From Myxococcota bacterium (lineage in GTDB: Bacteria > Myxococcota_A > Bradymonadia > UBA7976 > UBA1532), in NCBI GenBank assembly GCA_963169045.1, contig CAUJDF010000075.1:98434-162433 (forward strand): a DNA stretch of 64,000 nt, read 5' to 3'. This document shows positions 1-64,000 of this stretch, one piece after another. Within the stretch, counting starts at the first letter, position 1, and each line of letters opens with the position of its first letter. Below the pieces are notes generated by a model, which worked only from the letters and a program-made list of their open reading frames with translations, made no database searches and had not been told where the DNA came from. The position numbers were made by a program, and so were the translations under genes.

Positions 1-1124
1 TAGAAGGGCACGCTCGGGTCCGCGGGGAAGCGCGCCGCGAACTCGCCGAGCATGTAGTCCTCGCTGAACGGCATGCCGACGAGGTCGCCGGCCTCGGCGG
101 CCAGCAGGCGCACGCCGCGGTGCGGGCTCGACACGCTGGTGGCCGAGGCGACCCGGTCGCCGTAGCCGAAGCCGCCGAGCAGCACGCGGATGTCGACGCC
201 GCCCTGGCTGTGCCCGATGAGGTGGACGCGGGCGGCGCCGGTCTCGGCGAGCACGTCGTCGATCACGGCGGCGAGGTCGACGGCGCGGCGCTCGGAGGCG
301 CCGACGGGCGTCAGCGCCGGCGTGTAGACGACGTAGCCGCGCGCCGTCAGCGCCTCGCGTACGCCGAGCCAGTACTCGAGCACGCCGAAGTAGACGTCGG
401 TGCCGAACGCGCCGTGCACCAGCACGATGGGCGAGCGCGTCGCCTCGAGGTCGCAGCCGGCGCGGCAGGCGAGGCGGGCCACGTAGCGGGTGTGCCCACG
501 GATCGGGGCGGCCGGTGTCAAGCGAAAGCGGACCTCGCCGGCGGCGGGGGGGCGGAACTCGACGGCGCCGTCGCCCGCGGGCAGGTCGGCGGCGGCGAGG
601 GGCGCGTCGCGGACGTCGAGGACCTCGGCGCGGGCCGGCACGGGCAGGCCGCGGACGGCGAAGGTGAGGTCCTGGCCGGCGGCGGCGACGCCGAAGTGGT
701 GGAGGGGCGCGCAGGGGGGCGCGTCGAAGGGCGTCCACTCCGCGTGCACCTCGCCCTGGTGCGCGGCCTCTCGCGCCTCGGCGCCGCAGCCGGCGTCGGC
801 GCAGGGAGGCGCGCCGGGTTCGGCGCAGTCCTCGGGGTCCGCCGGCGGCGGTCCGCAGTCCTCGCAGGCGGCGGCGTCCGGTGACGGCGCGGCGGCGTCG
901 GCGGGCGCGGCGGCGTCGGCGGGGGCGGCGGCGTCCGGTGACGGCGCGGCACCGTCGGCGGGCGCGGCGGCGTCGGCGGGGGCGGCGGCGTCGGCGGCGG
1001 CGTCGGCCTCGACCGCCCGCGCCGCGTCCGGCGTGGGCCCTTCGGCGTCGCCCGGCGTCGACGCCGACCCGCAGGCCGTCACGACGAACGCCACCAGGAT
1101 CGCCCACCCGCATCGTCCGTTCAT
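1..1124 (-). CDS. Secreted lipoprotein lipase, alpha/beta hydrolase; 3' end runs off the window
   Basis: My minus-strand translation reads MNGRCGWAILVAFVVTAC (signal peptide plus lipobox), then an Ala/Asp/Pro-rich linker, then ...PIVLVHGAFG...ARVHLIGHSQGGVDIR (lipase nucleophile elbow GHSQGG). There is no in-frame stop before position 1, so the C-terminus lies outside the window. The gene is absent from the ORF track because it has no stop. Confidence 0.8.
   Translation of the reverse strand, partial: MNGRCGWAILVAFVVTACGSASTPGDAEGPTPDAARAVEADAAADAAAPADAAAPADGAAPSPDAAAPADAAAPADAAAPSPDAAACEDCGPPPADPEDCAEPGAPPCADAGCGAEAREAAHQGEVHAEWTPFDAPPCAPLHHFGVAAAGQDLTFAVRGLPVPARAEVLDVRDAPLAAADLPAGDGAVEFRPPAAGEVRFRLTPAAPIRGHTRYVARLACRAGCDLEATRSPIVLVHGAFGTDVYFGVLEYWLGVREALTARGYVVYTPALTPVGASERRAVDLAAVIDDVLAETGAARVHLIGHSQGGVDIRVLLGGFGYGDRVASATSVSSPHRGVRLLAAEAGDLVGMPFSEDYMLGEFAARFPADPSVPF
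880..1010. repeat. Tandem ~60-nt GC-rich repeat inside the lipase linker, encoding (ADAAAPADAAAPADGAAPSPD)n
   Basis: Direct repeats gcggcgtccggtgacggcgcggc...gtcggcgggggcggcg seen twice. In the lipase frame they code an Ala/Asp/Pro low-complexity linker. Confidence 0.6.
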
Positions 1125-1472
1125 CGTCGTTCCCCCCGGCCGGAGCATCTCATCTCCGGATGCGGCAGGGGAGACGCCCGTGGCGCAAAGCCACGAGCCG
1201 GTCGCCCGCGCGGCGACGCGCCCCGAGCCTGCGGCAGGGAGGTGTTTCATGGGACGGTTCCGGGAGGCGGACGCGTGGGCCCGCATCGGTCGGGCGGCCG
1301 GCGCGTGGATTCCCTGACAGCCCCGCATCCCCGACCCCCCGGTCGCAATTCGCCGCAGCCGGGCCCGCCGCCCCATGGCCCCAGGCCGCCCTCCGGCGCT
1401 GGCAACCCCATTGCATACGGGAATTCGCGTAGGCCGCGTGGAGCGGACGCGAAATCGAGAGGGAGCCACGGG

Positions 1473-2177
1473 ATGAACACTCAGTTCCAGGATCGGAAGG
1501 ACGCCGGACAGCGTCTGGCCGGCCTGCTCGGGCACTATGCCCATCGCGACGATGTCGTCGTGCTGGCCCTGCCCCGTGGTGGGGTGGCGATCGCCTACGA
1601 GATCACCCGCGCGATCTTCGCGCCCCTGGACGTCTATCTCGTCCGCAAGGTGGGCGTTCCAGGTCAGAAGGAGATGGCGATGGGGGCGGTCGCCTCCGGC
1701 GGCGTCACCGTCCGCAACGAGGACATCATCGCCTCGCTGCGGATCTCGGAGGCCGACTTCCAGGCCGTGGCCGACGCCGAGCGGCGCGAGCTGCGGCGCC
1801 GGGAGGAGGCCTATCGTCCCGACCGGCCACCGCACGCGCTGCGCGACAAGACGGTGCTGCTGGTCGACGACGGCCTGGCCACCGGCGCGACGATGCGCGC
1901 AGCCATCCACGCCGTGCGCCGCCTGGATCCGCGCGGCATCGTCGTGTGCTCGCCGACCGGATCGGCCTACGCGTGCACGGAGCTGCGTCGCGAGCCATCG
2001 GTCGATGAAGTCGTCTGCTACACGACGCCGCAGCCCTTCCACGCGGTCGGGCAGTCGTACCTCTCGTTCCCGCAGTGCACCGACCAGGAGGTCCGCGACC
2101 TGCTCGCCCGCGCCGAGCGCGACTTCCGGCCGTTGCCCGGCATCGGCGTCGGCCCCGAGAGCCGCGTCAACAACTAG
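1473..2177 (+). CDS. Phosphoribosyltransferase-domain protein
   Basis: ATG at 1473 with a GGGAG RBS. The protein reads MNTQFQDRKDAGQRLA...VVLALPRGGVAIAY...VLLVDDGLATGATMRAA (PRTase type-I fold with a PRPP-binding VLLVDDGLATGAT motif). The 5' extension in the ORF track is not supported. Confidence 0.8.
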   Translation: MNTQFQDRKDAGQRLAGLLGHYAHRDDVVVLALPRGGVAIAYEITRAIFAPLDVYLVRKVGVPGQKEMAMGAVASGGVTVRNEDIIASLRISEADFQAVADAERRELRRREEAYRPDRPPHALRDKTVLLVDDGLATGATMRAAIHAVRRLDPRGIVVCSPTGSAYACTELRREPSVDEVVCYTTPQPFHAVGQSYLSFPQCTDQEVRDLLARAERDFRPLPGIGVGPESRVNN

Positions 2178-2595
2178 GCTCGAGCGGCGGCCGGTGCCCG
2201 CGCCGCCGCAACGCGTTGACGGCGCGCAGGACGGAGCGCCGGCCGAGGATGGCACGCACGACGCGGTGTTTGCCGGGCAGGTCCGAGAGGATGGCCGCGG
2301 CGAGGATCGTCAGAAGCCCCTGTCCCGGCAGCACCAGCATCAGCACCCCCGCCACGCCGACCACCACCGCCATGCCATTGCGGATGACGTGCAGCGCGCG
2401 GCGGGCCCAGGTGTCGGCCGGGCGCCGCTCGCTGGCGACGCGGTGCAGGTAGTCGGGCGGCAGCCGCAGCAGGATCCACGGCAGCACGGCCACACTGGCC
2501 AGCAGCATCACCAGCGAGGAGACGGCGAGGCCCGCGACGACGGGCGCCCAGTCGACGCCCTGCAGGGCGGGGAAGTAGGTGGACAGGTCAGGCAC
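2167..2595 (-). CDS. Small PGPGW-family two-TM membrane protein
   Basis: GTG start at 2595 (there is no ATG before the first TM helix). Two hydrophobic helices are followed by LPGQG..LSDLPGKHR, the PGPGW family signature. It converges on the PRTase gene with an 11-nt overlap. Confidence 0.55.
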   Translation of the reverse strand: MPDLSTYFPALQGVDWAPVVAGLAVSSLVMLLASVAVLPWILLRLPPDYLHRVASERRPADTWARRALHVIRNGMAVVVGVAGVLMLVLPGQGLLTILAAAILSDLPGKHRVVRAILGRRSVLRAVNALRRRGHRPPLEPSC

Positions 2596-2618
2596 CGTCT
2601 TCAGGATGCCGGTGGGGC

Positions 2619-3977
2619 CTATTTCGCCGCAGCGGGTTCCGCCGGCACCTCGACCCGGGGGTTGTACTTCGCCGCCCGGGCGAACGCCTGACGGGCCTTG
2701 TCGGGCTCGCCGAGCGCGGCGTGCGCGTGGCCGAGCGCCTCGAAGTACTCGTCGTAGCGCAGCGGGGAGCGGGCCGCCTCGCCGACGAGCAGGCGCGCCT
2801 GCGCGGGATCGGTCGGCGCCAGGGCGCGCGCCGCCTGGAGCAGCGACATCGCGTCGCGCCGGACCTCGAGGTTGAGCTTCGCCCACTTCGCCGCCTCGGC
2901 GGGGTCCGGCTTGTCGTCGAGCCAGAAGCCGATGGCGTGGGCCGCCCACGCGTGCGGGTGCTTCGCCAGCCGCGCCTTCCACTCGCGGTCGGCCTCGAGG
3001 AGCGCCGCCTCCGCGCCCGGCGCGTCGCCCTTCGCCCGCAGCGCCTCGCCCCGCGCGGCGATGAACTCCGGCAGGCGCGTGCGCTTCACGATGTCGTCGT
3101 ACAGCTTCAGCGCCGCGTCGACGTTGCCGAGCAGCAGCTCCGTCTCGGCGAGGTGCTCCGCCGCCACGATGTAGTCGGGCAGGCGGTCGGTGGCGGCGGC
3201 GAAGAACGCGCGCGCCTCGGCCCATCGGCCCGTCCGCAGTCGCACGTGGCCCCGGAGGAAGTCGATCCAGGCGAGCACCATGGGGTGCACGTCGTCGTAG
3301 GCGGCGTAGGCGCGTCGCAGCAGCTGGTCGGCGTTGTCGGGGTCGCCGGTGACGAAGGCGATGTGCGCGCGCTGCGCCCAGTCCTCGTGGGACAGCGGCT
3401 CGGGCAGCGGCAGCGCGAGCAGGCGCGCCCCGTCGAGATAGCGGCCCGTGTTCCAATACAGATCGCCGAGGGTGTTCTGGATGCGCGCGTCGTCGGGTTT
3501 CGCCGCGAGACGCTGCTTCCAGTACGCGATCGCCTCGCCGAAGCGGTGCAGGTGGGCCTGGATCGCGGCGCGCCGGGCGCCGACCGCCTCGTCGCCGGGG
3601 AACTTCTTCTCTGCCTCGTCGAGCAGCGCCAGCGCCGCGTCCGCGTGCGCGAGGTCGCCGTCGAGCTGCGCCTTCTCCATCTCGAGCGCCGCCAGGCGGG
3701 CGAAGTGACCCGGCGTGGCCTGGGGCGTCCGGATGCGCTCGCGCAGGCTCGCCTCGAGGGCCTCCTGGTTGCGCTTGTAGATCGCGGGGCTCGTCGACCG
3801 CACCTTGCCCGGCCCCTCGGGGCCGAGCTTCGGCCCGGCGGCGGGCGGCACCGGGGCCTCCGACGCCGGGACCGCCGCCGAAGCGACGGCGGGTGCAGGC
3901 GCCGCCGGAGACGGCTCGCGGTTACAGGCGACGGTGGCGGTCAGGCCGAGGAGGGCGATGAGACGACGAGTGTCCAT
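2619..3977 (-). CDS. TPR-repeat lipoprotein
   Basis: 452-aa ORF with signal peptide and lipobox LTATVAC, multiple TPR-like helical repeats, and a TAG stop at 2619. Confidence 0.85.
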   Translation of the reverse strand: MDTRRLIALLGLTATVACNREPSPAAPAPAVASAAVPASEAPVPPAAGPKLGPEGPGKVRSTSPAIYKRNQEALEASLRERIRTPQATPGHFARLAALEMEKAQLDGDLAHADAALALLDEAEKKFPGDEAVGARRAAIQAHLHRFGEAIAYWKQRLAAKPDDARIQNTLGDLYWNTGRYLDGARLLALPLPEPLSHEDWAQRAHIAFVTGDPDNADQLLRRAYAAYDDVHPMVLAWIDFLRGHVRLRTGRWAEARAFFAAATDRLPDYIVAAEHLAETELLLGNVDAALKLYDDIVKRTRLPEFIAARGEALRAKGDAPGAEAALLEADREWKARLAKHPHAWAAHAIGFWLDDKPDPAEAAKWAKLNLEVRRDAMSLLQAARALAPTDPAQARLLVGEAARSPLRYDEYFEALGHAHAALGEPDKARQAFARAAKYNPRVEVPAEPAAAK

Positions 3978-4025
3978 GGCGGCGCATCATCGGACGACCG
4001 CCGCACGGACGCAATCGGGCTCACG

Positions 4026-5045
4026 TCAGTGCGGGGTGGCGAGGAAGGGGAAGGTCATCGAGAACTCCTTGTCGTTCTCGCGGATGCAGTCCCAGTCGGT
4101 CGTGCCGAGGTCGGCCAGGCCGATCCCGCCGACGAGCGCCGACAGGGTGGTGTCGATGACGTCCTGGCCCATCCAGCGGCCGCCCGAGGTCGACATGTTG
4201 TCGGGGATGATCCCGAGCAGCACGAGCTCCCGGTGCAGGTAGCCGTTGTTCGCGAAGGGCTTGCTCGAGTCGAGGACGAGCCAGTCCTGCGCCAGCGCGG
4301 GCGCGACGGCGGCGGCGTTGAAGCCGGCGCCCTCGAGCACCGTGTTGCCCACCGTGCCGTCGAGCGCGTCGGCGCCGGTGAGGCCGGCCTGGATCGTCGC
4401 CGACCAGTTCTCGGCCCACGCCGCGGGATCAGCGTCGCGGTTGTACGCGTCCTTCTGGGCGGCCGGGATGAGCGCGGTGTTGACCGCCGCGCGGCCCATG
4501 CGGTCGATCTGGCCCTCGGCCATCCCGCCGCCGGCGCCGCCCTCGCCTCCCGCGCCGCCCATGCCGCCGGCGCCGCCCTCGCCGCCGGCGCCGCCGGCGC
4601 CGGTGCAGCTGTCGGAGAACGCCGGCGACAGGCCCTTGAGCGTGTTGACGAGCTGCGTGCAGTCGTTCTGCTGCTCGACGATGGGGCGCAGCGCGGGGTT
4701 GTCCGCGCACGTCGGGATGCAGCCCTCGATGAACGCCATGCGGTTGGCCTCTTCGAGGCCCGGGCACAGGTCGGCCGGCGTGTCGATGATCGCGCAGTTG
4801 AACAGCTTGGTGCAGGCGTTCTCGCAGGGCGTGCCCATCATGCCGCCCATGCCGCCCTGACCACCGGCGCCGCCCTGACCACCGGCGCCGCCCTGGCCGC
4901 CGGCGCCGCCCTGGCCGCCGGCCGCGCCGGCGCCACCGGCGCCATCGTCGTCGTCGTCACCGTCGTCGCAGCCGGCCGCGAAGGCGAAGGCCGCGAGGAC
5001 CGCCGTCAGGAGGAGCGTGCCCCTGGATTCAATCGTCTTGCGCAT
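4026..5045 (-). CDS. Lipoprotein with (GGAGGQGG)n linkers and a Cys-containing globular C-terminal domain; possibly the C-terminal half of a DUF4331-like protein
   Basis: MRKTIESRGTLLLTAVLAAFAFAAGC lipobox, two GGAGGxGG low-complexity blocks, and a C-terminus reading ...DCIRENDKEFSMTFPFLATPH. It sits 1 codon downstream of gene 5049..5675, in the same frame. Confidence 0.75.
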   Translation of the reverse strand: MRKTIESRGTLLLTAVLAAFAFAAGCDDGDDDDDGAGGAGAAGGQGGAGGQGGAGGQGGAGGQGGMGGMMGTPCENACTKLFNCAIIDTPADLCPGLEEANRMAFIEGCIPTCADNPALRPIVEQQNDCTQLVNTLKGLSPAFSDSCTGAGGAGGEGGAGGMGGAGGEGGAGGGMAEGQIDRMGRAAVNTALIPAAQKDAYNRDADPAAWAENWSATIQAGLTGADALDGTVGNTVLEGAGFNAAAVAPALAQDWLVLDSSKPFANNGYLHRELVLLGIIPDNMSTSGGRWMGQDVIDTTLSALVGGIGLADLGTTDWDCIRENDKEFSMTFPFLATPH

Positions 5046-5048
5046 CGC

Positions 5049-5675
5049 TCAGCCCCCCTCGCCCATGCGGGCGGTGCTGCCCCAGATGCGGAGCTGCGGG
5101 TTCGCCTGGTCCGCCCACAGGATCGTCCGGTCGAGCTCGAGCACGATCGCCAGCGTGTTCAGGCCGGCGAAGAAGTCGGTGCCGGTCTGGTCCATCTGCA
5201 CGCGGCAGAGCGGATCGGCGTTCGGGTTGGCCCCGACGACGGCCAGAAAGCCGTTCAGATCGAAGAAGAACGGATCGTCGCGCAGGCCGGCCCACGCCTT
5301 GATGCTGTCGCCGGTCGCCGGCTCGCCGCCGACGGTGCCGCTCGCCACCACGCCCGGCGGGCCCGAGCAGGTGTAGGCGTCGTCGGCGCCGAAGGTGCAC
5401 ACCACGTCGCGGCGGGCGTTGCCGTCGGCGATCTGCTGCACGTTGAAGCGGTACTCGACGGCGTCGCTGAAGGCCGCGTTGGCGTCCGCCTGCGGGAACA
5501 CCGTCATGATGACGATGACCTTGTTCGGGTTCTCGGGCGAAACGAACGCGTAGACGTCGTTGATGTCCGCCGCCGGGTCGGCTTGCACGCCGGGGCCGTC
5601 ACGATGATCGGCTGCCCAGGCGGAACCCCCGGTCACGGCGAGCAAGAGCGTAAGAAGCCGCGACGCTCTCCTCAT
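5049..5675 (-). CDS. Secreted DUF4331-like protein, N-terminal (HRD-motif) half
   Basis: ATG at 5675 with a GGGGAG RBS (the track's TTG start at 5681 is rejected). Signal peptide, then ADHRDGPG...DINDVYAF, as in DUF4331 N-termini. It ends with a TGA that is in frame with the next gene. Confidence 0.7.
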   Translation of the reverse strand: MRRASRLLTLLLAVTGGSAWAADHRDGPGVQADPAADINDVYAFVSPENPNKVIVIMTVFPQADANAAFSDAVEYRFNVQQIADGNARRDVVCTFGADDAYTCSGPPGVVASGTVGGEPATGDSIKAWAGLRDDPFFFDLNGFLAVVGANPNADPLCRVQMDQTGTDFFAGLNTLAIVLELDRTILWADQANPQLRIWGSTARMGEGG

Positions 5676-5875
5676 GACCAACTCCCCTGTCGATGTCGGT
5701 GCCTCGGGGGCACCCCCCCTGTCCTGCTGGAACGCTGCGAACTATACCGATTCCCGTCCCACAAGGAAGTTGCAGTGAGACGAAATCGAGACAGATGCCG
5801 CGGCGGCGCTTGCGGCAAAGACGCCGACCGCCGATCATGCGGCGTCGTTCCGCCCGCACATTCCGGAGGAAAACC

Positions 5876-7042
5876 GTGGAGATCCGGCCTCTCACGCTGC
5901 TCGCCGACGACGAGCGCATGTTCTACGACGCCGTCCTCGACTACGCCCGCCACGAGATCGGCCCGCACGTGTCCGCGATGGATCACGCCGGCCAGTTCCG
6001 CAAGGAGCTGCTGCCTGGCCTGTTCGGGCTCGGCGTGATGGGCATCGAGATCCCCGAGACGTATGGCGGCTCGGGCAGCAGCTTCTTCAACGCCTGCCTC
6101 GCGGTCGAGGCGTTCGCCGTCGTCGACCCGTCGGTGTCCGTGCTGGTCGACGTGCAGAACACGTTGTGCATCAACGCGGTGATGCGCTGGGGCAACGACG
6201 AACAGAAGAAGCGCTACCTGCCACGCCTGGCCCGCGAGTGGGTCGGCGCCTACGCCCTCTCCGAGCCGTCGTCGGGCTCCGACGCCTTCGCGCTGCGCAC
6301 GCGCGCCGAGAAGCGCGGCGACAAGTGGGTCATCAACGGCGGCAAGCTGTGGATCACCAACGGCGCCGAGGCGTCCGTCTTCATCGTCCTGGCCAACGCC
6401 GACTTCGAGAAGGGCTACCGCGGCATCACCGCCTTCCTCGTCGAGCGCGGCTTCTCCGGCTTCACCGTCGGCAAGAAGGAGGACAAGCTCGGCATCCGCG
6501 CCTCTTCGACGTGCGAGCTCGTCTTCGAGGACTGCGAGGTGCCGGCGGCCAACGTCCTCGGCGAGGTGGGCATCGGCTACAAGATCGCCATCGAGACGCT
6601 CAACGAGGGGCGCATCGGCATCGGCGCCCAGATGGTGGGCCTCGCGCAGGGCGCCTTCGACGCGGCGATGAAGTACATGCTCGAGCGGCAGCAGTTCGGC
6701 AAGCCGATCGCCGACTTCCAGGGCATGCAGTTCCAGTACGCGCAGCTCGCGGCGGACATCGAGGCGGCACGCCTCCTGGTGTACAACGCGGCGCGCCTCA
6801 GGGAGGCGGGTCGGCCGTTTCTCAAGGAGGCGGCCATCGCCAAGCTGTTCGCGTCGCAGGTGGCCGAGCGGACGGCGTCGCAGTGCGTCGAGTTCTTCGG
6901 CGGCGTGGGCTTCACCAAGGAGTTCCCGGCCGAGAAGTTCTATCGAGACGCCAAGATCGGCAAGATCTACGAAGGCACGTCGAACATGCAGCTCGGCACG
7001 ATCGCGAAGCTGCTTCAAAGTGAATACAAAACGCGGGGTTGA
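5876..7042 (+). CDS. Acyl-CoA dehydrogenase
   Basis: GTG at 5876, preceded by GGAGGA 5 nt upstream. It reads EIRPLTLLADDERMFYDAVLDYARHEIGP...YALSEPSSGSDAFALRT...GGVGFTKEFPAEKFYRDAKIGKIYEGTSNMQ, a canonical ACAD. The long N-terminal extension in the track lacks support. Confidence 0.9.
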   Translation: MEIRPLTLLADDERMFYDAVLDYARHEIGPHVSAMDHAGQFRKELLPGLFGLGVMGIEIPETYGGSGSSFFNACLAVEAFAVVDPSVSVLVDVQNTLCINAVMRWGNDEQKKRYLPRLAREWVGAYALSEPSSGSDAFALRTRAEKRGDKWVINGGKLWITNGAEASVFIVLANADFEKGYRGITAFLVERGFSGFTVGKKEDKLGIRASSTCELVFEDCEVPAANVLGEVGIGYKIAIETLNEGRIGIGAQMVGLAQGAFDAAMKYMLERQQFGKPIADFQGMQFQYAQLAADIEAARLLVYNAARLREAGRPFLKEAAIAKLFASQVAERTASQCVEFFGGVGFTKEFPAEKFYRDAKIGKIYEGTSNMQLGTIAKLLQSEYKTRG

Positions 7043-7101
7043 ATCTCTGGCGACGACCCGTTTCGAGACGCATCCTAAAGATGAGTCAAGGAGGTGACAC
7101 C

Positions 7102-7758
7102 GTGGCCAGGACCGCCCGTGTTCCACGCATCGAGACACGCGAAGACCCCGTGGTCGGCCTGCTCGGCTACCTGCGGGTGGCGGCGGTGCAGACCGACGCG
7201 CGGGGGCGCATCCTTCACGTCAACGACTCGGCGCGCACGCTCTTCGGGCGCGGCGCCGAGGAGTTGAACGGGGAGCGTCTCTCGGCGCTCGCCCGCTTCC
7301 GCAAGGGCGACGTCGAACGGCTGCGCGTCATGGTCGAGCGCCCCACGACGCAGCGCGAGACGCTCACGCTGCGCTTCACGGGCGGCTCGGGCCGCACGTA
7401 CCGCGTCGAGGTCGACGCCGTCGACGATCCGCGCAACGACCGCCGCCGGCTGCTGTTCTTCTACGACGTCACGGAGCTGCACGAGCTGCGACGGCTCCGC
7501 GAGTCGCTGTCGCGCGCCATCGCCCGGTGGCGCAGCGCCATCGGCGAGCGGCCCCCGATCTCGTCGGCGCCGCAGTCGGCGGTCAGCTCCCCGGCGGCCC
7601 GCCCCACCGAGGAGGACGAGCGCCAGCGCATCCGGGCCGCGCTCCGCGCCGCCGGCCAGAACCGCAGCGAGGCCGCGCGCCTGCTCGGCATCAGCCGCGC
7701 GACGTTCTACCGGCGCCTCGGCGCCCTGGGCATCGCGCCCGACGAAGAGGCCGGGTAA
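7102..7758 (+). CDS. PAS-domain transcriptional regulator with a C-terminal Fis-type HTH
   Basis: GTG at 7102 with AGGAGG 8 nt upstream (alternative ATG at 7081). A PAS-like N-terminus is followed by ...NRSEAARLLGISRATFYRRL (Fis/NtrC-type HTH). Confidence 0.8.
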   Translation: MARTARVPRIETREDPVVGLLGYLRVAAVQTDARGRILHVNDSARTLFGRGAEELNGERLSALARFRKGDVERLRVMVERPTTQRETLTLRFTGGSGRTYRVEVDAVDDPRNDRRRLLFFYDVTELHELRRLRESLSRAIARWRSAIGERPPISSAPQSAVSSPAARPTEEDERQRIRAALRAAGQNRSEAARLLGISRATFYRRLGALGIAPDEEAG

Positions 7759-7809
7759 CCGGCAACCCACCACGGGTCAAGCAGCGCCCGCCCGCTCCCG
7801 TTTTTCGGG

Positions 7810-10800
7810 GTGATGAAGATCGCCTCGAACCGAGAAGACGCCGTCGGGTCCGGCCCGTCGGCAGGCGGGCGCATCATCGACGGCCGGTACGAGCTGGTCC
7901 GGCGCCTCGGCGCCGGCGCCGGCGGCAGCGTGTATGCCGCCCGCGACCTGCTGGCCGGGGTCGATGTCGCGCTCAAGCTCGTCCCCCACTCGGCCGGCGA
8001 TCCGGGCGAGGAGTTCCTGCTCGCCCGGACGCTGGTCCACCCCAACGTCGTCCGCGTGTTCGACGCGGGCCGCGCCGGCCAAGGCGAGAGCTGGTTCACG
8101 ATGGAGCTGCTGGCGGACGCCGACCTGCTCGACGTCCGCGCGCGCCATGGCGTCGAGGGCGTCCTGCGGGCGGCGATGGGCTGCGCGCTGGCGCTCGACT
8201 ACGTGCACGGCCGCGGCTTCATCCACGGGGACATCAAGCCGGCCAACGTGTTGACCGTCGCCGGCCCCGCGGGCGTGGACGCCCGGGTCATCGACTTCGG
8301 CCTCGCCACCGGCGACGGGCTGCGCGGCACGCCCGCCTACATGGCGCCGGAGCTGACGCGGGGCGGGCGCCCCGACGCGGCGGCGGACCTGTACGCGCTC
8401 GGCGTGACGCTGTACGAGGCGCTCACGGGGCAGAACCCGTTCCGGGCGGCGACCGTCTCCGAGACGCTCGACCGGCAACGGGCGCTCGTCCCGCCGGCGC
8501 TCGAGGACGTGCCGCCGCTGGTGGCGGCAGTGGTCGCGCGCCTGCTGCAGAAGAACGCGGACGCGCGTTATCGCGACGCGCGGGCGCTGCTCCATGCGCT
8601 GACCGACGCCGCGCCGCCGGCGGCCGCGTCGCTCGCCTCGGGCGGTACGCCGATGCCGCCGGGCTGCGGCCCGTTCTTCGGACGCGACACGGAGCTCGCG
8701 GCGCTCGTGAAGCGGCTGCCCCCGGCGGGCGGGGGGCTCGTGGCCCTCGGCGGCGGGCCGGGATCGGGCAAGACGCGGCTCCTCGACGAGCTGGCCGCGC
8801 GGGCGCGCCTGCGCGGCCTGCGCGTGCTGCGGGTGGACGGCGCCGAGCCGGCGCCGCTCGCGACGCTCGCGCGGGCGCTTTACCTCTCGGAGGGCGGGCG
8901 GCCGCGCGCCGCCGACGAGACGCCGGCGGCGAGGGTGGCCCAGGTGCCCACGCTGCTGCTCATCGACGGCCCCGAGCGCGCGGACGCGACGGCGCGGGCC
9001 TTCCTCGAGCAGCTGGTGGCGAAGACCCGCAAGGCCGAGCACGTGCTGGTCGTCGTCGCCTCGCGCGCCGTGCAGACGGCGCTGGGGCCGCTGAAGCTCG
9101 AGGCGTTCCGTTCGCTCCTGGCGGCGACGCTCGGCGCGCCGGACCCGGAGGGCCGCCTCGCCGGCCTGCTGCACCGCGCTGCGGACGGCCGGCCGGGGCG
9201 CCTCGAGGCGATCCTCGCGGCGCAGGTCGCGGCGGGCACCATCGCGTGGCGCGAAGGGCGCTGGACGGTCGATCCGCGCCTCCTGCGCGCCGAGCCGGCG
9301 GAGCTGGCGCAAGCGGCGACGGCGGCGAGCGGGGCGGAGGGCGCAGCGCGGCTGTCGGCGCGCGAGCGCGCGCTGCTCGAGCCGGCGGCGGTGCTCGGCG
9401 ACGGCTTCGCGGCGGCGGAGCTCGCGGCGTTCTTCGCGCAGGACGAGGCGGCGGTCGGCGCGGCGCTCGCGGCCTGCGCGGCGCTCCAGCGCGAGGACGA
9501 GCGGTGGCGCTTCGCCGAGCCGGGGCTGCGCGAGGCGGTGTACGCGGCGCTGGCGGCGGAGCGGCGTGGGGCGCTGCACGCCCGGGCGGCCGAGATCGTC
9601 GCGCGTCACCGGCCCGTGGACCACGAGGCGCGGGCGCGGCACCTCGAGGGCTGCGGCCGCACCGAAGCGGCGCTCGAGGCGCTCGAGCAGGCGGCGGCGG
9701 GCGCGGCGGCGGGCGGGCGTCCGGACCGGGCGGCGCGCCTCTTCCGTCAGGGCGCGTCGTTGGCGACGGCGCCGGCCTCGTGGCACGAGCGCGCCGGCGA
9801 CGCGGCGATGGTGGCCGGCGCCTTCGACGCCGCCCGCGAGGACTACGGGAGAGCGGGGCGCGCGCCCCGTGTCCGGCGCAAGCTCGGCTGGGCCTTCACC
9901 GAGGAGGGCCGCTTCGCCGACGGCCTGCCGATCGTGTCCGAGGCGCTGGCCGCCGCGCTCGACGCCGGCGAGACGGAGGAAGTCCTCGCGTGCCGCTTCG
10001 CGACGGGCTGGACGGCGATGATGTCCGGCGACTATGCGCGCGCCGCCGAGGAGGCCCGCCTGGGGCTCGAGGCGGCGGCGGACCGGGATCTGCCATTCGT
10101 GGCGCGGCTCTGGCGCCTCGAGGGGACGATCGCCTGGCACAAGGGCGACGCCGAGCGGGCCATCCGGGCCTTCGAGCGCGGCATCGACGTGGCGGGCCGC
10201 ACGGGCGACGCGGCGGCCAGCGCCGACTGCCAGATGGGTCTCGGCACGGCGCTGCGCATCCGCGGCGATCTCGACGGGGCGGTGCGCGCCTACGAGGCGG
10301 CGTCCCGCGACAACGAGCGGCTCGCGCGGCTGGTGCAGGTCGCCAAGTGTCAGAACGGCCTGGGCATCGTGCACTACATCGCCGGCCGCTGGGACGACGC
10401 CGCCGCCGCGTGGGAGCGGTTCCGCGATACGTGCGTGCGCACCGGGGACCGCTCGGACCTGGTGATGGGCCACAACAACCTCGGCTTCCTCTTCAAGGAC
10501 CGGGGCGAGCTCGAGCGGGCGGAGATCGAGCTCGAGCGCGGCCGCGCGGTGGCCGAGGCGGCGGGCTTCACGCGCGGCCTCGCCATGGTGACCGGCAACC
10601 TGGGCGAGGTGCTGACGCGGCGCGGCCGCCCCGCGGACGCCCGCAAGCGCCTCGAGGAGGCCTGCCGGCTCGCGGCGCAGATCGACAGCCAGGACGAGCT
10701 GCTCGAGAACCGACGGCGCCTCGTGGCCCTCGCCGTGGTCGAGGGCGACGCGGAGCGCGCGCTGCGCGAGGCGGACGAGGTGCTGGCCCTGGCGCGCGAG

Positions 10801-12351
10801 CAGAACAACAAGGGCGAGGAGGGGCATCTGCTCCAGGCGCGCGGCGACGCCCTGCTGGCGCTCGGGCGGCCCGACGAGGCGGCGCGGGCGCTGGCCGAGG
10901 CCCGGGCGCTGCTCGGCGCCCACGGCGGCGCGCTCGACGCCGCGCGGGCCTCGCTGCGGCTCGCCGACGCCGAGCTGCGGCGCGATCCCGACGGCCCGGC
11001 GCGCCTCGTGGCCGACGCGCGGGCCGCCGGCGTGAAGTTCGGCGCCGCCGACGTGCTGCGCGACGCCGATCGTCTCGCCGAGGCGCTGCGGGCGCGCCAG
11101 CAGTCCACCCAGGGCGCGCTCGACACGGTGCTCGCCGTGGCGCGCGACCTGTGCCAGGAGCTGCACCTCGACCGGCTGCTGTCGCTCATCGCCGAGCGCG
11201 CGCTCGACGTCACCGGCGCCGACCGCGGTCTCGTGATCCTGTACGAGTCGAACGGCGAGGTGCGCCTCGGCGGCGCGCGCTGGCGCGACGGCGAGGACCG
11301 CGACGGCCTGGCGCTGCGCATCAGCCGCACCATCGCCGACCGGGTGCACCGCGAGGGGCGCGCCGTCGTCGTCACCGACGTCGAGAGCGAGTCGGACCTG
11401 CGCCAGCAGGCGAGCATCCTGGCGATGCAGCTGCGCACCATCGTGTGCGTGCCGCTCGCCGTGCGCGACCAGTCGCTCGGCCTGCTCTATATCGACAGCC
11501 GTCGGCCGCAGCAGCGCTTCGACGGGCCCGAGCTGGCCATCCTCGAGGCGCTGGCGGCGCAGGCGGCGGTCGCGGTGCAGAACGCGCGCCTCTTCGAGGC
11601 GGAGCGCCGCCGACGCGACCTCGTGGCGATGATGGCCAACGACTTCCGGACGCCGCTGAACGCGCTGAAGCAGGCGGTCGACATGGTGGTGCACACCGCG
11701 GTCGACTTGGACTTCGACCTGCGCCGGCTGCTCGGCACCGTCGCGGAGCAGATCGGCCGGCTCGACCGCCTGAGCAAGGACGTGGTGGACCTCGAGCACC
11801 TCGACGACGGCGACGTCCCCATCGAGCCGGAGGACATGGACGTCGGGCAGTTCCTGATGCTCGCGACGTTCTATGTGGACGCCATGGCGCGCGAGGCCGG
11901 CGTGGAACTGGTGGTCGACGAGATCGCGGGCGTGCCCGAGGTGCGCGCCGACGGCGATCGCGTGAGCCAGATCCTGTCGAACCTCGTCGGCACGGCGCTC
12001 CGCTTCGTCCCCGCCGGTGGGCGCGTCCGCCTGACCGCGGACCTGCTGGACTTCGGCGGCGCCGGGGCGCCGTCGGCCCAGGACGGCCTCGGGTGGTCGC
12101 TGCGCCCCGCGCTCGACGGCCCCTGCGCACGGATCTCCGTCATCGCCGAAGGGGCGAACGTGTCCGCCGAGCAGGCCGCGCGTCTGCTCGCGAGCCGCCG
12201 CGTCAGCGACGACGCCGGCAACGACACGCTGGGCCTCGCCATCGCCCGCGAGCTCGTGCAGCGCCAGGGCGGCGAGGTATGGGCCAGCGATGGCCGCGGG
12301 CTCGGCACCGCCTTCCACTTCACCCTCCCGCTCGCCCGCGGTGCGGCCTGA
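7810..12351 (+). CDS. Multidomain signalling protein: Ser/Thr protein kinase - P-loop STAND/AAA ATPase - TPR array - GAF - histidine kinase (HisKA+HATPase)
   Basis: 1513-aa ORF. It contains the Hanks-type kinase motifs (GAGAGGSVY...ALK, HGDIKPANV, APE), the Walker A GGGPGSGKT, long TPR-like repeats, a GAF domain (...VILYESNGEV...LGLLYIDSRR) and a phospho-acceptor plus ATPase module (MMANDFRTPLNAL...LSNLVGTALRF). The alternative ATG is at 7813. Confidence 0.85.
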   Translation: MMKIASNREDAVGSGPSAGGRIIDGRYELVRRLGAGAGGSVYAARDLLAGVDVALKLVPHSAGDPGEEFLLARTLVHPNVVRVFDAGRAGQGESWFTMELLADADLLDVRARHGVEGVLRAAMGCALALDYVHGRGFIHGDIKPANVLTVAGPAGVDARVIDFGLATGDGLRGTPAYMAPELTRGGRPDAAADLYALGVTLYEALTGQNPFRAATVSETLDRQRALVPPALEDVPPLVAAVVARLLQKNADARYRDARALLHALTDAAPPAAASLASGGTPMPPGCGPFFGRDTELAALVKRLPPAGGGLVALGGGPGSGKTRLLDELAARARLRGLRVLRVDGAEPAPLATLARALYLSEGGRPRAADETPAARVAQVPTLLLIDGPERADATARAFLEQLVAKTRKAEHVLVVVASRAVQTALGPLKLEAFRSLLAATLGAPDPEGRLAGLLHRAADGRPGRLEAILAAQVAAGTIAWREGRWTVDPRLLRAEPAELAQAATAASGAEGAARLSARERALLEPAAVLGDGFAAAELAAFFAQDEAAVGAALAACAALQREDERWRFAEPGLREAVYAALAAERRGALHARAAEIVARHRPVDHEARARHLEGCGRTEAALEALEQAAAGAAAGGRPDRAARLFRQGASLATAPASWHERAGDAAMVAGAFDAAREDYGRAGRAPRVRRKLGWAFTEEGRFADGLPIVSEALAAALDAGETEEVLACRFATGWTAMMSGDYARAAEEARLGLEAAADRDLPFVARLWRLEGTIAWHKGDAERAIRAFERGIDVAGRTGDAAASADCQMGLGTALRIRGDLDGAVRAYEAASRDNERLARLVQVAKCQNGLGIVHYIAGRWDDAAAAWERFRDTCVRTGDRSDLVMGHNNLGFLFKDRGELERAEIELERGRAVAEAAGFTRGLAMVTGNLGEVLTRRGRPADARKRLEEACRLAAQIDSQDELLENRRRLVALAVVEGDAERALREADEVLALAREQNNKGEEGHLLQARGDALLALGRPDEAARALAEARALLGAHGGALDAARASLRLADAELRRDPDGPARLVADARAAGVKFGAADVLRDADRLAEALRARQQSTQGALDTVLAVARDLCQELHLDRLLSLIAERALDVTGADRGLVILYESNGEVRLGGARWRDGEDRDGLALRISRTIADRVHREGRAVVVTDVESESDLRQQASILAMQLRTIVCVPLAVRDQSLGLLYIDSRRPQQRFDGPELAILEALAAQAAVAVQNARLFEAERRRRDLVAMMANDFRTPLNALKQAVDMVVHTAVDLDFDLRRLLGTVAEQIGRLDRLSKDVVDLEHLDDGDVPIEPEDMDVGQFLMLATFYVDAMAREAGVELVVDEIAGVPEVRADGDRVSQILSNLVGTALRFVPAGGRVRLTADLLDFGGAGAPSAQDGLGWSLRPALDGPCARISVIAEGANVSAEQAARLLASRRVSDDAGNDTLGLAIARELVQRQGGEVWASDGRGLGTAFHFTLPLARGAA

Positions 12352-12457
12352 CCCACCGGGTCGCGCCGCCGGGTCATTCTTCTCCCGCTTCGTTTCTTTC
12401 TCTTCGACGCGCCGATTTTCGAGAGTGTGGGGCCACCGCCCCCGAGGAGTCGGTGCG

Positions 12458-15022
12458 ATGCAGACGACGAAGAATCGCAAGGTGATGCGGCGGGTGGCGG
12501 TCGCCCTCGTGGCGGGCGCCGGCGCCGTCGGCGGGGCGGCGCTGCTCGACCGCGCCGACGAGGCGCTCGGCCTGAGCGCCGCGACGCCGGCGACCAGCGC
12601 GGCGGGGGAGATCGCGCGGCAACGGTCGCTGACCCCGCTGCCGGCCGTGCGGCAGGCGCCGTCCGCGCCCCAGGCGACGCGGCTGCCGGCGGCGGGCGAG
12701 GACCTCGCCCCCGGCGCGCCCGAGCCCGAGATGCTCGACCTGGGCGGCGGTCGTGTCCTCGAGGTGGCGCGCGGCGAGGTGCTGCTGCGGTTCGCCCCGG
12801 CGACGCCGGACGAGGCGGTTGCCGAGGTGGCGGCGCGGCACGGCCTCGACGTGGTCCAGCGCGGGCGCGGGACGTTCCGGGCGCGGGCGCGCGGCGAGCT
12901 GCGCGCGGCGCTCGCGGCGCTCGCCGCCGACCCGGCCGTCGCCTCGGCCACGCCCAACGCCATCGCCCGCGGCGCGGGCCGCGGCTCGGGCCGGGGCGCC
13001 GACGTCTGGCGCAGTCTCGAGTGGGAGACCGCCGGTCGCTCGCCGGGCACGCGCTGGTGGAACGGCGCGCGGGGCCACGCCCGGCGCCAGCCCCTCGTCG
13101 CGCTGCTCGACTCCGGCGTCGCCTACGAGGACCACCGGGACGCCGGCGGCCGCTACGCGCTCGCGCCCGACCTCGAGTGCACGCCCTTCGCGGCCGGCCA
13201 CGACTTCGTCAACGCCGACGCGCACCCCAACGACGACCACCAGCACGGCACCCACCTGGCCACGCTGCTCGCCGCGGAGCCGGACTGCGGCAGCCCGCTG
13301 TCGGGCTACGCGCCGGGGGTGACCCTCCTGCCGGTGAAGGTGCTCGACGCGGACCTCGCGGGCACCGAGATGATGCTCGTCGAAGGCCTGCACTTCGCGA
13401 TCGACCGCGGTGCCGACGTCATCAACATGAGCCTGGCGTTCGGCGACGGGTACTTCCCGAGCCCGGCGCTCTCCGAGGCCCTGCTGCGCGCCGCCGAGGA
13501 GGGGGCGGTGCTCGTGGCCGCCGCGGGCAACGACGGATCGGCCAGCGTGGCGTACCCCGCCGCCGCCCGCGACGTGATCGCCGTCGGCGCGTTCCGCCTC
13601 GGCGACCGCCCGGGGCGCGAGGAGATCGTCGCCGACTACTCCCAGCGCGGCCCCGGCCTCGACGTGCTCGGCCCCGGCGGCGACGTCGACCGCGACGAGA
13701 ACGACGACGGCCGGCCCGACGGGCTCGTGGCGCAGTCGTTCGCGCCCGGCAACCCCACCGAGTTCGGCTACTGGGCCGGCGCCGGCACGTCCCAGGCCGC
13801 GGTGGCCGTCTCGGGCCTCGCCGCGCGCGCCATCGCTCGCGGCGTCCCGGCCGCCGAGGTCCGGGCGCTGCTCGTGCGGCACACGGACCGCGCGGCGTTC
13901 ACCGAGGCCGCCGGCCGCGGCGCCGTGCGGCCGGACGAGGCGGAGCGCGCCGCCGACCGCGGCCGCAGCCAGGCGCTCCCCGAGGCCTTCGTCAACCTCG
14001 TCGGCGCGCTCGAGAAGGCGGGCGACGATGTGCGCGCCCGCGTCGCGCTGCAGGTCGCCGGCGACGACCTCGCGCCGCTCGCCGGCGTCGCGGTGCACGG
14101 CCACTGGATCGGCGCCGCGTCGGGCAGCGCCGTCTGCGTCACCGACGGCGAGGGGGCGTGCCACGTCGTGTCGTCGCCCATCGACGTCACCGGTGCCGGC
14201 GTGCTCGCCGGCTTCCACGCCGACCGCGTGGTCATCGCCACCCGCGACGGCGACCTGCCGGTGGCGCCGCTCGGCTTCTTCCGCATGGGCGAGGCCCAGG
14301 CGGAGGCCATCGGCGAGGCCTTCAACGGGCAGGGGACGCTCGCGTTCGCCGTCGACCCGGGCGACGCCGCCCAGCGCGCGCTCTTCGGCAGCGAGGACCT
14401 CGTGCCGAGCGCGATGATTCGGGATCTCGGCCCGGCCACGGCGGTGACGCCCTTCGTGCTCGTGCTGGACCCGCCGTTCGGCGCCCGCTTCGGCCTCGCG
14501 CACCCGGTGGACGTCGAGGGCAGCGGGCTCGGCGCGAGCTCCTTCGATTACGGCTGGTACCGCCAGTGGCGCATGAATCCGACGTTCGGCGGCAGCGGGC
14601 TCGGCGCCAGCTCGCTGACGTGGAACTGGTACGGCATGTGGGGCTGGAACTTCGGCGGCAGCGGGCTCGGCGCGAGCTCGCTGAACCTGGGCTGGTTCCA
14701 GCAGTGGTCGTCGTTGTTCGGCGGGTTCTCCGGCAGCGGGCTCGGCGCCAGCTCGCTGGCGTTCCCGTTCGGCGGCTGGATGTTCCGCGCCGGCTTCGGC
14801 GGGGCGGGCCTCGGCGCCAGCTCCATCGTCGTCAACGACTACCACCGGCTGTTCTCGCCCGGCGCCGGCTTCAACTGGTCGGCTTGGGGCAGCGGCCTCG
14901 GCGCCAGCTCGCTGAACGGCTCCTTCGGCATGCTGACGATGAGCCCGTCGTTCCGCGGCCTCGGCGAAGGCATGAGCCCGCTGCGCGGCGCCTCCATCGG
15001 TCTGCGATTCCTCGGCCGCTGA
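12458..15022 (+). CDS. Subtilisin-like serine peptidase (S8) with signal peptide and a C-terminal Trp/Gly-rich GSGLGASS repeat region
   Basis: ATG at 12458 with a GAGGAG RBS. Catalytic triad motifs are present: VALLDSGV (Asp), HGTHLATLLAA (His) and GTSQAAVAVSGLAA (Ser). The last ~170 aa are novel repeats. Confidence 0.85.
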   Translation: MQTTKNRKVMRRVAVALVAGAGAVGGAALLDRADEALGLSAATPATSAAGEIARQRSLTPLPAVRQAPSAPQATRLPAAGEDLAPGAPEPEMLDLGGGRVLEVARGEVLLRFAPATPDEAVAEVAARHGLDVVQRGRGTFRARARGELRAALAALAADPAVASATPNAIARGAGRGSGRGADVWRSLEWETAGRSPGTRWWNGARGHARRQPLVALLDSGVAYEDHRDAGGRYALAPDLECTPFAAGHDFVNADAHPNDDHQHGTHLATLLAAEPDCGSPLSGYAPGVTLLPVKVLDADLAGTEMMLVEGLHFAIDRGADVINMSLAFGDGYFPSPALSEALLRAAEEGAVLVAAAGNDGSASVAYPAAARDVIAVGAFRLGDRPGREEIVADYSQRGPGLDVLGPGGDVDRDENDDGRPDGLVAQSFAPGNPTEFGYWAGAGTSQAAVAVSGLAARAIARGVPAAEVRALLVRHTDRAAFTEAAGRGAVRPDEAERAADRGRSQALPEAFVNLVGALEKAGDDVRARVALQVAGDDLAPLAGVAVHGHWIGAASGSAVCVTDGEGACHVVSSPIDVTGAGVLAGFHADRVVIATRDGDLPVAPLGFFRMGEAQAEAIGEAFNGQGTLAFAVDPGDAAQRALFGSEDLVPSAMIRDLGPATAVTPFVLVLDPPFGARFGLAHPVDVEGSGLGASSFDYGWYRQWRMNPTFGGSGLGASSLTWNWYGMWGWNFGGSGLGASSLNLGWFQQWSSLFGGFSGSGLGASSLAFPFGGWMFRAGFGGAGLGASSIVVNDYHRLFSPGAGFNWSAWGSGLGASSLNGSFGMLTMSPSFRGLGEGMSPLRGASIGLRFLGR
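14518..15019 (+). repeat. Seven tandem GSGLGASS units, spaced by Trp/Phe/Gly-rich segments at a ~22-aa period, with matching DNA-level direct repeats
   Basis: The protein reads ...GSGLGASSFDYGWYRQWRMNPTFGGSGLGASSLTWNWYGMWGWNFGGSGLGASSLNLGWFQQW...GSGLGASSLNGSF. The DNA unit ggcagcgggctcggcgc(c/g)agctcgctg recurs. Confidence 0.8.
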
Positions 15023-15079
15023 CCGCGGGGTTGCGGCATCGGACTCCATCGGGCAGCTTGCCGCCCGAGAGAGGTCCCG

Positions 15080-17671
15080 ATGTCGCACCCCACCGTCGTC
15101 CTCAAGTTCGGCGGCACCAGCGTCGCCTCCGTCGAGCGCTGGCGCACCATCGCCCACTGCATCGTCGACCGCCTCGGCGAGGGCCTGCGCCCCGTCGTCG
15201 TCTGCTCGGCGGTCGCCGGCATCTCCGACCAGCTCGTGAAGGTCGCCGACCTCGCCCCCGAGGGACGGCACGAGGCCGTCGTCCAGGCCATCGCCGAGCG
15301 GCACCGGGCGCTCGCCGCCGAGATGGGCGTCGATCCGGCGCCGCTCGAGCAGGCCCTCGCCGAGCTCTCGCGCCTCGCGCTCGGCGCCTCGCTGACCGGC
15401 GAGGTGAGCCCGCGCCTGCGCGCCCGCCTCATGGCGTGGGGCGAGCTGACCTCGACCCGCCTCGGCGCCGCCTGGATGGCCGCGCAGGGCATCGACGTGA
15501 CGTGGCTCGACGCCCGCGACCTGCTCACGTCCGCCGATCCGCCAGGCACACCCGCGGCGCGCCGCTACCTCTCGGCGACGTGCGCGCACGACGCCGACGC
15601 GGGCCTGCGCGCGCGCGTCGGCGCGCTGTCCGGCGCCGTCCTCACGCAAGGCTTCATCGCCCGCGACCGGGCCGGCGACATGGTGGTGCTCGGCCGCGGC
15701 GGCTCCGACACCTCCGCCTCGATCCTCGCCGCCCGCCTCGGGGCCGTCCGCTGCGAAATCTGGACGGACGTGCCGGGCATGTTCACCGCCAACCCGCGCC
15801 AGGTCCCCGCCGCGCGCCTCATCCGCGCCGTCGACTATGACGAGGCGCAGGAGATCGCGTCGACCGGCGCCAAGGTCCTGCACCCGCGCTGCCTGCCGCC
15901 GGTGCGCGACGCCCACGTGCCGCTCTTCGTGAAGTGCACCGAGCAGCCGGACCTGCCCGGCACGGTCGTCGCCGACGCCGACGTGGACCGCCCCGCCGGG
16001 GTGAAGGCGATCAGCATGCGCTCCGGCCTCGTGCTCGTCTCCATGGAGACGCTGGGCATGTGGGGCCAGGCCGGCTTCCTCGCCGACGCCTTCGCCTGCT
16101 TCAAGGCGCATGGCGTCAGCATCGACCTCGTCAGCACCTCGGAGAGCAACGTCACCGTCTCGCTCGACCCGGCGACGCAGGTGCTCGACGCCGCCACCCT
16201 CGACCGGCTCGTCGCGGACCTCGCAGCCATCTGCCAGCCGCGCCTCATCCGCGACTGCGCGAGCGTCAGCCTCGTCGGCCGGCACATCCGCCGCATCCTG
16301 CACCGCCTCGCCCCGGCGCTCGAAGCCTTCGAGGAGCAGCGCATCCATCTGTTGACGCAGGCGGCGAGCGATCTGAACCTGACCTTCGTCGTCGACGGCG
16401 ACCAGGCGGACCGCGTCGTCCGCGACCTGCACGCCCATCTGTTCGGCGCCGATGCCATGGCCGTCGATGCCTTGGGACCCACGTGGACGGAGCTCTCCGG
16501 CAAGGGCGCGCCGGCGCGGCCGGTGGGGGAGGGCCGCTGGTGGCGCCACCGCCGCGACGACCTGACGGCGATCGCCGCGCAGGGCACCCCCCGTTATGTG
16601 TACGACGGCGCCACGCTCTGCCGGGGCGTCGCGGGCCTGCGCGCGCTGACATCGGTCTCGCGCGTCCTGTATGCCGTGAAGGCCAACGCCAACGCCGATG
16701 TGTTGCGCCGTCTGTTCGACGCCGGCGTCGGCGGCTTCGAGTGCGTGTCGCCGGGCGAGCTCGCGCACGTCGCCGGTCTGTTCCCGGACCTGCAGGGCCG
16801 CACGGTGCTGTTCACGCCCAACTTCGCGCCGCGCGCCGAGTACGAGCGGGCGTTCGCCGCCGGCGCGACGGTGACGCTCGACAACCTGCACCCGCTCGAG
16901 GCCTGGCCCGACGTCTTCCGCTTCCGCGAGGTGTTCGTGCGCCTCGATCCGGGGCGGGGGATGGGCCACCACCACCACGTGCGCACCGCGGGCACGGCCT
17001 CCAAGTTCGGCATCGCCCCGGACCAGCTCGGCGCGCTCGCCCGCCTCGTCGCGCGCGCCGGCGCCCGCGTCGTCGGCCTGCACGCCCACGTCGGCAGCGG
17101 CGTGCGCGAGCCCGAGGCGTGGGCCCGCACCGGCGCCTTCCTCGCCGACGTGGCGACGAACGGCGGCTTCGCGGCGCACGTCCGCGTCCTCGACCTCGGC
17201 GGCGGCCTCGGCGTGCCCGAGAAGCCCGGCGAGCCGACGCTGGACCTCGCCGCGCTCGACCGCGCGCTCGCCCGCCTGCGCGGCGCGCACCCGCACCTCG
17301 AGCTGTGGCTCGAGCCCGGGCGCTACCTCGTCGCCGAGGCCGGCGTCCTGCTCGCCCGCGTCACGCAGCTCAAGCAGAAGGGCGACGTGACGTACGTGGG
17401 CGTCGACGCCGGCATGAACAGCCTCATCCGCCCGGCGCTCTACGGCGCGTGGCACGAGATCGTGAACCTCACGCGCCTCGACGAGGAGCGCACCGCCACC
17501 GTCCACGTGGTCGGCCCCATCTGCGAGAGCGGCGACACGCTCGGGCATGATCGCCGCCTGCCGCCGAGCCGCGAGGGCGACGTGATCCTCGTCGGCGTGA
17601 CCGGCGCGTACGGCGCCGCGATGGCGTCGCGCTACAACCTGCGCGAGCCGGCGGCCGAGGTCGTCATCTGA
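15080..17671 (+). CDS. lysAC: Bifunctional aspartate kinase / diaminopimelate decarboxylase (LysC-LysA fusion)
   Basis: ATG at 15080 with a GAGAGAGG RBS. The N-terminus has an amino-acid kinase fold (VVLKFGGTSV...) plus ACT-like regions. The C-terminus has a PLP-dependent Orn/DAP decarboxylase fold (YAVKANANADVLRRL...GFECVSPGEL...). Confidence 0.85.
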   Translation: MSHPTVVLKFGGTSVASVERWRTIAHCIVDRLGEGLRPVVVCSAVAGISDQLVKVADLAPEGRHEAVVQAIAERHRALAAEMGVDPAPLEQALAELSRLALGASLTGEVSPRLRARLMAWGELTSTRLGAAWMAAQGIDVTWLDARDLLTSADPPGTPAARRYLSATCAHDADAGLRARVGALSGAVLTQGFIARDRAGDMVVLGRGGSDTSASILAARLGAVRCEIWTDVPGMFTANPRQVPAARLIRAVDYDEAQEIASTGAKVLHPRCLPPVRDAHVPLFVKCTEQPDLPGTVVADADVDRPAGVKAISMRSGLVLVSMETLGMWGQAGFLADAFACFKAHGVSIDLVSTSESNVTVSLDPATQVLDAATLDRLVADLAAICQPRLIRDCASVSLVGRHIRRILHRLAPALEAFEEQRIHLLTQAASDLNLTFVVDGDQADRVVRDLHAHLFGADAMAVDALGPTWTELSGKGAPARPVGEGRWWRHRRDDLTAIAAQGTPRYVYDGATLCRGVAGLRALTSVSRVLYAVKANANADVLRRLFDAGVGGFECVSPGELAHVAGLFPDLQGRTVLFTPNFAPRAEYERAFAAGATVTLDNLHPLEAWPDVFRFREVFVRLDPGRGMGHHHHVRTAGTASKFGIAPDQLGALARLVARAGARVVGLHAHVGSGVREPEAWARTGAFLADVATNGGFAAHVRVLDLGGGLGVPEKPGEPTLDLAALDRALARLRGAHPHLELWLEPGRYLVAEAGVLLARVTQLKQKGDVTYVGVDAGMNSLIRPALYGAWHEIVNLTRLDEERTATVHVVGPICESGDTLGHDRRLPPSREGDVILVGVTGAYGAAMASRYNLREPAAEVVI

Positions 17672-17762
17672 CGCGGTCGTGCGCGGGCGTCAGCGAGGCT
17701 TCGGCTTCCCTCGTCCGCTCGCGAAAGTGAAGTCTGGCTTCAGTTTCGTGCAAGAGGTGGAA

Positions 17763-18650
17763 ATGAGCGAAGCGCTCGACGATCTGATCGCACGGCTCGA
17801 CGTCCGCAGCGACGCGTTCAAGGCCGCGTGGGTCGACGCGGCCCTCGAGCGCTTCGACGAGGTGGCGCCGCGCCTCGTCGCGTACCTCGAACAGGCGGTG
17901 GCCGACCCCGTGGGGTTCGACCGCTCGCGCGGCGCGGCGCTCGGGCACCTGTACGCGCTCGCGGTGTTGGCGCACCGGCACGAGGCGCGCGCGCACGACG
18001 TGGTGGCCGACCTGGCGTCGCTGCCGCCGGACGTGCTCGATTCGCTGCTCGGCTGGTTCGTGATGGAGGGGCTCGCGGGCGCGCTGGCGGCGACGAGCGG
18101 CGGGCGCACCGACCGGCTCGTCGCGCTGCTGGCCGACGACGCCGCCGACGAGTACGCGCGCGGCGCGGCCGCCGACGCGCTCGCCTTCCTCGCCCACCGC
18201 GGGGAGGCGGACCGCGCCGCCGTCGTCGAGCGGCTCGCCGGCCACCTGCATTCGGCCTCGTCCCACGTCGCGGCCAGGGCCGTCGTGGCGCTCGTCGACC
18301 TGCACGCCGTGGATCGGCGCGACGCCATCGAGGCCGCGTATGCCGCGGGGACCGTGGAAGAGGCGACGTTCGGCCCGGAGGAGGTCGAGGCGCTGTTCGC
18401 CGAGGGCCCCGAGGCGGCCGCCGCGCGCCTCGAGCACCGGCTGACACGCGAAATGCCGCAGGATCCGCGCGGCGTGCTCGGCGGCATGTACGACCTGCCC
18501 GACCTGCCGCCGCCGCACCGTGATCGCGACGAGGCGCGGCCGGCGGCGCCGCGAACGGCTGCCCCGCCACCGCCGCGGAGGGATCCGGCAAAGGCCAGGG
18601 CGAAGCGGAAATCGGCGAGGGCGGCGCGAAAGAAGCAGCGCAAGCGGTAG
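17763..18650 (+). CDS. Hypothetical protein with a Lys/Arg-rich C-terminal tail
   Basis: ATG at 17763 with a GAGGTGGA RBS. 295 aa, helical and Ala-rich, ending ...AKARAKRKSARAARKKQRKR. Confidence 0.65.
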   Translation: MSEALDDLIARLDVRSDAFKAAWVDAALERFDEVAPRLVAYLEQAVADPVGFDRSRGAALGHLYALAVLAHRHEARAHDVVADLASLPPDVLDSLLGWFVMEGLAGALAATSGGRTDRLVALLADDAADEYARGAAADALAFLAHRGEADRAAVVERLAGHLHSASSHVAARAVVALVDLHAVDRRDAIEAAYAAGTVEEATFGPEEVEALFAEGPEAAAARLEHRLTREMPQDPRGVLGGMYDLPDLPPPHRDRDEARPAAPRTAAPPPPRRDPAKARAKRKSARAARKKQRKR

Positions 18651-18659
18651 CCGGAACGA

Positions 18660-18942
18660 GCGGCATCGGCGCGAGCCGCCGGCGCGTCAGCGCGCGGGAT
18701 CGGTGCGAGCCGCCGGCGCGTCAGCGCGCGGGATCGGCGCGAGCCGCCGGCACGGGGGCGACGAGACGGCCGCGCGTCAGCGCGCCGGCGGCGGCGGGCG
18801 AGCGGGGCGAGCAGCAGCGACGGCCGCGCGTCAGCGCGCGCGGCGTCGGCGGCGGCCGAGCGGGGCGAGCAGCAGCGACGGCCGCGCGTCAGCGCGCCGG
18901 CGGCGGCGGCCGAGCGGGGCGAGCAGCAGCGACGGCCGCGCG
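18660..18942. repeat. Array of about five tandem 35-58-nt GC hairpin repeats. Each is a degenerate copy of the last ~54 nt of the amidase gene (its MYXO-CTERM tail) and carries a TGA in the hairpin loop
   Basis: tcagcgcgc recurs at 18686, 18721, 18777, 18831 and 18889, and then at 18943, which is the true stop. Each unit has the stem gccgcgcg / cgcgcggc around tcag. On the minus strand the copies read ARPSLLLAPLGRRRRRA in the +1 frame. Confidence 0.8.
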
Positions 18943-20679
18943 TCAGCGCGCGCGGCGGCGGCGGGCGAGCGGGGCGAGCAGCAGCAGCGCGAGCCACGCG
19001 GGCGCGGCGCCGCCCGTGCGGCAGCCGCCGTCGTGCGCGGCCGCGGACTGGCGCGTCGGCGGGGCGAAGCGGGCGTCCCCCGTCGCGGCGTCGGCGGGCG
19101 CCTCCTCGGCCGCGTCCACGCCCGCGTCCGGGTCGCCGCCGCAGTCGTCGGCGCAGGGCGCGGCCGCGTCCGGGGGCGGCGGCGGCGCGCCGGCGTCGGG
19201 TCGGGGCAGGACGTCCAGCTCGGCATACGCCTGCAACGGCCGTCCGAGCGTGTTCGTCGACGGCGGCGCGTCCCACGCGTCCTGGTCGCCGTACACGCCG
19301 TCGATGTGGCGCACCCATCCGCGCACGTCGGGGTGGTCCGCCTGCCCGACGCTCGGCGGCCCGGCCTCGAGCGTCACCCGCACGCGCTTCGCCTCGCCCG
19401 CCCCGAACGCGTACATCGTCAGGAAGCCCGCCTGCTCCATCGCCGCCTTGGGCGGGTTCTCCGGCGCGCCGTCGGCGTCATTCGTCATCCACGTCGCCCG
19501 GTCGCGGGCGGGGTGGTCCGTCTCGATCACGTAGTCGACGGCCCGGAGCCACGGCTCCTCGATCCAGAAGCCGGCCTGCACGCCGCGGATGGGACCCTCG
19601 GACCGGTTCTCGATGCGGATCTCGGCCTCGAAGCGGTCGCCGGGGAACACGTCGGCGCGACCGTCCCCGTCGCGATCGGTGACGCCGAGCCAGCGCACCG
19701 ATACGTCCACCTCGGTGCGCGGCGGGGGCGGCGGCGCGCCCCCGTTTCCGGCGCGACGCAAGAGCTCGTCGAGCTTGCCGAGCAGGTCGCCGCCGGGGCA
19801 CTCGGTGCCCTGGCCGGGCCACTCCCGGTGGCCCTTGACCACGCTGCGCTCGAGCGGGATGCCATACGTGCGCGACACCCACCCGACGATGGCCGCCGCC
19901 GCGTTCAGCTGCGCCTCACCGACCTGCTGCTGCTGGAAGTTGCCGATGAGGCAGACGCCGACGTTGCCGCTGTTCTGGTTGCCGACGTGGGCGCCCGGCC
20001 GCCGCTCGTCGGAGCGCCCCTGGAACACGAGCCCGCTCTGGCTGACCACGAAGTGGTAGCCGATGTCGCACCAGCCGTTGCTGTCGATGTGGTAGGCCTG
20101 GATCTGTCGCAGGCGCGCCGCCGGATCGCCGCCGTCGTCGGCGGGCTGGGCCGTGTGGTGGATGCTCATGCGGTAGGGCGCCACCACGTCGCCGCAGACG
20201 CGCCCGGGATCGCGCGCGCCCCACTCCGCCCGGGGGATGACGAGGTCGCGCGGCGCCAGCGCCTGGCGCCGCGTGCCGTAGGGCAGCTCGCGCGTCAGCG
20301 GGCCGTCGCCGGCGCGCCGCTCGTCGTAGAGCTCGACGCGCGCCACGTCGAGGCCGGCGCCGCCGCGCAGCGCGACCGACACCGCGCGCCGCGGCAACAC
20401 GACGCGGCCGACGTGCAGCCGGCCCTCGCTCCACGTGATCTCGACCGGCGCCCACTCGCTCTCGCCGCCGTCGGCCCACACGGCGCGCCAGGCGAGCCCC
20501 GCGGGATCCCCGTCGAGCATCAGCCCGACCTGGGCGGCGTCGCCGTCGAGCCGCACGCCGGCGGCCAGCTCGGCGCCGCTGAAGTGCGCGAGGGGGCCGC
20601 CGTGGTCGTGGTCGTCATGGGGGGGGGCGCAGGCGGCGAGGAGGAGGGCCAGGGCGAGGGCGATGCGCATGGGGGTCAT
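18943..20679 (-). CDS. N-acetylmuramoyl-L-alanine amidase (PGRP/amidase_2 domain) lipoprotein with a MYXO-CTERM-type C-terminal sorting tail
   Basis: MRIALALALLLAAC signal and lipobox. The amidase_2 motifs are HHTAQP...YHIDSNGWCDIGYHFVV. The C-terminus reads ...GGCRTGGAAPAWLALLLLAPLARRRRAR* (Cys, hydrophobic stretch, Arg cluster). Confidence 0.85.
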   Translation of the reverse strand: MTPMRIALALALLLAACAPPHDDHDHGGPLAHFSGAELAAGVRLDGDAAQVGLMLDGDPAGLAWRAVWADGGESEWAPVEITWSEGRLHVGRVVLPRRAVSVALRGGAGLDVARVELYDERRAGDGPLTRELPYGTRRQALAPRDLVIPRAEWGARDPGRVCGDVVAPYRMSIHHTAQPADDGGDPAARLRQIQAYHIDSNGWCDIGYHFVVSQSGLVFQGRSDERRPGAHVGNQNSGNVGVCLIGNFQQQQVGEAQLNAAAAIVGWVSRTYGIPLERSVVKGHREWPGQGTECPGGDLLGKLDELLRRAGNGGAPPPPPRTEVDVSVRWLGVTDRDGDGRADVFPGDRFEAEIRIENRSEGPIRGVQAGFWIEEPWLRAVDYVIETDHPARDRATWMTNDADGAPENPPKAAMEQAGFLTMYAFGAGEAKRVRVTLEAGPPSVGQADHPDVRGWVRHIDGVYGDQDAWDAPPSTNTLGRPLQAYAELDVLPRPDAGAPPPPPDAAAPCADDCGGDPDAGVDAAEEAPADAATGDARFAPPTRQSAAAHDGGCRTGGAAPAWLALLLLAPLARRRRAR

Positions 20680-20710
20680 GACAGCACGCCGCGGCGCGCG
20701 ATGCCAAGGC

Positions 20711-21184
20711 TCAACGCAGCCACGACGACACCGTGAAGAGCGTGGCGCGCTCCGCCGCCGCGGCGCGCGCGAAGAAGGCGCGCAGCGAGACGAACCAGCC
20801 CCAGACGTACTCGAAGTCCTCGTCGGTGAGCGGCTCGCCGTACGCGTCGGGATCGAGGGCGAAGTAGCGGCCGCGCAGGTCGTCCTCGCCGAGCTCGGCG
20901 AGGAAGGCGGCGACGTCGCGCACCTCCGCCGGCGCGAGGTACGTCACGACGTGGTCGCCCCCGTGATACAGGCGGCGCCCGCCGTCGAACGCCCGCGCGC
21001 CCGGGCCGCCGCTCAGGCTGCGCTGGATGGCGTCCCATGCGAGATCGGTCTCCTGGCGCCAGTCGTCCTCGCGGACGGCGAGCTCGTCCAGCGCGATCTC
21101 GAGCACCTCGTCGTCGCTCTCCGCCGTGAGCAGCCGCGTCGCGTCGCTCGCCTCGAGCGCGATGTGGAGACCTCGACCCCCCAT
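20711..21184 (-). CDS. YfbM-like (DUF1877-type) cytoplasmic protein
   Basis: ATG at 21184 with GGGAGG 6 nt upstream. 157-aa acidic protein; the family assignment is tentative. Confidence 0.6.
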   Translation of the reverse strand: MGGRGLHIALEASDATRLLTAESDDEVLEIALDELAVREDDWRQETDLAWDAIQRSLSGGPGARAFDGGRRLYHGGDHVVTYLAPAEVRDVAAFLAELGEDDLRGRYFALDPDAYGEPLTDEDFEYVWGWFVSLRAFFARAAAAERATLFTVSSWLR

Positions 21185-21318
21185 GCGTCGCCTCCCGGTC
21201 ACCGCCCGTCCGGGCGCGATTCTGCGCCCTTCCCGTGCGGGAGGGAACGGCGCCGACGCGGACTCGGGGGATCGATTTCAAATCGGCGGAGGTCGCGAAG
21301 ACGGACTTCTGGGCGCGG

Positions 21319-23190
21319 TCAGCGCGGCGACACGACCGTCTCGGGCAGCGTCGCGCCGCCGGACGCCGAGACGGTGTGGACGAGGCCGCCGTGCTCGAGG
21401 TCGTACTCGACCTTCCACGAGAGCCGGACGTCGCCGATCGTGGCGGTGAGGGCGTCGTTCCAGTTGTGGTGGGTGTTCGTGTAGTCGAACGCGTCCCAGG
21501 CATCCGCCAGGTACGTGCGCCCGCCGAACGTCAGCGCGAACGACACCGGCGCGTAGATGGCGCTCTGACCGACGCCCTGCGCGCCCCAGCGCCGGACGAG
21601 CGTCATCGAGACGCCGCCGTCGGCGCTGCGCGCCTCGAGCACGTCGTCCGGGAAGTGGCGCGGCGCGTCGTCGATCGGCTCGGCGAGCGCATCCGTCACC
21701 ACCTCGCCGCCGGCGTCGAACACCCGCACGAAGTACCAGCGCTCGCCGGCGCGGCGCGTGACCGTGACGCGGTGTCCGCCCACCGTCGCCTCGTACCCCG
21801 CGCGCCCCTCGATCGTGACCGGGCGGATGGCCTCGCCCTCGAAGACGGTGCCCACCGCCGCCGGCTCGACGGCGAGCTCGAGCGGGACGAGGCCGACGAG
21901 GATGAAGCCGGGGGCGGCGTCGCTCGCGCAGGTGAGCAGGCGCGCCGAGCCCTGCCACCAGCCCAGCGTGGTCACCGCCGCGCCCTCGCAGCTGCCCTCG
22001 ATGCGGCGCAGCAGCGCGCTGCGGTCCACCCGCGTCCAGGGGCCCACCTCGGCGAGCTCGAGCGTGCGCTGCGCGTCGGTCTCCATGTGCTGCAGGACGA
22101 CCCGGGCGCGCGACGTCGCGTCGACGGGGTTCAGGTCGACGAGCTCCACTGAGCGCACCACCTCGCCGGCGAAGCGGTCGATCTGCGGGCGCGCCCCGAA
22201 GTACAGCGCGTGGTGGACGAGGTCGCGCGTGAAATCGAGGTGCGTGTCCTCGTTCCAGTTGTGGTGCTCGGCGGCGTAGGTGAACGAGAAGGGGCCGCGG
22301 GCGGCGAAGGTCTGCGCCGGGACGTCGCTCAGCGCGACGACGTGCTCGTGGATGAACATCGGTTCCGAGCCGGCGCTGAACTCGCCGCTGCTGCCGCGCC
22401 GGAAGCGCCGCACGCTCAGCGTGCGCGGCCCGTCGCGCGCCACGAGCACCTCCTCGACGTCCTCGAGGTCGGGCGTGCCGTCGCAGCCGCGCAGCTGTGC
22501 GCCCTGGCCCTGCGGGTCGGCGCCGGCGGGGAACCACGCCCACATCACCTCGCCGTCGCCGGCGTCGAGGTCCGTCGTCTCGCCTTCGGCGCGGAACACC
22601 CCGATCGCCTCGAACAGCGTGCCGGCGGGGCCGAGGTCGTGCTCGATCCAGGCGTTCAGCAGCGTGCTGCCGTTCGGCGTGGCCTGCACCTCGAAGTGCG
22701 TCACCGTCGGCGTGTCGGCGGGCGCGTGCCAGCGCTCGCCGGCGAACGGCCCGTGCTCCGCGACGACGCCCTGCAGCGGGCGCCCGACGTCGCGGCGGCG
22801 CAGCGTGCCGTCGGGCTGGGGCGGCAGCGTGACCCGCACCTTGCGGGCGCGCTCCTCGTCGAGCGAGGCGTATTCGGTGAAGGCATTGCAGAGCTCGAGC
22901 GGGCGGGACCACTTGAAGGCGATGCCCTCGAGCGGCGTGCCGTCGATGGGATCGGGGCCGCCGGCGTCGGGCGGCGGACCGGCGTCGGGAACCGGTCCGC
23001 CGCCGTCGGGATCGGGCCGGGCCGCGTCGGGATCGGGGTCGCCCGCGTCGGGGCCGGGACCGCCGCCGTCCGGCGCCGCCGCGTCCGGCGTCGCGCCGCC
23101 GTCGGGGCGGGGGTCGGCGCCGTCGCCGGCGCCGCCGTCGTCGCACGCCGCGAGGGACACCGCCAACATGAGGGAAAAGAGCTTGCGCAT
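21319..23190 (-). CDS. Secreted lipoprotein with an internally duplicated domain (HHNWN motif twice)
   Basis: MRKLFSLMLAVSLAAC lipobox, an Asp/Pro/Gly-rich linker, then two homologous modules (...FTYAAEHHNWNEDTHLDF... and ...FDYTNTHHNWNDALTATI...). It lies 10 nt downstream of the PPDK_N lipoprotein gene. Confidence 0.75.
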   Translation of the reverse strand: MRKLFSLMLAVSLAACDDGGAGDGADPRPDGGATPDAAAPDGGGPGPDAGDPDPDAARPDPDGGGPVPDAGPPPDAGGPDPIDGTPLEGIAFKWSRPLELCNAFTEYASLDEERARKVRVTLPPQPDGTLRRRDVGRPLQGVVAEHGPFAGERWHAPADTPTVTHFEVQATPNGSTLLNAWIEHDLGPAGTLFEAIGVFRAEGETTDLDAGDGEVMWAWFPAGADPQGQGAQLRGCDGTPDLEDVEEVLVARDGPRTLSVRRFRRGSSGEFSAGSEPMFIHEHVVALSDVPAQTFAARGPFSFTYAAEHHNWNEDTHLDFTRDLVHHALYFGARPQIDRFAGEVVRSVELVDLNPVDATSRARVVLQHMETDAQRTLELAEVGPWTRVDRSALLRRIEGSCEGAAVTTLGWWQGSARLLTCASDAAPGFILVGLVPLELAVEPAAVGTVFEGEAIRPVTIEGRAGYEATVGGHRVTVTRRAGERWYFVRVFDAGGEVVTDALAEPIDDAPRHFPDDVLEARSADGGVSMTLVRRWGAQGVGQSAIYAPVSFALTFGGRTYLADAWDAFDYTNTHHNWNDALTATIGDVRLSWKVEYDLEHGGLVHTVSASGGATLPETVVSPR

Positions 23191-23200
23191 CGCGGAGTTC

Positions 23201-25383
23201 CTAGGGTTCGAGGTTCACGTAGGGGCGGACCTGCTTGAGGGTCACGCGGCCGTCGCGCTCGATCTTGACCTCGAGGTCGAGCCGCAGCGGCCGCACGTTC
23301 GGGTAGACCTCGGCCTCGAAGTGGTCCTGCACGGAGAACAGCAGGGACGCGAGCAGGCCGAGGTCACCCTCGGACCAGATGCCGTCCGGCGCCAGCGACG
23401 AGGCCACGAGCACGCGCGGATCGGCGAGCGCGTCGCCGTCGCGGCGGAACGTCAGCACCTCGGGCACCGCCGTCGGGTCGACGGGCCGGACGACGCTCTC
23501 CTCGCCGGCCTGCGAGACGACGCGGTACAGCGGCAGGCCGGCGTCCGGCGCGAGGTTGGTCACGACGACGGCGCTGGCGCGCTCCTCGACGAACGCCGGG
23601 TTCACCGCGAGCCCCATGAACACCTTGCCGTGGTCGATGCCGTAGAACTCGCGCTCGTCGAAGGCGCGCTCGTTCCAGAGGCTCGCCCAGACCTTGCGGA
23701 CGGCCTTCGCGACGGGCTTCTCGTCGGTCAGGTCGTCCTCGATCTCGTCGATGACGTCCCGCAGCCAGTCGCGCTCGGGGTGGGCGGCGAGCTCGGCGCG
23801 CTTCTCGGCGAGGCGCGTCCGCAGCAGCGCGGCGTCGGCGTCGGCGAGGCAGCGCGACGGGCCGTCCTCGTCGCCGTCGAGGTCGTCGGCGAGGCAGCCG
23901 CTCTTCGAGTCGTACAGCCCCGCGCCGGAGAGCTCGTCGAGGTCCTCGGCGTTGGTGCTGCTTCGGAAGCGCATCTTGCGCGTCGGATCGCCGATGTGGC
24001 CGGCCAGCGTCTCGAGGAACGACGCGGGCAGCGGCGCGTCCTCGATGCGGTCGCGCAGGTCGTCGAGGGCGGCGCGCTTCCAGGCGCGGTCGGTGCGCAG
24101 GCGCGGATCGGCGAGCAGCGTCGCGATGCGGGCCTCGAGGCCGTGCGCGGCGAGGAAGTCCCGCGACGCCGCGAACGGCACGGCGAAGCCCTCCGTCCGG
24201 TGCGCGGACGGCAGCACGTGCCACAGCTCGGCCAGGTTCGCCGCCTTGGCGCCGTAGGCGACGGCGTCGGCGGCGTGCAGATCCGCGAACCGCGCGATGG
24301 CGGTCACCGACAGGTCGGCGCGCGGCTCGCCGACATGCGGGCGGTGCGCGGCCCAGAACGCCTCGGCGTCCTCGAGGCGCGCCGGTTCGAGCGTGACGCG
24401 CGCCTCCTCGACGACGAGGTGCACGAGGGCGCCCTCGAGCGCGCGCACGAGCTCGCTGTCGTAGACGAGCGGCACGGCGGCGTTCGGCACGCCCTTCTCG
24501 CGCAGCCGCAGGTTCACGTGGCTGTGCAGGTTCTGCGGATCGGCGGTGACGAGGCCGGCGACGAGCGAGATGTCGTTGGGCGCCGTCCGCACGACGACCA
24601 CGTCGCGCGGGCCGTAGTCCTCGAGCCGCTGCCCGGCGGGCACGACGTTGAGGTAGCCGTAGCCCTCGCCCGGGCTGTACGCGATCGACGGAAGGCCGCG
24701 CACGAGGTCCTCGGGGAAGAGCGTCGCCACGCCGCGCGCGGCGAGCGTCGCCCGCTGCGCGCGCGCCATCTGCTGCTGCCGCGGATCGGTGGGCACGAAG
24801 ACGAGCAGGTCGCGCGCGAACGGGGCGCAGCCCTTCAGCGTCGCGTCGACCTCGGCGATCTGGTCGACGGTCAGGTCCTCGCCGGGCGCGTTGGCCGAGT
24901 AGAGCGTGTAGGTGACGACGCCGAGGCGGTCGCCGGCGGGGTGGGGGACGGCGGGCCACAGCTGCGCCGCGCCGGCCCACCAGGCGCGGGTCGCCGCCCG
25001 CAGCACGAGCTGCTCGTAGGCGGTGGTCGAGAGGTCGGCGAACTCCGCGAAGCTGCGGAGGAACTGCAGATGCCACTCGAAGCGGCGCATGTCCTGGAAG
25101 TAGCAGGCGTCCGTGAGCGGCGGTCGCGCGGGGCGGCCGGCGACCGGGAGCAGGAACTTCACCTCGCCGCCGGTCGCGGCCTGCAGGTCGGCATAGTCGG
25201 CGGGCGTGGCGAGGGTGGTCCGGTAGCGCGGATCGGCGGGGGACGGGCCGGCGTCCGGATCGGGCGCGGCGTCCGGATCGGGTGACGCGTCGGGCGCGGT
25301 CGCGTCCGGCGGGTCGGACGCGGGCGCGCCGTCGTCGCAGGCGGGGGTCACGAGCAGCAGCAGGAGCGCGGCGCGGCGAAGCA
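23201..25383 (-). CDS. Lipoprotein with a PEP-utilising-enzyme N-terminal (PPDK_N / ATP-grasp-like) domain
   Basis: ATG at 25383 with GGAGG 5 nt upstream. MLRRAALLLLLVTPAC lipobox. PPDK_N motifs GAKAANLAEL and FRSSTNAEDLDELSGAGLYDS are present. Confidence 0.8.
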
Positions 25384-25407
25384 TGGAACCTCCGATGCGT
25401 CGCGGCG

Positions 25408-25425
25408 ATTGCACGGCGGGTGCCA
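25408..25425 (-). promoter_or_regulatory. Weak candidate sigma54 (-24/-12) promoter upstream of the PPDK_N lipoprotein operon
   Basis: On the minus strand I read TGGCAC-CCGCC-GTGCA. The GG and GC spacing is correct, and the element sits ~25 nt before the ATG at 25383. Confidence 0.3.
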
Positions 25426-25576
25426 CGGGCGCGGGGCGCGGTGGGATGGGCGGAAGTCAGGGATTTTCGAGGATCCCCTCGGCGGTCGGTCTCGGATTTT
25501 CGGCGGCGATCTTGGGCGCAACCCACATCCCCCCGGAGCATCCGACGCCTCAGGGGATCCGAAGGGGAGACGTTCC

Positions 25577-27094
25577 ATGCCCGGCACCCAGGCGACCGCC
25601 AGCACCCGCCCGCTCTGGCGGCGCTGTGACGACGAGAATCCCTTCGCGCCGCTGCAGCACGACCTCGACGTCGACGTCGCGATCGTCGGCGCCGGCATCA
25701 CGGGCATCACGCTGGCGGCCCTGCTGAAGCAGGGGGGGCGGCGCGTCGCGGTGATCGAGGCGCGCGACGTGGGCGCGGGTTGCAGCGGGCACTCGACGGG
25801 GCACCTGTCGCCCCTGCTGGACTCCGGGGTCTGCCAGGTCGAGCGGCTGTTCGGCGAAGAGGCCGCGAAGCTGCTCGCGCGCGCGACGATCGAGGCCATC
25901 GACCTCGTCGGCACGCTGGTCGACGTCCACCGCGTCGAGTGCGGCTACCGGCGGATGCCCGGCTACCTGTTCACCGAGGACGAGTCGGGCGTGCGCGAGC
26001 TCGAGCAGGAGATGGAGGCCGGCGTCCGTGCCGGGCTCGACATGGCGCTCGTGCGCGAGACGCCGCTGCCGTTCACGGTGCGGCTGGCGCTGCGGACGCA
26101 GGGCGGCGGGCAGCTCGATCCGCGCGCCTACGTGACCGGCATGGCGCGCAGCCTGGCCGCGCAGGGGGTGGCCATCCACCCTGCGACGCGGGCGCTCGAC
26201 GTCGAGCCCGGCGCGCCCTGCCGCGTCTTCACGGAGCGCGGGACGGTGCGCGCCGCCGACGTCGTCCTCGCGACGCACTCGCCGATCGGCGTGCACCTGG
26301 TGCAGACGGAGCTCTTGCCGTACTCGTCGTATGCCATCGCGGCGAAGCTGCGCGGGGTCGCGCCGCCGGAGGGCCTCTTCTGGGACACGGCCGACCCCTA
26401 CCACTACCTGACGCGCCACGTGTACGACGACGGCGTGTACCTCGTCGCCGGCGGCGCCGATCACAAGACCGGGAGCGTCGAGGAGACGGGCCGCCACTAC
26501 GACGCGCTCGAGGCGTACGTGCGCTCGCGCTTCCCGGTGGCGGCGATCACGCACCGCTGGTCGTTCGACTTCTTCGAGCCCGCCGACCAGCTGCCGTACG
26601 TGGGCCGCACGCCGCTGGCGAACCACGTCTGGTTCGCGACCGGGTTCAGCGGCGACGGCCTCGTGCTCGGCCCGGCCGCGGCGCGCCTCCTCGCCGACCA
26701 GCTGCTCGGCCGCGCCTCGCCGTACGAACGCCTCTTCGACGCGCGCCGCTTCAAGCCCCGCGCGAGCGCGAAGCGGGTCTTCGAGGAGGGGCTCGACGTC
26801 GCGCGGCACTTCATCGGCGACCGCATCGGGAACGGCGGCGGCGCGCCCGAGGACCTGGCGCGCGGCGAAGGGCGCGTCCTCGTCGCGCAGGGCGAGCGCC
26901 TCGCCTGCTACCGCGACGAGGGCGGCACGCTGCACGCGTTCTCGGCCGTCTGCCCCCACATGAAGTGCATCGTGCACTGGAACGGCGCCGAGAAGAGCTG
27001 GGACTGCCCCTGCCATGGCAGCCGCTTCAGCGCCCTCGGCGAGCTCATCGCCGGCCCGGCCCAGCGTCCGCTCACCCGCAAGCCGATCGACTGA
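25577..27094 (+). CDS. FAD-dependent oxidoreductase (DAO-type) fused to a C-terminal Rieske [2Fe-2S] domain
   Basis: ATG at 25577 with a GGGGAG RBS. Rossmann motif VAIVGAGITGITLAALL. C-terminal Rieske motifs are CPHMKC...H and CPCHGSRF. Confidence 0.85.
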   Translation: MPGTQATASTRPLWRRCDDENPFAPLQHDLDVDVAIVGAGITGITLAALLKQGGRRVAVIEARDVGAGCSGHSTGHLSPLLDSGVCQVERLFGEEAAKLLARATIEAIDLVGTLVDVHRVECGYRRMPGYLFTEDESGVRELEQEMEAGVRAGLDMALVRETPLPFTVRLALRTQGGGQLDPRAYVTGMARSLAAQGVAIHPATRALDVEPGAPCRVFTERGTVRAADVVLATHSPIGVHLVQTELLPYSSYAIAAKLRGVAPPEGLFWDTADPYHYLTRHVYDDGVYLVAGGADHKTGSVEETGRHYDALEAYVRSRFPVAAITHRWSFDFFEPADQLPYVGRTPLANHVWFATGFSGDGLVLGPAAARLLADQLLGRASPYERLFDARRFKPRASAKRVFEEGLDVARHFIGDRIGNGGGAPEDLARGEGRVLVAQGERLACYRDEGGTLHAFSAVCPHMKCIVHWNGAEKSWDCPCHGSRFSALGELIAGPAQRPLTRKPID

Positions 27095-27110
27095 CCGCGC
27101 CCTCGCCGGG

Positions 27111-28406
27111 TCAGACCTCGTCGGGCACGGGCGCCGGGCGGCGCGGCAGCTCGAGGCGGAAGCACGCGCCGGCCCCGGGGGCGGCGGTGGTCGTCACGCG
27201 CCCGCCGTGGCGGCGGGCGATGCGGTCGACCGTCGCCAGGCCGATGCCGGTGCCGGGGTAGTCGGCGTGCAGCCGCTGGAAGGGCCGGAACAGGCGCCGG
27301 ACGTGGTCCATGTCGAAGCCGACGCCGTTGTCGCGCACCTCGATGACGTCGAGCCCGGCCTCGGGCCCGCCCGTGACGCGCAGCGCCGCGTCCGCCCGCG
27401 CCCCCGTGAACTTGAAGGCGTTGGAGACGAGGTTCTGCAGCGCGACACGCAACAGGTCGCGGTCGCCGTCGGCGACGAGGCCGTCCTGGATGTGCACGCG
27501 CACCCGGCGGCCGGGGCTGGCGGCAGCGACCTCGGCGGCGACCTCGGCGGCCAGGGCGGACACGTCCTGCGGTTCGCGGCGCAGCTCGGCGCTCGAGACG
27601 CGGGCCAGGTCGAGGAGCGCGACGATGAGGGCGCCCATGCGGTCCGCGGCGCCGGCGGCGCGCGTCAACAGATCGCGGCCCTCGTCGTCGAGCGAGGCGC
27701 CATGCTCCTCGAGGACGATCTCGATGAGGCTCCGGACGCCCCGCAGCGGCACCTGCAGGTCGTGGGAGACGGCGTACGAGAAGCTCTCGAGCTCGGCGAG
27801 GGCGGCCTGCAGGTGCTCCGTCCGCGCGGCGAGCGCGTCGTGGGCCTGTTGCAGGCGGCGGTACAGGCGGGCGTTGGTGATGGCGAGCGCCGCGTGGTCC
27901 GCCAGCCGCTGCAGGAACTCGACGTCGTCGCCCGTGTACGGCGCGACGGTGCGGTCGCGCCACACGGACAGCGCGCCGATCACGCCGTCCCGCGTGCGCA
28001 GCGGGACGCTGATCGCGCTGCGCACCGGGAAGCGGTCCATGTAGGCCTGCACGGGCGCCGCGAGCAGCGCGCGCAGGGCCGCCGGATCGACGGACGGGTA
28101 GAACGCGGGCCGTCCCGTGCGGACGACGCCGCCCGTGACCCCTTCGGACACGAGCGACTGGGCGCCGCGGGCCAGGCCCAGCGCCAGCTCCATGGCCGCG
28201 GGATCGGGGTGGTGCAGCGCGACGGGGATCAGCGCGCTGGCCTCGAGGTCGAGCAGCTCGACGAGGCAGGCGTCGCCGAGCAGCGCGGCGACGCGCGCCG
28301 CCAGCGCCCGCAGGACCGAGGCATAGTCCACGCCGGTCTCCGCCAGCAGGCGGGACAGCTCGGCCAGATCGGAGGCGCGCGTCTCGCTCACGGGCCGACG
28401 GTACAC
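27111..28406 (-). CDS. GAF-sensor histidine kinase
   Basis: GAF-like N-terminus, HisKA (FSYAVSHDLQVPLRGV) and HATPase_c (NLVSNAFKF...GTGIGLATV). Starts at GTG 28406. Confidence 0.85.
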   Translation of the reverse strand: MYRRPVSETRASDLAELSRLLAETGVDYASVLRALAARVAALLGDACLVELLDLEASALIPVALHHPDPAAMELALGLARGAQSLVSEGVTGGVVRTGRPAFYPSVDPAALRALLAAPVQAYMDRFPVRSAISVPLRTRDGVIGALSVWRDRTVAPYTGDDVEFLQRLADHAALAITNARLYRRLQQAHDALAARTEHLQAALAELESFSYAVSHDLQVPLRGVRSLIEIVLEEHGASLDDEGRDLLTRAAGAADRMGALIVALLDLARVSSAELRREPQDVSALAAEVAAEVAAASPGRRVRVHIQDGLVADGDRDLLRVALQNLVSNAFKFTGARADAALRVTGGPEAGLDVIEVRDNGVGFDMDHVRRLFRPFQRLHADYPGTGIGLATVDRIARRHGGRVTTTAAPGAGACFRLELPRRPAPVPDEV

Positions 28407-28427
28407 CGCCTCGCCGCCGGACGTAAG

Positions 28428-29939
28428 TCAGGCCTCGCCGCGCTCGATCCAGGCCCGCCGCGCGGCCTCGGCCTCGGGCGTGCGCGGACCGTCGCAGAAC
28501 AGCGCGAAGAGGGGGTCGATCTGGCCGGCGCGCGGCGCGCGGCCCGATGCCTGCCATATCCGGAAGGCGCGCTGGGCGGCGGTGCGTCCGCCCTCGCCGA
28601 AGGTGGCCGAGACGAGGCGCGACACGGTCTCGCGCCGGCGGCCCAGCGCGGCGGCGGTGTCGCTGACGTTGAAGTCGTGGGCGGCGAGCAGCGCCAGCAG
28701 CTCCTCGGGGGAGGGCGGCCAGACGGGGGCGGCCTCGACGGCGGCGACGGCGACCGGCGGCGGTGGGAGGGAGACGCCGGCGCCGCGCTCGGCGTGCGCC
28801 TTCACCATCGCGGGCGTCGGCGCCTCGCCGAGCGCCACGCGCCGCGCCAGCGTCTCGAGGCCGCGCACGTTCTCGACCCATGACGCGAGCAGCAGCGCCT
28901 GGGCGACCTCGACACTGCGGACGACCGGCCCCTCGACGCCCGCCGCCGCCAGCGCGGCGTCGAACATCGCCAGCAGGTCCTCCCGCCGGGCCCGCAACGG
29001 CGGCACGACGAGCTGTCCGACCACCATGCGGCTGAGCAGGTCGTGGCGCAGCGCCCCCGCGGCGGCGAGCGCGAACACGTCGCGGTTGGTCGCCGAGACC
29101 AGCCGGCACTCGGTGCGCAGCCGCTTGGCGCCGCCGACCGGCAGGAAGCCGGGATCGAGCGGGTCGAAGGCGTCGAGCAGCTTGGCCTGCGCCGGGACCG
29201 GCAGGTCGGCCAGCTCGTCGAGGAAGAGCGTCCCGCCGCGGGCCCGTGTCAGCAGGCCCGCCTGCTCCTTGACCGACGGGATGAAGCCGCCGACGACGCC
29301 GAACAGCGTCGCCTCCTCGAGGTTCACGGGCAGCGCGCTGCAATTGTGGCTCACGAACGGCCCGTTGCAACGCCCCGAGCGCTCGTGCAGCAGCCGCGCG
29401 ACCCGCGTCTTGCCCGTGCCCATCTCGCCGAGCAGCAGGACGGGCAGGTCGCTCGCCGCGAGGGACAGCACGCGGTCCCAGAGCTGACGCATCCCCCACG
29501 AGCGGCACGAGAAGTCGGGCGGCGGCGGCGACGCCGGCGCCGCGCTGGTGGTGCCGACCACGAAGAGCGAGCCGCCGATCTGCAGCACGGCGCCGAGCGG
29601 GGCGACCGTGCGCTCCGTGATGCGGCGGCCGTCGACGTACGTGCCGTTGCGGGAGCCCAGGTCCTCGACGACGACGCCCGGCTCTCCGCCGTTGCGCGGC
29701 ACGAGGCGCGCGTGGCGACGGCTGAGCCAGCCGTCGTCGCCGACCGCCAGGCCGCCCTCCGGCGCGCGGCCGATCTCGAGCCCGGCGCCGATCGCGATCA
29801 CGGCGTCGGTCCGGGCCGACGGCGCCTCGGCGAACACCCAGCGCACGTAGGGCGCGCCCCCCGGCGTCTCGCCGCCGCCGTCGGCGAGGCCCTGCGGCCG
29901 CGTGAGTGTCGTCCCGCCGTCGATCACGGCGGGCATCAT
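28428..29939 (-). CDS. FHA-domain sigma54-dependent transcriptional activator (bacterial enhancer-binding protein)
   Basis: FHA (...GSRNGTYVDGRRI...), the sigma54-interaction AAA+ domain (LLLGEMGTGKTRVARLLH; the GAFTGA-loop region reads GVVGGF) and a C-terminal HTH (NVSDTAAALGRRRETVSRL). It lies 22 nt upstream of the GAF histidine kinase. Confidence 0.85.
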   Translation of the reverse strand: MMPAVIDGGTTLTRPQGLADGGGETPGGAPYVRWVFAEAPSARTDAVIAIGAGLEIGRAPEGGLAVGDDGWLSRRHARLVPRNGGEPGVVVEDLGSRNGTYVDGRRITERTVAPLGAVLQIGGSLFVVGTTSAAPASPPPPDFSCRSWGMRQLWDRVLSLAASDLPVLLLGEMGTGKTRVARLLHERSGRCNGPFVSHNCSALPVNLEEATLFGVVGGFIPSVKEQAGLLTRARGGTLFLDELADLPVPAQAKLLDAFDPLDPGFLPVGGAKRLRTECRLVSATNRDVFALAAAGALRHDLLSRMVVGQLVVPPLRARREDLLAMFDAALAAAGVEGPVVRSVEVAQALLLASWVENVRGLETLARRVALGEAPTPAMVKAHAERGAGVSLPPPPVAVAAVEAAPVWPPSPEELLALLAAHDFNVSDTAAALGRRRETVSRLVSATFGEGGRTAAQRAFRIWQASGRAPRAGQIDPLFALFCDGPRTPEAEAARRAWIERGEA

Positions 29940-30025
29940 AGACCGTCACGCCGCCGATCACACCGCGTCACGCCCGATCACGCCGCCCGGACGACCTCCG
30001 CCACGCGCCCCCGCGGTGCGCGCGT

Positions 30026-30040
30026 TGGCACGTGCGTTGC
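30026..30040 (+). promoter_or_regulatory. Near-consensus sigma54 promoter (TGGCAC-N5-TTGC)
   Basis: TGGCACGTGCGTTGCG against the consensus TGGCAC-N5-TTGCW. It sits between the divergent activator gene and the downstream + strand genes; the predicted TSS is ~20 nt before the small ORF's RBS. Confidence 0.6.
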
Positions 30041-30072
30041 GATGGGCCCCGCCCCGCGAAGGGGGAGAGGCG

Positions 30073-30228
30073 ATGAAGCGACACGGAAGCATCGGCGCGG
30101 CGGTCATCCCGGTGGCCTTGCGCGCGCCCGTCGCTCTCGCCTGTCTGGTGCTCGCGCACGGGCTGGCGCTCGTCGCCGTGCTCGCCTTCGTACGCCTGCG
30201 CGTCGGCGCCGGGCGCGATCGGCGTTGA
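30073..30228 (+). CDS. Putative 51-aa small membrane protein
   Basis: ATG at 30073 with GGGGGAGAGG 2 nt upstream. The protein MKRHGSIGAAVIPVALRAPVALACLVLAHGLALVAVLAFVRLRVGAGRDRR has one TM helix. It lies ~35 nt downstream of the sigma54 promoter. Confidence 0.35.
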   Translation: MKRHGSIGAAVIPVALRAPVALACLVLAHGLALVAVLAFVRLRVGAGRDRR

Positions 30229-30291
30229 AGGCGTCGCGCGCCGCCCGGCGCGCGTGCGAGACTGGCGCCTCCACCACCCGACGGGGATGTC

Positions 30292-32970
30292 GTGACGCCG
30301 CGCCGGTCGCTCGCGCTGCTGTCGAGCCTGCTCGTGGCCTGCGGCGAGCCCGTGGCGCCGGACGCCGGCGGCCCCCCCGACGCTGCGGTGACGCGCCCGC
30401 CGGACGCGGCCCCGCCCGACACCGGCGAAGCCGCGGACGCCGCGGCGGGGCGCCCGCCCGACGGCGCGCTGCCCGACGCGGCGCCGCCGCCCCCGCCGCT
30501 CCTCCGCATCAACGAGGTCGACTGCCGCGACCCGGCCCACGTGGAGATCGCCAACGCCGGCTCCGCCGCCGCGGACCTCGCCGGCTTCACCGTCGTCGCG
30601 GCACAGCACCCCGGCCGCGTCCTGCGCCTCGACGGCCGGCTCGAGGCCGGCGCCCTGCTCGACGTCGCCGCGCCACCGTTCGCCGTGCACTGCGGCGCCA
30701 CGACGGTGACGCTCCTCCGGCCCGACGGGACGGAGGCCGACCGCGTGGACGTCCCGCTCGGCCCCGCCGCGGCGACCTGGGGGCGACTGACGGACGGCTG
30801 GGGGACGACGGAGCCCACGCCCGGCACGCCCAATGTCCCGCTCTTGCCGCCGGCGCCCGAGCTGTTCGACCCGGCCGTCGTGCACGAGATCGCGCTGACG
30901 ATCGCCCCGGACGCCTGGCAGGTGCTGCGCGACGCAGGGCACATCATGGTGGACGCGGCGCTCGCCGCGGAGGGCGACACGACGCCCGTCGGCGTCCGCC
31001 TCGGCGGGCGCGACGGCCGGTACCGGCGCATCGATCAGAAGCCGTCCCTGCGGCTCGCCTTCGACCACCGCGCTCCGGAGCGGCGCTTCCGCGGCCTGCA
31101 GGGCCTCGTCCTCGATCCGGCGGGCCTCGATCCGGCGGTGCTCACCCGCTGGCTCGCCGGCGAGGTGCTCCGCGCGGCGGGCGTCGTCGCCCCGCGCGTC
31201 GGCTTCGCGCGCCTCGCCGTGAACGGCGAGGACTACGGCCTGTACCTGGTCGTCGAGGCGTGGGACGCGGGGCTCGCCGACCGGCACTTCCCCTCGACGT
31301 GGCATGTCTACGAGGGCGCCGGCCTCGACCTCGTGTCCGAGCACGTCGAGGCCTTCGACGTGGAGGTCGGCGAGCCGGCCGGCCGCCGCGGGCTCGTCCC
31401 CGTCGTCGCCGCGCTCGAGGCGGCGGGCGCCGACCTCTTCGGCGCCACCGCGGATTACGTGGACTGGGACGCCGTGTTGCGCGCGATGGCCGCGGAGGTC
31501 TGGATGGGCAGCGTCGACGGCTACGCGGTGGGCCGCCGCGCCGTCGCGCTCCACATCGACGCGCTGCCGCGGCTCACGCTGCTGCCGGCGGGGACGGATC
31601 TCGCCTTCCGCGCGCGGTCGCCCGTCCACGCCGGCGCCGGCCGCCTCCTGACGGCGTGCCTCGCCGACGCCGCGTGCGCCGCTGCGTGGGACGCGACGCT
31701 GGCCGACGTCTCCGCGGCGCTCGCCGATCTCGAGCTCCTCCCCGCGGCGCAGGCGCTGGCCGCCCGTTTGCGCCCGCACGTGGCGCGCGATCCGCGAACG
31801 CTGTTCTCGGTCGAGATGTTCGACGCCGACGTCGCCGTGATCCTCGGCTTCCTCGCCGAGCGGCCCGCGGAGATGGCCGCGCTCGGAGCGTGCCTGCGCG
31901 ACGCCGCCGACGCGGACGGCGACGGCGCAGTGTGCGACGCCGACTGCGCGCCGGACGATCCCGCCGTCCACGCGGGCGCGGCCGAGGTGTGCGGCGACGG
32001 CGTCGATCAGGACTGCAGCGGCGTCGCCGACGACGGCGCCTGCCCGGTGTGTACGCCGCTCGATCGCGGCGGGCATGGCTACCTCGTGTGCCCCGGCAGC
32101 TGGACGTGGGCGGACGCGCGCCGCGTGTGCACCGATCGCGGCCTCGACCTCGTCGCGATGGACGACGCCGGCGAGAACCGCTGGCTGCGGGCGCGCGCGG
32201 CGGCGGTGCGCCGCCAGGACTGGTGGCTCGGCCTCTCCGACACGGCGCGCGAGGGCACGTTCGCCTGGGTCGACGGTCGGGAGCGCGGGTTCGCGAACTG
32301 GGGCGGCGGCGAGCCCAACGACTACGGGGCCGGCGAGGATTGCGCCCAGCTCCGCAGCGACGGCGCCTGGAACGACCTGCCCTGCGACGCCGGCCTCGGC
32401 GCGCTGTGCGAGGCGCCGTGCGATCCGGCGACCGACGCCGACGGCGACGGCCACTCCGCGTGCGGCGCCGACTGCGACGACGCCGATCCGCAGGTGCACC
32501 CCGGCGCGGTCGACGTGTGCGGCGACGGCGTCGACCAGGACTGCTCCGGTGTCCCGGACGACGGCGCCGGCGAGGGGGACTGCGACTGCGCCGCCTTCGA
32601 GCGCGAGGGGCGGCGCTACCTCGTGTGCCCGCGGCCGCAGCCCTACGCCGCGGCCCGCGAGCTCTGCCGCGCGCACGGCGGCGACCTGGTCGTGGTCGGC
32701 GACGCCGCCGAGAACGCGTGGCTGTTCGCCACCGCCACCGGCCTCGTCCCGCAGCGCTACTGGATCGGCCTCGACGACCTCGCCGTGGAGGGCGCCTACC
32801 GCTGGGTGGACGGCACGCGTCCGCGCTTCGTGGCCTGGAGCCGCGGCGAGCCCAACGACTCGGGGCGCGCCGAGGACTGCGGCCACTTCTGGGAGGACGC
32901 GCCGCGCTGGAACGACATCGGCTGCGACGCGGCGCTCGGCGCGATCTGCGTCCTCAGAACGGCAGACTGA
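30292..32970 (+). CDS. Lipoprotein combining a lamin-tail domain, a CotH kinase-like domain, two C-type lectin domains and MopE-like Cys-rich metal-binding motifs
   Basis: GTG at 30292. LLSSLLVAC lipobox. LTD reads LRINEVDCRDPAHVEIANAG...FTVV. The central CotH-like region reads ...SLRLAFDH...GLYLVVEA.... CTLD signatures are WWLGLSD...WNDLPCD and YWIGLDDLAVEGAYRWVDG...WNDIGCDAALGAICV. CDDADPQVHPGAVDVCGDGVDQDCSG appears twice. Confidence 0.85.
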   Translation: MTPRRSLALLSSLLVACGEPVAPDAGGPPDAAVTRPPDAAPPDTGEAADAAAGRPPDGALPDAAPPPPPLLRINEVDCRDPAHVEIANAGSAAADLAGFTVVAAQHPGRVLRLDGRLEAGALLDVAAPPFAVHCGATTVTLLRPDGTEADRVDVPLGPAAATWGRLTDGWGTTEPTPGTPNVPLLPPAPELFDPAVVHEIALTIAPDAWQVLRDAGHIMVDAALAAEGDTTPVGVRLGGRDGRYRRIDQKPSLRLAFDHRAPERRFRGLQGLVLDPAGLDPAVLTRWLAGEVLRAAGVVAPRVGFARLAVNGEDYGLYLVVEAWDAGLADRHFPSTWHVYEGAGLDLVSEHVEAFDVEVGEPAGRRGLVPVVAALEAAGADLFGATADYVDWDAVLRAMAAEVWMGSVDGYAVGRRAVALHIDALPRLTLLPAGTDLAFRARSPVHAGAGRLLTACLADAACAAAWDATLADVSAALADLELLPAAQALAARLRPHVARDPRTLFSVEMFDADVAVILGFLAERPAEMAALGACLRDAADADGDGAVCDADCAPDDPAVHAGAAEVCGDGVDQDCSGVADDGACPVCTPLDRGGHGYLVCPGSWTWADARRVCTDRGLDLVAMDDAGENRWLRARAAAVRRQDWWLGLSDTAREGTFAWVDGRERGFANWGGGEPNDYGAGEDCAQLRSDGAWNDLPCDAGLGALCEAPCDPATDADGDGHSACGADCDDADPQVHPGAVDVCGDGVDQDCSGVPDDGAGEGDCDCAAFEREGRRYLVCPRPQPYAAARELCRAHGGDLVVVGDAAENAWLFATATGLVPQRYWIGLDDLAVEGAYRWVDGTRPRFVAWSRGEPNDSGRAEDCGHFWEDAPRWNDIGCDAALGAICVLRTAD

Positions 32971-33643
32971 TCGCCGCGCACAGGAACGAGAGGTAGTCGC
33001 GCGTTCGCTCGAACCGGCCGGCGAGCTCGTCGACGACGGCGGGTGAGCCGAACACGACGGGATCGAGGTCGCACACGGCGATGAACGAGGTGCGCTTCAG
33101 CTCCTCGGCCAGCGGGTGCGTCGCGTCGAACCCGCGCGGCACGCGCTTCAGCTTGTCGCCGCCCTGGCGGAACGTCTCGGCGAAGGCGGGCTCGCCGAGG
33201 ATGGCCGCAAAGCGCTCGCCCTTGTCGGCCACCTGCTCCCGGAGGCGCTGCAGCACCGCCGGCTCCGGCCCCCACAGGCCGGCCCCGAGGAAGCACCCCT
33301 CCGGCGCGAGGTGCACGTACAGCCCGGGCGCGTGCACGTCCTTGCCGGCGTCGTGCCGGAACTGGATGCCGACGTTCGTCTTGTACGGCGTCTTGTCCTT
33401 CGAGAAGCGCGTGTCGCGGTGGACGCGCATCAGCGAGCCGCCCACCTTGCGGTCGTCCGCCACGAAGTGGGGCGACAGCGCCTGCAGGCGCGGCTTCATC
33501 GCGCGGATGAACGCCCGCGCCGGCTCGCGCACGTCGCGCTCGTAGCGATCGCGGTTGGCCTCGAACCACGTGCGCTCGTTGCGCAGCGAGAGCTCCTCGA
33601 GGAACTCGAGCGTGCCCGCGGGGAAGCCGTCGAACGTCTCCAT
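32954..33643 (-). CDS. DUF2461 (TIGR02453) family protein
   Basis: ATG at 33643 with a GGAGGGAGG RBS. It reads METFDGFPAGTLEFLEELSLRNERTWFEANRDRYERDVREP..., a typical DUF2461 N-terminus. The long 5' extension in the track is not supported. Confidence 0.8.
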   Translation of the reverse strand: METFDGFPAGTLEFLEELSLRNERTWFEANRDRYERDVREPARAFIRAMKPRLQALSPHFVADDRKVGGSLMRVHRDTRFSKDKTPYKTNVGIQFRHDAGKDVHAPGLYVHLAPEGCFLGAGLWGPEPAVLQRLREQVADKGERFAAILGEPAFAETFRQGGDKLKRVPRGFDATHPLAEELKRTSFIAVCDLDPVVFGSPAVVDELAGRFERTRDYLSFLCAAISLPF

Positions 33644-33684
33644 TGCCCCCTCCCTCCGTCGTCGGAGCGGGGAGCGTGGCACAC

Positions 33685-34404
33685 TCAGCGCGGGCGGACC
33701 ACCAGCCACGTGCGGCGGATTTGACGCGCCTCGATGCGGCCGCCCTCGCCGAAATTCGAGTCGAGCTCGCCGCGGCGCACGCGGGCCACGGTCACCTCCA
33801 CGCGGCAGCTCTCCTCGCCGTGGGCCTCGAGGTCGCCCGGCTGCACGACCAGGCCGCCGCGGTCGTCGTGGATCACGCGCTCGAAGGGCCAGATGCAGTC
33901 GCCCTCGAGCCGCACCTCGACGGGATCGCCGGCGGCGCGGTCCCACGTGATGCGCACGCGGTCCTCGCCGGGCACGACGAGCGCGCCGGCCCGCGGCGAC
34001 GTCAGCCGGAACGGCTCGGGCAGCGACACCGTCGAGTCGTCGGCGTCCTCGCCGTTCTCGGACGGCCGCTCGAACGCCACGCGGAACTCGGTGTCGGCCT
34101 CGTCGCGCGAGAAGGCGGCCAGGTAGTGGACCTCGTCCCAGACGTTGCGGCTCGCGACCATCGTCTTCGTCTGCGCCTGCGCCGTGGCCAGCAGACGGTC
34201 GCCTGCGGTCAGCTCGAGGTAGGTGTTCGACGAGTCGCCGCCGGGGCGCAGCGTCGTGCGGACGATGCTCTGTCCGTCGCCGTGCGCCTCCACCTCGATC
34301 TCGGCGTACACACCCGAGGTACGCAGGTCGGCGGAGTCGAGCGTCTCGCAGGCGGCGACGGAGAGCAGGCTGACGGCGACGGCGATCTTCGCGGAACGAT
34401 TCAT
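33685..34404 (-). CDS. Hypothetical lipoprotein
   Basis: ATG at 34404 with a GGGGGAG RBS. MNRSAKIAVAVSLLSVAAC lipobox. It occupies the 3' end of the 2271-aa shadow ORF. Confidence 0.7.
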   Translation of the reverse strand: MNRSAKIAVAVSLLSVAACETLDSADLRTSGVYAEIEVEAHGDGQSIVRTTLRPGGDSSNTYLELTAGDRLLATAQAQTKTMVASRNVWDEVHYLAAFSRDEADTEFRVAFERPSENGEDADDSTVSLPEPFRLTSPRAGALVVPGEDRVRITWDRAAGDPVEVRLEGDCIWPFERVIHDDRGGLVVQPGDLEAHGEESCRVEVTVARVRRGELDSNFGEGGRIEARQIRRTWLVVRPR

Positions 34405-34650
34405 GATTCTCCCCCGGTGTTCGTGTGTTTCGCCGCGGGATGGAGCAACGACCGTGCCGAGGGCGGCGGGCCCGCGGCGATGGCGGTCGGGCGTGCGCCG
34501 TGTGAACGCGCGTTCATGCAGTCGCCGACCGCCGTGCACAGGGGGGCGCCGTCCGGCGGGCGGCCCGCTTGCGTCATTCGGGGACCTGCCCGCACAATCG
34601 GGCCGTTTCGCGCCCCGGGGGGCGTCTCGACTCGTCAAGTCCATCAGAGG

Positions 34651-37600
34651 ATGTCCATGCGTAGGGTCACTTCGCTGACGAGCCTGCTGTGCCTTCTGTT
34701 CATGTTCGGCTGCACCGGCGAAGGCGGGGGCGGCGGTGACGGAGGCTCGGGCGGTGCCGGTGCTCAGGGCGGTGAAGGCGGCGCGGGCGGCTCGGGTGGC
34801 GAGGGCGGGGCCGGTGGAGAAGGCGGCGTCGGCGGCCAGGGCGGCGCCGGCGGCCCGGGCGGCGCCGGCGGCCAGGGCGGCGCCGGTGGACAAGGCGGCG
34901 CCGGCGGACAGGGCGGCGCCGGCGGTCAAGGCGGCGCCGGCGGTCAAGGCGGCGCCGGCGGTCAAGGCGGCGCCGGCGGAGAAGGCGGCGCCGGCGGAGA
35001 AGGCGGCGCCGGCGGAGAAGGCGGCGCCGGCGGAGAAGGCGGCGCCGGCGGAGAAGGCGGCGCCGGAGGTCAGGGCGGCGCCGGAGGTCAGGGCGGCGCC
35101 GGTGGCGCCGGCGGCCAGGGTGGCGCCGGCGGCGCGGGCGGTGAGGGCGGAGCGGGCGGCGCCGGCGGTGCGCCCGAGGTCGTCCTGCAGGGGCTGACGG
35201 TCGCGCCCGACGCCCTCCAGCTCGTCGCCGGCCAGACCGCGTACCTGCGCGTCGCCGGCACCTTCAGCGACGGCGACGAACGCGATCTGACCGACACCGC
35301 GGTCTGGCGCAGCGCCAACGGCGCGATCGTCGCCGTCGGCGCCCTCGGCGACGAGGGCAAGCAGGTCGTCGCCATCGGCGCCGGCCAGACGGCGATCACC
35401 GCCCGCGTCGGCGACGTCGTCAGCGGTCCGGTCGTGGTCACCGTGGCCGAGGTCGAGCCCGTCCGCATCGTCATCACGCCCGACGAGGCCACCGTGCCCG
35501 CCGGCGACTTCTTCGAGTTCACGGCGACCGCCGAGTTCAACGACGGTAACACCGCCGACGTGACCGAGCTGGCCGAGTGGCGCACCAGCAACGGCATCGT
35601 GGCCGAGATCTCCAACGAGCCCGGCGAGCGCGGGCGCCTCTCGGCCCACGTGGCGGGGGCGACGCAGGTCACGGCGATCTACGAGGGCCTGGTCTCGGCG
35701 CCGGTCCGCGTCGACGTCGCCGAGGCCGTCCTCATGGCGATCGACGTCTCGCCCGCCGATCCGACGGTGGCCGTCGGCCAGACGGTCTCCTTCACCGCGA
35801 CTGGCACCTACAGCGACGGCGACGAGGGCGACGTCACGGCGCTGGTGCAGTGGACGTCCTCCGACGAGGCCGTCGCGACCTTCGACGGCGCGCAGGGCGT
35901 GGCGCGCGGCGTCGCCGCCGGCCGGGCGCAGGTCGTCGCCCGCATCGGCGACCTCGCCAGCGCGCCGCGCACGATCAACGTCACGGCGGCGCGCGTCGTC
36001 GCGCTCGCCGCGCGCGGCGAGTCCGCCGAGGTGCCGGTCGGCGCGAACACACGCTTCCACGTCACCGCGACCCTGAGCGACGGCAGCGAGGTCGACTACT
36101 CGGCGCAGGCGGAGTGGCGCTCCTCCGACGCCGCGATCGCGCGCATCGTCGCCGGCGGCGTCGCCACCGGCGTGGCGCCCGGCGACGTGCAGATCACGGC
36201 GCACGCCGGCAACGTCGCGAGCGCGGCCCTGCCGCTGCGCGTCGTGCCCGTGGCGCTCACCGCGCTCGCGGTCGAGCCCGACAGCGCCGACCTCCGCGTG
36301 GGCGAGGTGACCCGCCTCGTGGCCCGCGGCACGTTCAACGACGGCTCCCGCGCCGACGTCACCGCGCGGGCCCAGTGGCGCAGCGCCAACGGCCTGATCG
36401 CCAGCGTCGGCGACGCCGAGCCCGACAAGGGCGCGGTCCGCGGCGTCGGCGCCGGGCAGACGCGCATCACCGCTTCCCTCGACGGCCAGGCGGCGGTCGC
36501 CACGGTCAACGTCCGCGCCCTCGCGGTCGCCCGGCTCGAGGTCGCGCCGGCCCAGGCCGAGGTCCCGCTGGGCGGCGAGCAGGCGTTCACCGCCACGGCG
36601 GTGCTCGAAGACGCCTCGCGCCGCGACGCTACCGCCGAGGTCAGCTGGCACAGCAGCGACGAGGGCGTGGCCACGGTCGACAACGAGGGCGAGGGCCGCG
36701 GTGTCGCCACCGGCCGCGGGCGCGGCCAGGCGTCGATCACCGCCCGGCTCGGCGCCGTCGTCAGCCCCGCGGCGACGCTCACCGTGACCGAGCCCGAGCT
36801 CACCGAGGTCTACGTCACGCCCGACGAGACCGAGGTGATCGTCGGCGAGACCGTGCAGTTCGAGGCGACCGCGGTGTACTCCGACGGCACCGAGCTCGAC
36901 GTCACCGAGCAGGCGCGCTGGACGATCGAGCCCGCCGAGCTCGCCGACATCTCCAACGCCGAGGGCACGCGCGGCGCGGCCACCGGCCAGCGTCTCGGCG
37001 TCGCCGACGTCTTCGCCTCCTTCGACGGCGAGCTCTCCGGGGCGGCGTCCCTGACGGTGCTGCCCGTGCCGAACCGCGCGCCGATCGTTCAGCTGCAGTG
37101 CCCGGAGTCGGGCCGCGAGGGCGACGCGCTCGACTTCGGCGCCGTGGGCACGAGCGACCCCGACGGCTCGATCGCCCGGCTGCTGTGGAACTTCGGGGAC
37201 GGCTCGCCGGCCATCGACATCGGCGACGGGCGCGCCGTCTCGTACACCTACGACGCCTCGGGCCCCTTCACGGTCGAGGTGACGGCCATCGACGACGAGG
37301 GCGCGCGGACGATCGCGCGCTGCAACGTGACCATCCTCAGCGCGAACGCCCCGACGGTGCGGCTCGTCCGCCCGCAGGGCGCCCGCGACACCACCCAGGG
37401 GGAGGTGATCTCGGCGCTCGTCGACGCGCGCCCCGGTCCGGGTCGCAACATCCGGCGCGTGGCGCTGCTGCTCGACGGGGAGGAGGTCGCCTTCGACGCC
37501 GACCTGCCCTACGAGATGGACTTCACGGTCCCCGCCGACGCGGCCACCGGCGCCACGCTGCGCCTCGTCGCCCAGGCGACGGACGACCGCAACGAGTCCG

Positions 37601-40575
37601 GCATCTCGGCGGCCACGCTGCTCAACGTCGTCAACGAGCTGCCCACGGCGACGTTCGTGGCCGTACCGTTCGCCATCCGCCAGGTGCGCGTGGACGCCGG
37701 CGGCGTGACCGACGACACGACGACGACCGCAAACCTGCAGGTTCGTTGGGATTTCCAGAACGACGGCGTCTGGGACACGCCCTTCGCCGCCGAGAAGACC
37801 GCCACCTTCGAGTACCCGGCCGTCGGCGACTACACCATCAAGATGGAGGTCCGCGACAACATCGGCCAGACGGCGTCGACGACGCGCGAGGTGCGCTTCC
37901 GCGACCAGCAGGTGGTGTTCGGCGACATCGAGAGCCAGGTCTGGTTCGGCACGATCATCGTGACGGGTGACGTCCGCGTGTTGCCGAACAACACGCTGAC
38001 CATCGCCGCCGGCACCCGCGTCCTCGTGACCAACGTCGACCAGGACCGCAACAACATCGGCGACTACACTTTGCAGGTCGACGGCCGCATGGTGGTCGAG
38101 GGCGAGCCGACGAACCCGGTGGTGTTCACCGTCTTCGGTGACGCGCAGCGGGCGGGCGCCTGGGACCGCATCATCCTCGCCGGCGCCGGCAGCACCATCA
38201 CCCACGCGGTGGTCGAGTACGCCGACGTCGGCATCGAGGCCCGCGCCGCGGCGACGCTCTCCAACGTCACCGTCCAGAACACCCGCTGGGACGGCATCTG
38301 GATCAACCGCGGCAACAACACGGCGCTGACCGACGTCACGGCGCACCACACGCGCAGCGGCGTCTCCGTCACGAACGCGACGGGCGTCCAGATCACGCGC
38401 CTGACGAGCCGTGAGAACGGCCAGGTCGGCCTCTACGCCGCCGACTCGACCGCGACGGTGGCCGACTCGGTGTTCCAGCAGAACGCGAACGACGGCGTCT
38501 ACGCGGAGCGCAGCAGCCTGACGTTCACCAACCCGTCGATCACGCGGAACGGCGGCAACGGCGTGCAGCAGTTCGACGGCACGCTCAACCTTCGCGACGG
38601 CGCGGTCGGTCGCAACGGCGCCGTCGGCATCGCGGTCCGCGGCGCCGTCAACGGCACGATCCAGCGGAACAACATCACCGAGAACGCGTTCGAGGGCGTC
38701 TCCGTCACCTACCACCAGGGCCGCAACCCGACCGTCGCGGTGACGCGCAACAACATCCACTCGAACGCGACGACGCGCAGCCACGTCTACACGGTGATCA
38801 CGGCGGGGCTGCCGTCCGCGAGCGACAGCTCGCGCGACGGTGTGCGCGTCACGTCGCAAGTGTGGACGCCGCCCGCGGGACACACGCTGCTGTTCGTCGA
38901 GGCCGACTACTCCGGCAATCAGGACGACTTCGGCGAGCTGCAGGACGGCACCGGCCGCGTCATCGATACCTTCCGGCCCGGCGCGAGCGCGCGCGTCTAT
39001 GACCGCAGCAGCGCCGAGCAGCGCCTGCGCGTGAGCGCCTGGGACGACGACTGCTGCACGGCGTCGACGATCCGCGTCGCCCGGGTCGTGACGCGGAGCA
39101 ACGGGCAGCGCGGCCAGCTCGTCGTCGCCGCCACGGCGGGCGCGATCAACGCCCGCGAGAACTACCTCGGCGTGTACCCCGACGTGCTGAGCGCCGTCTC
39201 CATCTCCCCGGCCATGGCCGCCGACCTCCAGGGCTTCGTCGGCGTCCCCTTCGACAACACGTGGAACACCGGGCCCTACTACGGCGGCGCCCTCGCGGCC
39301 GACACGACGTGGTCGGGCACGATCTTCGTGAGCGGCGACGTCACGGTGCCGGCCGGCCGGACGCTGACGGTCGAGGCGGGGACGCAGGTGCTCGTCGCGC
39401 CGATCGACCAGGACGGCAACGGCATCGGCGACTACAAGGTCGAGAGCAGCGGCGCCCTGGTGATCGCCGGCGCCCAGGGCAACCCGGTGAACTTCCGGGC
39501 GGACGACGCCGCGGGCGCCGTCCGGGACTGGGAGGGCATCCGCGTCCTCGGCGGTGGCTCGTCCGCGCGCTTCGTCACCGTGGCCGACACCGACACCGGT
39601 CTGCACCTCGCCGGCGCCGGCGCCGTCGTCGAAGACGCGACCATTCGCCGCGCCCACGTGGGCGTGCGCGTCGCGGGCGGCAACCCCACGCTGCGCCGCC
39701 TCCTCGTGCGCGACAGCGCGAGCCACGGCGTGCACGCGCAGCAGGCGGTGACGATCGAGGTGGCGACGGCGCGCAACAACGCCGGCAACGGCTTCGTGCT
39801 CGAGGGCGGGGCGGGTCGCCTCTCCGACATCTACTCGATCGAGAACGCCGGCCACGGCATCGACGTGCGCAGCCAGGGCAACAACGTGACGTTCTTCGAG
39901 TCGAGCGGCAACGGCCAGCAGGGCGTCCACCTGTACGCCGCGGCGTCGGGGACGTTCTCGGACTGCCTCGTCACGCTGAACGGCGGTGCCGGCTTCTACT
40001 TCGGCTCGCAGTACGACAACCACCCGCAGGCGACGGTCACGCGCTGCAACATCCTGAGCAACGCCAGCGTGGAGGGCGGCGGCGTGACGACGGCGACGGA
40101 GGCCCTCAACGTCGTCTCCGCCACCGACAGTGCGCGCGACGGCGTCCGCGTCACGTCCGGCGACTACAACGCGCCGTTCCCCATCTACGAGGCGAGGGTC
40201 GCGACCAGCGGCAACCAGGACGACTTCAGCGAGCTGATCAACTCGGTCAACGGTCAGTCCTTCGGCGCGCTGTCGCCGGGCACGATCCGCTGGTACGACA
40301 TCGCCAGCCTCATGCGCCTCCGCGTGTCGGCCTGGGACGACGACTGCTGCACGGCGAGCTCGATCACCGTGACCAACGTGCGCATGTACCGAGCGGGCCA
40401 GCAGAACCTCGACCTGGTCTCGAACGCGTTCGCCGCGAACCGCATCAACGCCCAGAACAACTTCTGGGGCGTCTTCCCGAACGTGGCGGGGAAGATCCAC
40501 GAGGGTCTGGCCGGCTCGGTCGATTACCGCGGCTTCCAGCCGAACGCGTTCCAGAACGTGGGGCCGCGGCAGTGA
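34651..40575 (+). CDS. Giant (~1975 aa) surface lipoprotein: (GGAGGxGG)n linker, ~10 Big_2 Ig-like domains, 2 PKD domains, and two duplicated parallel beta-helix modules each ending in a DDCCTAS motif
   Basis: MSMRRVTSLTSLLCLLFMFGC lipobox; a ~150-aa GGAGG repeat block; Big_2-like repeats (...VTAIYEGLVSAPVRVDV...); PKD motifs (LWNFGDGSP...YTYDASG and WDFQNDGVWD); and two beta-helix modules each followed by VRVTS...SGNQDDF.ELx...LRVSAWDDDCCTAS. Confidence 0.9.
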   Translation: MSMRRVTSLTSLLCLLFMFGCTGEGGGGGDGGSGGAGAQGGEGGAGGSGGEGGAGGEGGVGGQGGAGGPGGAGGQGGAGGQGGAGGQGGAGGQGGAGGQGGAGGQGGAGGEGGAGGEGGAGGEGGAGGEGGAGGEGGAGGQGGAGGQGGAGGAGGQGGAGGAGGEGGAGGAGGAPEVVLQGLTVAPDALQLVAGQTAYLRVAGTFSDGDERDLTDTAVWRSANGAIVAVGALGDEGKQVVAIGAGQTAITARVGDVVSGPVVVTVAEVEPVRIVITPDEATVPAGDFFEFTATAEFNDGNTADVTELAEWRTSNGIVAEISNEPGERGRLSAHVAGATQVTAIYEGLVSAPVRVDVAEAVLMAIDVSPADPTVAVGQTVSFTATGTYSDGDEGDVTALVQWTSSDEAVATFDGAQGVARGVAAGRAQVVARIGDLASAPRTINVTAARVVALAARGESAEVPVGANTRFHVTATLSDGSEVDYSAQAEWRSSDAAIARIVAGGVATGVAPGDVQITAHAGNVASAALPLRVVPVALTALAVEPDSADLRVGEVTRLVARGTFNDGSRADVTARAQWRSANGLIASVGDAEPDKGAVRGVGAGQTRITASLDGQAAVATVNVRALAVARLEVAPAQAEVPLGGEQAFTATAVLEDASRRDATAEVSWHSSDEGVATVDNEGEGRGVATGRGRGQASITARLGAVVSPAATLTVTEPELTEVYVTPDETEVIVGETVQFEATAVYSDGTELDVTEQARWTIEPAELADISNAEGTRGAATGQRLGVADVFASFDGELSGAASLTVLPVPNRAPIVQLQCPESGREGDALDFGAVGTSDPDGSIARLLWNFGDGSPAIDIGDGRAVSYTYDASGPFTVEVTAIDDEGARTIARCNVTILSANAPTVRLVRPQGARDTTQGEVISALVDARPGPGRNIRRVALLLDGEEVAFDADLPYEMDFTVPADAATGATLRLVAQATDDRNESGISAATLLNVVNELPTATFVAVPFAIRQVRVDAGGVTDDTTTTANLQVRWDFQNDGVWDTPFAAEKTATFEYPAVGDYTIKMEVRDNIGQTASTTREVRFRDQQVVFGDIESQVWFGTIIVTGDVRVLPNNTLTIAAGTRVLVTNVDQDRNNIGDYTLQVDGRMVVEGEPTNPVVFTVFGDAQRAGAWDRIILAGAGSTITHAVVEYADVGIEARAAATLSNVTVQNTRWDGIWINRGNNTALTDVTAHHTRSGVSVTNATGVQITRLTSRENGQVGLYAADSTATVADSVFQQNANDGVYAERSSLTFTNPSITRNGGNGVQQFDGTLNLRDGAVGRNGAVGIAVRGAVNGTIQRNNITENAFEGVSVTYHQGRNPTVAVTRNNIHSNATTRSHVYTVITAGLPSASDSSRDGVRVTSQVWTPPAGHTLLFVEADYSGNQDDFGELQDGTGRVIDTFRPGASARVYDRSSAEQRLRVSAWDDDCCTASTIRVARVVTRSNGQRGQLVVAATAGAINARENYLGVYPDVLSAVSISPAMAADLQGFVGVPFDNTWNTGPYYGGALAADTTWSGTIFVSGDVTVPAGRTLTVEAGTQVLVAPIDQDGNGIGDYKVESSGALVIAGAQGNPVNFRADDAAGAVRDWEGIRVLGGGSSARFVTVADTDTGLHLAGAGAVVEDATIRRAHVGVRVAGGNPTLRRLLVRDSASHGVHAQQAVTIEVATARNNAGNGFVLEGGAGRLSDIYSIENAGHGIDVRSQGNNVTFFESSGNGQQGVHLYAAASGTFSDCLVTLNGGAGFYFGSQYDNHPQATVTRCNILSNASVEGGGVTTATEALNVVSATDSARDGVRVTSGDYNAPFPIYEARVATSGNQDDFSELINSVNGQSFGALSPGTIRWYDIASLMRLRVSAWDDDCCTASSITVTNVRMYRAGQQNLDLVSNAFAANRINAQNNFWGVFPNVAGKIHEGLAGSVDYRGFQPNAFQNVGPRQ

Positions 40576-41720
40576 GCCGCTCGGCGCTCGCGCTGGCGGC
40601 GCTGCTGCTGGCGGCGTGCGCCCAGGTGGACGGCGGCGGCGTCGCCGAGGACGACGCCGCCCCTGCCGCCGACGCCGCGCTCCCGTCCGACGGGGACACC
40701 GACGGCGCCTCGCCCGACCTCGGCTGGCTCGACGACGCCTTCCGGCCCCTTCCGCCCCCCCTCGACGGCGCCGTCCGCCCGCCCGATGCGGCCCTGCCGC
40801 CGCCCGACGCCTCCGAGTCCGAGCCCGACTCGAACCCGCCGCCGCCCCCGCCGCCTGACGCGGCGCCCCCGCCGCCTCCGGTCGTGCAGTGCGTCTTTCG
40901 CGCCGTCGACTTCGACGGACCGCAGCGCGAGTACGACGTGATGGGGCGGTCCGACGAGCGATTGCGCTTCACGATCAACGACCTGCCCGATCCGGCGAGC
41001 GTGCGCCGCGCGGTGCTGACGTTCGATACGTGGGACGCCGACCACCCCGGCGAGGAGGGCCGCCTCTGGCTCAACGGCCAGGGCCCGTGGGACATCCCCG
41101 CCCGCGCCGACGGCGACAACCAGCCCGGGACGGGCGAGGTGGACGTCACCGGCGCCACGATCGCCGGCAGCAACCGCGTCGAGTTCGGCAGCAGCCTCAC
41201 CGAGGCGCGCACCTTCTACCGCATCGGCCGCGTCGCCCTGCGGCTCGACGTCCAGGCCGCCGCCTGCCCCGACGGCCCGCCGCCGCCCCCGCCGGACGCG
41301 GTCGTGCGCTCGCTCCACTACCGCCGCGCCGAGTACACGCAGCGCCGCAACTGGGTCGTGCGTTGCAACGACTATGCGTACACCGGACGCGGCGAGGAGC
41401 ACCTCGAGGAGGACTGCGACGGCCTCTTCCGCCCCGACGGCTCCCGCCGCGGCACCGCCATCTTCCGCTTCCCGGCGGTGGTCGAGGCCGAGTACGAGGT
41501 GCGCATCCGCTCGCGGCACACCGTGAACCGCAATCCGCGCGGCGCGCTGTTCGTCGTGAACGGGGTCGAGGGCCGCGTCGCCCAGAACGACGACCGCGAC
41601 CGGGTCGAGGACGTCTGGGGCCGCATCCGGCTCGGCGGCGACGTCACCGTCGTCCTCGACAGCAGCCGGGACGACGGCAGCGACAGCGTCATCGAGGTGC
41701 GGCTCGTCCCCGTCCGCTGA
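40572..41720 (+). CDS. Hypothetical Pro-rich lipoprotein translationally coupled to the giant adhesin-like gene
   Basis: GTG at 40572 overlaps the TGA of the upstream gene (GTGA). VSRSALALAALLLAAC lipobox, Pro-rich linkers, and a Cys-containing C-terminal domain. Confidence 0.7.
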   Translation: MSRSALALAALLLAACAQVDGGGVAEDDAAPAADAALPSDGDTDGASPDLGWLDDAFRPLPPPLDGAVRPPDAALPPPDASESEPDSNPPPPPPPDAAPPPPPVVQCVFRAVDFDGPQREYDVMGRSDERLRFTINDLPDPASVRRAVLTFDTWDADHPGEEGRLWLNGQGPWDIPARADGDNQPGTGEVDVTGATIAGSNRVEFGSSLTEARTFYRIGRVALRLDVQAAACPDGPPPPPPDAVVRSLHYRRAEYTQRRNWVVRCNDYAYTGRGEEHLEEDCDGLFRPDGSRRGTAIFRFPAVVEAEYEVRIRSRHTVNRNPRGALFVVNGVEGRVAQNDDRDRVEDVWGRIRLGGDVTVVLDSSRDDGSDSVIEVRLVPVR

Positions 41721-41731
41721 CCCTCCGAGGC

Positions 41732-42619
41732 TTACTCCCACACGTGCAGGGCGCCGGGGGCGCGGCGCGGGGCGGCCAGCGCCCGGAGCCGGCGGATGCG
41801 CTCCGCCGTGCGCGGGTGCGTCGAGAACAGCGACACGACGCCGTCGACGCCGGCGAACGGGCTCACGATGAACAGGCTGGCCGTCGCCGGCGACGCGTGG
41901 TGCGGGACGACCGCCTGGGCGCCGCGCTCGAGCGTCGCCAGCGCGCTCGCGAGCGCCTCGGGATCGCCGGTCAGCTTCGCGCCCGTCTCGTCGGCCAGGT
42001 ACTCGCGGGACCGCGAGATGCCGAGCTGGATCAGCGTCGCCGCGATCGGCGCCACGATGGCCAGCGCCAGCGTGGCGAGCGGCGAGGGGCCCTCCTCCTC
42101 GTCGTTCGCGGCGCCGAACAACCCGCCCGTCCACGCGGCGATGTTCGCGATCCACGAGACCGCCGCCGCCACCGTCGCCGCGATCGACGACACGAGGATG
42201 TCGCGGTTCTTGACGTGCGCGATCTCGTGCGCCAACACGCCGCGCAGCTCCCGCGGGCTCAGCAGGTGCAGGATGCCCTCGGTCACCGCGACGACGCCGT
42301 GGGCCGGGTTGCGGCCGGTGGCGAACGCGTTCGGCTGCGGATCGGGGATCACGTACAGCCGCGGCTTCGGGATGCCGGCGCGCGCCGCGAGGACCGCCAC
42401 CTCCTTCTCGAGATCCGGCAGCTCGCCGGGCTCGACCGCGCGAGCGCCGTGGATGCGCAGCACGAGGCGGTCCGAGAAGAAGTACGCGCCGACGTTCATC
42501 AGCACCGCCAGGGCGCCGAACGCGTACACGTAGCCGGGACCGAGCAGGCTGCCGAGCCCGATGAGCACGGCGGACAGCGCGCCGAGCAGCGCGATCGTCT
42601 TGAGCTGGTTCTTCCACAT
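41732..42619 (-). CDS. htpX: Zinc metalloprotease HtpX (M48 family)
   Basis: ATG at 42619 with a GGAGGTGA RBS. It reads MWKNQLKTIALLGALSAV...GVLAHEIAHVKNRD (HEIAH zinc motif) and has four TM segments over ~295 aa. Confidence 0.85.
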   Translation of the reverse strand: MWKNQLKTIALLGALSAVLIGLGSLLGPGYVYAFGALAVLMNVGAYFFSDRLVLRIHGARAVEPGELPDLEKEVAVLAARAGIPKPRLYVIPDPQPNAFATGRNPAHGVVAVTEGILHLLSPRELRGVLAHEIAHVKNRDILVSSIAATVAAAVSWIANIAAWTGGLFGAANDEEEGPSPLATLALAIVAPIAATLIQLGISRSREYLADETGAKLTGDPEALASALATLERGAQAVVPHHASPATASLFIVSPFAGVDGVVSLFSTHPRTAERIRRLRALAAPRRAPGALHVWE

Positions 42620-42654
42620 CGTCGTCACCTCCATGGCCCACACAGATAGGGCCG

Positions 42655-42715
42655 CGATGACGTGTCGACAATGAAGATAGTTCGGACGTAATCTGTCGAA
42701 ATAGTCGACGGAATG
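42655..42715. promoter_or_regulatory. AT-enriched divergent htpX/lysR intergenic region with palindromes TGTCGACA and GTCGAC. Candidate operator and promoters
   Basis: This is the only conspicuously lower-GC intergenic stretch in the window. It reads gtgtcgacaatgaagatagttcggacgtaatctgtcgaaatagtcgac and holds interrupted dyad elements, as expected for a LysR autoregulatory site. Confidence 0.4.
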
Positions 42716-42723
42716 GGCGCGCG

Positions 42724-43623
42724 ATGGAGTGGCTCAACTACCACCACCTGCTCTACTTCCGGACGGTGGTGCGCGAGGGCGGCGTCGCGGCCGCCGCGCG
42801 CAAGCTGCGCCTCGCGCACCCCACCGTCAGCGGACAGATCCACGCGCTCGAAGATGCGCTCGGCGTGAAGCTCTTCGCGCGCAGCGGCCGACGCCTCGTC
42901 CTCACCGACGACGGCCGCCTCGTCTACCGCTACGCCGAGGAGATCTTCTCGCTCGGCGGCGAGCTGCTCGACGCCATCCGTGGTCGTCCCACGGGGCGGC
43001 CGTTGCGCCTCGACGTCGGGATCGCCGACGTCTTGCCGAAGCTGGTGGTGCACGAGCTGCTGCAACCCGTGCGGCACCTCGAACAGCCCGTGCGCCTCGT
43101 GTGCCGCGAGGACAAGCCGGACCGCCTGCTGGCGGCCCTATCGCTCCACGAGCTCGACGTCATCCTCGCCGACACGCCCGTCCCGCCGGGCAGCACCGTG
43201 CGCGTCTACTCCCACGTCCTCGGCGCGTGCGGCGTCACCTTCCTCGCCACGCCGGCCCTCGCCGCCGCCCGCGGCCCCGACTTCCCCGCCTGCCTCGACG
43301 GAGCGCCCGTGCTGCTGCCCACCGACAACACGCACCTTCGGCGCGCCCTCGAGCCGTGGTTCCAGCGCGTCGGCGTGCACCCGCAGGTCGTCGCCGAGTT
43401 CGAGGACGCCGCCCTCATGAAGGTCTTCGGCGCCGACGGCATGGGGGTCTTCCCCGTGGCGACGATCATCGCCGACGTGGTGATGCGGCAGGATGGCCTC
43501 GTCGAGGTCGGCCGCCCCGAGGGGGTGGTGGAGCGCTTCTACGCGCTGACGGCGGAGCGCCGCCTGAAGCATCCGGCGGTGGTGGCGATCTGCGAGAGCG
43601 CCCGGCAGGAGCTCTTCGCCTGA
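42724..43623 (+). CDS. LysR-family transcriptional regulator (NhaR-like N-terminus)
   Basis: MEWLNYHHLLYFRTVVREGGVAAAARKLRLAHPTVSGQIHALE, an NhaR-type HTH, followed by a LysR substrate-binding domain. Confidence 0.85.
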   Translation: MEWLNYHHLLYFRTVVREGGVAAAARKLRLAHPTVSGQIHALEDALGVKLFARSGRRLVLTDDGRLVYRYAEEIFSLGGELLDAIRGRPTGRPLRLDVGIADVLPKLVVHELLQPVRHLEQPVRLVCREDKPDRLLAALSLHELDVILADTPVPPGSTVRVYSHVLGACGVTFLATPALAAARGPDFPACLDGAPVLLPTDNTHLRRALEPWFQRVGVHPQVVAEFEDAALMKVFGADGMGVFPVATIIADVVMRQDGLVEVGRPEGVVERFYALTAERRLKHPAVVAICESARQELFA

Positions 43624-43631
43624 AGACGAAG

Positions 43632-43663
43632 GACCCGGGCCGACCGCGTGGGTCGCCCGGGTC
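43632..43663. terminator. Bidirectional GC hairpin terminator candidate between two convergent genes
   Basis: gacccgggccgacc-gcgtg-ggtcgcccgggtc, a 13-bp stem with a 5-nt loop and no U-tract. Confidence 0.45.
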
Positions 43664-43675
43664 TCGGCGGCGGGA

Positions 43676-44512
43676 TTACTTGACGTTGACCGTCGCGGTG
43701 ACCGACTTGCCGCTCGGCTCCGAGGCGGTGATCGTCGCGCTGCCCGCGCCGACGGCGGTGATGGTGCCGTCGGGGCCGACGGTGGCGATCTTGTCGTCGC
43801 TGGTGGCGAACGTCACCACGAGGTCCGCGATCGCGGTGCCGGCGGCGTCGACCGGGGTGACCTCGAACTTCGCCGTCGCGGCGGGGGCGAGGTCGAAGGT
43901 CGTCGTGGCGGCGTTGAGCGCGCTCGGGCCGGCCGGGGAGACCTTCACGGTCGCGGTGCCGGTCAGGCTGCGGCTGGTGGCGGTGATCTTGGCCTCGCCG
44001 GCGGCGACGGCGGTCACGTTGCCGTTGGCGTCGACCTTGGCGACGTTCTCGTCGCTCGAGGACCAGGTGATGGCGGCGTCACCGATGGCGGCGCCCGCCT
44101 CGTCGGCCACCTCGCCCTTGAGGGCGCCGAGATCGCCGACCTTGGCGTCCCAGCTCTCGGGGGTGACCTTGAGGGTCTGATAGATCTTGATGGTGACCGG
44201 GATCTGCTTCTTCACCTCGCCGACCGACGCCGTGATGGTCGTCTTGCCGGACTTCTTGGCGAGGACCTCGCCGCTGGCCGAGACCGTCGCGATGTCCGCC
44301 TTGTCGGACGCGAAGGCGACCTTGGCATCGGCGATGGGCTTGCCTTCCGCGTCGACGACCTTGGTCTTGAGGGTGACCTTCTCGTCGGCCGAGAAGAGGT
44401 TGACCGCCGCCGGATCGGACTGGATGTCGTGGGGCTTCTGACCGCAGGCCGAGAGGGAGAGAGCCGCGAGGAGGCTCACGCACGCTACCTGAACCGAACG
44501 AACGCCGCGCAT
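43676..44512 (-). CDS. Lipoprotein with tandem Big_2 (bacterial Ig-like) domains
   Basis: ATG at 44512 with an AGGAG RBS. MRGVRSVQVACVSLLAALSLSAC lipobox. The repeats read ...ATVSASGEVLAKKSGKTTITASVG... and ...KITATSRSLTGTATVKV.... Confidence 0.8.
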   Translation of the reverse strand: MRGVRSVQVACVSLLAALSLSACGQKPHDIQSDPAAVNLFSADEKVTLKTKVVDAEGKPIADAKVAFASDKADIATVSASGEVLAKKSGKTTITASVGEVKKQIPVTIKIYQTLKVTPESWDAKVGDLGALKGEVADEAGAAIGDAAITWSSSDENVAKVDANGNVTAVAAGEAKITATSRSLTGTATVKVSPAGPSALNAATTTFDLAPAATAKFEVTPVDAAGTAIADLVVTFATSDDKIATVGPDGTITAVGAGSATITASEPSGKSVTATVNVK

Positions 44513-44653
44513 CTGACAACGCTCCTGGTGAAATGGCCGGATGGGTCTCCCCCGGCCCTGAAAGCGCGCGGAGAAATGCGCCGACTCCTGTGCGCCGTCA
44601 AGATCAATTCCGTCGATCGACGGAATTCCGAACATGCTGTGACTACGAAGGAT

Positions 44654-47600
44654 TCAGCCGGCGAGGGCCCGCACGACGTGGAACCAGACGGGGTCGTGAC
44701 CGGGGGCCTGGAGGCGTCCGAAGGCGGCTGTCTCCATCTCTTCGCCACCCACGTCGCTCCAGATGGCCTGGCATCGCTGGCGGGCGGACTCCTCCTGCCA
44801 TCCGCCGCCGACGAGCACCGTCGCGATGCCGTCGCGCCGCGCGCGCGAATCGCCGAGCTCGGGGCGACGGAAGTACTCGGACTGCTCGAGCACGAGGTGC
44901 GCCGCCTTCTGGACGCCGCCGGCGAGGCTCCGGCCCCCGTGGACCTCGCGGAACGGCACGCCCGGGCCGATGCAGACGGCGGCGCGCACGGCGATGCCCG
45001 CGTCCAGCGCGGCGCGGTAGACATCGCGGGCGAAGCGCGCGACGTTCGTCCAGTTCACGGGGGTCACGTCGTTGCGCACCACGACCGACAGGCTGTCGGC
45101 GACGCGGCCGTGGTCGACCGAGGCGCCGGCGAGCCACCCCTCCGCGGCGGCGATCGCGGCGGAGAGCGTGCCGAAGATGCGCCCGAGGTCCTCGCCCTGG
45201 ACCGCGAGCGCGCCGATCACGTTGAGCTCGACGTAGCCGAAGACCTCGGTCTCGGCGCCCCCGGGCAGCGCCGGCGGGAAGAGCGACTGGAGCGCGTCCC
45301 GCAGCCGCCATGGCCCCGGCTCGGCGCGCAGCACCAGCTCGTGGAGCAGCTGGACGGCGCCGGCGGGCGGCATCTGCCGCGGGCGCGCCAGCAGCGCCTC
45401 GACGACCACCGTCGCCACGCGGAACACCTGCCGCATCGCAGAGGCGGTGCAGCCCTCGCGGGCCAGGGCCGCCACGAGCGCGTCGACGTCGACCGGCATG
45501 GGCCCGCCGAGCTCGTCCGGCGCGCCGAGCGCGTCTGCGGTGAAGCGACGCGGCGAGGCGCCGCCGTCGCCATCCGTCGGCGCGTCGGAGGCGAGGGCTT
45601 CGCGCAGGTGCCGCAGGTCGCCGGGCTCGCCGAGCGGGCGGTACCAGGGCGGGACGAGGCCCGGGCACACGTCCTCGGGGAGGACGGCGACGGCGAGCGG
45701 GTAGGGGCCTTCGTCGGGGCCGCCGGTGAGGGCGACGATGCGGCCCGTGAGCTGCGTCCGCGACTCGACGTGCTCGGGGTGGAGCAGGCACAGCGCGCGC
45801 ACCGGTTCGACCTCGCGCGCCCCGTCGACCCACAGCGGCGGCAGGACGCCGGTCACGGTGGCGACCGCGGGTCGCAGCACGCTCCACAGGCTCGTCTCGA
45901 CCCACTTCACTGCCTGCGCGGGCCCGCCGCCGGCGGCGAGCAGGCGCTCGACCTGCCGGTCGATGCGACGGAGCGCGCGCCGGCCGTCGTGGTCCGCCTC
46001 CGCGCGGGTCAGGCCGTGCTCGTCGGGCGACTGCAGGCGGCCGCGGGCGACGCGCAGGGCCGCGAGCAGGTCGCGCCGCGCGTCGGGCGGCAGGCGCGCC
46101 GGCGTCGGCAGGCGTTCGGCGACGTCGAGGGCGGCCTCGAGCACGTGGGTGCGGCAGATCATGTCGGAGCTGCCGGCGATGGCCCGCCGGAGCGACGCGT
46201 CCGTCGTCGCGAGCGCGTCGGGCGGCAGGCCGGCCTCGATCCACCGCGACGCGCTCGGGCGCCACGCGTCGACGTACGCCGCCGGCAGCGGCAGGACCAT
46301 CGTGCGCAGGTCGAGCTCCGTGCGCGCCTCGACCACGCCGGCGTGGCGCCCCGCCTCGGGAATGCCCGGCAACACCTCGGCGAGCGCCGCCCGGTAGCGG
46401 GTCGCCTGCCGCCCCACCCAGCGCGTGCGCGCCTCGAAGTCGTCGGCGGCGTCGGCGCGCAGCCGGTGCCGCTGCGGGGGCGCGAACGGGGGCGCCAGCG
46501 GTGCCTCGCCGGGGCGCACCGGGCACGCCTCGAGCAGCGTCGCGACCACGTGGGACAGCGGCCCGCCCACCGACGTCGTCAGGCAGTGGACGGGCTCGGC
46601 GACGCGCGTCCAGTCGATGTGCTGCGACGGAGACTCGGTGCGCACGTACGGCGTCTGCCGCAGCAGGACGTGCGTCGCCTTCGCGATCTGCACCAGGCCC
46701 GACGCCGCCAGCGCGTGCCCGAACGCGGTCAGGCCGCCGTACGGGTTCGGCCAATAGGAGCGCGCGCGCCGCCACGCGTCGTGGGGCGTGCAGCCGAGCG
46801 ACAGCAGGAACGCCATCTCGATCGACGGGAAGGCGTCGTGCAGCACGAGGAACGCCGAGGTGCGGAGAAAGTCATCGTTCGTGCCCGTGCTGCGCCGCAC
46901 TTCGACGAGCGCCTGGCGCACGGACTTGAAGTAGGCGAAGGGCTCGGCGCGCATCGTCACACGCGGATCGGCGTCGCCCTCGCCCACGCCCAGCACGCGC
47001 ACGATGCGGCGCTGCTGCCGGTCGGCGAGCCAGTCGCGCACGAGCGCCTCGTCGGTCGTCAGCAGCACCGCGCAGGCGCCGTTGCTGGCCTGGGCGGTAT
47101 GCCATCCGCGCAGCCAGCGTCCCATCGGCCGGGAGCGCTCGTACTCGTCGAGCTGTCGCTGGACCGACTCCGGCCTTCCGGGATCGACGTACCGCTGCGC
47201 CGCCCGGTACTCGTTGGCGAGCCCGAGCTTGTACATCACGACCTCGCGCAGCCAGGCTTCGACGTCCGGCGCCCGCGAGGCCGGCCGCGCGCGCCCCGCC
47301 ACGCGCACGCCCTCGGACCACGCCTGACCCAGCCCCTCCTGCCGCAGCCAGTGGCCGTACAGGTCCACGAGCATGTCGCCGACGCCGATCATCGTCAGGC
47401 CGAGCGTCCGCTCCGCCTCTTCGAGGACCTGGGCGACCGTGTCGATGGCGCGCCGCCCGCCCGGCAGCACCTGCCCGGCCACGACGAGCGCCGTCGCCGG
47501 CGCGTCGAGCCCGCGCAGCTGGCGGACGGCCGAGGCGAAGAGCGCCGCGCCGGCGTCGGACGAGCCGATCTCGAGGCGCGCCTGGCACCGGTCGCTCAGG

Positions 47601-47917
47601 GCCAGCGCGCGCTTGAGCCGGTTGGGCAGGTTGATCGCGCGCCGCGAGATCTCGCCCTCGAGGTCGGGCATCGTGGTGACGAGCAGGTGGTTGATCGCGT
47701 GGCTGCAGCGCGGTCCGAGGCCGGTGGAGCCGAGCGCGCGCCGGCCGGCGTCCAGCATCAGCGCCTCGAGGCGCCGCCCGTTCTCGCCGGGGGGCTCGTC
47801 GCCGCTGCGGGCCTTCTCGAATACGCGGGTCAGATCGCCTTCGGGCGCGCCGGGCCGCTGCGAATACTCGCCGGCCAGCACGTAGACGGTGCGCGTGGGG
47901 TCCAGCATGCGCGACAC
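44654..47917 (-). CDS. Large (1087 aa) protein with an N-terminal thiolase-like (condensing-enzyme fold) domain and an uncharacterised ~600-aa C-terminal region
   Basis: N-terminus reads TVYVLAGEYS.... A thiolase-type C-terminal signature NPYGGLTAFGHALAASGLVQ is present. The C-terminal half has a weak resemblance to a nucleotidyl-cyclase-like fold (…VRAAVCIGPGVPFREVHG…) that I cannot confirm. GTG start at 47917, with an alternative ATG at 47908. Confidence 0.75.
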   Translation of the reverse strand: MSRMLDPTRTVYVLAGEYSQRPGAPEGDLTRVFEKARSGDEPPGENGRRLEALMLDAGRRALGSTGLGPRCSHAINHLLVTTMPDLEGEISRRAINLPNRLKRALALSDRCQARLEIGSSDAGAALFASAVRQLRGLDAPATALVVAGQVLPGGRRAIDTVAQVLEEAERTLGLTMIGVGDMLVDLYGHWLRQEGLGQAWSEGVRVAGRARPASRAPDVEAWLREVVMYKLGLANEYRAAQRYVDPGRPESVQRQLDEYERSRPMGRWLRGWHTAQASNGACAVLLTTDEALVRDWLADRQQRRIVRVLGVGEGDADPRVTMRAEPFAYFKSVRQALVEVRRSTGTNDDFLRTSAFLVLHDAFPSIEMAFLLSLGCTPHDAWRRARSYWPNPYGGLTAFGHALAASGLVQIAKATHVLLRQTPYVRTESPSQHIDWTRVAEPVHCLTTSVGGPLSHVVATLLEACPVRPGEAPLAPPFAPPQRHRLRADAADDFEARTRWVGRQATRYRAALAEVLPGIPEAGRHAGVVEARTELDLRTMVLPLPAAYVDAWRPSASRWIEAGLPPDALATTDASLRRAIAGSSDMICRTHVLEAALDVAERLPTPARLPPDARRDLLAALRVARGRLQSPDEHGLTRAEADHDGRRALRRIDRQVERLLAAGGGPAQAVKWVETSLWSVLRPAVATVTGVLPPLWVDGAREVEPVRALCLLHPEHVESRTQLTGRIVALTGGPDEGPYPLAVAVLPEDVCPGLVPPWYRPLGEPGDLRHLREALASDAPTDGDGGASPRRFTADALGAPDELGGPMPVDVDALVAALAREGCTASAMRQVFRVATVVVEALLARPRQMPPAGAVQLLHELVLRAEPGPWRLRDALQSLFPPALPGGAETEVFGYVELNVIGALAVQGEDLGRIFGTLSAAIAAAEGWLAGASVDHGRVADSLSVVVRNDVTPVNWTNVARFARDVYRAALDAGIAVRAAVCIGPGVPFREVHGGRSLAGGVQKAAHLVLEQSEYFRRPELGDSRARRDGIATVLVGGGWQEESARQRCQAIWSDVGGEEMETAAFGRLQAPGHDPVWFHVVRALAG

Positions 47918-47971
47918 ATTAACAAACAGTCGTCCGCGGTCACGATCCCCACGGTCGACCGTCGCCGTCGA

Positions 47972-48946
47972 TCAGACGAGGCGGCCGGCGCGACAACGGT
48001 AAAGGGCCCCGCGGACGACGGCGTCGAGGACGGCGTCGACGGTCTTGAGGCCGGCGAGCGCGGCGGACCGGTAGATCGGCGCGCCCGGGTCGAGGTCGGG
48101 CGTGGTGTCCGCCTCGAGGCACCAGACGCGGCCGTCGTCGGTGACGCGGAAGTCCACGGCCCCGAAGTCGCGCAGGCCGAGCACCTCCACGGCGCGGCGC
48201 GAGAGGCGGCGCAGCGCCGTCGTCTGGTCGACGCTCAGGTCGGCGGGCGTGCGCGTCTCGAGGGCGGCGTGCCCGCGGCGGCGGCGATCCTCGTCGAGGA
48301 TCGGCCAGCGTCGCCCGGCGGCGGCGGGGTGGACGATCTCGCAAGGGGGCAGGATCCCTGCGGTTTCGGGTGAGGCGCCCCGCACGAACGGCACGACGAC
48401 GTCCCGGCCGTCGACGTACTCCTCGACGAGCACGCCCTCCCGATGCCGCGTCAACAGATCGGCGAGGCGCGCGCCCAGCTCGTCGGTCCGCTCGACGACC
48501 GACTGCTGCGTGACGCCGGCGGAGCCGTCGCCGAAGGCCGGCTTCAGGATGACCGGGAAGGCCAGGCTGAGGTGGGCGACCTCGCCCATGTCGCGCAGGA
48601 CGGCGGCCCGCGGGGTGGGCACGCCCACGGCGGCGAGCGCGTGCTTGGTGCGGCCCTTGTCGGCGGCGAGCGCGCAGACGAACGGATCGGCGCCGACATA
48701 GGGCAGGCCGAGCTCTTCGAGCAGCGACGGCAGCAGCGCGCGCCCGAAGCCGCCGCGCCGGCCGGACGCCGCCGGCAGCACGAGGTGCGGCCGCGCCGCC
48801 TCGAGCCGCGACACGTCCTCGGCGAGACGGCCCGTCCAGGGCAGCGCGATCACGTCGTGTCCCGCGCGCTGCAGGGCGGCGATCACGAGCGCCGCCGTCC
48901 CGTCGCCGTCATGGCGCGGCGCCTCGTGGACGAACGCGATCCGCAT
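47972..48946 (-). CDS. ATP-grasp ligase, D-alanine--D-alanine ligase family
   Basis: ATG at 48946. It reads MRIAFVHE...ADKGRTKHALAAVGVPTP...VILKPAFGDGSAGV...VEEYVDGRDVVVPFV, which are Ddl-like motifs. Its stop lies 55 nt upstream of the thiolase-like gene. Confidence 0.8.
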   Translation of the reverse strand: MRIAFVHEAPRHDGDGTAALVIAALQRAGHDVIALPWTGRLAEDVSRLEAARPHLVLPAASGRRGGFGRALLPSLLEELGLPYVGADPFVCALAADKGRTKHALAAVGVPTPRAAVLRDMGEVAHLSLAFPVILKPAFGDGSAGVTQQSVVERTDELGARLADLLTRHREGVLVEEYVDGRDVVVPFVRGASPETAGILPPCEIVHPAAAGRRWPILDEDRRRRGHAALETRTPADLSVDQTTALRRLSRRAVEVLGLRDFGAVDFRVTDDGRVWCLEADTTPDLDPGAPIYRSAALAGLKTVDAVLDAVVRGALYRCRAGRLV

Positions 48947-49157
48947 CGGTGTTTTTCCCCGTTCCGGCCTCGGCGTCCGCTCCTGCAAGAGACGTCGCGC
49001 CGCGCCGGCGCGGGGCGTCGCGCGGTCGGGGCGTGGCACGCTGCCCTCGCGGCCGCCCGCCCGGGGCACGATGCCCCGCCGCCACGCGAAGGCGTCCGCC
49101 TGTCTCTCCGCGGCACGTCCCTTGCTGACCTCTCGCCGAGACCAACGGGGGCGGACG

Positions 49158-49586
49158 ATGGACGCAACGCTCGGCAACTTCCTGGGGATCGCGCTCGTCG
49201 TGCTGGTCGCCATCGGCATCGGGATGCTCATGCCGGTGCTGGCCCAGGCGAAGCGCACGCTGTCCGTCGCGGAGCGACGCTTCGATCGCATCGGCGCGCA
49301 GGTCGAGGAGGTGCTCGACGACACCCGCCGCGTCGTCCGGCGCGTCGACCGCATCACCGAGGACCTCGAGGACTCGGGCGTGCCGGCGGCCCGCCTCGTC
49401 GAGTCGATGGCCGGCCTCGCGAACACGCTCGAGGCGGTGCGCGACCGGGTCGGCACCGTCGCCGCCATCGCGTCCACCGTGGGGCCGGTGGTCGTCTCGG
49501 CGTACCGCGCGTGGCGCGGCAACGGCCAAGACGAGCACGCCGACTTCGACGACCTGCCCCCGGGCGACGACGGGCCGCGCAACTGA
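49158..49586 (+). CDS. Small membrane-anchored protein (DUF948-like)
   Basis: MDATLGNFLGIALVVLVAIGIGMLMPVLA TM helix, then a helical, charged region. ATG at 49158. Confidence 0.55.
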   Translation: MDATLGNFLGIALVVLVAIGIGMLMPVLAQAKRTLSVAERRFDRIGAQVEEVLDDTRRVVRRVDRITEDLEDSGVPAARLVESMAGLANTLEAVRDRVGTVAAIASTVGPVVVSAYRAWRGNGQDEHADFDDLPPGDDGPRN

Positions 49587-49686
49587 CGCCGCTTTCTCGC
49601 AAAAGCCTCCCCACTTCGCCCCATTTCGAATGAAATGCCGGGCGTCCGCCGTCGGTCCGGCGAACGCGACAGGGGAGGTGCGGGTG

Positions 49687-51402
49687 ATGGGGAAGCGGGC
49701 CGTCTTCGTGATGGCGATGTTCTGGGGCTCGGGCTGCGTCGTCGTGAGCGACGGCGGCGGGGGCGCGCCGCCCGGCGACGCCGGCGACGACGCGTGCGCC
49801 GAGGGCTGCGAGGCGCTCGACGCCTGCGGCCTGTGCCTGCCGGACGGCGCGGGCGGCTGCCTCGACGTCTTCTCGTGCGCCGACCAGTGCCGCGCCACCG
49901 GCGAGGACGAGCTCGGCGGGTGCCTGGCCGGCGCCCGCTGTGACGACGCCGCCGTCGCCGCGTGTTACGACGCGACCGACATCGGCGACGACGCCTGCGC
50001 GCAGGGGTGCCTGGCGCTCGACGCGTGCGACCTCTGCGCCGAGGAGGGCGAGTGCCTGACGCCGCGCCAGTGCGCCGAGGTCTGCCGCGAGGCCGGCGAC
50101 GACGACGTCTACGCCTGCGTCGCCGAGGTCCGGGGCTGCGGCCAGGAGGCGATCGACGCCTGCTTCGATCGCGACGCGATCGGCGACGACGCCTGCGCGC
50201 AGGGGTGCCTGGCGCTCGACGCCTGCGACCTGTGCGAGACGGGCGACGGCGACGAGTGCCTGACCCCGGCGGCGTGCGCCGAGGCCTGCCGGGAGGCGGA
50301 ACTGGACGCGCGCTTCGGCTGCCTCGCCGAGGTCGACGCGTGCGACGCCGACGCCATCGACGCGTGCTACGACGACGCCCCGCCGGCGGACGCGTGCGCC
50401 GCGGGCTGCGCCGCGCTCGACGCGTGCGACCTGTGCCTCGAGGACGAGGAGGGCGCCTGTCTGTCGATCGACGCGTGCGCCGAGGCCTGCCGCGCCGGCG
50501 GCAGCGCCGCGAACAGCGCCTGCGTCGCCGAGGTCGAGGGCTGCGATGCGGACGCCATCGAGGCGTGCTTCGCCGAGGCGCCCGCGCCGTCGTGCGACGT
50601 CGTCTGCCAGCGCGTGGTCGAGTGCGCTCAGCCGGCGGACGCCGACGCCGCGCTCGCCGCCTGCGTGGCCGACTGCGCCGAATTCACTGACGAGACGCGC
50701 ACTTGCGTGGTCGACGCCGCCGAGTGCCCCGCGGTCGGGGCGTGCGTCGAGCGTGACTTCGCCTGCGAGGCGGTCTGCGCCGGCCTCGACGCGTGCGACC
50801 TGGGTCAACCTGGAGGCTGCACCTGCGCCGGCTTCTCGCCCGAGGCGCGCGCCTGTCTCGACGCCGCGATGGACTGCGAGGTGCGCGCCGCGTGCCTGAA
50901 CCCGGCGCCGCCGGCCCCGACCTGCGCGGACGCCTGCGCCCGGCGCGCCGACTGCGACATGGTGCCTGGCGAGGAGCGCGACGCGGCGGTCGCCGAGTGC
51001 GTGGCGAGCTGCGACGGCGAGGACGCCGCGCGCCTGCGTTGCGTCGTGGAGGCTCCGGCCTGCGGCGACGTGCCCGCGTGCGACGCGCCGGCCGAGTGCG
51101 CCGCGATCTGCGGCCGCGCCGCCGAGTGCGGCGACGCCGGCGAGGGCTGCGCGGAGGCGTGCGTCCGCGACACCGGGCCCGAGCTGCGTGCCTGCCTGCT
51201 GGCCGCCGCCGACTGCGAGGCCGCGGCGGCCTGCGAGCGCGCGGCGCGGTGCGAGCTCGTCTGCGAGCGGACGGCCGGCTGCGGCCTCGCCGTCGGCCCC
51301 GACTGCGCCGCCGAGTGCGCCGCGACCCTGACCCCCGAGCAGCTCGGCTGCGCGCTCGAGGCCGAGTGCGCCGACCTGCCCGCCTGCACCGAAGGCGCGT
51401 AG
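49687..51402 (+). CDS. Cysteine-rich tandem-repeat lipoprotein (Myxococcus-type Cys-rich repeat; about 70 Cys in 571 aa)
   Basis: ATG at 49687 with a GGGGAGGTG RBS. MGKRAVFVMAMFWGSGC lipobox. There are about 9 repeats of the form DDACAQGCLALDACDLC...ECLTP.QCAE.CREAG.D...C.AEV.GC...AIDAC. Confidence 0.85.
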   Translation: MGKRAVFVMAMFWGSGCVVVSDGGGGAPPGDAGDDACAEGCEALDACGLCLPDGAGGCLDVFSCADQCRATGEDELGGCLAGARCDDAAVAACYDATDIGDDACAQGCLALDACDLCAEEGECLTPRQCAEVCREAGDDDVYACVAEVRGCGQEAIDACFDRDAIGDDACAQGCLALDACDLCETGDGDECLTPAACAEACREAELDARFGCLAEVDACDADAIDACYDDAPPADACAAGCAALDACDLCLEDEEGACLSIDACAEACRAGGSAANSACVAEVEGCDADAIEACFAEAPAPSCDVVCQRVVECAQPADADAALAACVADCAEFTDETRTCVVDAAECPAVGACVERDFACEAVCAGLDACDLGQPGGCTCAGFSPEARACLDAAMDCEVRAACLNPAPPAPTCADACARRADCDMVPGEERDAAVAECVASCDGEDAARLRCVVEAPACGDVPACDAPAECAAICGRAAECGDAGEGCAEACVRDTGPELRACLLAAADCEAAAACERAARCELVCERTAGCGLAVGPDCAAECAATLTPEQLGCALEAECADLPACTEGA

Positions 51403-51410
51403 CCCGGCGA

Positions 51411-53480
51411 CTACCGGCAGGCGGAGACGCAGGGCCCGTCGCAGGGCGGCGCGACGACGCCGTCCGGGCGCCAGAACGCGTCGGTCTGGACCTGGATGGT
51501 GTCGAGGCGGCGCACGCCCTCGTGCACGCAGTTCTCCTCGCGCGGGATGAACGAGCGCAGCGTCGGATCGGGGTCGATGCCGAAGTCGACCTCGACGACC
51601 GCGGACACGTCGGCGCCCTCGGGCGGCAGCGCCAACGGCTCGAGGCCCGCGATGGGCCGCGGCGCCGGCTGCACGTGGCCGAGGCCGAGCGCCCGCGCGT
51701 GGAGCTGGCTGGCGAGGTTGGGCACCGACGTGTCGCCGATGCCGATGTGCATGAGAATGCGGCGGCCGTCCGGGCTGTCGGGGTACGGGTCGTCGAGCAC
51801 GTGCGGCGCGTAGGTGATCGGATCGATGCGGTCCATCACGGGCGAGACGAGCGCGATGAACTTCTGGACGTCGAGCGGATCGTTGATGCCGACGCGCACC
51901 AGGGTCAGGAACCGCGAGAACGGCACCGCCCGCGACATCATGAAGCCGAAGGACGCGCCGCCGACGCCGAGCACCGCGCGGCGCACGTGCGGCGACAACG
52001 CCATGTAGGTCCCGCCGAGGATGTGCCCCTGGCTGATGCCGTAGAAGTAGACCTCCGCCGGATCGAAGGCGGCGCGGCCCTGCACCTGCGTCGAGGCGTC
52101 CGTCGCGAGCGGCCCGCGCAGCGCGTAGGTCAGCGCGATGAAGTTCACCATCCCCTGGTGGACGCGGTCCGTGAAACGCAGCGCGTCGCTCGGCGCAATG
52201 ATCAAGGCTTCCGAGACCTTGGCGGCGTCGGGCGTCGACATGCCCCACCAGTCGACGGCGGCGACGACGAGGCCGAGCCGGTCGGACATCTCGCGCACGA
52301 AGCCACCCTCGATTTCGGCGCGCCCGCCGAAGAAGCCGTGTCCGAACTGCAGGACGCGGGCGGGCGCAGCGCCGTCGGCCACGGAGCGGGGGATGAGCAG
52401 GGTGAACTCGACGTCCGCCTCGCCGTTGGCGGCGGGGCGGCCGTCGGGGCCGCGGTGCAGGGTCGCAAAGGGCTCGGCCGACTCCATGTAGAGCGGCACG
52501 CGCAGCCGGCCGCGGACGCGGCGCGCCGTCGGCTCGTCGGGCGAGGCGGCGTCCTCGACGGCGTCGATGGTGACCGCGGGCGGCGCCGCCTCGAAGCGGC
52601 GGAGCGCGTCCTCGCGGACGGCGAGCATGTCGCCGGTGACGCTCGCCTCCGACTGGACGGTGAAGTCCCACGCGAGCAGCACGTCGCCGCGCGCCAGGCC
52701 GAACGCCTCGAGCTTCGGGAAGATCTCGCGGTCGTAGCGCTCGGCGAGCGGCGCGAGCACGGCGTCATCGCCCGCCTCGCCGTCGCGCAGGCGCCGGAAG
52801 CCCTCCGGGGCCGCGAGCGCCCCGCCGTCCGGGCCCCGCAACCCATGGAGCGCCACGATGTAGCGCGCGCCGTTCCGCAGCCGCACCATGGGGCGGATCT
52901 GGATCGCCCGCCTGCCCTCGGCCTCGTCGAGCGCGTCGAGCTCGGCGAAGTGCAACACCGGGGCGCCGGTCTCCGCGTCGAGCAGGGTCGTGGGGCTCGC
53001 GGCGGTCAGCGAGCCGGACGGGTCGGTGTGGAACACGAGGCCGGCGGGGTCGATCTCGCCGCCGAACCAGGCCAGGAGGAGCGGATGGTGCGAGAAGCCG
53101 TCGGCCGCGTGCACCCGCGTGGGATCGACCGCCTCGCCGTTCTTCGTCTTCGGCAGGGCGGCGTCGGGGATGGCCAGGCGCCGGCCCGAAGGCTGCGAGG
53201 GGTCGTCGGTCAGGAAGACGTCGCTCGGATAGGGCAGCAGGCAGTCGTGCTCGAACGCGAGCGGGTTGCAGCCCGGCGGCACGATCGTCTCGGCGGCGGG
53301 CGGCGCGGCGTCGGCCTCGGGCGGTTGCCCGCCGCATCCCCCGTCGGCGAGCGGCGCCGGGCAGGGCGGCGCCGCGTCGGGCGTCGGGCCGGCGTCGGCG
53401 AGCGTCTCGGTCGGCACGTCGACCTTCGACTCGCTGTCGCACCCCAGGACGAGCAGACAGAGCAGCCACGCGCGCCGCAT
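51411..53480 (-). CDS. Secreted lipoprotein of the alpha/beta-hydrolase (serine esterase/lipase-like) type
   Basis: ATG at 53480 with a GGGGAGG RBS. MRRAWLLCLLVLGC lipobox. Nucleophile elbow FYGISQGHILGG. 689 aa. Confidence 0.8.
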   Translation of the reverse strand: MRRAWLLCLLVLGCDSESKVDVPTETLADAGPTPDAAPPCPAPLADGGCGGQPPEADAAPPAAETIVPPGCNPLAFEHDCLLPYPSDVFLTDDPSQPSGRRLAIPDAALPKTKNGEAVDPTRVHAADGFSHHPLLLAWFGGEIDPAGLVFHTDPSGSLTAASPTTLLDAETGAPVLHFAELDALDEAEGRRAIQIRPMVRLRNGARYIVALHGLRGPDGGALAAPEGFRRLRDGEAGDDAVLAPLAERYDREIFPKLEAFGLARGDVLLAWDFTVQSEASVTGDMLAVREDALRRFEAAPPAVTIDAVEDAASPDEPTARRVRGRLRVPLYMESAEPFATLHRGPDGRPAANGEADVEFTLLIPRSVADGAAPARVLQFGHGFFGGRAEIEGGFVREMSDRLGLVVAAVDWWGMSTPDAAKVSEALIIAPSDALRFTDRVHQGMVNFIALTYALRGPLATDASTQVQGRAAFDPAEVYFYGISQGHILGGTYMALSPHVRRAVLGVGGASFGFMMSRAVPFSRFLTLVRVGINDPLDVQKFIALVSPVMDRIDPITYAPHVLDDPYPDSPDGRRILMHIGIGDTSVPNLASQLHARALGLGHVQPAPRPIAGLEPLALPPEGADVSAVVEVDFGIDPDPTLRSFIPREENCVHEGVRRLDTIQVQTDAFWRPDGVVAPPCDGPCVSACR

Positions 53481-53669
53481 GCGCTACCTCCCCACGGTTT
53501 CTCCGGAAGCGCCGAGGGTAGCCGAGCGGGCGAGGCGTGCGCCACGTGGGGCATCCTGTCCGCCCGCGAGGCGTGCCGCCCCGCACCGGCGCGACTCGGG
53601 GCCGCGCGGGCTGGAACGGGCGTTGCTGTGCATCGGGCGTCGGTGCGATCGCCCGGTGAGGGTTTGCCC

Positions 53670-54074
53670 GTGTGGTCACGCTGGATGCCGCTGGTCCTGC
53701 TGTCCGGATGCGTGCCCGACCTCGCGAGCGAGTGCGTCGGCGAGGGCGACTGTCCCGCCGAGCGACCGATCTGCCTCGCCGGCGTATGCAGCGCCGAGAC
53801 GGCCGAGACGGAGCCCGGCGCCCCCGATGCGCTCGACTTTCTGAGCCTGCGGCCGCGGGCGTCCGACGCCTCGCCGCCCGACGCCGCGCCGGCGCCCGAC
53901 GCCGCGCCGGCGCCCGACGCCGCGGACGCCGCCGGAGAGGCGTGTGCCCCCGAGCGCTGCCACGGCCGCGACGACGACTGCGACGAGCGGCGCCGCGAGT
54001 GTCGCGACGACCGCCGCGGGCGCGGCCACGGCGACCACTGCGACGAGGACTGCGACGAGGAGTCGGACGAATGA
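53670..54074 (+). CDS. Small lipoprotein with a Cys/His/Asp/Arg-rich, metal-binding-like C-terminal tail
   Basis: GTG at 53670 or ATG at 53685. (W)MPLVLLSGC lipobox. The tail reads ...ERCHGRDDDCDERRRECRDDRRGRGHGDHCDEDCDEESDE. Its TGA overlaps the ATG of the next gene (ATGA). Confidence 0.4.
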   Translation: MWSRWMPLVLLSGCVPDLASECVGEGDCPAERPICLAGVCSAETAETEPGAPDALDFLSLRPRASDASPPDAAPAPDAAPAPDAADAAGEACAPERCHGRDDDCDERRRECRDDRRGRGHGDHCDEDCDEESDE

Positions 54075-54802
54075 GCGACATCGACCGGCTCGCCCCCACG
54101 CGCCGTCCGCCCGGCTCGGCCGCCGGCACGCAGAAGTGGCGCCACCTGCTCTTCGCGCACTGGCCGGTGCCGGTAGAGGCGCTGCGGCCGCTGGTGCCGC
54201 CGCGGCTGTCGATCGACCTGCACGAGGGCGTGGCATACGTGGGCCTCGTCCCGTTCGCGATGGAGGCCGTGAGGCCGTCCTGGCTGCCCCGCCGGCTGGC
54301 GCTGGATTTCCTCGAGACGAACGTGCGCACCTACGTGCACTTCGAGGGGCGCGATCCCGGCGTGTGGTTCTTCTCGCTCGACGCCGCGTCGCGGCTGGCG
54401 GTGCGCGCGGCCCGGCTCGGCTGGCACCTGCCCTACCACTACGCGCGGATGGACCTGCGGCTCGGCGAGGATGGCATCCACTACGAGTGCGCGCGCGCGA
54501 CGCCGGCCCGGCCGCGGCTGCGGGTGCGCTACCGGCCAGGCGATCCGCTGCCGGCGAGCGAGCCGGGCAGCCTGCAGTTCTTCCTGCTCGAGCGGTACGT
54601 CCTCTACGCCGCGCGCGACGGGCGGCTGTTCACGGGGAGCGTCCACCACCGGCCGTACCCGGCCTACGCCGCCGAGGTGCACGAGATCGAGGACGGGCTC
54701 GTCGCCGCCGCCGGCGTGCCGCGTCCCGCCGGGCCGCCGCCGCTCACCCACTACTCGCCGGGCGTCGACGTGGAGGTCTTCGCGCTGCGCCGCGCCGTGT
54801 GA
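54071..54802 (+). CDS. DUF2071 (YqjF-like) family protein
   Basis: It reads MSDIDRLAPTRRPPG...WRHLLFAHWPVPVEALRPLVPP...VGLVPF, typical of DUF2071. The start overlaps the upstream stop. Confidence 0.75.
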   Translation: MSDIDRLAPTRRPPGSAAGTQKWRHLLFAHWPVPVEALRPLVPPRLSIDLHEGVAYVGLVPFAMEAVRPSWLPRRLALDFLETNVRTYVHFEGRDPGVWFFSLDAASRLAVRAARLGWHLPYHYARMDLRLGEDGIHYECARATPARPRLRVRYRPGDPLPASEPGSLQFFLLERYVLYAARDGRLFTGSVHHRPYPAYAAEVHEIEDGLVAAAGVPRPAGPPPLTHYSPGVDVEVFALRRAV

Positions 54803-54826
54803 TCCGACCGGCGCGTCGCCGACGGA

Positions 54827-56515
54827 TCAATCGACCGGTTCGTCCGGGGCGTGCAGCACCTGCTCGACGAGGCCGCGCGGGCCGCGCCGGACCAGGGCGA
54901 CGAGGGCGAGCGCGCCGAGCGCGACGGCGCACGCGACGGCGAACGGGCCGCCCGCCGCGATCGGCGGCGTCGTCGGCAGCGCCTGGACCACGACGCCGGC
55001 GACCACGGCCACGGCGACCACCGTGGCGCCGTACGCCGCCGCGGCGCGCCCGCCGTACAGGGCAGCGACGCCCCGCAGCACGCGCCACGCGGCGACGGGG
55101 GCCACCACGAGCCACGCCGCCGCCGCGCCCGGCGCGAGCCCCGCCGCCACCAGCGCCGCCACCGCTGGCGCGAGCCCCGCCACGGACATCCAGAGCGTCA
55201 GGCCGAGCGCCGCCGCCAGCGCGATGCTCGCCGGCGCCCCGAGCGTGGGCAGCGCCACCTCGTGCCGTCCGAGCAGCGCCGCCAGGCAGAACCCCACCAG
55301 GATCCAGGGGATGGCGTGCTCCGTGGCCGCGAACAGGCCGGCACGGAAGCCGGACGGGCCGTGCGCGTGGGAGTGGGGGTCCGCCGCGGCGGGCGCGCGC
55401 CGCGCCAGCGCGCCCGCGGCGACGGCGGCGGCGAGCGTCGCGACGACCGCCGCGGCGACGCGGGCGCCGCCCACCGCCGGCCCGAGCATCGCCAGGGACA
55501 CGAGCACCCCGTCGAGCGCGAGGGCCGGCATGGCGGCCAGCATCGCGAGCGTCGCCGCCGGCGCGGCGCCCTCCGCGGCCTCCCGGCGGCAGGTCGGCAG
55601 CGCGGAGCCGGCCATCGCCGAGCCCGCGACCCCGCGGACCAGGCCGGACCCCGGGCCGCCGGGTCGTCCCGCGGCGCGCCACCGCGCGAGCAGCCCCGCG
55701 CCCACGATGCCGGCGACGATCCACGGCGCGGTCGCGAGCGCCTGCTCGATCAGATGGACGCCGAGCCCGTGGTCGCCGTGCTCGGCCTCGGTGACCTCGA
55801 GGAAGGCCAGCAGGCCGACGGCGAAGAGCGCGCCGAGCGCGCCGCCGATCTGGAGGCCGCCGGCCTCGGCGACGTCGTGTCGGTGGTGGTGCGCGTCGTC
55901 GTCGTGGGCCTCGACGGGGACGCCGGCGGGGTGGTGCAGCAGGATGTGCAGGAGCGACCCGGCGACGAACGCCTGGAACGTGCCGAGGGCCCCCTGCGGC
56001 AGCGCGCGCAGGTTGTTCTCGCCGATCGCGAAGCCGAGCACGGTCGCCGCCGCCACCAGCAGCAGCAGCCCCACGGCCCAGCGCGGCCCCTGCCACGGGC
56101 GCACGATGAGCCAGATGGCCAGGCCGTCGGGCACGCGGTGGAAGATCACGCCGAGCGCCAGCAGCTCGTCGGCGCCTTCGCCGTGCCCGGCCAGCGCCGC
56201 GCCGTCCATGAGGGCGTGCAGCGCGAGGCCGCCGAGCGCGCCGAGCAGCACGAGACGCGCGCCGGGCGACGCCTCGGCGGCGCGCAGGCGCTTCTCGACG
56301 AGGCCGGGCAGCACGAAGCCGACGACCGAGGCGAGCACGGCCCAGGCGCCGGCCTGCTCGACCGCGTGGGGCAGCACGTGGAGCGCCATCAGGCCGCCGA
56401 CGGCGACCAGCGCGAAGCCGTCGAGCGCCGCCAGCACCGACCGGTGGCCGCCCACGAGGCCCGCCACCGCGGGCCCCGCCCCCAGCGCCAGCAGGCTCGC
56501 GAGCAGCTCGAGCAT
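54827..56515 (-). CDS. Polytopic membrane protein: ZIP-family (ZupT-like) metal transporter domain with a His-rich loop, fused to an extra ~300-aa permease-like domain
   Basis: LHALMDGAALAG and FHRVPDGLAIWL match the ZIP H-x3-(D/E)-G motifs. HDDDAHHHRHD is a His-rich loop. More than 14 predicted TM helices over 562 aa. Confidence 0.75.
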   Translation of the reverse strand: MLELLASLLALGAGPAVAGLVGGHRSVLAALDGFALVAVGGLMALHVLPHAVEQAGAWAVLASVVGFVLPGLVEKRLRAAEASPGARLVLLGALGGLALHALMDGAALAGHGEGADELLALGVIFHRVPDGLAIWLIVRPWQGPRWAVGLLLLVAAATVLGFAIGENNLRALPQGALGTFQAFVAGSLLHILLHHPAGVPVEAHDDDAHHHRHDVAEAGGLQIGGALGALFAVGLLAFLEVTEAEHGDHGLGVHLIEQALATAPWIVAGIVGAGLLARWRAAGRPGGPGSGLVRGVAGSAMAGSALPTCRREAAEGAAPAATLAMLAAMPALALDGVLVSLAMLGPAVGGARVAAAVVATLAAAVAAGALARRAPAAADPHSHAHGPSGFRAGLFAATEHAIPWILVGFCLAALLGRHEVALPTLGAPASIALAAALGLTLWMSVAGLAPAVAALVAAGLAPGAAAAWLVVAPVAAWRVLRGVAALYGGRAAAAYGATVVAVAVVAGVVVQALPTTPPIAAGGPFAVACAVALGALALVALVRRGPRGLVEQVLHAPDEPVD

Positions 56516-56678
56516 TCGCCCCCCGAGGTCGAAAGGGGCCGCAGGGTAGAGGCGAGCGTCCCGCGATACAAGCTGCGCCGCTCTTCGGCGCGCCCGATTT
56601 CGCGGGGGACACGACAGACGCTATCCAACGACCGGCCTTTGCCCGTAGAGTCTCGCCTTCGGTGGGGAGGACGTCTCG

Positions 56679-58787
56679 ATGGGCGGTCTGATGAACGCGT
56701 GGAAGTGCTTGAAGTCCCTCGCGATCCCGGCGATCGCGGCCGCGGCCCTGACGGCCTGCGGCGGCGACGACGGCGACGGGTCGGGCGGGGCCGGCGGCGC
56801 CGGCGCCGCCGGCGGCGAAGGCGGCGCCGGTGGCATGGGCGGCATGGGCGGCGCCGGCGGCGAAGGCGGCGCTGGTGGCGTGGGCGGCGCCGGCGGCGAA
56901 GGCGGCGCCGGTGGCATGGGCGGCGCCGGCGGCCAGGGCGGCGGCCCGCAGGGCGAGTGCGGCGACGACGTGACGGTCATCGACTTCAACGCCGAGGCGA
57001 CGCCCGACGGCGCGGCGCTCGCGTATGCCGGCGAGACCGGCACCAGAGACGTGTTCGCGGCCAGCTGCTCCGGTGAGACCGAGGGCTCCGAGGCCGTGCT
57101 GCGCTTCAGCGCGCCCGAGGCGGGCTTCTGGGTCTTCTCGACGGCCGGCGTCGGCTTCGACTCGATCCTGTACGCGCTCGGCGACTGCAACGACGGCTTC
57201 ACCGAGCTGGCCTGCAACGACGACATCGCCCAGGACGACCTCAGCAGCCGCATCCTCCTCGAGCTCGAGGCCGACGAGACGGTCTACCTGTTCGTCGACC
57301 AGCTGCGCGGCACGTCGGCGACGCCGTTCCGCGTGACGGCGGAGCGCATCGACGCCGAGCCGCCGGTGATCAGCGAGTTCGAAGCCTTCTTCAACCCCGC
57401 GTTCTCGTCGGTGGGCATCTCCGCCACCGCGACCGACGCCGACGGGGACATCACGCGGTTCCGCTTCGGCATGATCGACACCGAGGGCATGCCGATCCCG
57501 CTCACCCAGGCGAGCGACGAGTTCGAGGCCGGCTTCGACGAGGTCGACTTCTTCACCCTCACGCAGAACGGCGACGGCACCTACGCCGTCGAGGGCACGG
57601 TCGTCTTCGATGCCCTGCCGCCCGTCGGCCAGCTGACGCTCGCGCTCGGCGACGCGAACGGCCTGTGGGGCGAGACGGCCACCGCCGCGGTGATGGCGCC
57701 GACGACCGAGCGCGCCGCGGGCGAGGCCTGCGACGGCGGACGCGCCCGCGACCTCTGCGCGGCGGGCACGGCCTGCGTCGACCGCGACGAGGACGACGCC
57801 TTCACCTGCGAGGTGGCCACCGCGCCCGTGCTCGGCGAGAGCAGCGCCTCGGTCAACGGCGACGAGGGCACCGTCGGCCTGCACCTCGTCGGCACCGACG
57901 CGGAGAGCGACGTGGCCTTCGTCAAGCTCACCGCCCTCGATGCCGGGGGCGCCGAGATCCCGTTCGGCGCCGAGCCCGGGCCGTCCTCGATCGGCTTCTA
58001 CCGGCTGCGCCAGGCCGAGGGCGCGTTCGACGGTATCGTGTCCTTCTTCGCTTTCTTCCAGAGCTGCCTCGACCGCGCGCAGGCGCAGTTCGACGAGTGC
58101 ATGGACGACGAGGAGACGTGCGTCGACGCCGCGAACGCGACGCTCGACGCGTGCAACGTGGAGACGGCGGGCCGGATCGCGACCCTGCGTGTCGTCACGG
58201 TCGACGACGCGCTCCTCGAGTCGGCGGCGGTGGATCTCGCGGTCGGGCCGACGCCCGCGGCCGAGGCCGGCGGCATCTGCGAGCCGCTCGGCGCCATCGC
58301 GTCCTGCCCCGAGGGCACGGCGTGCGGCGACCTGCAGGGCGGCGACGTGTTCGAGACCTGCGTCGCGCCGGTGACGGCGTGCGCCGAGGTCTGGGGCGCC
58401 ATCGAGCTGACGGCGGAGGGCGACGCGTTCGTCCACACGGGCGACAGCACGGGGGCCGAGAATCACGGCGGCGCCGGCAGCTGCGGCGGCGGCGGCCCCA
58501 ACGTGGTGCACCGCTTCACGGCGCCGGAGTCGGGCACCTACCACGCCGAGGTCACGGGCATCCCCGAGGACGGCGACTCGCTGCTCTTCGTGCGGAGCCA
58601 CTGCGGGTTCGCCGGCGCGGCGTTCGAGCTGGCGTGCAACGACGACATCGACACCCAGGGCGGCGAGCTCAACAGCGCCGTCGACTTCGAGCTCGAGGCG
58701 GGCGCCGAGGCGTTCCTGTTCGTCGACGGGTACGACGGCGCCTTCGAGGGCCCGTACACGCTGACCGTCACCCGCACCGACGACTGA
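56679..58787 (+). CDS. Lipoprotein with a (GGAGGxGG)n linker and two homologous domains ending in a ...ACNDDI... motif
   Basis: ATG at 56679 with a GGGGAGG RBS. LTAC lipobox. The two domains read FTELACNDDIAQDDLSSRILLELEADETVYLFVD and FELACNDDIDTQGGELNSAVDFELEAGAEAFLFVD. Confidence 0.8.
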   Translation: MGGLMNAWKCLKSLAIPAIAAAALTACGGDDGDGSGGAGGAGAAGGEGGAGGMGGMGGAGGEGGAGGVGGAGGEGGAGGMGGAGGQGGGPQGECGDDVTVIDFNAEATPDGAALAYAGETGTRDVFAASCSGETEGSEAVLRFSAPEAGFWVFSTAGVGFDSILYALGDCNDGFTELACNDDIAQDDLSSRILLELEADETVYLFVDQLRGTSATPFRVTAERIDAEPPVISEFEAFFNPAFSSVGISATATDADGDITRFRFGMIDTEGMPIPLTQASDEFEAGFDEVDFFTLTQNGDGTYAVEGTVVFDALPPVGQLTLALGDANGLWGETATAAVMAPTTERAAGEACDGGRARDLCAAGTACVDRDEDDAFTCEVATAPVLGESSASVNGDEGTVGLHLVGTDAESDVAFVKLTALDAGGAEIPFGAEPGPSSIGFYRLRQAEGAFDGIVSFFAFFQSCLDRAQAQFDECMDDEETCVDAANATLDACNVETAGRIATLRVVTVDDALLESAAVDLAVGPTPAAEAGGICEPLGAIASCPEGTACGDLQGGDVFETCVAPVTACAEVWGAIELTAEGDAFVHTGDSTGAENHGGAGSCGGGGPNVVHRFTAPESGTYHAEVTGIPEDGDSLLFVRSHCGFAGAAFELACNDDIDTQGGELNSAVDFELEAGAEAFLFVDGYDGAFEGPYTLTVTRTDD

Positions 58788-58797
58788 GGAGCGCGCC

Positions 58798-60141
58798 ATG
58801 AAGGTCTGGACGGCGCTGGCGCTGCTCGCGCTCGCCGGCTGCGGCGGCGAGGGGGGCGGGAACGACGGGGCGGCCGGCGGGGCGGGCGGCGCGGGCGGCA
58901 GCGTCGCGCCGGCGCCCGACGCGGCGGGCGGTGGCGGAGGCGGCGGCGACGCACCGGACGCGGCGCTCGAGGCCGCGGTCACCGGCCTGCGGCTCGGTCC
59001 TGCGGAGCTCACGCTGAAGCGCGGCGCGGAGGCACGGCTCGTCGTGACCGCCCTGCGCGACGACGGCAGCGAGGTCGACGTCACCGACCAGGCCGCCTTC
59101 GAGACCTCGAACGCCGACGTGGCGACGGTCGCCGCGGGCGGCGCGGTGACGGTCCTGCGCGGCGGCGCCGTCACCCTCACCGCCCGTGTCGGCGAGCACA
59201 CGGCGACGCTCGAAACGCGGGCGGCGTGCGACTACCCGCGCTTCGCCAGCGCCATCCGCTACGGCAGCGTGATGCCGCCCCTCTTCTGGCAGGGCGCCTT
59301 CCACCGCGACGGCGCGCCCTTCGACTTCCGCCTCGAGGACGTGCACTGCGACGTGGCCTGGAAGGACACCAAGGTGGTGTTCTTCATCGTGAGCGCCGGC
59401 TGGTGCGCGCCGTGCACCGTCTACGCGCAGCGCCTCCGCCCCGACGCCGCGGCGATCGAGGCGGCGGGCGGCCTGATCGTGTTCCTCGAGGCCGAGACCG
59501 AGGACTTCGGCCCCGCCGACAACGCGTACGCGCAGCGCCACATCGATCACATCATCGGCGACGCCTATGGCATCCGGCTCGGCGACGACGAGGCGCAGCC
59601 GCGCCGCAACTGGCTGCACGCGCAGCCGATCGTGACCGGCTTCCCGACGGTGATCGCGGTGCGCACCCGCGACATGCAGGTGATCACCGACAGCAACCAC
59701 AGTCAGTACTATCTGCCGCTCGAGCAGATCGCCGCCGATCCCGAGGCGGACTGGTCGAACCCGGGCCCGCCGCCGTTCAGCAACCACTGCGCGCCCGGCG
59801 ACGAGGAGGCGAGCGAGCCCAACGACGCCGTCGCCCAGGCGGCGCCGCTGACGCCCGGCGAGATCGGCGCCGGCATCTGCAACGAGAGCCCCGACTTCTA
59901 TCGCATCGACGTCGCCGGCGAGTGGCGGGTGACCGTCGACTTCGATCATGATGTCGGGGACATCGACGTCTTCGCATGGAACGAAGCCATCAACCAGCCC
60001 CTCCAGGTCGGGCAGAACCTCGTCGGCAGCAACGGCACGGGCGACCGGGAGACGTTCGCCTGGCGCGGGCCGACGACCATCGCCGTCATCGGCTACCAGG
60101 GCGCCAGCGCGCCCTACCGGCTGACGCTCGAGGCGCAGTGA
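58798..60141 (+). CDS. Lipoprotein with a Big_2 domain, a thioredoxin-fold domain (WCAPC) and a C-terminal PPC-like domain
   Basis: ATG at 58798 with a GAGGAG RBS. ALLALAGC lipobox. CxxC motif in KVVFFIVSAGWCAPCTVYAQRL. It begins 10 nt after the upstream stop. Confidence 0.8.
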   Translation: MKVWTALALLALAGCGGEGGGNDGAAGGAGGAGGSVAPAPDAAGGGGGGGDAPDAALEAAVTGLRLGPAELTLKRGAEARLVVTALRDDGSEVDVTDQAAFETSNADVATVAAGGAVTVLRGGAVTLTARVGEHTATLETRAACDYPRFASAIRYGSVMPPLFWQGAFHRDGAPFDFRLEDVHCDVAWKDTKVVFFIVSAGWCAPCTVYAQRLRPDAAAIEAAGGLIVFLEAETEDFGPADNAYAQRHIDHIIGDAYGIRLGDDEAQPRRNWLHAQPIVTGFPTVIAVRTRDMQVITDSNHSQYYLPLEQIAADPEADWSNPGPPPFSNHCAPGDEEASEPNDAVAQAAPLTPGEIGAGICNESPDFYRIDVAGEWRVTVDFDHDVGDIDVFAWNEAINQPLQVGQNLVGSNGTGDRETFAWRGPTTIAVIGYQGASAPYRLTLEAQ

Positions 60142-61208
60142 GGCGGCTCGCGGCGGCGGCCCTCCTGCTGTGGGGCTGCGGGGGCGGGGCGGGGGACGAC
60201 GCCGACGCGTCCCCCGCGACCGACACGGGCGGCCGACCCGCGGACGCCGCCTCCGCGCCCGCCGACGCCGCGCCCGCCGACGCCGCGCCCGACGCGACGG
60301 CGGCCGACGCGACGCCCGACACCGACGCGCTGCCGCCGCCGGTCGACGAGGACGTCGACTGGACGCCGGCCACGCCCGCCGCCCTGCACGCCGACATCCC
60401 GGGCGCGCCCACCGACCGGCCCGCCGCCTGCGGCGACCGCTGGGTCTCGGTCGTCCGCGGCTGGGTGGCGGCGCCGGGGGGCGCCCCCGTCCCCGGCGCC
60501 AAGGCCCAGTTCTGCGTGCACACGGTGCCCGGCGACGTCCTGGTCTGCCTGCGCCCCGCGACCGCCGGCGACGACGGCGTCTTCACCGTCGAGGTGCCCG
60601 AGAACACCCGGTGCATGAGCCGCGCCGCGCTGCGCGTGCTGCTGCCGGGGACGGGCAAGGCGACGACCTACTGCTCGGTGCCGCTGCCCGAAGGCGAGGC
60701 GGTGGTGCGGCTCGAGGCGCCGTACGTCGTGTTCCAGACCCGGCCGGCGGTGTCGCTGCCGCCCGCGGGCGACGACGCGGCCACGCGTCCCATCGCGTTC
60801 GACGACGGCCTCGTGATCGACTTCACGCCCGAAGCCTTCTACAGCGGTGGCGGCGACTACGCCGAGCTCGGCGGCCGCCGCGTGCCGGTCTCGGCGCGCG
60901 GCCTCTGCTTCCTCGAGGGCCAGCCCGCGCCCGACGGTCTGTACGCTTTCTTCCCGGAGGGCAGCTTCAGCGGCAGCGGCGCGCCCGTGCACATCCCGAA
61001 CGCGACCGGCCTGCCCGCCGGCGCGCGCGTCGAGCTGAACGTACTCGGCGGCCTCGACTGCCGCCGGCCCGACGGCCGCATCATCCCCGAGGCGTCCTGG
61101 GAGGCCATCGGCACGGGCACCGTGAGCGAGGACGGCGCCCGCATCGACAGCGATCCGGGCGTGGGGCTGCCCTGCCTGACCTGGCTCGGTTACCGGAGGG
61201 CCGAGTGA
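60138..61208 (+). CDS. Hypothetical lipoprotein (beta-rich)
   Basis: GTG at 60138 overlaps the upstream TGA (GTGA). VRRLAAAALLLWGC lipobox; 356 aa. Confidence 0.65.
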   Translation: MRRLAAAALLLWGCGGGAGDDADASPATDTGGRPADAASAPADAAPADAAPDATAADATPDTDALPPPVDEDVDWTPATPAALHADIPGAPTDRPAACGDRWVSVVRGWVAAPGGAPVPGAKAQFCVHTVPGDVLVCLRPATAGDDGVFTVEVPENTRCMSRAALRVLLPGTGKATTYCSVPLPEGEAVVRLEAPYVVFQTRPAVSLPPAGDDAATRPIAFDDGLVIDFTPEAFYSGGGDYAELGGRRVPVSARGLCFLEGQPAPDGLYAFFPEGSFSGSGAPVHIPNATGLPAGARVELNVLGGLDCRRPDGRIIPEASWEAIGTGTVSEDGARIDSDPGVGLPCLTWLGYRRAE

Positions 61209-61810
61209 GACACCTGTGTCTCCTGCTGGCGCTGCTGGGGTGCGACGCCTACACCGAGAAGCGCGAGCGCGGGGCGCCTGCCGACGCGGGGACGCCCGGC
61301 GACGGCGCCGCCCCGGAGGCCTGCGTCGACGTCCGCGCGGGCTACCCCGCGGGGCCCTACGGCGAGGGCGAGGGCGACGTGATCGCGAACCTCGCCTTCA
61401 CCGACGCCGAGGGCGCGCCGCTCGACCTCGCCGCATTGCACGCGCCCTGCGCGAACCGTCTGTTGCTCGTCAGCACCTCGGCGGGCTGGTGCACCGCCTG
61501 CCGCGAGGAGCAGCCCAAGCTGCGCCAGCTCCATCAAGACTTCCGGGGCGACGGCCTCGTGGTGATGGTGGCCTACTTCGAGGACGACAACTACGAGCCG
61601 GGCACCGTCGAGCTCGCCGCCGGCTGGCGCGACCGCTACGACCTCTCGTTCCCGGTGGTGCTCGACGCATCCTTCGCGTTCGGCGACTACTACGACCGCG
61701 AGCTGACGCCCATGACCATGCTCGTCGACCTCGAGACGATGGAGATCGTCAAGATCATGACCGGTTACGACGACTCGGTCGTCCGGTCCCTCCTCGGAGC
61801 GCGACTGTGA
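61205..61810 (+). CDS. Thioredoxin-fold lipoprotein (TlpA/AhpC-TSA-like; WCTAC)
   Basis: GTG at 61205 overlaps the upstream TGA. VRHLCLLLALLGC lipobox. CxxC motif in NRLLLVSTSAGWCTACREEQPKL. Confidence 0.7.
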   Translation: MRHLCLLLALLGCDAYTEKRERGAPADAGTPGDGAAPEACVDVRAGYPAGPYGEGEGDVIANLAFTDAEGAPLDLAALHAPCANRLLLVSTSAGWCTACREEQPKLRQLHQDFRGDGLVVMVAYFEDDNYEPGTVELAAGWRDRYDLSFPVVLDASFAFGDYYDRELTPMTMLVDLETMEIVKIMTGYDDSVVRSLLGARL

Positions 61811-62316
61811 TGCTGCGTGCCATCGCCCTGTGTGTGTCGCTGCTCGCCGCCCCCGCGCTCGCGGACGACGCCCCGCGCCCGCCGGTGTCCGACTTCGGCC
61901 TGCGCGCGCTCGGCGGCGAGCGGGTGAAGCTGTCGGGCCACGCCGGCAAGGTGGTGCTCGTGGCCTTCTGGGCCACGTGGTGCAACCCGTGCAAGCAGGA
62001 GCTCGCCTTCCTCGACGAGCTCGCGAAGAAGTACGCCGACCACGGGCTCGTGGTGCTGGCGATCAACACCGACGCGCCGAAGAGCCAGGCCGAGGTGCGG
62101 CGCTTCGTGAACGCGCGCGGCCTGTCGCTGCCCGTCCTGCTCGATCCCGAGGGCGAAGTGGCGGGCCGCCTCAACCCCCGCGCGTCGATGCCCTTCACGA
62201 TCTACGTCGACCGCGCCGGACGCCGCGCCTACGAGCACGAGGGCTTCACCCCCGATGAGCCGGCGAAGATCGAGGCGCGCGTCGCGGCGCTGCTCAAAGA
62301 GGCCGCGCCCCGGTGA
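61807..62316 (+). CDS. Periplasmic TlpA-like thiol:disulfide oxidoreductase (WCNPC)
   Basis: GTGATG at 61807/61810 overlaps the upstream TGA. MLRAIALCVSLLAAPALA signal peptide. Motif GKVVLVAFWATWCNPCKQELAFLDEL, typical of ResA/TlpA. Confidence 0.85.
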   Translation: MMLRAIALCVSLLAAPALADDAPRPPVSDFGLRALGGERVKLSGHAGKVVLVAFWATWCNPCKQELAFLDELAKKYADHGLVVLAINTDAPKSQAEVRRFVNARGLSLPVLLDPEGEVAGRLNPRASMPFTIYVDRAGRRAYEHEGFTPDEPAKIEARVAALLKEAAPR

Positions 62317-63809
62317 CGAAGGCCGCGTTCCTGCTGCTCCTCCCGGCGACCGCGGCCGCCCAGGACGCCGCCTTTCGCTTCGACGAGCGCCTCACGCTCG
62401 AGGCCCGCGGCGACAACGGCAACCGCCACGACGACGACGACGATTACGGCGCGGTCATCCAGCGCCTCACCCTCAGCGGCGACGCCGACCGGCTGAGCGT
62501 CGGCACCGATGTGGACTTCGACGCGTTCGTGAATGCGCCGTCGGACGCCTTCGAGAACGACGTCCGCCTCGAGCGCGTCCGCATCGCCTACGCCGCCGAC
62601 GCCTGGAAGCTCGAGCTGTGGGACTTCCACCGCCAGCTGGGCCGCGGAATCATCCTGTCGCTGCGCAAGGTGGACGAGCTCGGCGAGGACGTGACGCTGC
62701 GCGGCGGCGACATCTCCCTGACCCTCGAAGACCACGAGGCCGACTTCTTCGCCGGCCGCACCAATGCCAGCAACCTCGACGCCGTCTCCCGGCAGCACCT
62801 CGACGACCCCGAAGATCTGATCGTCGGTGGGTCCTATGCCTTCCGCGGTCTGTCGTCGCTCACCGTCGGCGTGCACGGCCTGCACGTGCGCGTGAACGAG
62901 AGCCTCGTCCCCGAGGCGGGGCAGGATCACAGCGCCGCCCTCGGGGGCTTCGTCGAGACGCCGGCGCTCGGCGACGTGCTCGCGCTCTACGTCGAGGTGG
63001 ACTGGCAGGGCAGGCACGTGGCCGGCAACGGCACCCAGGCCAAGGCGGCCTATGCCACCGTCGACGTGGCGCTCGGGCCCGTGAGCCTGCTCGCCGAGGG
63101 GCTGCTGCTCGACGACTTCTTCGTGCGCGGAAGCCCGAACACCGCGCTCCGCAAGCCGTTCGACTACGCGGCCCCGCCCACGCTCGAGCGCATCGACCAG
63201 GAAGTCATCGACAACACGAACACCCGCGGCGGTCGCCTCAAGGCGTCGCTGGCGCTCTTCGGCGGCGACCTCGTCCTCTACGGCAATGGCATGCGGCGCC
63301 AGAACGACCCCGACACCGACGCGCAGCTCGACCAGACGCACGTCTACGCCGGCTTCGAGTCGACGTGGGGCGCCGGCCGTCTGAACGCCAGCGGGGGCTT
63401 TCGCCGCGAGGAGCAGGGCGGCGAGCAGGTCAAGGCCATGACCCACGCCGAGGGGGACTGGCTGCAGCCGGTCGGCGCCGGCTACGCCGTGCACCTGGCC
63501 GTCAACCACGAGTGGCGCACGCTCGAGACGAACGACTACCTCCGCGGCACGTCGCTGCTCGGCGTCGAGAAGGGTGGCCTCGGATCGGTCACCGCGGAGC
63601 TCGGCTACGACACGCAGGATGACGCCGACGAGGTGCGTCAGGTCTTCGTGGCGGGCCATGTGTCGTGGGAGGTCTCGCGCGTTCTGACGTTGCGCGCGCT
63701 CGGCGGCAGTCAGCGCGGCGGTCTGAAGTGTGTCGCCGGGGTGTGTCGCGACTTCCCGGCGTTCACCGGAGGCCGCCTCGAGGTCCTGGCCCGCGGCGAT
63801 CTGCTCTGA
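62313..63809 (+). CDS. Outer-membrane-type (beta-barrel-like) protein with a signal peptide
   Basis: GTG at 62313 overlaps the upstream TGA. MTKAAFLLLLPATAAAQ signal peptide. It has alternating amphipathic beta-strand patterns with conserved Gly/aromatic residues near the C-terminus. 498 aa. Confidence 0.65.
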   Translation: MTKAAFLLLLPATAAAQDAAFRFDERLTLEARGDNGNRHDDDDDYGAVIQRLTLSGDADRLSVGTDVDFDAFVNAPSDAFENDVRLERVRIAYAADAWKLELWDFHRQLGRGIILSLRKVDELGEDVTLRGGDISLTLEDHEADFFAGRTNASNLDAVSRQHLDDPEDLIVGGSYAFRGLSSLTVGVHGLHVRVNESLVPEAGQDHSAALGGFVETPALGDVLALYVEVDWQGRHVAGNGTQAKAAYATVDVALGPVSLLAEGLLLDDFFVRGSPNTALRKPFDYAAPPTLERIDQEVIDNTNTRGGRLKASLALFGGDLVLYGNGMRRQNDPDTDAQLDQTHVYAGFESTWGAGRLNASGGFRREEQGGEQVKAMTHAEGDWLQPVGAGYAVHLAVNHEWRTLETNDYLRGTSLLGVEKGGLGSVTAELGYDTQDDADEVRQVFVAGHVSWEVSRVLTLRALGGSQRGGLKCVAGVCRDFPAFTGGRLEVLARGDLL

Positions 63810-63810
63810 C

Positions 63811-63830
63811 GCGCGCCCGGGCGCGCGGCG
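63811..63830. terminator. GC palindrome / hairpin between two convergent genes
   Basis: gcgcgcccgggcgcgc, a perfect 16-nt palindrome lying directly between the stops at 63809 (+) and 63833 (-). Confidence 0.4.
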
Positions 63831-63832
63831 GT

Positions 63833-64000
63833 CACTGCGGCGTGATCGAGGTGTTGTCGACGAGGACGTCGCCGCCGCGGTCCGAGATGAGCACGAGGCG
63901 GAAGGTGCCGGTGAAGTTGGCGGGGACGGTGAACTGGCGGGTGTACTGCGTCCAGCCGCCGACGACCGCCGTCGAGAACTCCTGGCCGGCGAAGTCGTAG
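63833..64000 (-). CDS. C-terminal fragment of a minus-strand gene that starts beyond the window
   Basis: My translation reads ...YDFAGQEFSTAVVGGWTQYTRQFTVPANFTGTFRLVLISDRGGDVLVDNTSITPQ*, a beta-sandwich-like C-terminus. The stop is the 'tca' at 63833. Confidence 0.5.

What the first reader, a model, noticed from the sequence alone, without database searches (positions are those of the whole stretch)
34651..41720. Giant adhesin-like lipoprotein with a tandem duplication of a beta-helix plus 'DDCCTAS' module, coupled by a GTGA overlap to a partner lipoprotein
The 1975-aa product strings together a lipobox, a 150-aa GGAGG tether, ~10 Big_2 domains and 2 PKD domains. It ends with two ~450-aa modules that are clear paralogues. 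Each is a parallel beta-helix followed by the conserved segment 'VRVTS...SGNQDDF.EL....G...........R.YD..S...LRVSAWDDDCCTAS.I.V..V......Q..LV..A.A...INA..N..GV.PN'. The paired adjacent cysteines and the 'GNQDDF' motif are not something I can assign to a known domain. The next gene starts on the stop codon (40572 GTG / 40573 TGA) and encodes a Pro-rich lipoprotein with a Cys-containing C-terminal domain, so the two are probably made together as a surface complex.
Basis: seen in the sequence. Interest (0 to 1): 0.58.

Follow-up and report, generated by a model that had tools for sequence, protein, structure and literature searches.

The report
Two-headed surface lipoprotein with matched hypervariable patches
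A giant stalked lipoprotein of a myxobacterium ends in two beta-helix heads; each carries an undescribed small domain with three fast-evolving surface patches that stay identical in both heads, probably a variable recognition site, and the "partner" gene next door is a chance neighbour.

Summary
A 1974-aa lipoprotein gene (34651-40575) has a 153-aa Gly-rich tether, 7 Big_2 domains (not ~10), 2 PKD domains and an unassigned Ig-like domain. It ends in two paralogous ~435-aa modules (34% identity, E 1e-55). A GTGA overlap leads into a Pro-rich lipoprotein gene (40572-41720).

The interpretation needs correcting.
1. The duplication is ancient and fixed. Only 67 cluster representatives among 1.84 billion proteins match, and genome hits are all Myxococcota/Bradymonadia MAGs. 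Complete members have two modules (two have three), and A and B are separate orthologous classes.
2. The "DDCCTAS segment" is a ~105-aa beta-sandwich inserted before the last coil of each beta-helix. It has no Pfam, NCBIfam or PDB relative.
3. "DDCCTAS", "GNQDDF" and "SRDGVRVTS" are not family motifs. They are this lineage's versions of three Ser/Thr/Gly/Tyr-rich patches. These patches are 72% identical between the two heads of one protein but 22% identical between proteins. The sandwich is the fastest-evolving part of the protein. Codon evidence shows the matching is at least partly selected, not only gene conversion.
4. The partner belongs to a widespread stand-alone Myxococcota lipoprotein family. 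It sits beside the giant only in this lineage.

Best reading: a surface receptor or adhesin with two equivalent, rapidly diversifying binding sites.

The parts
34651..40575 (+). Giant lipoprotein gene, 1974 aa plus stop
   Evidence: Translation; GC3 0.96; Pfam Big_2, PKD, Beta_helix and NosD; full-length orthologues at 30-48% identity in 13 MAG loci
34651..34713 (+). Signal peptide with lipobox (MFGC, Cys21)
   Evidence: Read from the sequence; lipoboxes in 20 of 27 full-length family members. Not tested with a signal-peptide predictor.
34714..35172 (+). 153-aa Gly-rich (GGAGG[Q/E]) tether, aa 22-174
   Evidence: 9/18-nt tandem repeats (family D1). A Gly-rich tether (G fraction 0.23-0.58, highest in the window) occurs only in this subclade; other members have acidic low-complexity linkers.
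35185..37062 (+). Seven Big_2 domains, aa 179-804
   Evidence: jackhmmer self-search finds 7 units, i-E 1e-28 to 1e-44; Pfam PF02368 E 8.4e-37
37072..37905 (+). PKD domain (aa 808-890), unassigned Ig-like domain (~893-990), second PKD domain (~995-1085)
   Evidence: Pfam PKD_4 with 2 stretches, E 4e-20; weak Y_Y_Y/ChitinaseA_N match at aa 1029-1085. Boundaries of the second and third domains are approximate.
37942..38766 (+). Module A right-handed parallel beta-helix, aa 1098-1372, with a DxD..G.GD loop (D1130, G1137, D1138)
   Evidence: Pfam Beta_helix/NosD; family conservation; homologous to the modelled module B
38809..39135 (+). Module A inserted beta-sandwich, aa 1387-1495 (the 'DDCCTAS segment')
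   Evidence: AF2 model pLDDT 84; no Pfam, NCBIfam or PDB relative; 49% identity to the L014 orthologue against 80% for the helix, dN/dS 0.98
38815..38856 (+). Matched patch 1 of module A (SASDSSRDGVRVTS, aa 1389-1402)
   Evidence: Per-column excess of within-protein A=B identity; 41-nt DNA match to 40117-40157
38911..38940 (+). Matched patch 2 of module A (SGNQDDFGEL, aa 1421-1430)
   Evidence: 28-nt, 93% DNA match to 40209-40236
39028..39072 (+). Matched patch 3 of module A (RVSAWDDDCCTASTI, aa 1460-1474), including the adjacent Cys1468-Cys1469
   Evidence: 57-nt, 82% repeat D8. These are the only cysteines in module A.
39136..39309 (+). Module A tail and conserved A/B junction (INARENYLGVYPDVL...DLQGFVGVPFD..W.TGPYYGG), aa 1496-1553
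   Evidence: The tail is the part best conserved between proteins (A-A identity 0.41-0.42); Y1543 and G1546 of the junction are conserved in >=0.9 of B modules
39310..40062 (+). Module B right-handed parallel beta-helix, aa 1554-1804
   Evidence: AF2 model of aa 1537-1974, pLDDT 94.5, pTM 0.92; Foldseek hits to tailspikes and AlgE epimerases at beta-helix level only
40108..40413 (+). Module B inserted beta-sandwich, aa 1820-1921
   Evidence: strand map; 54% identity to the L014 orthologue, dS 0.61 against 0.36-0.37 in the flanks
40114..40155 (+). Matched patch 1 of module B (SATDSARDGVRVTS, aa 1822-1835)
40204..40233 (+). Matched patch 2 of module B (TSGNQDDFSE, aa 1852-1861)
40321..40365 (+). 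Matched patch 3 of module B (RVSAWDDDCCTASSI, aa 1891-1905), including Cys1899-Cys1900
40414..40572 (+). Module B tail ending in the conserved C-terminal ...GP(Q/R)
   Evidence: N1937, W1939, D1958, G1971 and P1972 are conserved in >=0.85 of B modules
40572..41720 (+). Downstream lipoprotein gene (382 aa). Its GTG start overlaps the TGA stop. It has a LAAC16 lipobox, Pro-rich linkers and two beta-rich domains. It is a neighbour here, not a demonstrated part of the system.
   Evidence: at least 144 homologues without Pfam domains; the adjacency is found only in L014

Best explanation
The gene encodes a lipid-anchored surface protein on a long stalk. The stalk is a flexible tether followed by ten Ig-like domains. 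At its far end are two (in some relatives three) rigidly joined beta-helix heads.

Each head carries a previously undescribed ~105-aa beta-sandwich inserted before its last coil. Three Ser/Thr/Gly/Tyr-rich patches on that sandwich most likely form the specificity-determining binding surface. In this lineage the patches read SDS(S/A)RDGVRVTS, SGNQDDF and SAWDDDCCTAS.

The patches change quickly between lineages but are held to the same sequence in every head of one protein. The molecule would therefore offer two equivalent binding sites for one variable target. The probable target is a repeating or multivalent surface structure, such as a polysaccharide of prey or of the cell's own matrix.

The adjacent cysteines are one lineage's version of a patch. 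They probably form a vicinal disulfide in an exposed loop.

The downstream lipoprotein is co-transcribed here. It belongs to an independent, widespread family and is not a conserved partner.

Shown: the architecture, the fold class, the absence of a known domain match, the ancient duplication, the hypervariability, the A=B matching, and the non-conservation of the partner. Inferred: surface exposure, the binding role, the nature of the target, and the disulfide.
For: Architecture and lipoprotein status.

Rare, clade-restricted family with a fixed two-module end:
- 67 representatives among 1.84e9 proteins.
- Two C-terminal modules ~435 aa apart in every complete member, three in two of them.
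- The best non-self match of an A module is another A in 40 of 41 cases, and of a B module another B in 46 of 47.

Structure: AF2 model of module B has pLDDT 94.5 and shows a beta-helix followed by a beta-sandwich. The sandwich modelled alone has pLDDT 84.

No known relative.

Hypervariability. In five close pairs the sandwich has the lowest identity in four. In the fifth (L012/L013) module B's helix is lower. Examples:
- WIN/L014: stalk 0.89, helix 0.80 and 0.63, sandwich 0.48 and 0.55, dN/dS up to 0.98.
- L004/L026: helix 0.96 against sandwich 0.90.

Matching between heads:
- Sandwich identity is 0.49 between A and B of one protein, against 0.21-0.22 between proteins.
- Helix identity is 0.31 within a protein against 0.29-0.34 between proteins.
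- The best match of an A sandwich is its own B in 33 of 40 proteins. For the helix this is true in 1 of 40.
- The excess is confined to three patches.
- Patch identity is 0.72 [0.66-0.78] within a protein against 0.22 between proteins, and 0.89-0.97 in the three-module proteins.
- Mirrored substitutions occur in independent close pairs: 14, 10, 13 and 3.

Selection rather than only conversion:
- Synonymous identity between A and B is not raised in the sandwich (0.545 against 0.527, p 0.28).
- Matched columns that did not change show 168 of 274 identical codons against 165 expected.
- Several mirrored serines use AGC in one head and TCN in the other.

Patch composition resembles a binding site: Ser 19%, Thr 11%, Gly 11%, Tyr 8.9% (2.5% in the helix). 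Every CC pair in the family lies in patch 1 or patch 3, and in both heads wherever both could be scored.

Vicinal disulfides can bind ligand rings, occur on mobile loops, or stabilise structure (PMC12102755).

The helix has no conserved acidic or basic residues apart from a DxD..GD loop.
Against: - No experiment or structure shows that the three patches lie together on an exposed face. I could not inspect model coordinates.
- Surface localisation is inferred from the lipobox and the architecture only.
- Averaged over the sandwich, dN/dS stays at or below 1. Between close pairs the patches do not evolve faster than the sandwich framework (pooled omega 0.45 for both). Positive selection is therefore not demonstrated.
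- The patch columns were defined from the same data used to measure them. The whole-sandwich figures are free of that circularity.
- Some contribution from gene conversion cannot be excluded: L012 gives p 0.002, and mirrored columns show 70 of 97 identical codons against 60.6 expected.
- The data would also fit a requirement that both heads meet the same co-evolving protein partner, or each other.
Confidence: 0.5

Rival explanations
1. One reading: the giant protein and the downstream Pro-rich lipoprotein are translationally coupled and assemble into a surface complex. The DDCCTAS module is the conserved functional signature.
For: The GTGA overlap is real and both genes have strong coding signal. 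Both have lipoprotein signal peptides. The same arrangement, including the 4-nt overlap, is kept in the close relative L014.
Against: The partner has no tblastn match in any of the 13 orthologous giant loci, and the downstream genes there differ. Partner homologues at 49-67% identity sit alone after FtsK, DnaA, an M50 peptidase or a formyltransferase. In MAG HK-STAS-MYXO-10 the two genes are on different contigs. In L007 the giant overlaps a cytoplasmic GNAT gene by ATGA. The DDCCTAS and GNQDDF strings are not conserved.
Confidence: 0.08
2. The heads are polysaccharide-degrading enzymes built like phage tailspike depolymerases. The beta-helix would be the catalytic body. The inserted sandwich would be a substrate-specificity or carbohydrate-binding module that tracks variable glycans.
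For: The whole-module model finds tailspikes, capsule depolymerases, a K1 lyase and AlgE epimerases as its best PDB matches. Pfam Beta_helix/NosD matches. The weak sandwich matches include CBMs and lectins. Fast evolution of the specificity element fits variable glycans.
Against: TM-scores are 0.2-0.4 with rmsd 8-18 A, which is only generic beta-helix similarity. No acidic, His, Lys or Arg residue on the helix body is conserved across the family in both modules. Conservation is limited to Gly, Asn-ladder, Trp and Pro positions and the DxD..GD loop.
Confidence: 0.17
3. The protein is a polymorphic self-recognition receptor. The identical patches on the two heads would bind the same patches on a neighbouring cell, or on each other, so that only cells carrying the same allele adhere. 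This would work like TraA-mediated kin recognition in Myxococcus.
For: Patches are hypervariable between lineages yet forced to match within a molecule. Part of the matching is selected at the protein level. The family is restricted to social or predatory Myxococcota/Bradymonadia. There is a precedent for a polymorphic variable-domain receptor with homotypic binding (PMC3820747, PMC6372800, PMC6626042).
Against: There is no PA14, Cys-rich stalk or MYXO-CTERM, so the protein is unrelated to TraA. No within-species allele series was available. Divergence rises gradually with distance and does not switch between alleles. Homotypic binding does not by itself require A to equal B.
Confidence: 0.13
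4. The A=B matching is a neutral by-product of repeated short-tract gene conversion between the two sandwich-coding segments and has no functional meaning.
For: Only the three patches keep detectable DNA similarity: 28-43 nt at 85-93%. In L012 (GC3 0.70) synonymous identity is 0.65 in the sandwich against 0.35 in the helix, p 0.002. Mirrored columns have slightly more identical codons than expected, 70 of 97 against 60.6.
Against: The pooled synonymous identity shows no excess. Static matched columns are at the codon-usage expectation, 168 of 274 against 165. Identical patch peptides are encoded very differently in one genome: L004 has GAC GTC ACG TCG GCC AAT GGC against GAC GTG ACA AGC GCG AAC GGG. 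Mirrored serines come from different codon families. Conversion would have to be confined to three separate 30-45-nt tracts in every lineage.
Confidence: 0.12

Closest known systems
PbH1/CASH right-handed parallel beta-helix surface proteins (Pfam Beta_helix PF13229, NosD PF05048)
   Same: Both heads match these models above the curated thresholds. They have the Asn-ladder N..G repeat and the closing N-Y-W-G strand.
   Different: A ~105-aa beta-sandwich is inserted between the last NNI.GN coil and the NYWG strand. The heads come as a fixed, anciently duplicated pair at the C-terminus of a stalked lipoprotein.
Phage tailspike and capsule depolymerase proteins (e.g. CBA120 TSP2/TSP4, HK620, Klebsiella K1 lyase)
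   Same: A beta-helix body followed by a C-terminal beta-sandwich. These are the best PDB fold matches for the whole module. Both have specificity regions that evolve quickly.
   Different: The similarity is generic only (TM 0.2-0.4). There is no trimerisation or particle-binding domain and no conserved catalytic residues. The protein is a cellular lipoprotein with two heads in one chain.
TraA polymorphic cell-surface receptor of Myxococcus (PMC3820747, PMC6372800, PMC6626042)
   Same: A Myxococcota surface protein with a hypervariable recognition region. It is encoded next to a second envelope gene (traB).
   Different: No sequence or domain relation: no PA14-like variable domain and no MYXO-CTERM. 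The variable element here is duplicated and matched within one chain. The neighbouring gene is not conserved.
Intimin/invasin-type and other Big_2-stalk adhesins
   Same: A membrane anchor, a rod of bacterial Ig-like domains and a variable receptor-binding tip. This comparison rests on my own knowledge of these families.
   Different: The anchor is a lipid, not a beta-barrel. The tip is a pair of beta-helix heads with inserted sandwiches, not a C-type-lectin-like domain.
Generic beta-sandwich modules (GOLD, CUB, CBMs, TNF-like lectin)
   Same: These are the top Foldseek matches of the isolated sandwich, with TM normalised to the target of about 0.5.
   Different: No match reaches E <= 1e-3, and sequence identity is 6-20%. 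No Pfam model is hit consistently in 50 members.

Membership tests
Parallel beta-helix repeat proteins (Pfam PF13229 Beta_helix / PF05048 NosD) | Profile match above the curated gathering score | tested here: met
   Beta_helix 102.7 bits (cut-off 25.9), 3 stretches; NosD 52.7 bits (cut-off 23.6)
Parallel beta-helix repeat proteins | Right-handed beta-helix fold | tested here: met
   AF2 model of aa 1537-1974 has pLDDT 94.5 with regular ~22-residue coils. The best PDB matches are beta-helix proteins.
Big_2 / PKD Ig-like stalk | Profile matches above threshold | tested here: met
   Big_2 125 bits; PKD_4 72 bits (2 stretches). Seven Big_2 units by self-search.
Bacterial lipoprotein | Signal peptide ending in a lipobox with an invariant Cys | tested here: inconclusive
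   The window has MFGC21, which is atypical at positions -3 and -2. 20 of 27 full-length relatives have canonical boxes such as LVAC or LAGC. No dedicated predictor or experiment was available.
Phage tailspike / polysaccharide depolymerase | Close fold match including the C-terminal domain | tested here: not met
   TM 0.16-0.39, rmsd 8-18 A
Phage tailspike / polysaccharide depolymerase | Conserved catalytic acidic residues on the helix face | tested here: not met
   No Asp, Glu, His, Lys or Arg on the helix body is conserved in both modules. The only such positions are D1586/D1594 (D1130/D1138 in module A) in the N-terminal loop.
TraA-type polymorphic receptor | PA14-like variable domain, Cys-rich repeats and a MYXO-CTERM tag | tested here: not met
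   No such Pfam or NCBIfam hits. The protein ends ...NVGPRQ with no C-terminal transmembrane tag.
TraA-type polymorphic receptor | Allele-specific homotypic binding | not testable with these tools
   Needs cell-mixing or binding experiments
Diversity-generating retroelement target | A template repeat (TR) nearly identical to the variable region | tested here: not met
   blastn of both sandwich-coding segments against the 64-kb window finds only each other's three patches. No further repeat lies in 33-42 kb. The window was not scanned for a reverse transcriptase.
Conserved two-gene system (giant + downstream lipoprotein) | Co-occurrence and adjacency across genomes | tested here: not met
   0 of 13 orthologous giant loci carry a partner homologue. 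Of 9 partner contexts, only L014 has the giant upstream.

The most novel reading that the evidence does not exclude
The matched hypervariable patches may be a self-matching recognition code. Selection would keep the same fast-changing sequence on every head of one molecule because the heads pair with identical heads, either in trans between cells or in cis/trans exchange. That would make this family a second polymorphic identity or adhesion receptor of Myxococcota/Bradymonadia, unrelated to TraA. It would also be a rare documented case of paralogous domains evolving in parallel, residue by residue, under selection rather than by gene conversion.
Probability: 0.15. Interest if true: 0.85.

Novelty: new variant of a known kind. 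Interest (0 to 1): 0.6.

Why it matters
Giant Ig-stalk proteins with beta-helix tips are common and usually filed as "adhesin-like". This one is different in three ways.

- A small, clade-restricted family carries an undescribed insertion domain.
- Three patches of that domain turn over rapidly between lineages, yet stay the same in every head of one protein.
- Codon evidence shows that at least part of this matching comes from selection on the protein.

This pinpoints about 39 residues per head as the probable specificity determinant. It makes a sharp prediction: swapping the patches should swap the specificity.

The family may be a new polymorphic recognition system in social and predatory bacteria. 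It is also a clean natural example for studying parallel evolution of paralogous binding sites.

The result also corrects two tempting over-readings. A motif repeated within one protein is not necessarily a family signature. A 4-nt gene overlap is not evidence for a protein complex.

Tried and rejected
Searches that gave nothing or could not run:
- The search for homologous proteins with the module B segment and with a 50-sequence alignment returned nothing. The index-free HMMER search found 67 relatives. The empty results therefore reflect the word index, not absence.
It succeeded with the closer alignment A4.
- Pfam at E <= 10 on the segments, the module cap and both partner domains gave only sub-threshold noise: VHL, and DUF3344 at E 0.023.
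- A PDB profile search gave one spurious nanobody hit.

Hypotheses tested and rejected or weakened:
- Recent gene conversion as the whole explanation. Synonymous tests were negative except in L012.
- Patches evolving faster than the sandwich framework between close pairs. They do not; pooled omega is 0.45 for both.
- Abrupt allelic cassette switching. Divergence scales with distance.
- A DGR-like template copy. None was found.
- Internal similarity between the two partner domains, or paralogues of the partner in the window. None was found.
- A conserved upstream partner. Only a weak CotH-family similarity appears, in L003 and L005.

Literature searches found no description of this family.

Full report
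**What is in the sequence.** The window has about 75% G+C. Its neighbouring genes point to Myxococcota: an FHA-sigma54 activator, a GAF histidine kinase, a CotH/C-type-lectin/MopE protein, an M48 peptidase and a LysR regulator.

The ORF at 34651-40575 (+) encodes 1974 aa with GC3 0.96. From N- to C-terminus it contains:
- a signal peptide ending in MFGC21;
- a 153-aa GGAGG(Q/E) tether encoded by 9/18-nt tandem repeats;
- seven Big_2 domains, aa 179-804 (Pfam E 8e-37);
- a PKD domain, an unassigned Ig-like domain and a second PKD domain;
- two modules of about 435 aa that align at 34% identity, E 1e-55.

The strings VRVTS, GNQDDF and DDCCTAS each occur once per module. The stop codon overlaps a GTG start (CAGTGAGC). 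The following 382-aa ORF has GC3 0.96, a LAAC lipobox, Pro-rich linkers and two globular domains.

**The family.** A profile of the two segments was searched without a word index against 1.84 billion cluster representatives. It found only 67 proteins.
- In every member that is not an obvious fragment, the segment occurs twice (three times in two proteins). The copies are about 435 aa apart, and the last one ends within a few residues of the C-terminus.
- The best non-self match of an A module is another protein's A module in 40 of 41 cases. For B modules the figure is 46 of 47. The duplication therefore predates the family, and A and B are distinct orthologous classes.
- Scans of genome and metagenome collections found 13 and 9 loci. 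Every named genome locus is from a Myxococcota, Bradymonadia or "Deltaproteobacteria" MAG. The orthologues are full-length at 30-48% identity.
- Most full-length members start with a lipoprotein signal peptide followed by a low-complexity linker.

**What the "DDCCTAS segment" is.** An AlphaFold2 model of aa 1537-1974, built with 27 family sequences, has pLDDT 94.5 and pTM 0.92. It shows a capped right-handed beta-helix of about 11 coils. A beta-sandwich of long strands follows (aa ~1812-1921). Then comes the strand carrying INAQNNFWGVFPNV and a short tail.

The NYWG strand and the NNI.GN coil before the sandwich are conserved helix elements. The sandwich is therefore an insertion near the C-terminal end of each helix.

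The sandwich modelled alone has pLDDT 84. Its matches are as follows:
- Pfam and NCBIfam: nothing for the window proteins.
- Pfam on 50 family members: no consistent hit.
- PDB sequence profile: nothing meaningful.
- Foldseek: no PDB match with E <= 1e-3. The best are GOLD, CUB, CBM and TNF-like-lectin sandwiches, with TM about 0.5 on the target. BFVD is equally generic.

The whole module matches phage tailspikes, capsule depolymerases and AlgE epimerases, but only at beta-helix level (TM 0.2-0.4). Conservation along the helix is confined to Gly, Asn-ladder, Trp and Pro positions and a DxD..G.GD loop in the N-terminal cap. I read that loop as a possible Ca2+ site, which is an inference. No catalytic-type residue is conserved in both modules.

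**The motifs are lineage-specific states of matched hypervariable patches.** The CC pair is present in only 32 of 108 segments. L014 is a JGI metagenome contig with the same gene order. Its giant gene is 80% identical at the DNA level, and its downstream genes 90%. In L014 both modules read EDANRDGSSVSS, G(N/A)GSSYGE and RANYVDCC(S/T)RTT. In the window both read SDS(S/A)RDGVRVTS, SGNQDDF and SAWDDDCCTAS.

Across 40 proteins that have both modules:

| Region | Within-protein A-B identity | Between-protein identity |
|---|---|---|
| Helix | 0.31 | 0.29-0.34 |
| Sandwich | 0.49 | 0.21-0.22 |
| Tail | 0.29 | 0.27-0.42 |

The best match of an A sandwich in the whole data set is its own B sandwich in 33 of 40 proteins. 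For the helix that is true in 1 of 40.

A per-column profile puts the excess at zero over the helix and the tail. Within the sandwich it is concentrated in three patches. Over those 39 columns, identity is 0.72 (bootstrap 0.66-0.78) within proteins and 0.22 between proteins. In the two three-module proteins it is 0.89-0.97 for every pair of modules.

The patch columns were chosen from the same data. The whole-sandwich contrast does not share that circularity.

The patches are rich in Ser (19%), Thr, Gly and Tyr (8.9%, against 2.5% in the helix). Every adjacent-Cys pair in the family's modules lies in patch 1 or patch 3, and in both modules wherever both could be scored.

**Rate of change.** I compared five independent close pairs. 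In four the sandwich diverges fastest.
- WIN/L014: stalk 0.89, A helix 0.80, A sandwich 0.48 (dN/dS 0.98), B helix 0.63, B sandwich 0.55, tails 0.75.
- L003/L005 and L004/L006 give similar figures.
- The weakest contrast among these is L001/L002, at 0.85 against 0.89-0.91.
- In L012/L013 module B's helix (0.48) is lower than the sandwiches.

Closer metagenomic pairs show the same gradient: L004/L026 at 0.96 against 0.90, and L002/L025 at 0.95 against 0.82-0.87. The change is therefore gradual rather than a cassette swap.

Synonymous divergence between WIN and L014 is also higher in the sandwiches (0.53-0.61) than in the flanks (0.30-0.40). Between close pairs the patches do not evolve faster than the sandwich framework. 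The whole insertion is fast. The patches are special because they are matched.

**How the matching is maintained.** Alignments of close pairs show many mirrored substitutions, in which A and B change to the same new residue. There are 14 in WIN/L014, 10 in L003/L005, 13 in L028/L029 and 3 in the very close pair L002/L025.

At the DNA level, the only detectable similarity between the two sandwich-coding segments of the window is in the three patches: 41, 28 and 43 nt at 85-93%. However, synonymous codon identity between A and B is no higher in the sandwich than in the anciently diverged helix.
- Pooled four- and six-fold codons: 0.545 against 0.527, p 0.28.
- The window alone: p 0.89.
- Only L012, which has the weakest codon bias, shows an excess: 0.65 against 0.35, p 0.002.

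Matched columns that did not change are at the codon-usage expectation, 168 of 274 against 165. Mirrored columns are slightly above it, 70 of 97 against 60.6.

Identical patch peptides can be encoded quite differently within one genome. In L004, DVTSANG is GAC GTC ACG TCG GCC AAT GGC in one head and GAC GTG ACA AGC GCG AAC GGG in the other. Several mirrored serines use AGC in one head and TCN in the other.

I conclude that gene conversion may contribute, and clearly does in L012. A substantial part of the matching must come from selection for the same amino acids in both heads.

**The partner.** The partner's two domains have no Pfam or NCBIfam match. They do have at least 144 homologous clusters. 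All are unnamed proteins of 280-450 aa from Myxococcota, including Enhygromyxa, Nannocystaceae, Polyangiales and Bradymonadia.
- None of the 13 loci with a giant orthologue contains a partner homologue within 10 kb. The genes downstream of the giant differ from locus to locus. In L007 the downstream gene is a GNAT acetyltransferase that overlaps the giant's stop by ATGA.
- Of nine partner-homologue contexts, only L014 has the giant upstream. Seven have other neighbours: FtsK, DnaA, an M50 peptidase or a divergent formyltransferase, and in two cases divergently oriented unrelated genes. The ninth (L015) begins at a contig end, so its upstream gene is unknown.

The adjacency is therefore a recent, lineage-specific juxtaposition. 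Co-transcription in this organism is likely. A conserved complex is not supported.

**Interpretation.** The anatomy is a lipid anchor, a flexible tether, ten Ig-like domains and a rigidly joined pair of beta-helix heads. The A/B junction follows the A tail, the part best conserved between proteins (A-A identity 0.41-0.42). This is the anatomy of a surface receptor or adhesin that holds its functional end far from the membrane.

The inserted sandwiches are the only part under rapid diversification. Their three matched, Ser/Thr/Gly/Tyr-rich patches are the best candidates for the specificity-determining surface. Equal patches on two or three heads would give two or three equivalent sites, which suits a repeating or multivalent target.

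The adjacent cysteines are the only cysteines in module A. They most simply form a vicinal disulfide in an exposed hairpin. Such disulfides are known to contact ligand rings, including sugars, and to occur on mobile loops (PMC12102755).

The alternatives are as follows:
- a tailspike-like depolymerase in which the sandwich is the specificity module;
- a TraA-like homotypic identity receptor (PMC3820747, PMC6372800, PMC6626042);
- neutral concerted evolution;

The report sections weigh each of these.

**Limits.**
- I could not inspect model coordinates, so I do not know whether the three patches are contiguous in space.
- No within-species allele series was available.
- Surface exposure, ligand, disulfide state and co-transcription remain untested.

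**Verdict.** The thing itself is a new variant of a known kind. It is a stalked beta-helix surface lipoprotein with an undescribed insertion domain, whose hypervariable patches are kept identical across tandem heads.

Noticed in passing
window 33685-34398 (-) and 32954-33640 (-): The 1.7-kb 'gap' upstream of the giant gene holds two minus-strand genes that the ORF list hides. One is a 237-aa lipoprotein (MNRSAKIAVAVSLLSVAAC...) with no Pfam match, divergent from the giant. The other is a DUF2461 protein (E 1e-64). The giant therefore has its own ~250-bp promoter region and is not co-transcribed with the CotH gene.
   Followed up: partly
window 30292-32970 (+); L003 ~3020-3860; L005 ~3138-3980: A secreted CotH-kinase-like protein with two C-type lectin domains and MopE metal-binding motifs lies upstream. 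A weakly similar CotH-family gene (26% identity) also lies upstream of the giant orthologue in L003 and L005, which may reflect loose synteny.
   Followed up: partly
L012 (JAFDKH010000004.1), giant orthologue: This is the only locus where the two sandwiches show raised synonymous identity: aa identity 0.75, four/six-fold codon identity 0.65 against 0.35 in the helix, p 0.002. It is direct evidence for recent intragenic gene conversion in that lineage.
   Followed up: partly
window 40555-40572 and the C-termini of family members: Nearly all family members end in ...(T/V)GP(Q/R), followed by 0-3 residues (G1971 0.91, P1972 0.87). A motif conserved at the very C-terminus could be a processing or sorting signal, or simply the end of the fold.
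   Followed up: no
window ~38036-38064 and ~39404-39432 (aa 1130-1138, 1586-1594): A D-Q-D-x-(N/D)-G-x-G-D loop in the N-terminal cap of each beta-helix is almost invariant family-wide (D 0.96-1.00, G 0.98-1.00). It resembles Ca2+-binding DxDxDG loops.
   Followed up: no
window 34662-35200: The GGAGG(Q/E) tether is encoded by a long array of 9/18-nt imperfect tandem repeats, so its length may vary by slippage. Relatives outside this subclade have acidic low-complexity linkers instead.
   Followed up: no
L007 11554-12225: The giant orthologue's stop overlaps (ATGA) the start of a GNAT acetyltransferase gene. This shows that 4-nt overlaps with unrelated downstream genes recur at this locus.
   Followed up: yes
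window 44654-47917 (-), 21319-23190 (-), 23364-25541 (-), 25550-27016 (-): Several large ORFs with strong coding signal (GC3 > 0.94; 25550-27016 not confirmed) near the finding have no Pfam match at E <= 1e-3. The adjacent ORF 43676-44635 (-) is a small Big_1/Big_2 protein.
   Followed up: no
partner family: P0068-P0187, L016-L024: The downstream lipoprotein belongs to an uncharacterised two-domain family with at least 144 clusters. The named members are all from Myxococcota, and the proteins occur as stand-alone genes. The second domain looks to me like a carbohydrate-binding-type beta-sandwich, but I did not test this.
   Followed up: partly

Follow-up and report, generated by a model that had tools for sequence, protein, structure and literature searches.

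The window, meaning the whole stretch of 64,000 nucleotides that was analysed, has a GC content of about 75%, and GC3 frame analysis picks out three real genes at this locus. They are co-directional on the minus strand, from 48946 to 43676. The first is a Ddl-family ATP-grasp gene (47972-48946; 324 aa; GC3 0.94), whose product matches Pfam PF07478 (Dala_Dala_lig_C, E 2e-16). It is followed by a gene encoding a large multidomain protein (44654-47917; 1087 aa from a GTG; GC3 0.96) and by a Big_2/Big_1 lipoprotein gene (43676-44512; 278 aa). The genes are separated by 55 nt and 141 nt, respectively; a gap of 18 nt, given by the longest ORF, was rejected because that ORF does not begin at the called start. 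The frame analysis and the called starts thus agree with the sequence-only reading, which had described three co-directional minus-strand genes and a 55-nt gap. A divergent DUF948 gene (49071-49586, plus strand) and a convergent LysR/NhaR gene (42724-43623, plus strand) bound the unit. A database protein (P0001) identical to the large protein begins at the ATG at 47908 and has 1084 aa, and this ATG is likely the true start of the large gene. Promoter or terminator consensus sequences for transcription of the trio were searched for and none was found.

The ATP-grasp protein is about 30% identical to solved Ddl structures and, over its full length, about 30% identical to DdlB. It shares with the Ddl/Van family the C-terminal PF07478 domain and the acidic Mg/ATP residues of DdlB, which are aligned. 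However, Pfam gave no match to the N-terminal domain PF01820, the NCBIfam Ddl models reach at best 106 bits where their cut-off is 243, and 'GWGRAD' of P. aeruginosa DdlB is replaced by 'DFGAVD' in the alignment. The arginine lost in this replacement is presumably Arg255 of E. coli DdlB. Judged by its sequence, the protein is a divergent ATP-grasp enzyme rather than a true D-Ala-D-Ala ligase. The lipoprotein has a signal peptide followed by the lipobox LSLSAC, and Big_2 was detected in three stretches (E 6e-23). Two short sequences in the 141-nt gap upstream of its gene, the element CTTGAC and the site AGGAG, are also conserved in L078, the locus of a relative 76% identical to the large protein, and the lipoprotein gene probably has its own promoter. 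There is also a perfect 22-bp palindrome, AATTCCGTCGATCGACGGAATT, in this gap (44606-44627). It is not conserved in L078, and the gap as a whole folds with a z-score of -1.39, which is not significant; the palindrome might act as a hairpin or as an operator.

Over its full length, the large protein has no matches in Pfam or PADLOC. Its AlphaFold2 model is confident (pLDDT 87.2, pTM 0.88) and no TM segment was found. It is a soluble, cytoplasmic protein of a small unannotated family known only from uncultured Myxococcota: a phmmer search with the N-terminal domain as query yielded 91 representatives from 1.84 billion proteins, which confirms the earlier expectation that thiolase-like fusions of this size are rare. 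Overall identity within the family is only 27-30%. The architecture comprises an SCP2-type thiolase-fold domain, a variable middle of helices and small beta elements, and a class III cyclase-fold domain.

Residues 1-470 (46508-47917, minus strand) form the SCP2-thiolase-fold domain, which has no catalytic cysteines. Foldseek matched it to the SCP2-thiolases of Leishmania and T. brucei (E about 1e-14, TMt 0.7-0.8), and a profile search found the T. brucei SCP2-thiolase 4bia (E 3e-5); this PDB sequence, which scores best, is that of the enzyme's HDAF mutant (C337A). The motif NPYGGLTAFGHALAASG, previously pointed out as a thiolase signature, lies inside the domain, at residues 391-407. The five-layer thiolase fold is common to SCP2-type thiolases (Leishmania mexicana 3zbg, Trypanosoma brucei 4bi9 and zebrafish 6hsp) and to archaeal or DUF35-associated thiolases (Pyrococcus 7yvy and BbsB 7pxp), and the HDxF loop, the N-P-x-G-G...G-H motif and the GG-containing C-terminal loop align with both groups. 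However, identity to them is only 17-18%, the large protein adds about 600 residues, and it has Ser120, Ala362 and Ser449 instead of Cys. By family conservation and alignment, the Ser120-Asp121 codons (47555-47560, minus strand) occupy the position of the nucleophilic Cys in the CxSG elbow. Each of the two residues is shared by 98% of the 99 members of the family, and the Cys of 'ETACSSGAAAL' in a canonical thiolase-domain protein (P0250) aligns with Ser120. In the HDCF loop, now His360-Asp361-Ala362-Phe363 (46829-46840, minus strand; 99-100% conserved), Ala replaces the acid/base Cys, and the Cys position of CxG is taken by Ser449. The residues that handle the thioester, His360, Asn391 and His401, are kept and are invariant across the family. 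The alignment of 99 members has no conserved Cys column anywhere.

As both catalytic cysteines are absent, the domain does not qualify as a thiolase enzyme. The N-terminus also fails the Pfam thiolase HMMs, falling below threshold, and scores about 20 bits in NCBIfam against cut-offs of about 400. The thiolase/SCP-x-type assignment made earlier for this region therefore holds for the fold, by Foldseek and the 4bia profile, and fails at the Pfam and NCBIfam thresholds and at the catalytic Cys. A true thiolase or condensing enzyme from a lipid or polyketide pathway would explain the fold and the kept NPxGG...GH motif, but not a family with Ser as nucleophile, Ala or Ser at the acid/base Cys positions and both sets of thresholds missed; it is almost certainly not what this gene encodes.

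The middle region (residues 471-884; 45266-46507, minus strand) was delimited by the secondary structure of the model and by conservation. It opens with a long helix and a beta strand (525-534); next come a helical bundle and a small beta domain (684-745), followed by the conserved motif PGLVPPW (P756, W758) and a helical linker. Pfam gave no matches here even at E<=10, and hhalign found no significant match between this region and the tails of short relatives.

The last domain (residues 885-1087; 44657-45265, minus strand) has a degenerate class III nucleotidyl-cyclase fold. All 50 of the 50 PDB matches listed by Foldseek are class III AC/GC catalytic domains, among them Rv1900c (E 4e-7, TMt 0.72) and Ma1120 (TMt 0.76), so that the degenerate class III cyclase fold suggested before for the C-terminus was indeed found in its last 200 aa or so. 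The beta-alpha-beta-beta-alpha-beta core of about 200 residues is common to Rv1900c (1ybt), Cya2 (2w01), CyaC (1wc5) and Ma1120 (5d15), and the 'RxGxxxG' strand keeps its structural Arg and Gly (R978, 91%; G984; G986). However, identity is 10-15%, PF00211 is missing even at E<=10, and no Asp, Glu, Asn or Lys column of the domain reaches 60% conservation in the family alignment. With the catalytic positions 899, 941, ~1003 and ~1007 placed by motif and secondary-structure order and not by residue-level structural alignment, the window protein has Asn at position 899, where only 38% of the family have Asp; Asp941 is present, and Gln and His stand in for the transition-state Asn and Arg. There is no conserved acidic residue, and the domain is thus a pseudo-cyclase. 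It is very probably inactive, as the family conserves neither the Asp pair that binds metal nor the Asn/Arg of the transition state. A sensor, a helical linker and a cyclase domain are the usual layout of class III cyclases. The large protein could accordingly be read as an active nucleotide cyclase controlled by an N-terminal thiolase-like sensor, which would suit this layout, the fold and Asp941. However, with the acidic, Asn, Lys and Arg catalytic columns all unconserved, Asn at 899, Gln and His at the transition-state positions and no PF00211 signal, this is highly improbable.

Linkage of the three genes was surveyed in 75 loci that encode relatives of the large protein, every one from a Myxococcota MAG, with the window's neighbours as tblastn queries. 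The ATP-grasp gene is linked to a relative in none of the 75 loci. The lipoprotein is present in one, 5 kb away on the opposite strand, and adjacent in none. No neighbour family is common to all loci, the best occurring in 19 of 75 at variable positions. The trio is kept only in L078, which is syntenic with the window throughout and carries no information on this point because it shares the entire neighbourhood. A relative with 45% identity (L079) lacks both the ATP-grasp and the lipoprotein, and ATP-grasp homologs with 42-43% identity lie in unrelated contexts, never adjacent to a large protein. The trio is therefore a set of neighbours in one shallow lineage only and not a conserved functional unit.

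These results bear on the three-gene pathway proposed by the sequence-only reading, for which the synteny check had been set beforehand as a refutation test; across the 75 loci it went against the pathway, and so did a second such test, the match of the N-terminus to thiolase HMMs. As a single biosynthetic operon, the thiolase-like protein would build or carry an acyl or lipid scaffold, the ATP-grasp enzyme would attach an amino acid or a peptide to it by forming an amide bond, and the lipoprotein would display or receive the product at the surface. The common strand, the short gaps between divergent and convergent boundary genes, the trio in the 76% relative and the Mg/ATP residues kept in the ATP-grasp enzyme speak for it. 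However, besides the lack of linkage, the lipoprotein gene has conserved -35-like and RBS elements of its own, the window is rich in Big_2 proteins, and the cysteines required for Claisen chemistry are absent from the thiolase domain. Such an operon is very unlikely and is largely refuted by synteny. Most likely, the ATP-grasp and the Big_2 lipoprotein function independently of the large protein, although co-transcription with the ATP-grasp gene is possible in the window lineage, given the short gaps and the same strand.

We somewhat favor the view that the large protein is a Ser-dependent module for acyl-thioester binding or acyl transfer, joined to a regulatory or dimerising pseudo-cyclase and independent of its two neighbours. 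The N-terminal domain would still bind an acyl thioester (acyl-CoA or acyl-ACP), and Ser120 with His401 would most likely form an acyl-O-enzyme. The outcome would then be acyl transfer or thioester hydrolysis and not Claisen chemistry, much as in DpsC. DpsC is a Ser-His-Asp acyltransferase or priming KS with Ser at the nucleophile position, whose S118-H297-D302 lies on a thiolase fold and which self-acylates (PMC12664062); the large protein has Ser there too, and no sequence relationship between the two was seen. Ltp2 and Sal are thiolase-fold steroid retro-aldolases with Gly in place of the nucleophilic Cys (PMC12329534). Together with DpsC and with TbSLP and STLP1 of M. smegmatis, both among the Foldseek matches of the N-terminal domain, they are superfamily members without Cys-Cys thiolase chemistry that still act on acyl thioesters, but the fusion to a cyclase-fold domain that marks the large protein is absent from all of them.

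This precedent for repurposed active sites (PMC12329534) also bears on a rather unlikely alternative, a housekeeping acyl-CoA-metabolising enzyme of fatty-acid or lipid catabolism, with the Cys-less fold repurposed as in Ltp2/Sal retro-aldolases or TbSLP and a merely structural C-terminal half. TbSLP, STLP1 and BbsB are among the closest folds. Directly downstream on the same strand, relatives have ETF beta/alpha (5-6 loci), enoyl-CoA hydratase (3-4) or SDR genes (3), and a PlsC-type acyltransferase is divergently upstream in 6 loci. The acyl-CoA-related neighbours on the same strand also speak for the favored acyl-thioester module. However, each of these associations is found in a minority of loci, in several sublineages, and the window has none. 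The catalytic Tyr of YDHF/YDCF in Ltp2/Sal is His in the large protein (HDAF), and a regulatory-looking extension of 600 aa and TIR, EAD or kinase fusions would be odd for a plain metabolic enzyme.

These fusions occur in several relatives. At least six family members have C-terminal TIR_2/ThsB_TIR-type domains, and Pkinase fusions also occur. An EAD5 fusion above the Pfam cut-off lies in a defence-island-like locus flanked by PLD-helicase-DUF3427 and HNH genes, and a weak EAD1-like tail was found in a relative preceded by an AAA-like NTPase gene. In conflict systems of multicellular prokaryotes, EAD1 and EAD5 are described as recruiting effectors and inactive cNMP cyclase domains as common (Kaur et al. 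2020, PMC7159879); the word 'thiolase' does not occur in that paper. These multicellular bacteria therefore seem to employ the module in circuits of signalling or conflict. For the window protein this role is extrapolated from relatives, since it lacks TIR and EAD and sits among ordinary chromosomal genes. A stronger version, which is improbable, is a conflict or immunity effector whose Ser-type thiolase-fold domain is toxic, for example by destroying acyl-CoA or acyl-ACP pools. The pseudo-cyclase would restrain it until freed by a signal, the TIR/EAD variants being wired in and the window protein unwired or differently recruited. The fusions, the multicellular-type phylum and the inactive cyclase domain suit this version, but most family members also lack TIR and EAD, PADLOC found nothing, and no NTPase, vWA or MoxR core lies near the large gene in the window. 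Furthermore, the neighbourhoods of relatives are of the housekeeping type (ETF, Liv ABC transporter, MFS, KpsF-like) and stable within sublineages.

In the favored reading, a Ser-dependent acyl-thioester module, the dead cyclase domain may be a dimerisation, nucleotide-binding or regulatory module, joined through the helical region in an arrangement that would echo the sensor-linker-cyclase layout. The invariant residues at the active-site positions could serve ligand sensing instead of catalysis.

The window has a G+C content of about 75%, and raw ORF lists are consequently full of spurious frames. Real genes were selected by frame analysis of third-position GC (GC3), which gave three of them on the minus strand in this region. 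The first (48946..47972) encodes an ATP-grasp protein of 324 aa (GC3 0.94). The second, after a gap of 55 nt (47917..44654, GC3 0.96), encodes a large protein of 1087 aa counted from a GTG codon; the identical database protein (P0001) starts from an ATG at 47908, three codons downstream, and has 1084 aa. After a further 141 nt, the third gene (44512..43676) encodes a Big_2 lipoprotein of 278 aa, whose signal peptide ends in the lipobox LSLSAC. The trio is bounded upstream by a divergent DUF948-like gene (49071..49586, plus strand) and downstream by a convergent LysR/NhaR-type regulator gene (42724..43623, plus strand), after which comes a gene for an HtpX-like M48 peptidase. The sequence-only reading of this DNA had described three co-directional genes, and the GC3 calls, the gaps and the bounding genes show that this description was accurate. 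An Rfam scan of the window gave no match.

The same reading took the trio for a small-molecule or lipid-modification operon. Linkage was examined in 75 loci carrying relatives of the large protein, all of them from Myxococcota MAGs (Polyangiales, Myxococcaceae, Bradymonadia and Haliangium-like) and none from a cultured strain. When every neighbour in the window was searched against these loci with tblastn, the ATP-grasp gene was found in none of the 75 and the Big_2 lipoprotein only in L008, on the opposite strand at a distance of about 5 kb and not adjacent. Clustering of all plausible ORFs in the 75 loci gave no neighbour family common to the whole large-protein family; the most widespread occurs in 19 of them, at variable positions. 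In L079, where the relative is 45% identical, both the ATP-grasp and the lipoprotein genes are absent. None of the nearest ATP-grasp homologues (42-43% identity) adjoins a relative of the large protein; they occur next to a type III-B CRISPR locus, with a KamA-like radical-SAM gene and a second Ddl-like gene, or alone. All three genes are present in the metagenomic locus L078, whose large protein is 76% identical, together with the DUF948 gene and both unannotated ORFs of the window (590-aa and 689-aa products), and this retention is ordinary synteny of close relatives. A three-gene pathway is unsupported by these data. By the test that the reading had set for itself, linkage of the orthologues elsewhere, it is refuted, since only L078 keeps the trio and does so with synteny of the whole region. 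The operon claim should be dropped. A consensus scan for promoters and terminators between 43400 and 49300 found none. The case shows that three genes of a high-GC MAG can look like a tidy 'operon' and yet be juxtaposed only in one lineage.

The lipoprotein carries a signal peptide with a lipobox Cys (MRGVRSVQVACVSLLAALSLSAC) and Big_2 in three stretches (Pfam, E 6e-23), and is an unexceptional surface protein of the Big_2/Big_1 type. Big_2 domains recur elsewhere in the window, in a 2354-aa neighbour and in one other ORF, so its presence at the trio is unremarkable. The 141-nt gap that precedes its gene is unusually AT-rich. A CTTGAC element occurs in it, as does an AGGAG site; L078 keeps the two of them, and their conservation suggests that the lipoprotein gene may have an independent promoter. 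A perfect 22-bp palindrome (AATTCCGTCGATCGACGGAATT) lies in the gap at 44606-44627, ahead of the CTTGAC element. It is missing from L078, and a hairpin in this intergenic gap is statistically not unusual.

The ATP-grasp protein matches PF07478 only, the N-terminal domain PF01820 being absent from it and from its closest homologues. Its best NCBIfam Ddl score is 106 bits against a cut-off of 243, and its identity to Ddl proteins of solved structure is about 30%. Where P. aeruginosa DdlB reads GWGRAD, it reads DFGAVD (alignment 'dfgAvD' opposite 'gwgRaD'). The missing residue is the Arg of the GWGR(I/A)D motif, which we take to be catalytic from what is known of E. coli DdlB; the acidic residues for Mg/ATP are retained in the alignment to DdlB. 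Judged from its sequence, the protein is a divergent Ddl-family enzyme, and probably an active ligase of some other specificity, not a D-Ala-D-Ala ligase. It should not be annotated as Ddl. One homologue (P0130, 42% identity) lies in a row (L083:56-3703) with a second Ddl-like ATP-grasp gene and a gene for a KamA-like radical-SAM lysine aminomutase (domains Radical_SAM and LAM_C). This row is a candidate beta-lysine-ligating cassette, and possibly a pointer to the class of substrate that this ATP-grasp subfamily uses.

The large protein comprises a thiolase fold (residues 1-470), a middle region (471-884) and a cyclase fold (885-1087). Pfam at E<=0.01 and PADLOC gave no match. The best NCBIfam matches were thiolases at about 20 bits, against cut-offs of 403-591, and curated thiolase thresholds (Pfam Thiolase_N/C and NCBIfam) were not reached; sub-threshold Thiolase_C was seen in 6 of 28 family members only. 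The only thiolase match of the whole protein against PDB sequences (phmmer) had an E of 0.9, and a profile built from only the N-terminal half (alignment A4) gave no match even at E<=10. The AlphaFold2 model, built from a 99-sequence alignment (pLDDT 87.2, pTM 0.88), has the five-layer alpha-beta-alpha-beta-alpha thiolase fold. Foldseek against the PDB placed SCP2-type thiolases on top (Leishmania 3zbg/3zbl and T. brucei 4bi9, E ~1e-14, TMt 0.7-0.8), followed by Pyrococcus thiolase, BbsB, TbSLP and M. smegmatis STLP1. The family profile also matches T. brucei SCP2-thiolase by sequence (E 3e-5), and the best-scoring PDB sequence is its C337A mutant (4bia), in which the HDCF loop reads HDAF, as in the family.

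No Cys column is conserved among the 99 sequences. Since the searches of PDB sequences and with the N-terminal profile yielded nothing usable, the nucleophile was mapped by alignment to P0250, a canonical thiolase-domain protein from the representative search; a regex for canonical thiolases or cyclases as alignment references found none in the window and related loci (about 90 in all). Ser120 stands opposite the nucleophilic Cys of P0250 ('ETACSSGAAAL') and thus replaces the Cys of the CxSG elbow. At the acid/base positions, the Cys of HDCF is Ala and that of CxG is Ser (S449-V-G). The catalytic His of GH(P), aligned with canonical thiolase-domain proteins, and the oxyanion-hole Asn/His are kept, so that the His and Asn residues that polarise the thioester are retained. 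These positions are near-invariant (S120 98%, D121 98%, H360-D361-A362-F363 99-100% with H360 at 99%, N391 100%, H401 98%, S449 99% and H456 98%), though overall identity drops to 27-30%. The thiolase-like N-terminus of the sequence-only reading therefore stands as an SCP2-thiolase fold with His and Asn kept, but not as a thiolase, as the HMM thresholds fail and both catalytic Cys are absent. The substitution pattern does not point to a decayed pseudoenzyme and resembles known repurposed thiolase folds, such as DpsC, which uses Ser118-His297-Asp302 and self-acylates (PMC12664062), and the Ltp2/Sal retro-aldolases, which have Gly at the nucleophile position (PMC12329534). One outgroup protein from the representative search (P0247, 464 aa) scores above the Pfam thiolase thresholds, although Ser occupies its nucleophile position ('ETASSSGAAAF'). 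Its C-terminal tail has a weak match to the DUF35/ChsH2 OB-fold (PF01796, E 3e-4), seen in this outgroup only. This suggests that the Cys-to-Ser switch may be older than the large family and may have arisen among thiolase-DUF35 fusions. A DUF35-type OB-fold was also considered for the middle region, but the hhalign match of residues ~520-760 to the tails of the ~550-aa relatives covered only 13 columns and was not significant (E 0.084).

A second model (residues 481-1087, pLDDT 87.1) was searched against the PDB with Foldseek. All 50 matches listed are class III adenylyl/guanylyl cyclase catalytic domains (probability 1.0, TMt 0.55-0.76), including Rv1900c (E 4e-7, TMt 0.72) and Ma1120 (TMt 0.76). 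They span about 200 residues (~885-1087), which have the cyclase-homology-domain fold. The two metal-binding Asp are not conserved, the inferred positions being Asn899 (Asp in 38% of the family) and Asp941 (59%). The transition-state Asn/Arg of helix alpha4 are replaced at the inferred positions Gln1003 and His1007; Asn is not among the residues listed at column 1003, and Arg accounts for 9% at 1007. This mapping is approximate, as it uses motif and strand order only. No Asp, Glu, Asn or Lys column in residues 885-1087 reaches >=60% conservation. PF00211 (Guanylate_cyc) gave no match in the large protein, 28 relatives or the isolated domain at E<=10, and the large protein has no transmembrane segment. 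A degenerate class III cyclase fold, which the earlier reading had proposed to look for in the C-terminal region, is thus present: all listed matches are cyclases and the catalytic residues are degenerate. Both an active thiolase and an active cyclase are very unlikely, and the protein should be annotated as neither.

The distribution of the family is restricted. A phmmer search of the N-terminal domain against 1.84 billion representatives gave 91 proteins at E<=1e-3 and 33 at E<=1e-30. Main family members have ~900-1130 aa, and shorter relatives of ~500-590 aa consist of the thiolase-like domain and a short tail. At least six members (P0025, P0037-P0039, P0044 and P0048) have a C-terminal TIR_2/ThsB-type TIR domain, and P0054, whose gene sits after an AAA-type gene, has a weak EAD1-like C-terminal domain. 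Among distant relatives, P0208 is a fusion of the thiolase-like domain to a Ser/Thr kinase, and P0201 to EAD5 (PF19957, E 9e-9, above cut-off). The P0201 gene (L086:292-6662) is flanked by a PLDc_2-DEAD-helicase-DUF3427 gene and an HNH_2 endonuclease gene, a defence-island-like context. According to Kaur et al. 2020 (PMC7159879), EAD1 and EAD5 recruit effectors, and cNMP-cyclase domains that are inactive turn up repeatedly in the conflict systems of multicellular prokaryotes; thiolase-like domains go unmentioned there. Such adaptor domains are lacking in most members of the family, the window protein included, and these members lie among housekeeping genes; neither an EAD or TIR domain nor an adjacent NTPase/vWA-MoxR core was found on the window protein or its neighbours.

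Immediate same-strand neighbours of the homologues vary by sublineage and include ETF beta/alpha, enoyl-CoA hydratase, SDR, M74-LysM peptidase, alpha/beta hydrolase and a GSDH-cytochrome c protein. The acyl-CoA-related ones give a weak hint that the module still handles acyl thioesters. In five loci of the Myxococcaceae-type subfamily, of ~30% identity (L026, L022, L039, L058 and L041), ETF beta lies 26-95 nt downstream of the homologue on the same strand. ETF alpha comes just past it in four of the five, and none was found in L022. This adjacency suggests that in these bacteria the homologue may be connected with acyl-CoA oxidation. In the closer subfamily, a Ser/Thr protein kinase adjoins the homologue in six loci (L004, L010, L011, L013, L015 and L075), and one kinase fragment in the homologue loci bears a cNMP-binding domain. 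The kinase was rejected as a functional partner, as the adjacent kinases are of unrelated architectures (AAA_16/TPR, FGE-sulfatase, PilZ). Ser/Thr protein kinases are very abundant in Myxococcota, and the adjacency is probably coincidental and may merely mirror this abundance.

In the mechanism we propose, the N-terminal domain would bind an acyl thioester and an acyl-O-Ser120 intermediate would probably form, leading to acyl transfer or hydrolysis. The pseudo-cyclase may serve as a dimerisation, nucleotide-binding or regulatory module, and the whole may be deployed in signalling or conflict contexts. Sensor, metabolic enzyme and toxic effector are rival readings of its primary role. A tentative reading, which we hold to be possible but rather improbable, is that the N-terminal module represents an undescribed 'serine thiolase-fold' family of enzymes or sensors (motifs [ST]-S-[DES]-x-G, HDAF, GH and SVG). 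In Myxococcota and a few other bacteria it would be a unit that senses or destroys acyl thioesters in signalling and immunity circuits, its partner being a pseudo-cyclase, a TIR or EAD domain or a Ser/Thr kinase, with the window protein as the core unadorned form. Both folds are well known, and there are precedents for thiolase folds without Cys as well as for inactive cyclase domains. What appears to be undescribed, with no Pfam or NCBIfam family, is the fusion of the two, the Ser/Ser/Ala pattern of the active site, and the variants with TIR, EAD or kinase domains; full-text literature searches for thiolase with effector-associated domain, and for thiolase-like with cyclase homology domain, found no such combination. 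If this reading is true, the thiolase superfamily gains another repurposed branch, one that has Ser at both catalytic Cys positions and is also joined to a catalytically dead class III cyclase. The fusions to TIR, EAD5 and kinase domains among the relatives suggest that multicellular bacteria may employ acyl-CoA/acyl-ACP chemistry, so far unrecognised in this role, as an input or a weapon in their conflict and signalling systems.

Several other genes of the window were also observed. The giant 2354-aa protein (33511-40572, plus strand) is secreted and has three Big_2 stretches, PKD domains and a right-handed beta-helix/NosD region. A 913-aa protein (30229-32967, plus strand) has an unusual combination of a CotH kinase domain, two C-type lectin domains and MopE-type metal-binding motifs. 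A hybrid signalling protein of 1530 aa (7759-12348, plus strand) has, in order, Ser/Thr kinase, AAA_16 (STAND-like), TPR, GAF, HisKA and HATPase domains. Two ORFs with strong coding GC3, at 49630-51402 (plus strand, 590 aa) and 51411-53480 (minus strand, 689 aa), have no Pfam or NCBIfam match, and the 689-aa product has a lipoprotein-like signal at its start (MRRAWLLCLLVLGC).

What the first reader, a model, noticed from the sequence alone, without database searches (positions are those of the whole stretch)
56679..63809. Six-gene operon, joined by GTGA overlaps, encoding three thioredoxin-fold CxxC envelope proteins, lipoproteins and an outer-membrane-type protein. I read it as a candidate extracytoplasmic thiol-disulfide system
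Seen directly: six consecutive + strand genes with 10-nt, 4-nt, 4-nt, 4-nt and 4-nt junctions (GTGA or GTGATG overlaps at 60138, 61205, 61807 and 62313). That spacing implies tight translational coupling and fixed stoichiometry. Products: (1) a GGAGG-linker lipoprotein with two 'ACNDDI' domains; (2) a Big_2 + thioredoxin (WCAPC) + PPC-like lipoprotein; (3) an unknown lipoprotein; (4) a thioredoxin-fold lipoprotein (WCTAC); (5) a periplasmic TlpA-like reductase (WCNPC); (6) a beta-barrel-like signal-peptide protein. Three different CxxC thioredoxin folds, all exported, together with lipoproteins and a putative outer-membrane component, does not match the classical Dsb or Ccm/Res layouts. A 70-Cys repeat lipoprotein (49687..51402) and an adhesin with 'DDCCTAS' motifs lie a few kb upstream; both are obvious substrates that would need disulfide management. 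Inference: this is a dedicated cell-surface oxidative folding/isomerisation module, or a reductive defence module, and it is uncharacterised.
Basis: partly seen in the sequence, partly recalled or inferred. Interest (0 to 1): 0.72.

Follow-up and report, generated by a model that had tools for sequence, protein, structure and literature searches.

The report
Thioredoxin trio coupled to outer-membrane barrel
Six co-transcribed envelope genes form a module conserved across Myxococcota, in which two ResA-like thiol reductases always sit next to (and are sometimes fused to) a large outer-membrane barrel of unknown function; no such redox layout has been described, and its substrate is unknown.

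Summary
Six + strand genes (56679-63809) are joined by a 10-nt gap and four GTGA overlaps. They encode four lipoproteins, one soluble periplasmic protein and one outer-membrane (OM) protein.

Three products have thioredoxin folds with CxxC and cis-Pro conserved in every orthologue checked: g2 31/31, g4 55/55, g5 57/57. g4 and g5 also carry the ResA-type CxxCxxE signature. g6 is a DUF6029 (PF19494) OM beta-barrel; the AF2 model (pLDDT 90.6) has about 24 strands and no plug domain. g3 is a non-enzymatic three-domain beta-sandwich lipoprotein.

Gene order is strongly conserved. In 57 informative loci from Myxococcota, Bradymonadia and allied MAGs, g4 and g5 accompany g6 in 54. g3 is present in 35 of 44 loci and g2 in 26 of 44. 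g1 is peripheral. g5-type domains are repeatedly fused to the N-terminus of the barrel.

No CcdA/DsbD, cytochrome-maturation, Msr or peroxiredoxin gene is linked. The upstream Cys-rich lipoprotein and adhesin are not linked in any other genome.

Best reading: a reductive (ResA/TlpA-type) thiol-disulfide station mounted on an OM barrel, with the client unknown. It is a new variant of a known kind.

The parts
56664..56671 (+). Shine-Dalgarno-like GGGGAGGA, 7 nt upstream of the g1 ATG
   Evidence: Read from the sequence. No sigma-70-like promoter or intrinsic terminator was found anywhere in 56300-64000, which is uninformative in a 75% GC genome.
56679..58787 (+). g1: 702-aa lipoprotein (lipobox LTAC, Cys27) with a roughly 65-aa Gly-rich linker, 20 further Cys, and two ACNDDI-containing PPC-like end domains. 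Peripheral component.
   Evidence: Pfam PPC is only sub-threshold (24.9 vs 25.9 bits), and there is no significant PDB match. Orthologues are present in only 7 of 44 loci with at least 5 kb of upstream sequence.
58798..60141 (+). g2: 447-aa lipoprotein (LAGC) made of a Gly-rich linker, a Big_2 domain, a thioredoxin-fold domain (WCAPC, 59401-59415; cis-Pro in FPT) and a C-terminal beta domain with an EPND motif.
   Evidence: Big_2 E 1.1e-6. The family profile hits thioredoxin 4fyu at E 1.9e-8 and ResA, TlpA and tryparedoxin weakly. CxxC and cis-Pro are conserved in 31/31. Pfam does not detect PPC. Present in 26 of 44 loci, sometimes on the divergent strand paired with g3.
60138..61208 (+). g3: 356-aa lipoprotein (LWGC) with a roughly 80-aa disordered linker and three beta-sandwich domains; six conserved Cys; no catalytic fold.
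61205..61810 (+). g4: 201-aa thioredoxin-fold lipoprotein (LLGC, Asp at +2), active site WCTACREE (61487-61501), short tether. Core component.
   Evidence: AhpC-TSA 34.9 bits and Redoxin 30.7 bits, both above Pfam cut-offs. Best PDB match is ResA at 2.5e-7. CxxC 55/55, cis-Pro 55/55, CxxCxxE 55/55. The tether from lipid Cys to the domain has a median of 20 aa. Present in 54 of 57 loci.
61807..62316 (+). g5: 169-aa soluble periplasmic TlpA/ResA/DsbE-like thioredoxin (type I signal peptide), active site WCNPCKQE (61978-61992). Core component, fused to the barrel in some lineages.
   Evidence: AhpC-TSA 76 bits and Redoxin 71 bits. PDB matches: DsbE 3gl3 at 5.7e-20, then ResA, TlpA and Etrx. CxxC 57/57, cis-Pro 57/57, CxxCxxE 55/57. 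No lipobox in 55 of 56 orthologues. Fusions: P0082 and 8 of 10 N-terminally extended DUF6029 representatives.
62313..63809 (+). g6: 498-aa OM beta-barrel of family DUF6029 (PF19494) with a signal peptide, about 24 strands and no plug domain. Conserved loops: 103-131, PPTLERIDQE (63174-63203), and a C-terminal hairpin GGLKCVAGVCRDFP with an invariant cross-strand Cys pair (63729-63746).

Best explanation
The locus encodes a lineage-specific envelope thiol-disulfide module, found in Myxococcota, Bradymonadia and allies, that is built on an OM beta-barrel. Its conserved core has three parts: a soluble periplasmic ResA/TlpA-type thioredoxin (g5), a short-tethered ResA-type thioredoxin lipoprotein (g4), and a roughly 24-stranded plug-less DUF6029 barrel (g6). 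The usual accessories are a beta-sandwich lipoprotein on a long disordered tether (g3) and a Big_2-thioredoxin lipoprotein (g2). g1 is a lineage-restricted, Cys-rich addition.

Proposed mechanism: reducing equivalents from cytoplasmic thioredoxin cross the inner membrane through a CcdA/DsbD-type protein encoded elsewhere. g5 receives them and works at the periplasmic mouth of the barrel, where it is covalently tethered by a roughly 15-residue linker in fusion proteins. g5, g4 and g2 then form a short reductive or isomerising cascade. That cascade acts on Cys-containing clients that assemble on or pass through the barrel. The most economical candidates are the co-encoded disulfide-rich lipoproteins g3, g2 and g1; alternatively the client is an exogenous substrate entering through the pore.

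Shown: the gene structure; the thioredoxin folds and active-site conservation; the barrel; the lipoprotein versus soluble status of each product; the conserved synteny; and the recurrent g5-barrel fusions. Inferred: the reductive direction, the external electron donor, physical complex formation, and the identity of the client.
For: Gene structure and overlaps. The same tight junctions occur in the Vulgatibacter locus.

Thioredoxin folds: g4 and g5 score above Pfam cut-offs. NCBIfam best hits are ResA, TlpA, StoA and DsbE. PDB best hits are DsbE, ResA, TlpA and Etrx. The g2 family profile matches thioredoxin at E 1.9e-8.

Active-site conservation: CxxC in 31/31, 55/55 and 57/57 orthologues, and cis-Pro in all of them. 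CxxCxxE is present in g4 55/55 and g5 55/57. The equivalent buried Glu80 of ResA is mechanistically important (PMC2749146).

Barrel: PF19494 and a confident all-beta AF2 model matching OM barrels.

Synteny: g4 and g5 are present in 54 of 57 informative loci, and g4-g5-g6 are contiguous in 50. g3 is present in 35 of 44 and g2 in 26 of 44. The g2-g3 pair stays adjacent even when inverted.

Fusions: P0082 has a Redoxin domain plus DUF6029. Eight of ten N-terminally extended representatives carry an N-terminal TlpA-like domain, and one carries two.

Localisation: g2, g3 and g4 orthologues are mostly lipoproteins, while g5 is not. No other gene is conserved with the module.
Against: No electron donor (CcdA, DsbD or ScsB) is encoded in the module, in any of the 78 loci, or in the 64-kb window, so the reductive direction rests on family resemblance only.

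No client is identified. No Msr, peroxiredoxin, cytochrome-maturation or copper-chaperone gene is linked.

Three barrel orthologues with full flanks (L037, L039, L052) and a distant DUF6029 clade lack thioredoxin neighbours, so the barrel family is not obligatorily redox-coupled.

The only published comment on DUF6029 suggests a Wzi-like polysaccharide porin, based on HHpred alone (PMC9603273).
Confidence: 0.5

Rival explanations
1. A thiol-based conduit across the OM. g5 in the periplasm passes electrons to g4, which is lodged in or under the wide plug-less barrel, and g4 passes them on to g2, which is displayed on the cell surface with Big_2 and beta-domain binding modules. The arrangement would parallel the porin-cytochrome complexes MtrCAB/Pcc, with thioredoxin folds in place of haems. 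It would reduce extracellular disulfides, for example in prey or matrix proteins.
Against: There is no evidence that any component is surface-exposed. g2 is absent from about 40% of loci. The barrel's Cys hairpin is also conserved in DUF6029 members that lack thioredoxin partners, which fits a structural disulfide. Nothing tested shows that the lumen accommodates a thioredoxin fold. No precedent exists.
Confidence: 0.13
2. An envelope antioxidant or repair pathway. The thioredoxins would reduce sulfenylated or over-oxidised OM and periplasmic proteins, or feed a peroxiredoxin or methionine sulfoxide reductase encoded elsewhere. This resembles ScsB-TlpA-PprX in Caulobacter or CcdA-Etrx-MsrAB2 in pneumococci. 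The barrel would be either a protected client or a docking site.
For: g5 is closest to DsbE, ResA, TlpA and Etrx structures. Known TlpA-like proteins serve such pathways (PMC3322552; PMC3914529). JGI auto-annotation names the fusion proteins 'peroxiredoxin'.
Against: No Prx, Msr or DsbG-like gene is linked in any locus. g4 and g5 themselves lack the peroxiredoxin PxxxT/SxxC motif and have WCxxC instead. A general repair role does not explain the near-obligate pairing with, and fusion to, one particular OM barrel.
Confidence: 0.17
3. A translocon for surface lipoproteins or polysaccharide. DUF6029 would export the co-encoded lipoproteins g1-g3, or a polymer as proposed for Wzi-like barrels. The ResA-like proteins would only keep the Cys-rich cargo reduced and unfolded until it has passed through, as CcmG and ResA do for apocytochromes.
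Confidence: 0.15
4. One reading: a dedicated oxidative-folding or isomerisation system for the neighbouring 70-Cys repeat lipoprotein (49630-51402) and the adhesin (33511-40575).
For: These Cys-rich genes lie 5-23 kb upstream in this window.
Against: Neither protein has a homologue within 10 kb of the module in any other locus. The only adhesin matches are below 80 bits, in ten loci, and were not examined. Five unrelated genes on both strands separate them from the operon. The ResA-type signature argues against an oxidase.
Confidence: 0.03

Closest known systems
ResA / CcmG (DsbE) / TlpA / StoA: extracytoplasmic TlpA-like thiol-disulfide reductases
   Same: g4 and g5 share the thioredoxin fold with the AhpC-TSA/Redoxin signature, the WCxxC active site, the cis-Pro loop, the buried Glu three residues after the second Cys (CxxCxxE), and export to the envelope as a lipoprotein or soluble protein.
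   Different: They are not linked to cytochrome c maturation genes (ResBC, CcmF/H), to Sco/CoxB, or to sporulation genes. NCBIfam scores are far below the equivalog cut-offs (87 vs 170 bits for ResA, 65 vs 230 for TlpA). Two such proteins, plus a third thioredoxin, are locked to an OM barrel, and some are fused to it.
ScsB-TlpA-PprX and ScsABCD envelope reducing pathways (PMC3322552)
   Same: A multi-step periplasmic reducing cascade built from TlpA-like proteins.
   Different: No ScsB/DsbD-type membrane donor, peroxiredoxin or ScsC-like isomerase is present in the module, and those systems have no OM barrel component.
Etrx1/Etrx2 surface thioredoxin lipoproteins of Streptococcus pneumoniae (PMC3914529)
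   Same: Lipid-anchored TlpA-like thioredoxins that work outside the cytoplasmic membrane. g5 matches the Etrx structures 4hqs and 2yp6 at 1e-16 and 4e-12.
   Different: Etrx operons carry CcdA and MsrAB2 and occur in a monoderm. Here there is no CcdA or Msr, the host is a diderm, and there is an OM barrel partner.
DUF6029 (PF19494), compared with Wzi-like OM barrels (PMC9603273)
   Same: g6 scores above the Pfam cut-off and shares the family-wide C-terminal GGxKCxGGxCR hairpin.
Barrel-plus-partner OM complexes: MtrCAB/Pcc porin-cytochromes, LptDE, RcsF-OMP
   Different: There are no haem-binding CxxCH motifs and no sequence relationship. The resemblance is architectural only, and complex formation is untested.

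Membership tests
TlpA-like thioredoxin-fold reductases (ResA/CcmG/TlpA) | Thioredoxin-like fold detected by family HMMs above curated cut-offs | tested here: met
   g5: AhpC-TSA 76.1 bits and Redoxin 71.1 bits. g4: 34.9 and 30.7 bits. Cut-offs are 26 and 26.6. g2 is only sub-threshold in Pfam (15.5 bits), but its family profile hits thioredoxin 4fyu at E 1.9e-8.
TlpA-like thioredoxin-fold reductases (ResA/CcmG/TlpA) | Conserved CxxC active site and cis-Pro loop | tested here: met
   CxxC is conserved in g2 31/31, g4 55/55 and g5 57/57. Pro at the cis-Pro column is conserved in 31/31, 55/55 and 57/57.
TlpA-like thioredoxin-fold reductases (ResA/CcmG/TlpA) | Acidic residue three positions after the second Cys (ResA Glu80 type) | tested here: met
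   Glu in g4 55/55 and g5 55/57. g2 has Tyr or another residue there, so g2 is a different thioredoxin subtype. The importance of Glu80 is stated in PMC2749146.
TlpA-like thioredoxin-fold reductases (ResA/CcmG/TlpA) | Kept reduced by a CcdA/DsbD-type membrane electron donor; low redox potential | not testable with these tools
   No such gene is present in the window or in any locus. This needs whole genomes and biochemistry.
ResA/CcmG specifically (cytochrome c maturation) | Genomic or functional link to ResBC/CcsBA or CcmA-H, and equivalog-level similarity | tested here: not met
   No such neighbours exist in 78 loci. NCBIfam scores are far below cut-offs: ResA 87 vs 170 bits, DsbE 42.7 vs 123 bits.
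Peroxiredoxin (AhpC/TSA sensu stricto) | Peroxidatic Cys within a PxxxT/SxxC motif | tested here: not met
   The active sites are WCTAC and WCNPC, and there is no PxxxT/SxxC at the active site. The single regex hit in g2 (residue 324) lies outside the thioredoxin domain.
DsbA/DsbB oxidative folding system | DsbA-type fold (thioredoxin with a helical insertion, CPHC-like site) and a DsbB/VKOR partner | tested here: not met
   No DsbA, DsbB or VKOR family hit for any of the six products or for conserved neighbours.
DUF6029 (PF19494) | Match to the family HMM above the gathering score; OM beta-barrel; C-terminal GGxKCxGGxCR motif | tested here: met
   31.3 bits against a cut-off of 27. All 96 homologues carry PF19494. 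The AF2 barrel has pLDDT 90.6. The motif is conserved across near and distant members.
Wzi-type capsule lectin barrels | 18-stranded barrel with an N-terminal helical plug; linkage to capsule/OPX genes | tested here: not met
Porin-cytochrome conduits (MtrCAB/Pcc) | Multihaem CxxCH proteins paired with the barrel | tested here: not met
   No CxxCH motif in any of the six products. The analogy is architectural only.
PPC (pre-peptidase C-terminal) domain, claimed for g1 and g2 | Match to PF04151 above the gathering score | tested here: inconclusive
   g1 scores 24.9 bits against a cut-off of 25.9. g2 and 22 orthologues give no PPC hit at E no higher than 0.01. Only motif-level resemblance remains (EPND...DFY...GD.D).

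The most novel reading that the evidence does not exclude
The module is a thiol-disulfide electron conduit across the outer membrane, a protein-thiol counterpart of the MtrCAB porin-cytochrome complex. Periplasmic g5 would reduce g4, which is held in or under the plug-less 24-stranded DUF6029 barrel. g4 would then reduce the surface-displayed Big_2-thioredoxin lipoprotein g2. This would give these largely predatory bacteria a disulfide reductase on the cell surface. No mechanism for delivering thiol reducing power beyond the outer membrane of a diderm is known.
Probability: 0.12. Interest if true: 0.9.

Novelty: new variant of a known kind. Interest (0 to 1): 0.6.

Why it matters
Envelope thiol-disulfide pathways are well mapped up to the periplasm: DsbAB, DsbCD, CcmG/ResA, TlpA and Scs. 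None of them is known to be organised around an OM protein.

Here two ResA-type reductases are genetically locked to a large OM barrel of an uncharacterised family across a whole phylum-level group, and they have been fused to it repeatedly. That pairing gives DUF6029 its first concrete functional association, with thiol redox chemistry rather than polysaccharide export. It also defines a minimal three-gene unit (g4-g5-g6) that can be deleted, pulled down and redox-trapped in a culturable host such as Vulgatibacter.

If the barrel proves to be a site where reducing power is used at the OM or passed across it, this would extend the known reach of bacterial reductive pathways. It could also bear on how myxobacteria handle their very Cys-rich secreted and surface proteomes, or attack prey envelopes.

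Tried and rejected
1. Link to the upstream Cys-rich lipoprotein, adhesin, His-rich permease and other window neighbours. tblastn of 11 neighbours against all loci found nothing above 80 bits. Rejected.

2. Search for an extra conserved partner (CcdA/DsbD, Msr, Prx, cytochrome maturation) by all-vs-all clustering of ORFs in 79 loci. Only g1-g6 recur, apart from generic Ser/Thr kinases and one subclade-specific downstream gene. Pfam scans of the rest of the window also found none.

3. Third homologue search with a broadened alignment (A4), intended to reach Bacteroidota DUF6029. It returned the same 95 proteins. Wasted.

4. Profile search of PDB sequences with the barrel alignment gave one chance-level hit, 9xnh_I at E 0.64.

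5. A g1 search against PDB sequences found nothing significant.

6. Foldseek against AFDB50 for the barrel: the library was unavailable.

7. Promoter and terminator scan: nothing found, which is uninformative at 75% GC.

8. The idea that the thioredoxins service the barrel's own Cys pair. The pair is conserved in DUF6029 members without thioredoxin partners. By standard OMP topology it lies in an extracellular or lumenal loop, whereas the fused thioredoxin is tethered at the periplasmic N-terminus. Judged unlikely in the folded state, though not excluded during biogenesis.

9. Peroxiredoxin reading of the AhpC-TSA hits: rejected on active-site motifs.

10. Literature searches for DUF6029, PF19494, and thioredoxin plus OM barrel systems found one paper with an HHpred remark and no functional study.

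Full report
**1. The observation**

- g1: 56679-58787, 702 aa.
- A 10-nt gap follows.
- g2: 58798-60141, 447 aa.
- g3: 60138-61208, 356 aa.
- g4: 61205-61810, 201 aa.
- g5: 61807-62316, 169 aa.
- g6: 62313-63809, 498 aa.

The last four junctions are GTGA overlaps. At the g4/g5 junction (GTGATG) an ATG one codon downstream is an equally plausible start, and it is the one called on an identical public contig.

All six frames have GC3 of 0.90-0.97 in a genome of about 75% GC. A GGGGAGGA Shine-Dalgarno sequence precedes g1. The quoted motifs (WCAPC, WCTAC, WCNPC, two ACNDDI) and four lipoboxes are present.

Overlapping stop and start codons are routine in high-GC operons and carry little weight alone. 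The conservation described in section 3 is what makes the arrangement significant.

**2. What each product is**

g5 is an unambiguous TlpA/ResA/DsbE-like thioredoxin. It scores 76 bits for AhpC-TSA and 71 bits for Redoxin. Its best solved relatives are DsbE 3gl3 at 6e-20, followed by ResA, TlpA and pneumococcal Etrx. It has a type I signal peptide.

g4 is a more divergent member of the same superfamily and also scores above Pfam cut-offs. Its best PDB match is ResA at 2.5e-7. It carries a lipobox.

g2 has a Big_2 domain (E 1e-6) and a thioredoxin-like domain that Pfam sees only weakly. A profile built from 23 orthologues matches thioredoxin 4fyu at E 1.9e-8, and matches ResA, TlpA and tryparedoxins more weakly. 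Pfam does not recognise the C-terminal beta domain of g2 as PPC in any of the 23 orthologues. The PPC match in g1 is just below threshold.

- The longest alignments (370-385 residues) are to the 24-stranded ushers FimD and PapC.
- MtrB scores 14.4.
- Wzi scores only 13.5.

Three loop regions of g6 are nearly invariant: residues 103-131, PPTLERIDQE at 288-297, and a C-terminal hairpin GGLKCVAGVCRDFP whose two cysteines face each other across the hairpin.

None of the six proteins has a CxxCH haem motif. The thioredoxins lack the peroxiredoxin PxxxT/SxxC motif.

**3. Conservation**

Homologues of g6 (96 clusters, all PF19494) and of g3 (39 clusters) come from Myxococcota-type MAGs, including Vulgatibacter, Bradymonadales and 'Myxococcales'.

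A scan of one genome per species returned 78 loci. All are from Myxococcota, Bradymonadia or Polyangia, plus one 'Bdellovibrionales' MAG.

tblastn of the six window proteins against these loci gives the following counts.
- Of 57 non-redundant loci with at least 1.3 kb of upstream sequence and at least 28% barrel identity, 54 carry both g4 and g5.
- In 50 of these, g4-g5-g6 are contiguous on one strand.
- Of 44 loci with at least 5 kb upstream, 35 carry g3, 26 carry g2 and 7 carry g1.

In Bradymonadia the g2-g3 pair is inverted and divergently transcribed but stays adjacent. The Vulgatibacter locus keeps all six genes in the same order with similarly tight junctions.

Active-site features are invariant:
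- CxxC: g2 31/31, g4 55/55, g5 57/57.
- cis-Pro: all orthologues.
- ResA-type CxxCxxE: g4 55/55 and g5 55/57, but not in g2. The equivalent buried Glu80 of ResA is mechanistically important (PMC2749146).

g2, g3 and g4 orthologues are mostly lipoproteins, whereas g5 has no lipobox in 55 of 56 cases. The g4 tether is short (median 20 residues). The g3 and g2 tethers are long (medians 83 and 120 residues).

**4. Fusions**

P0082 (670 aa) is a signal peptide, a g5-type thioredoxin, a linker of about 15 residues, and the barrel.

An HMM search of 1.84 billion representative proteins found 1245 family members. About a tenth of the best 150 have N-terminal extensions of 140-390 residues. Eight of ten extended proteins tested carry an N-terminal AhpC-TSA/Redoxin domain, and one (P0229) carries two in tandem.

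OM barrels start and end in the periplasm, so these fusions place the g5 active site at the periplasmic mouth of the barrel. Together with the synteny, this is strong evidence that the thioredoxins and the barrel work together physically.

**5. What is not there**

No CcdA, DsbD or ScsB, no cytochrome c maturation gene, and no Msr, peroxiredoxin, Sco or polysaccharide gene is conserved with the module. None lies elsewhere in the 64-kb window.

None of them occurs near the module in any other locus.

Three orthologous barrels (L037 and L052, which lie between lpd and lpxB in low-GC lineages, and L039) and a distant DUF6029 clade at 25-27% identity stand without thioredoxin neighbours. They still keep the Cys hairpin. 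The hairpin is therefore a family-wide feature and not a mark of the redox-coupled subfamily.

**6. Interpretation**

The module is best described as a reductive ResA/TlpA-type thiol-disulfide station mounted on an OM barrel.
- Minimal unit: g4 + g5 + g6.
- Usual accessories: g3 and g2.
- Lineage-restricted extra: g1.

I infer that electrons arrive from a CcdA/DsbD-type protein encoded elsewhere. I also infer that g5, g4 and g2 form a short cascade acting on Cys-containing clients that assemble on or pass through the barrel.

The direction (reducing or isomerising rather than oxidising) follows from family membership and the CxxCxxE signature, not from measurement.

The client is unknown. The co-encoded disulfide-rich lipoproteins are the most economical candidates: g1 has 20 Cys, g3 has 8 and g2 has 6 outside the lipobox.

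Rival readings:
- An Mtr-like thiol conduit across the OM feeding a surface-displayed g2.
- An envelope antioxidant or repair pathway like ScsB-TlpA-PprX (PMC3322552) or CcdA-Etrx-MsrAB2 (PMC3914529).
- A translocon whose cargo must be kept reduced.

**7. Comparison with what is known, and novelty**

g4 and g5 are members of the TlpA-like thioredoxin superfamily, with fold, CxxC, cis-Pro and acidic residue all met. They are not ResA, CcmG or TlpA orthologues: scores are far below the equivalog cut-offs and the defining genomic partners are absent.

Literature searches found no description of thioredoxin-fold proteins coupled or fused to an OM barrel. I therefore rate the finding a new variant of a known kind. 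It has moderate to high interest, because it gives an uncharacterised OM protein family a testable redox association and a compact experimental handle.

Noticed in passing
window 49630-51402 (+): A 590-aa lipoprotein with about 70 Cys arranged in repeated units of the form ACAxGCxALDACDLC...C..AC. It has no Pfam family and no homologue near the redox module in other genomes. Its own family and function were not examined.
   Followed up: partly
window 54827-56515 (-): A 562-aa polytopic membrane protein transcribed divergently from g1. It has a His-rich loop (HDDDAHHHRHD) and only a weak ArsP_1 'predicted permease' match (21.8 bits, below cut-off). It could be a metal transporter. It is not conserved next to the module.
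   Followed up: partly
window 30229-32970 (+): A 913-aa protein that combines a CotH kinase domain, two C-type lectin domains and two MopE-type putative copper-binding motifs. This is an unusual domain combination.
   Followed up: no
window 15023-17671 (+): A single 882-aa ORF fusing an amino-acid kinase (aspartokinase-like) and ACT domain to a PLP-dependent Orn/DAP/Arg decarboxylase. This would join the first and last steps of lysine biosynthesis in one polypeptide.
   Followed up: no
window 4026-5741 (-): DUF4331 is split across two adjacent ORFs: 5049-5741 matches the N-terminal part of the profile and 4026-5048 the C-terminal part. Possible causes are a frameshift, a pseudogene or an assembly error.
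   Followed up: no
window 33511-40575 (+): A 2354-aa surface protein with Big_2, PKD, right-handed beta-helix and NosD-like domains. It has weak matches (below 80 bits) in ten loci. These matches were not examined, and whether they fall on g2's Big_2 domain is untested.
   Followed up: partly
L037 10001-11527 and L052 10001-11521: In two low-GC (43-49%) lineages the DUF6029 orthologue has no thioredoxin neighbours. It sits between the 2-oxoglutarate dehydrogenase genes (sucA, sucB, lpd) and a gene whose N-terminus looks like lpxB (gene identities were judged by eye from N-terminal sequences, not by HMM).
   Followed up: partly
P0194 and P0253 (DUF6029 representatives, 'Deltaproteobacteria bacterium' MAG): These two barrels carry N-terminal extensions of 200-390 residues made of highly charged low-complexity sequence (ERER/RRRE and D/E-rich) in place of a thioredoxin domain.
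   Followed up: no
PDB 9xnh chain I versus g6 residues about 427-478: A 'pilus-like-gamma' protein shares the string ...GAQAGGLKCV with the DUF6029 C-terminal motif GSQRGGLKCV (E 0.64). This is probably chance.
   Followed up: no
L034, L038, L051, L054, L057, L058, L059, L066, immediately downstream of the barrel gene: A subclade-specific secreted protein of about 260-290 aa, ending in ...CPPG..VTG......LIDS....CSP, directly follows g6 in eight loci. It is absent from the window.
   Followed up: no
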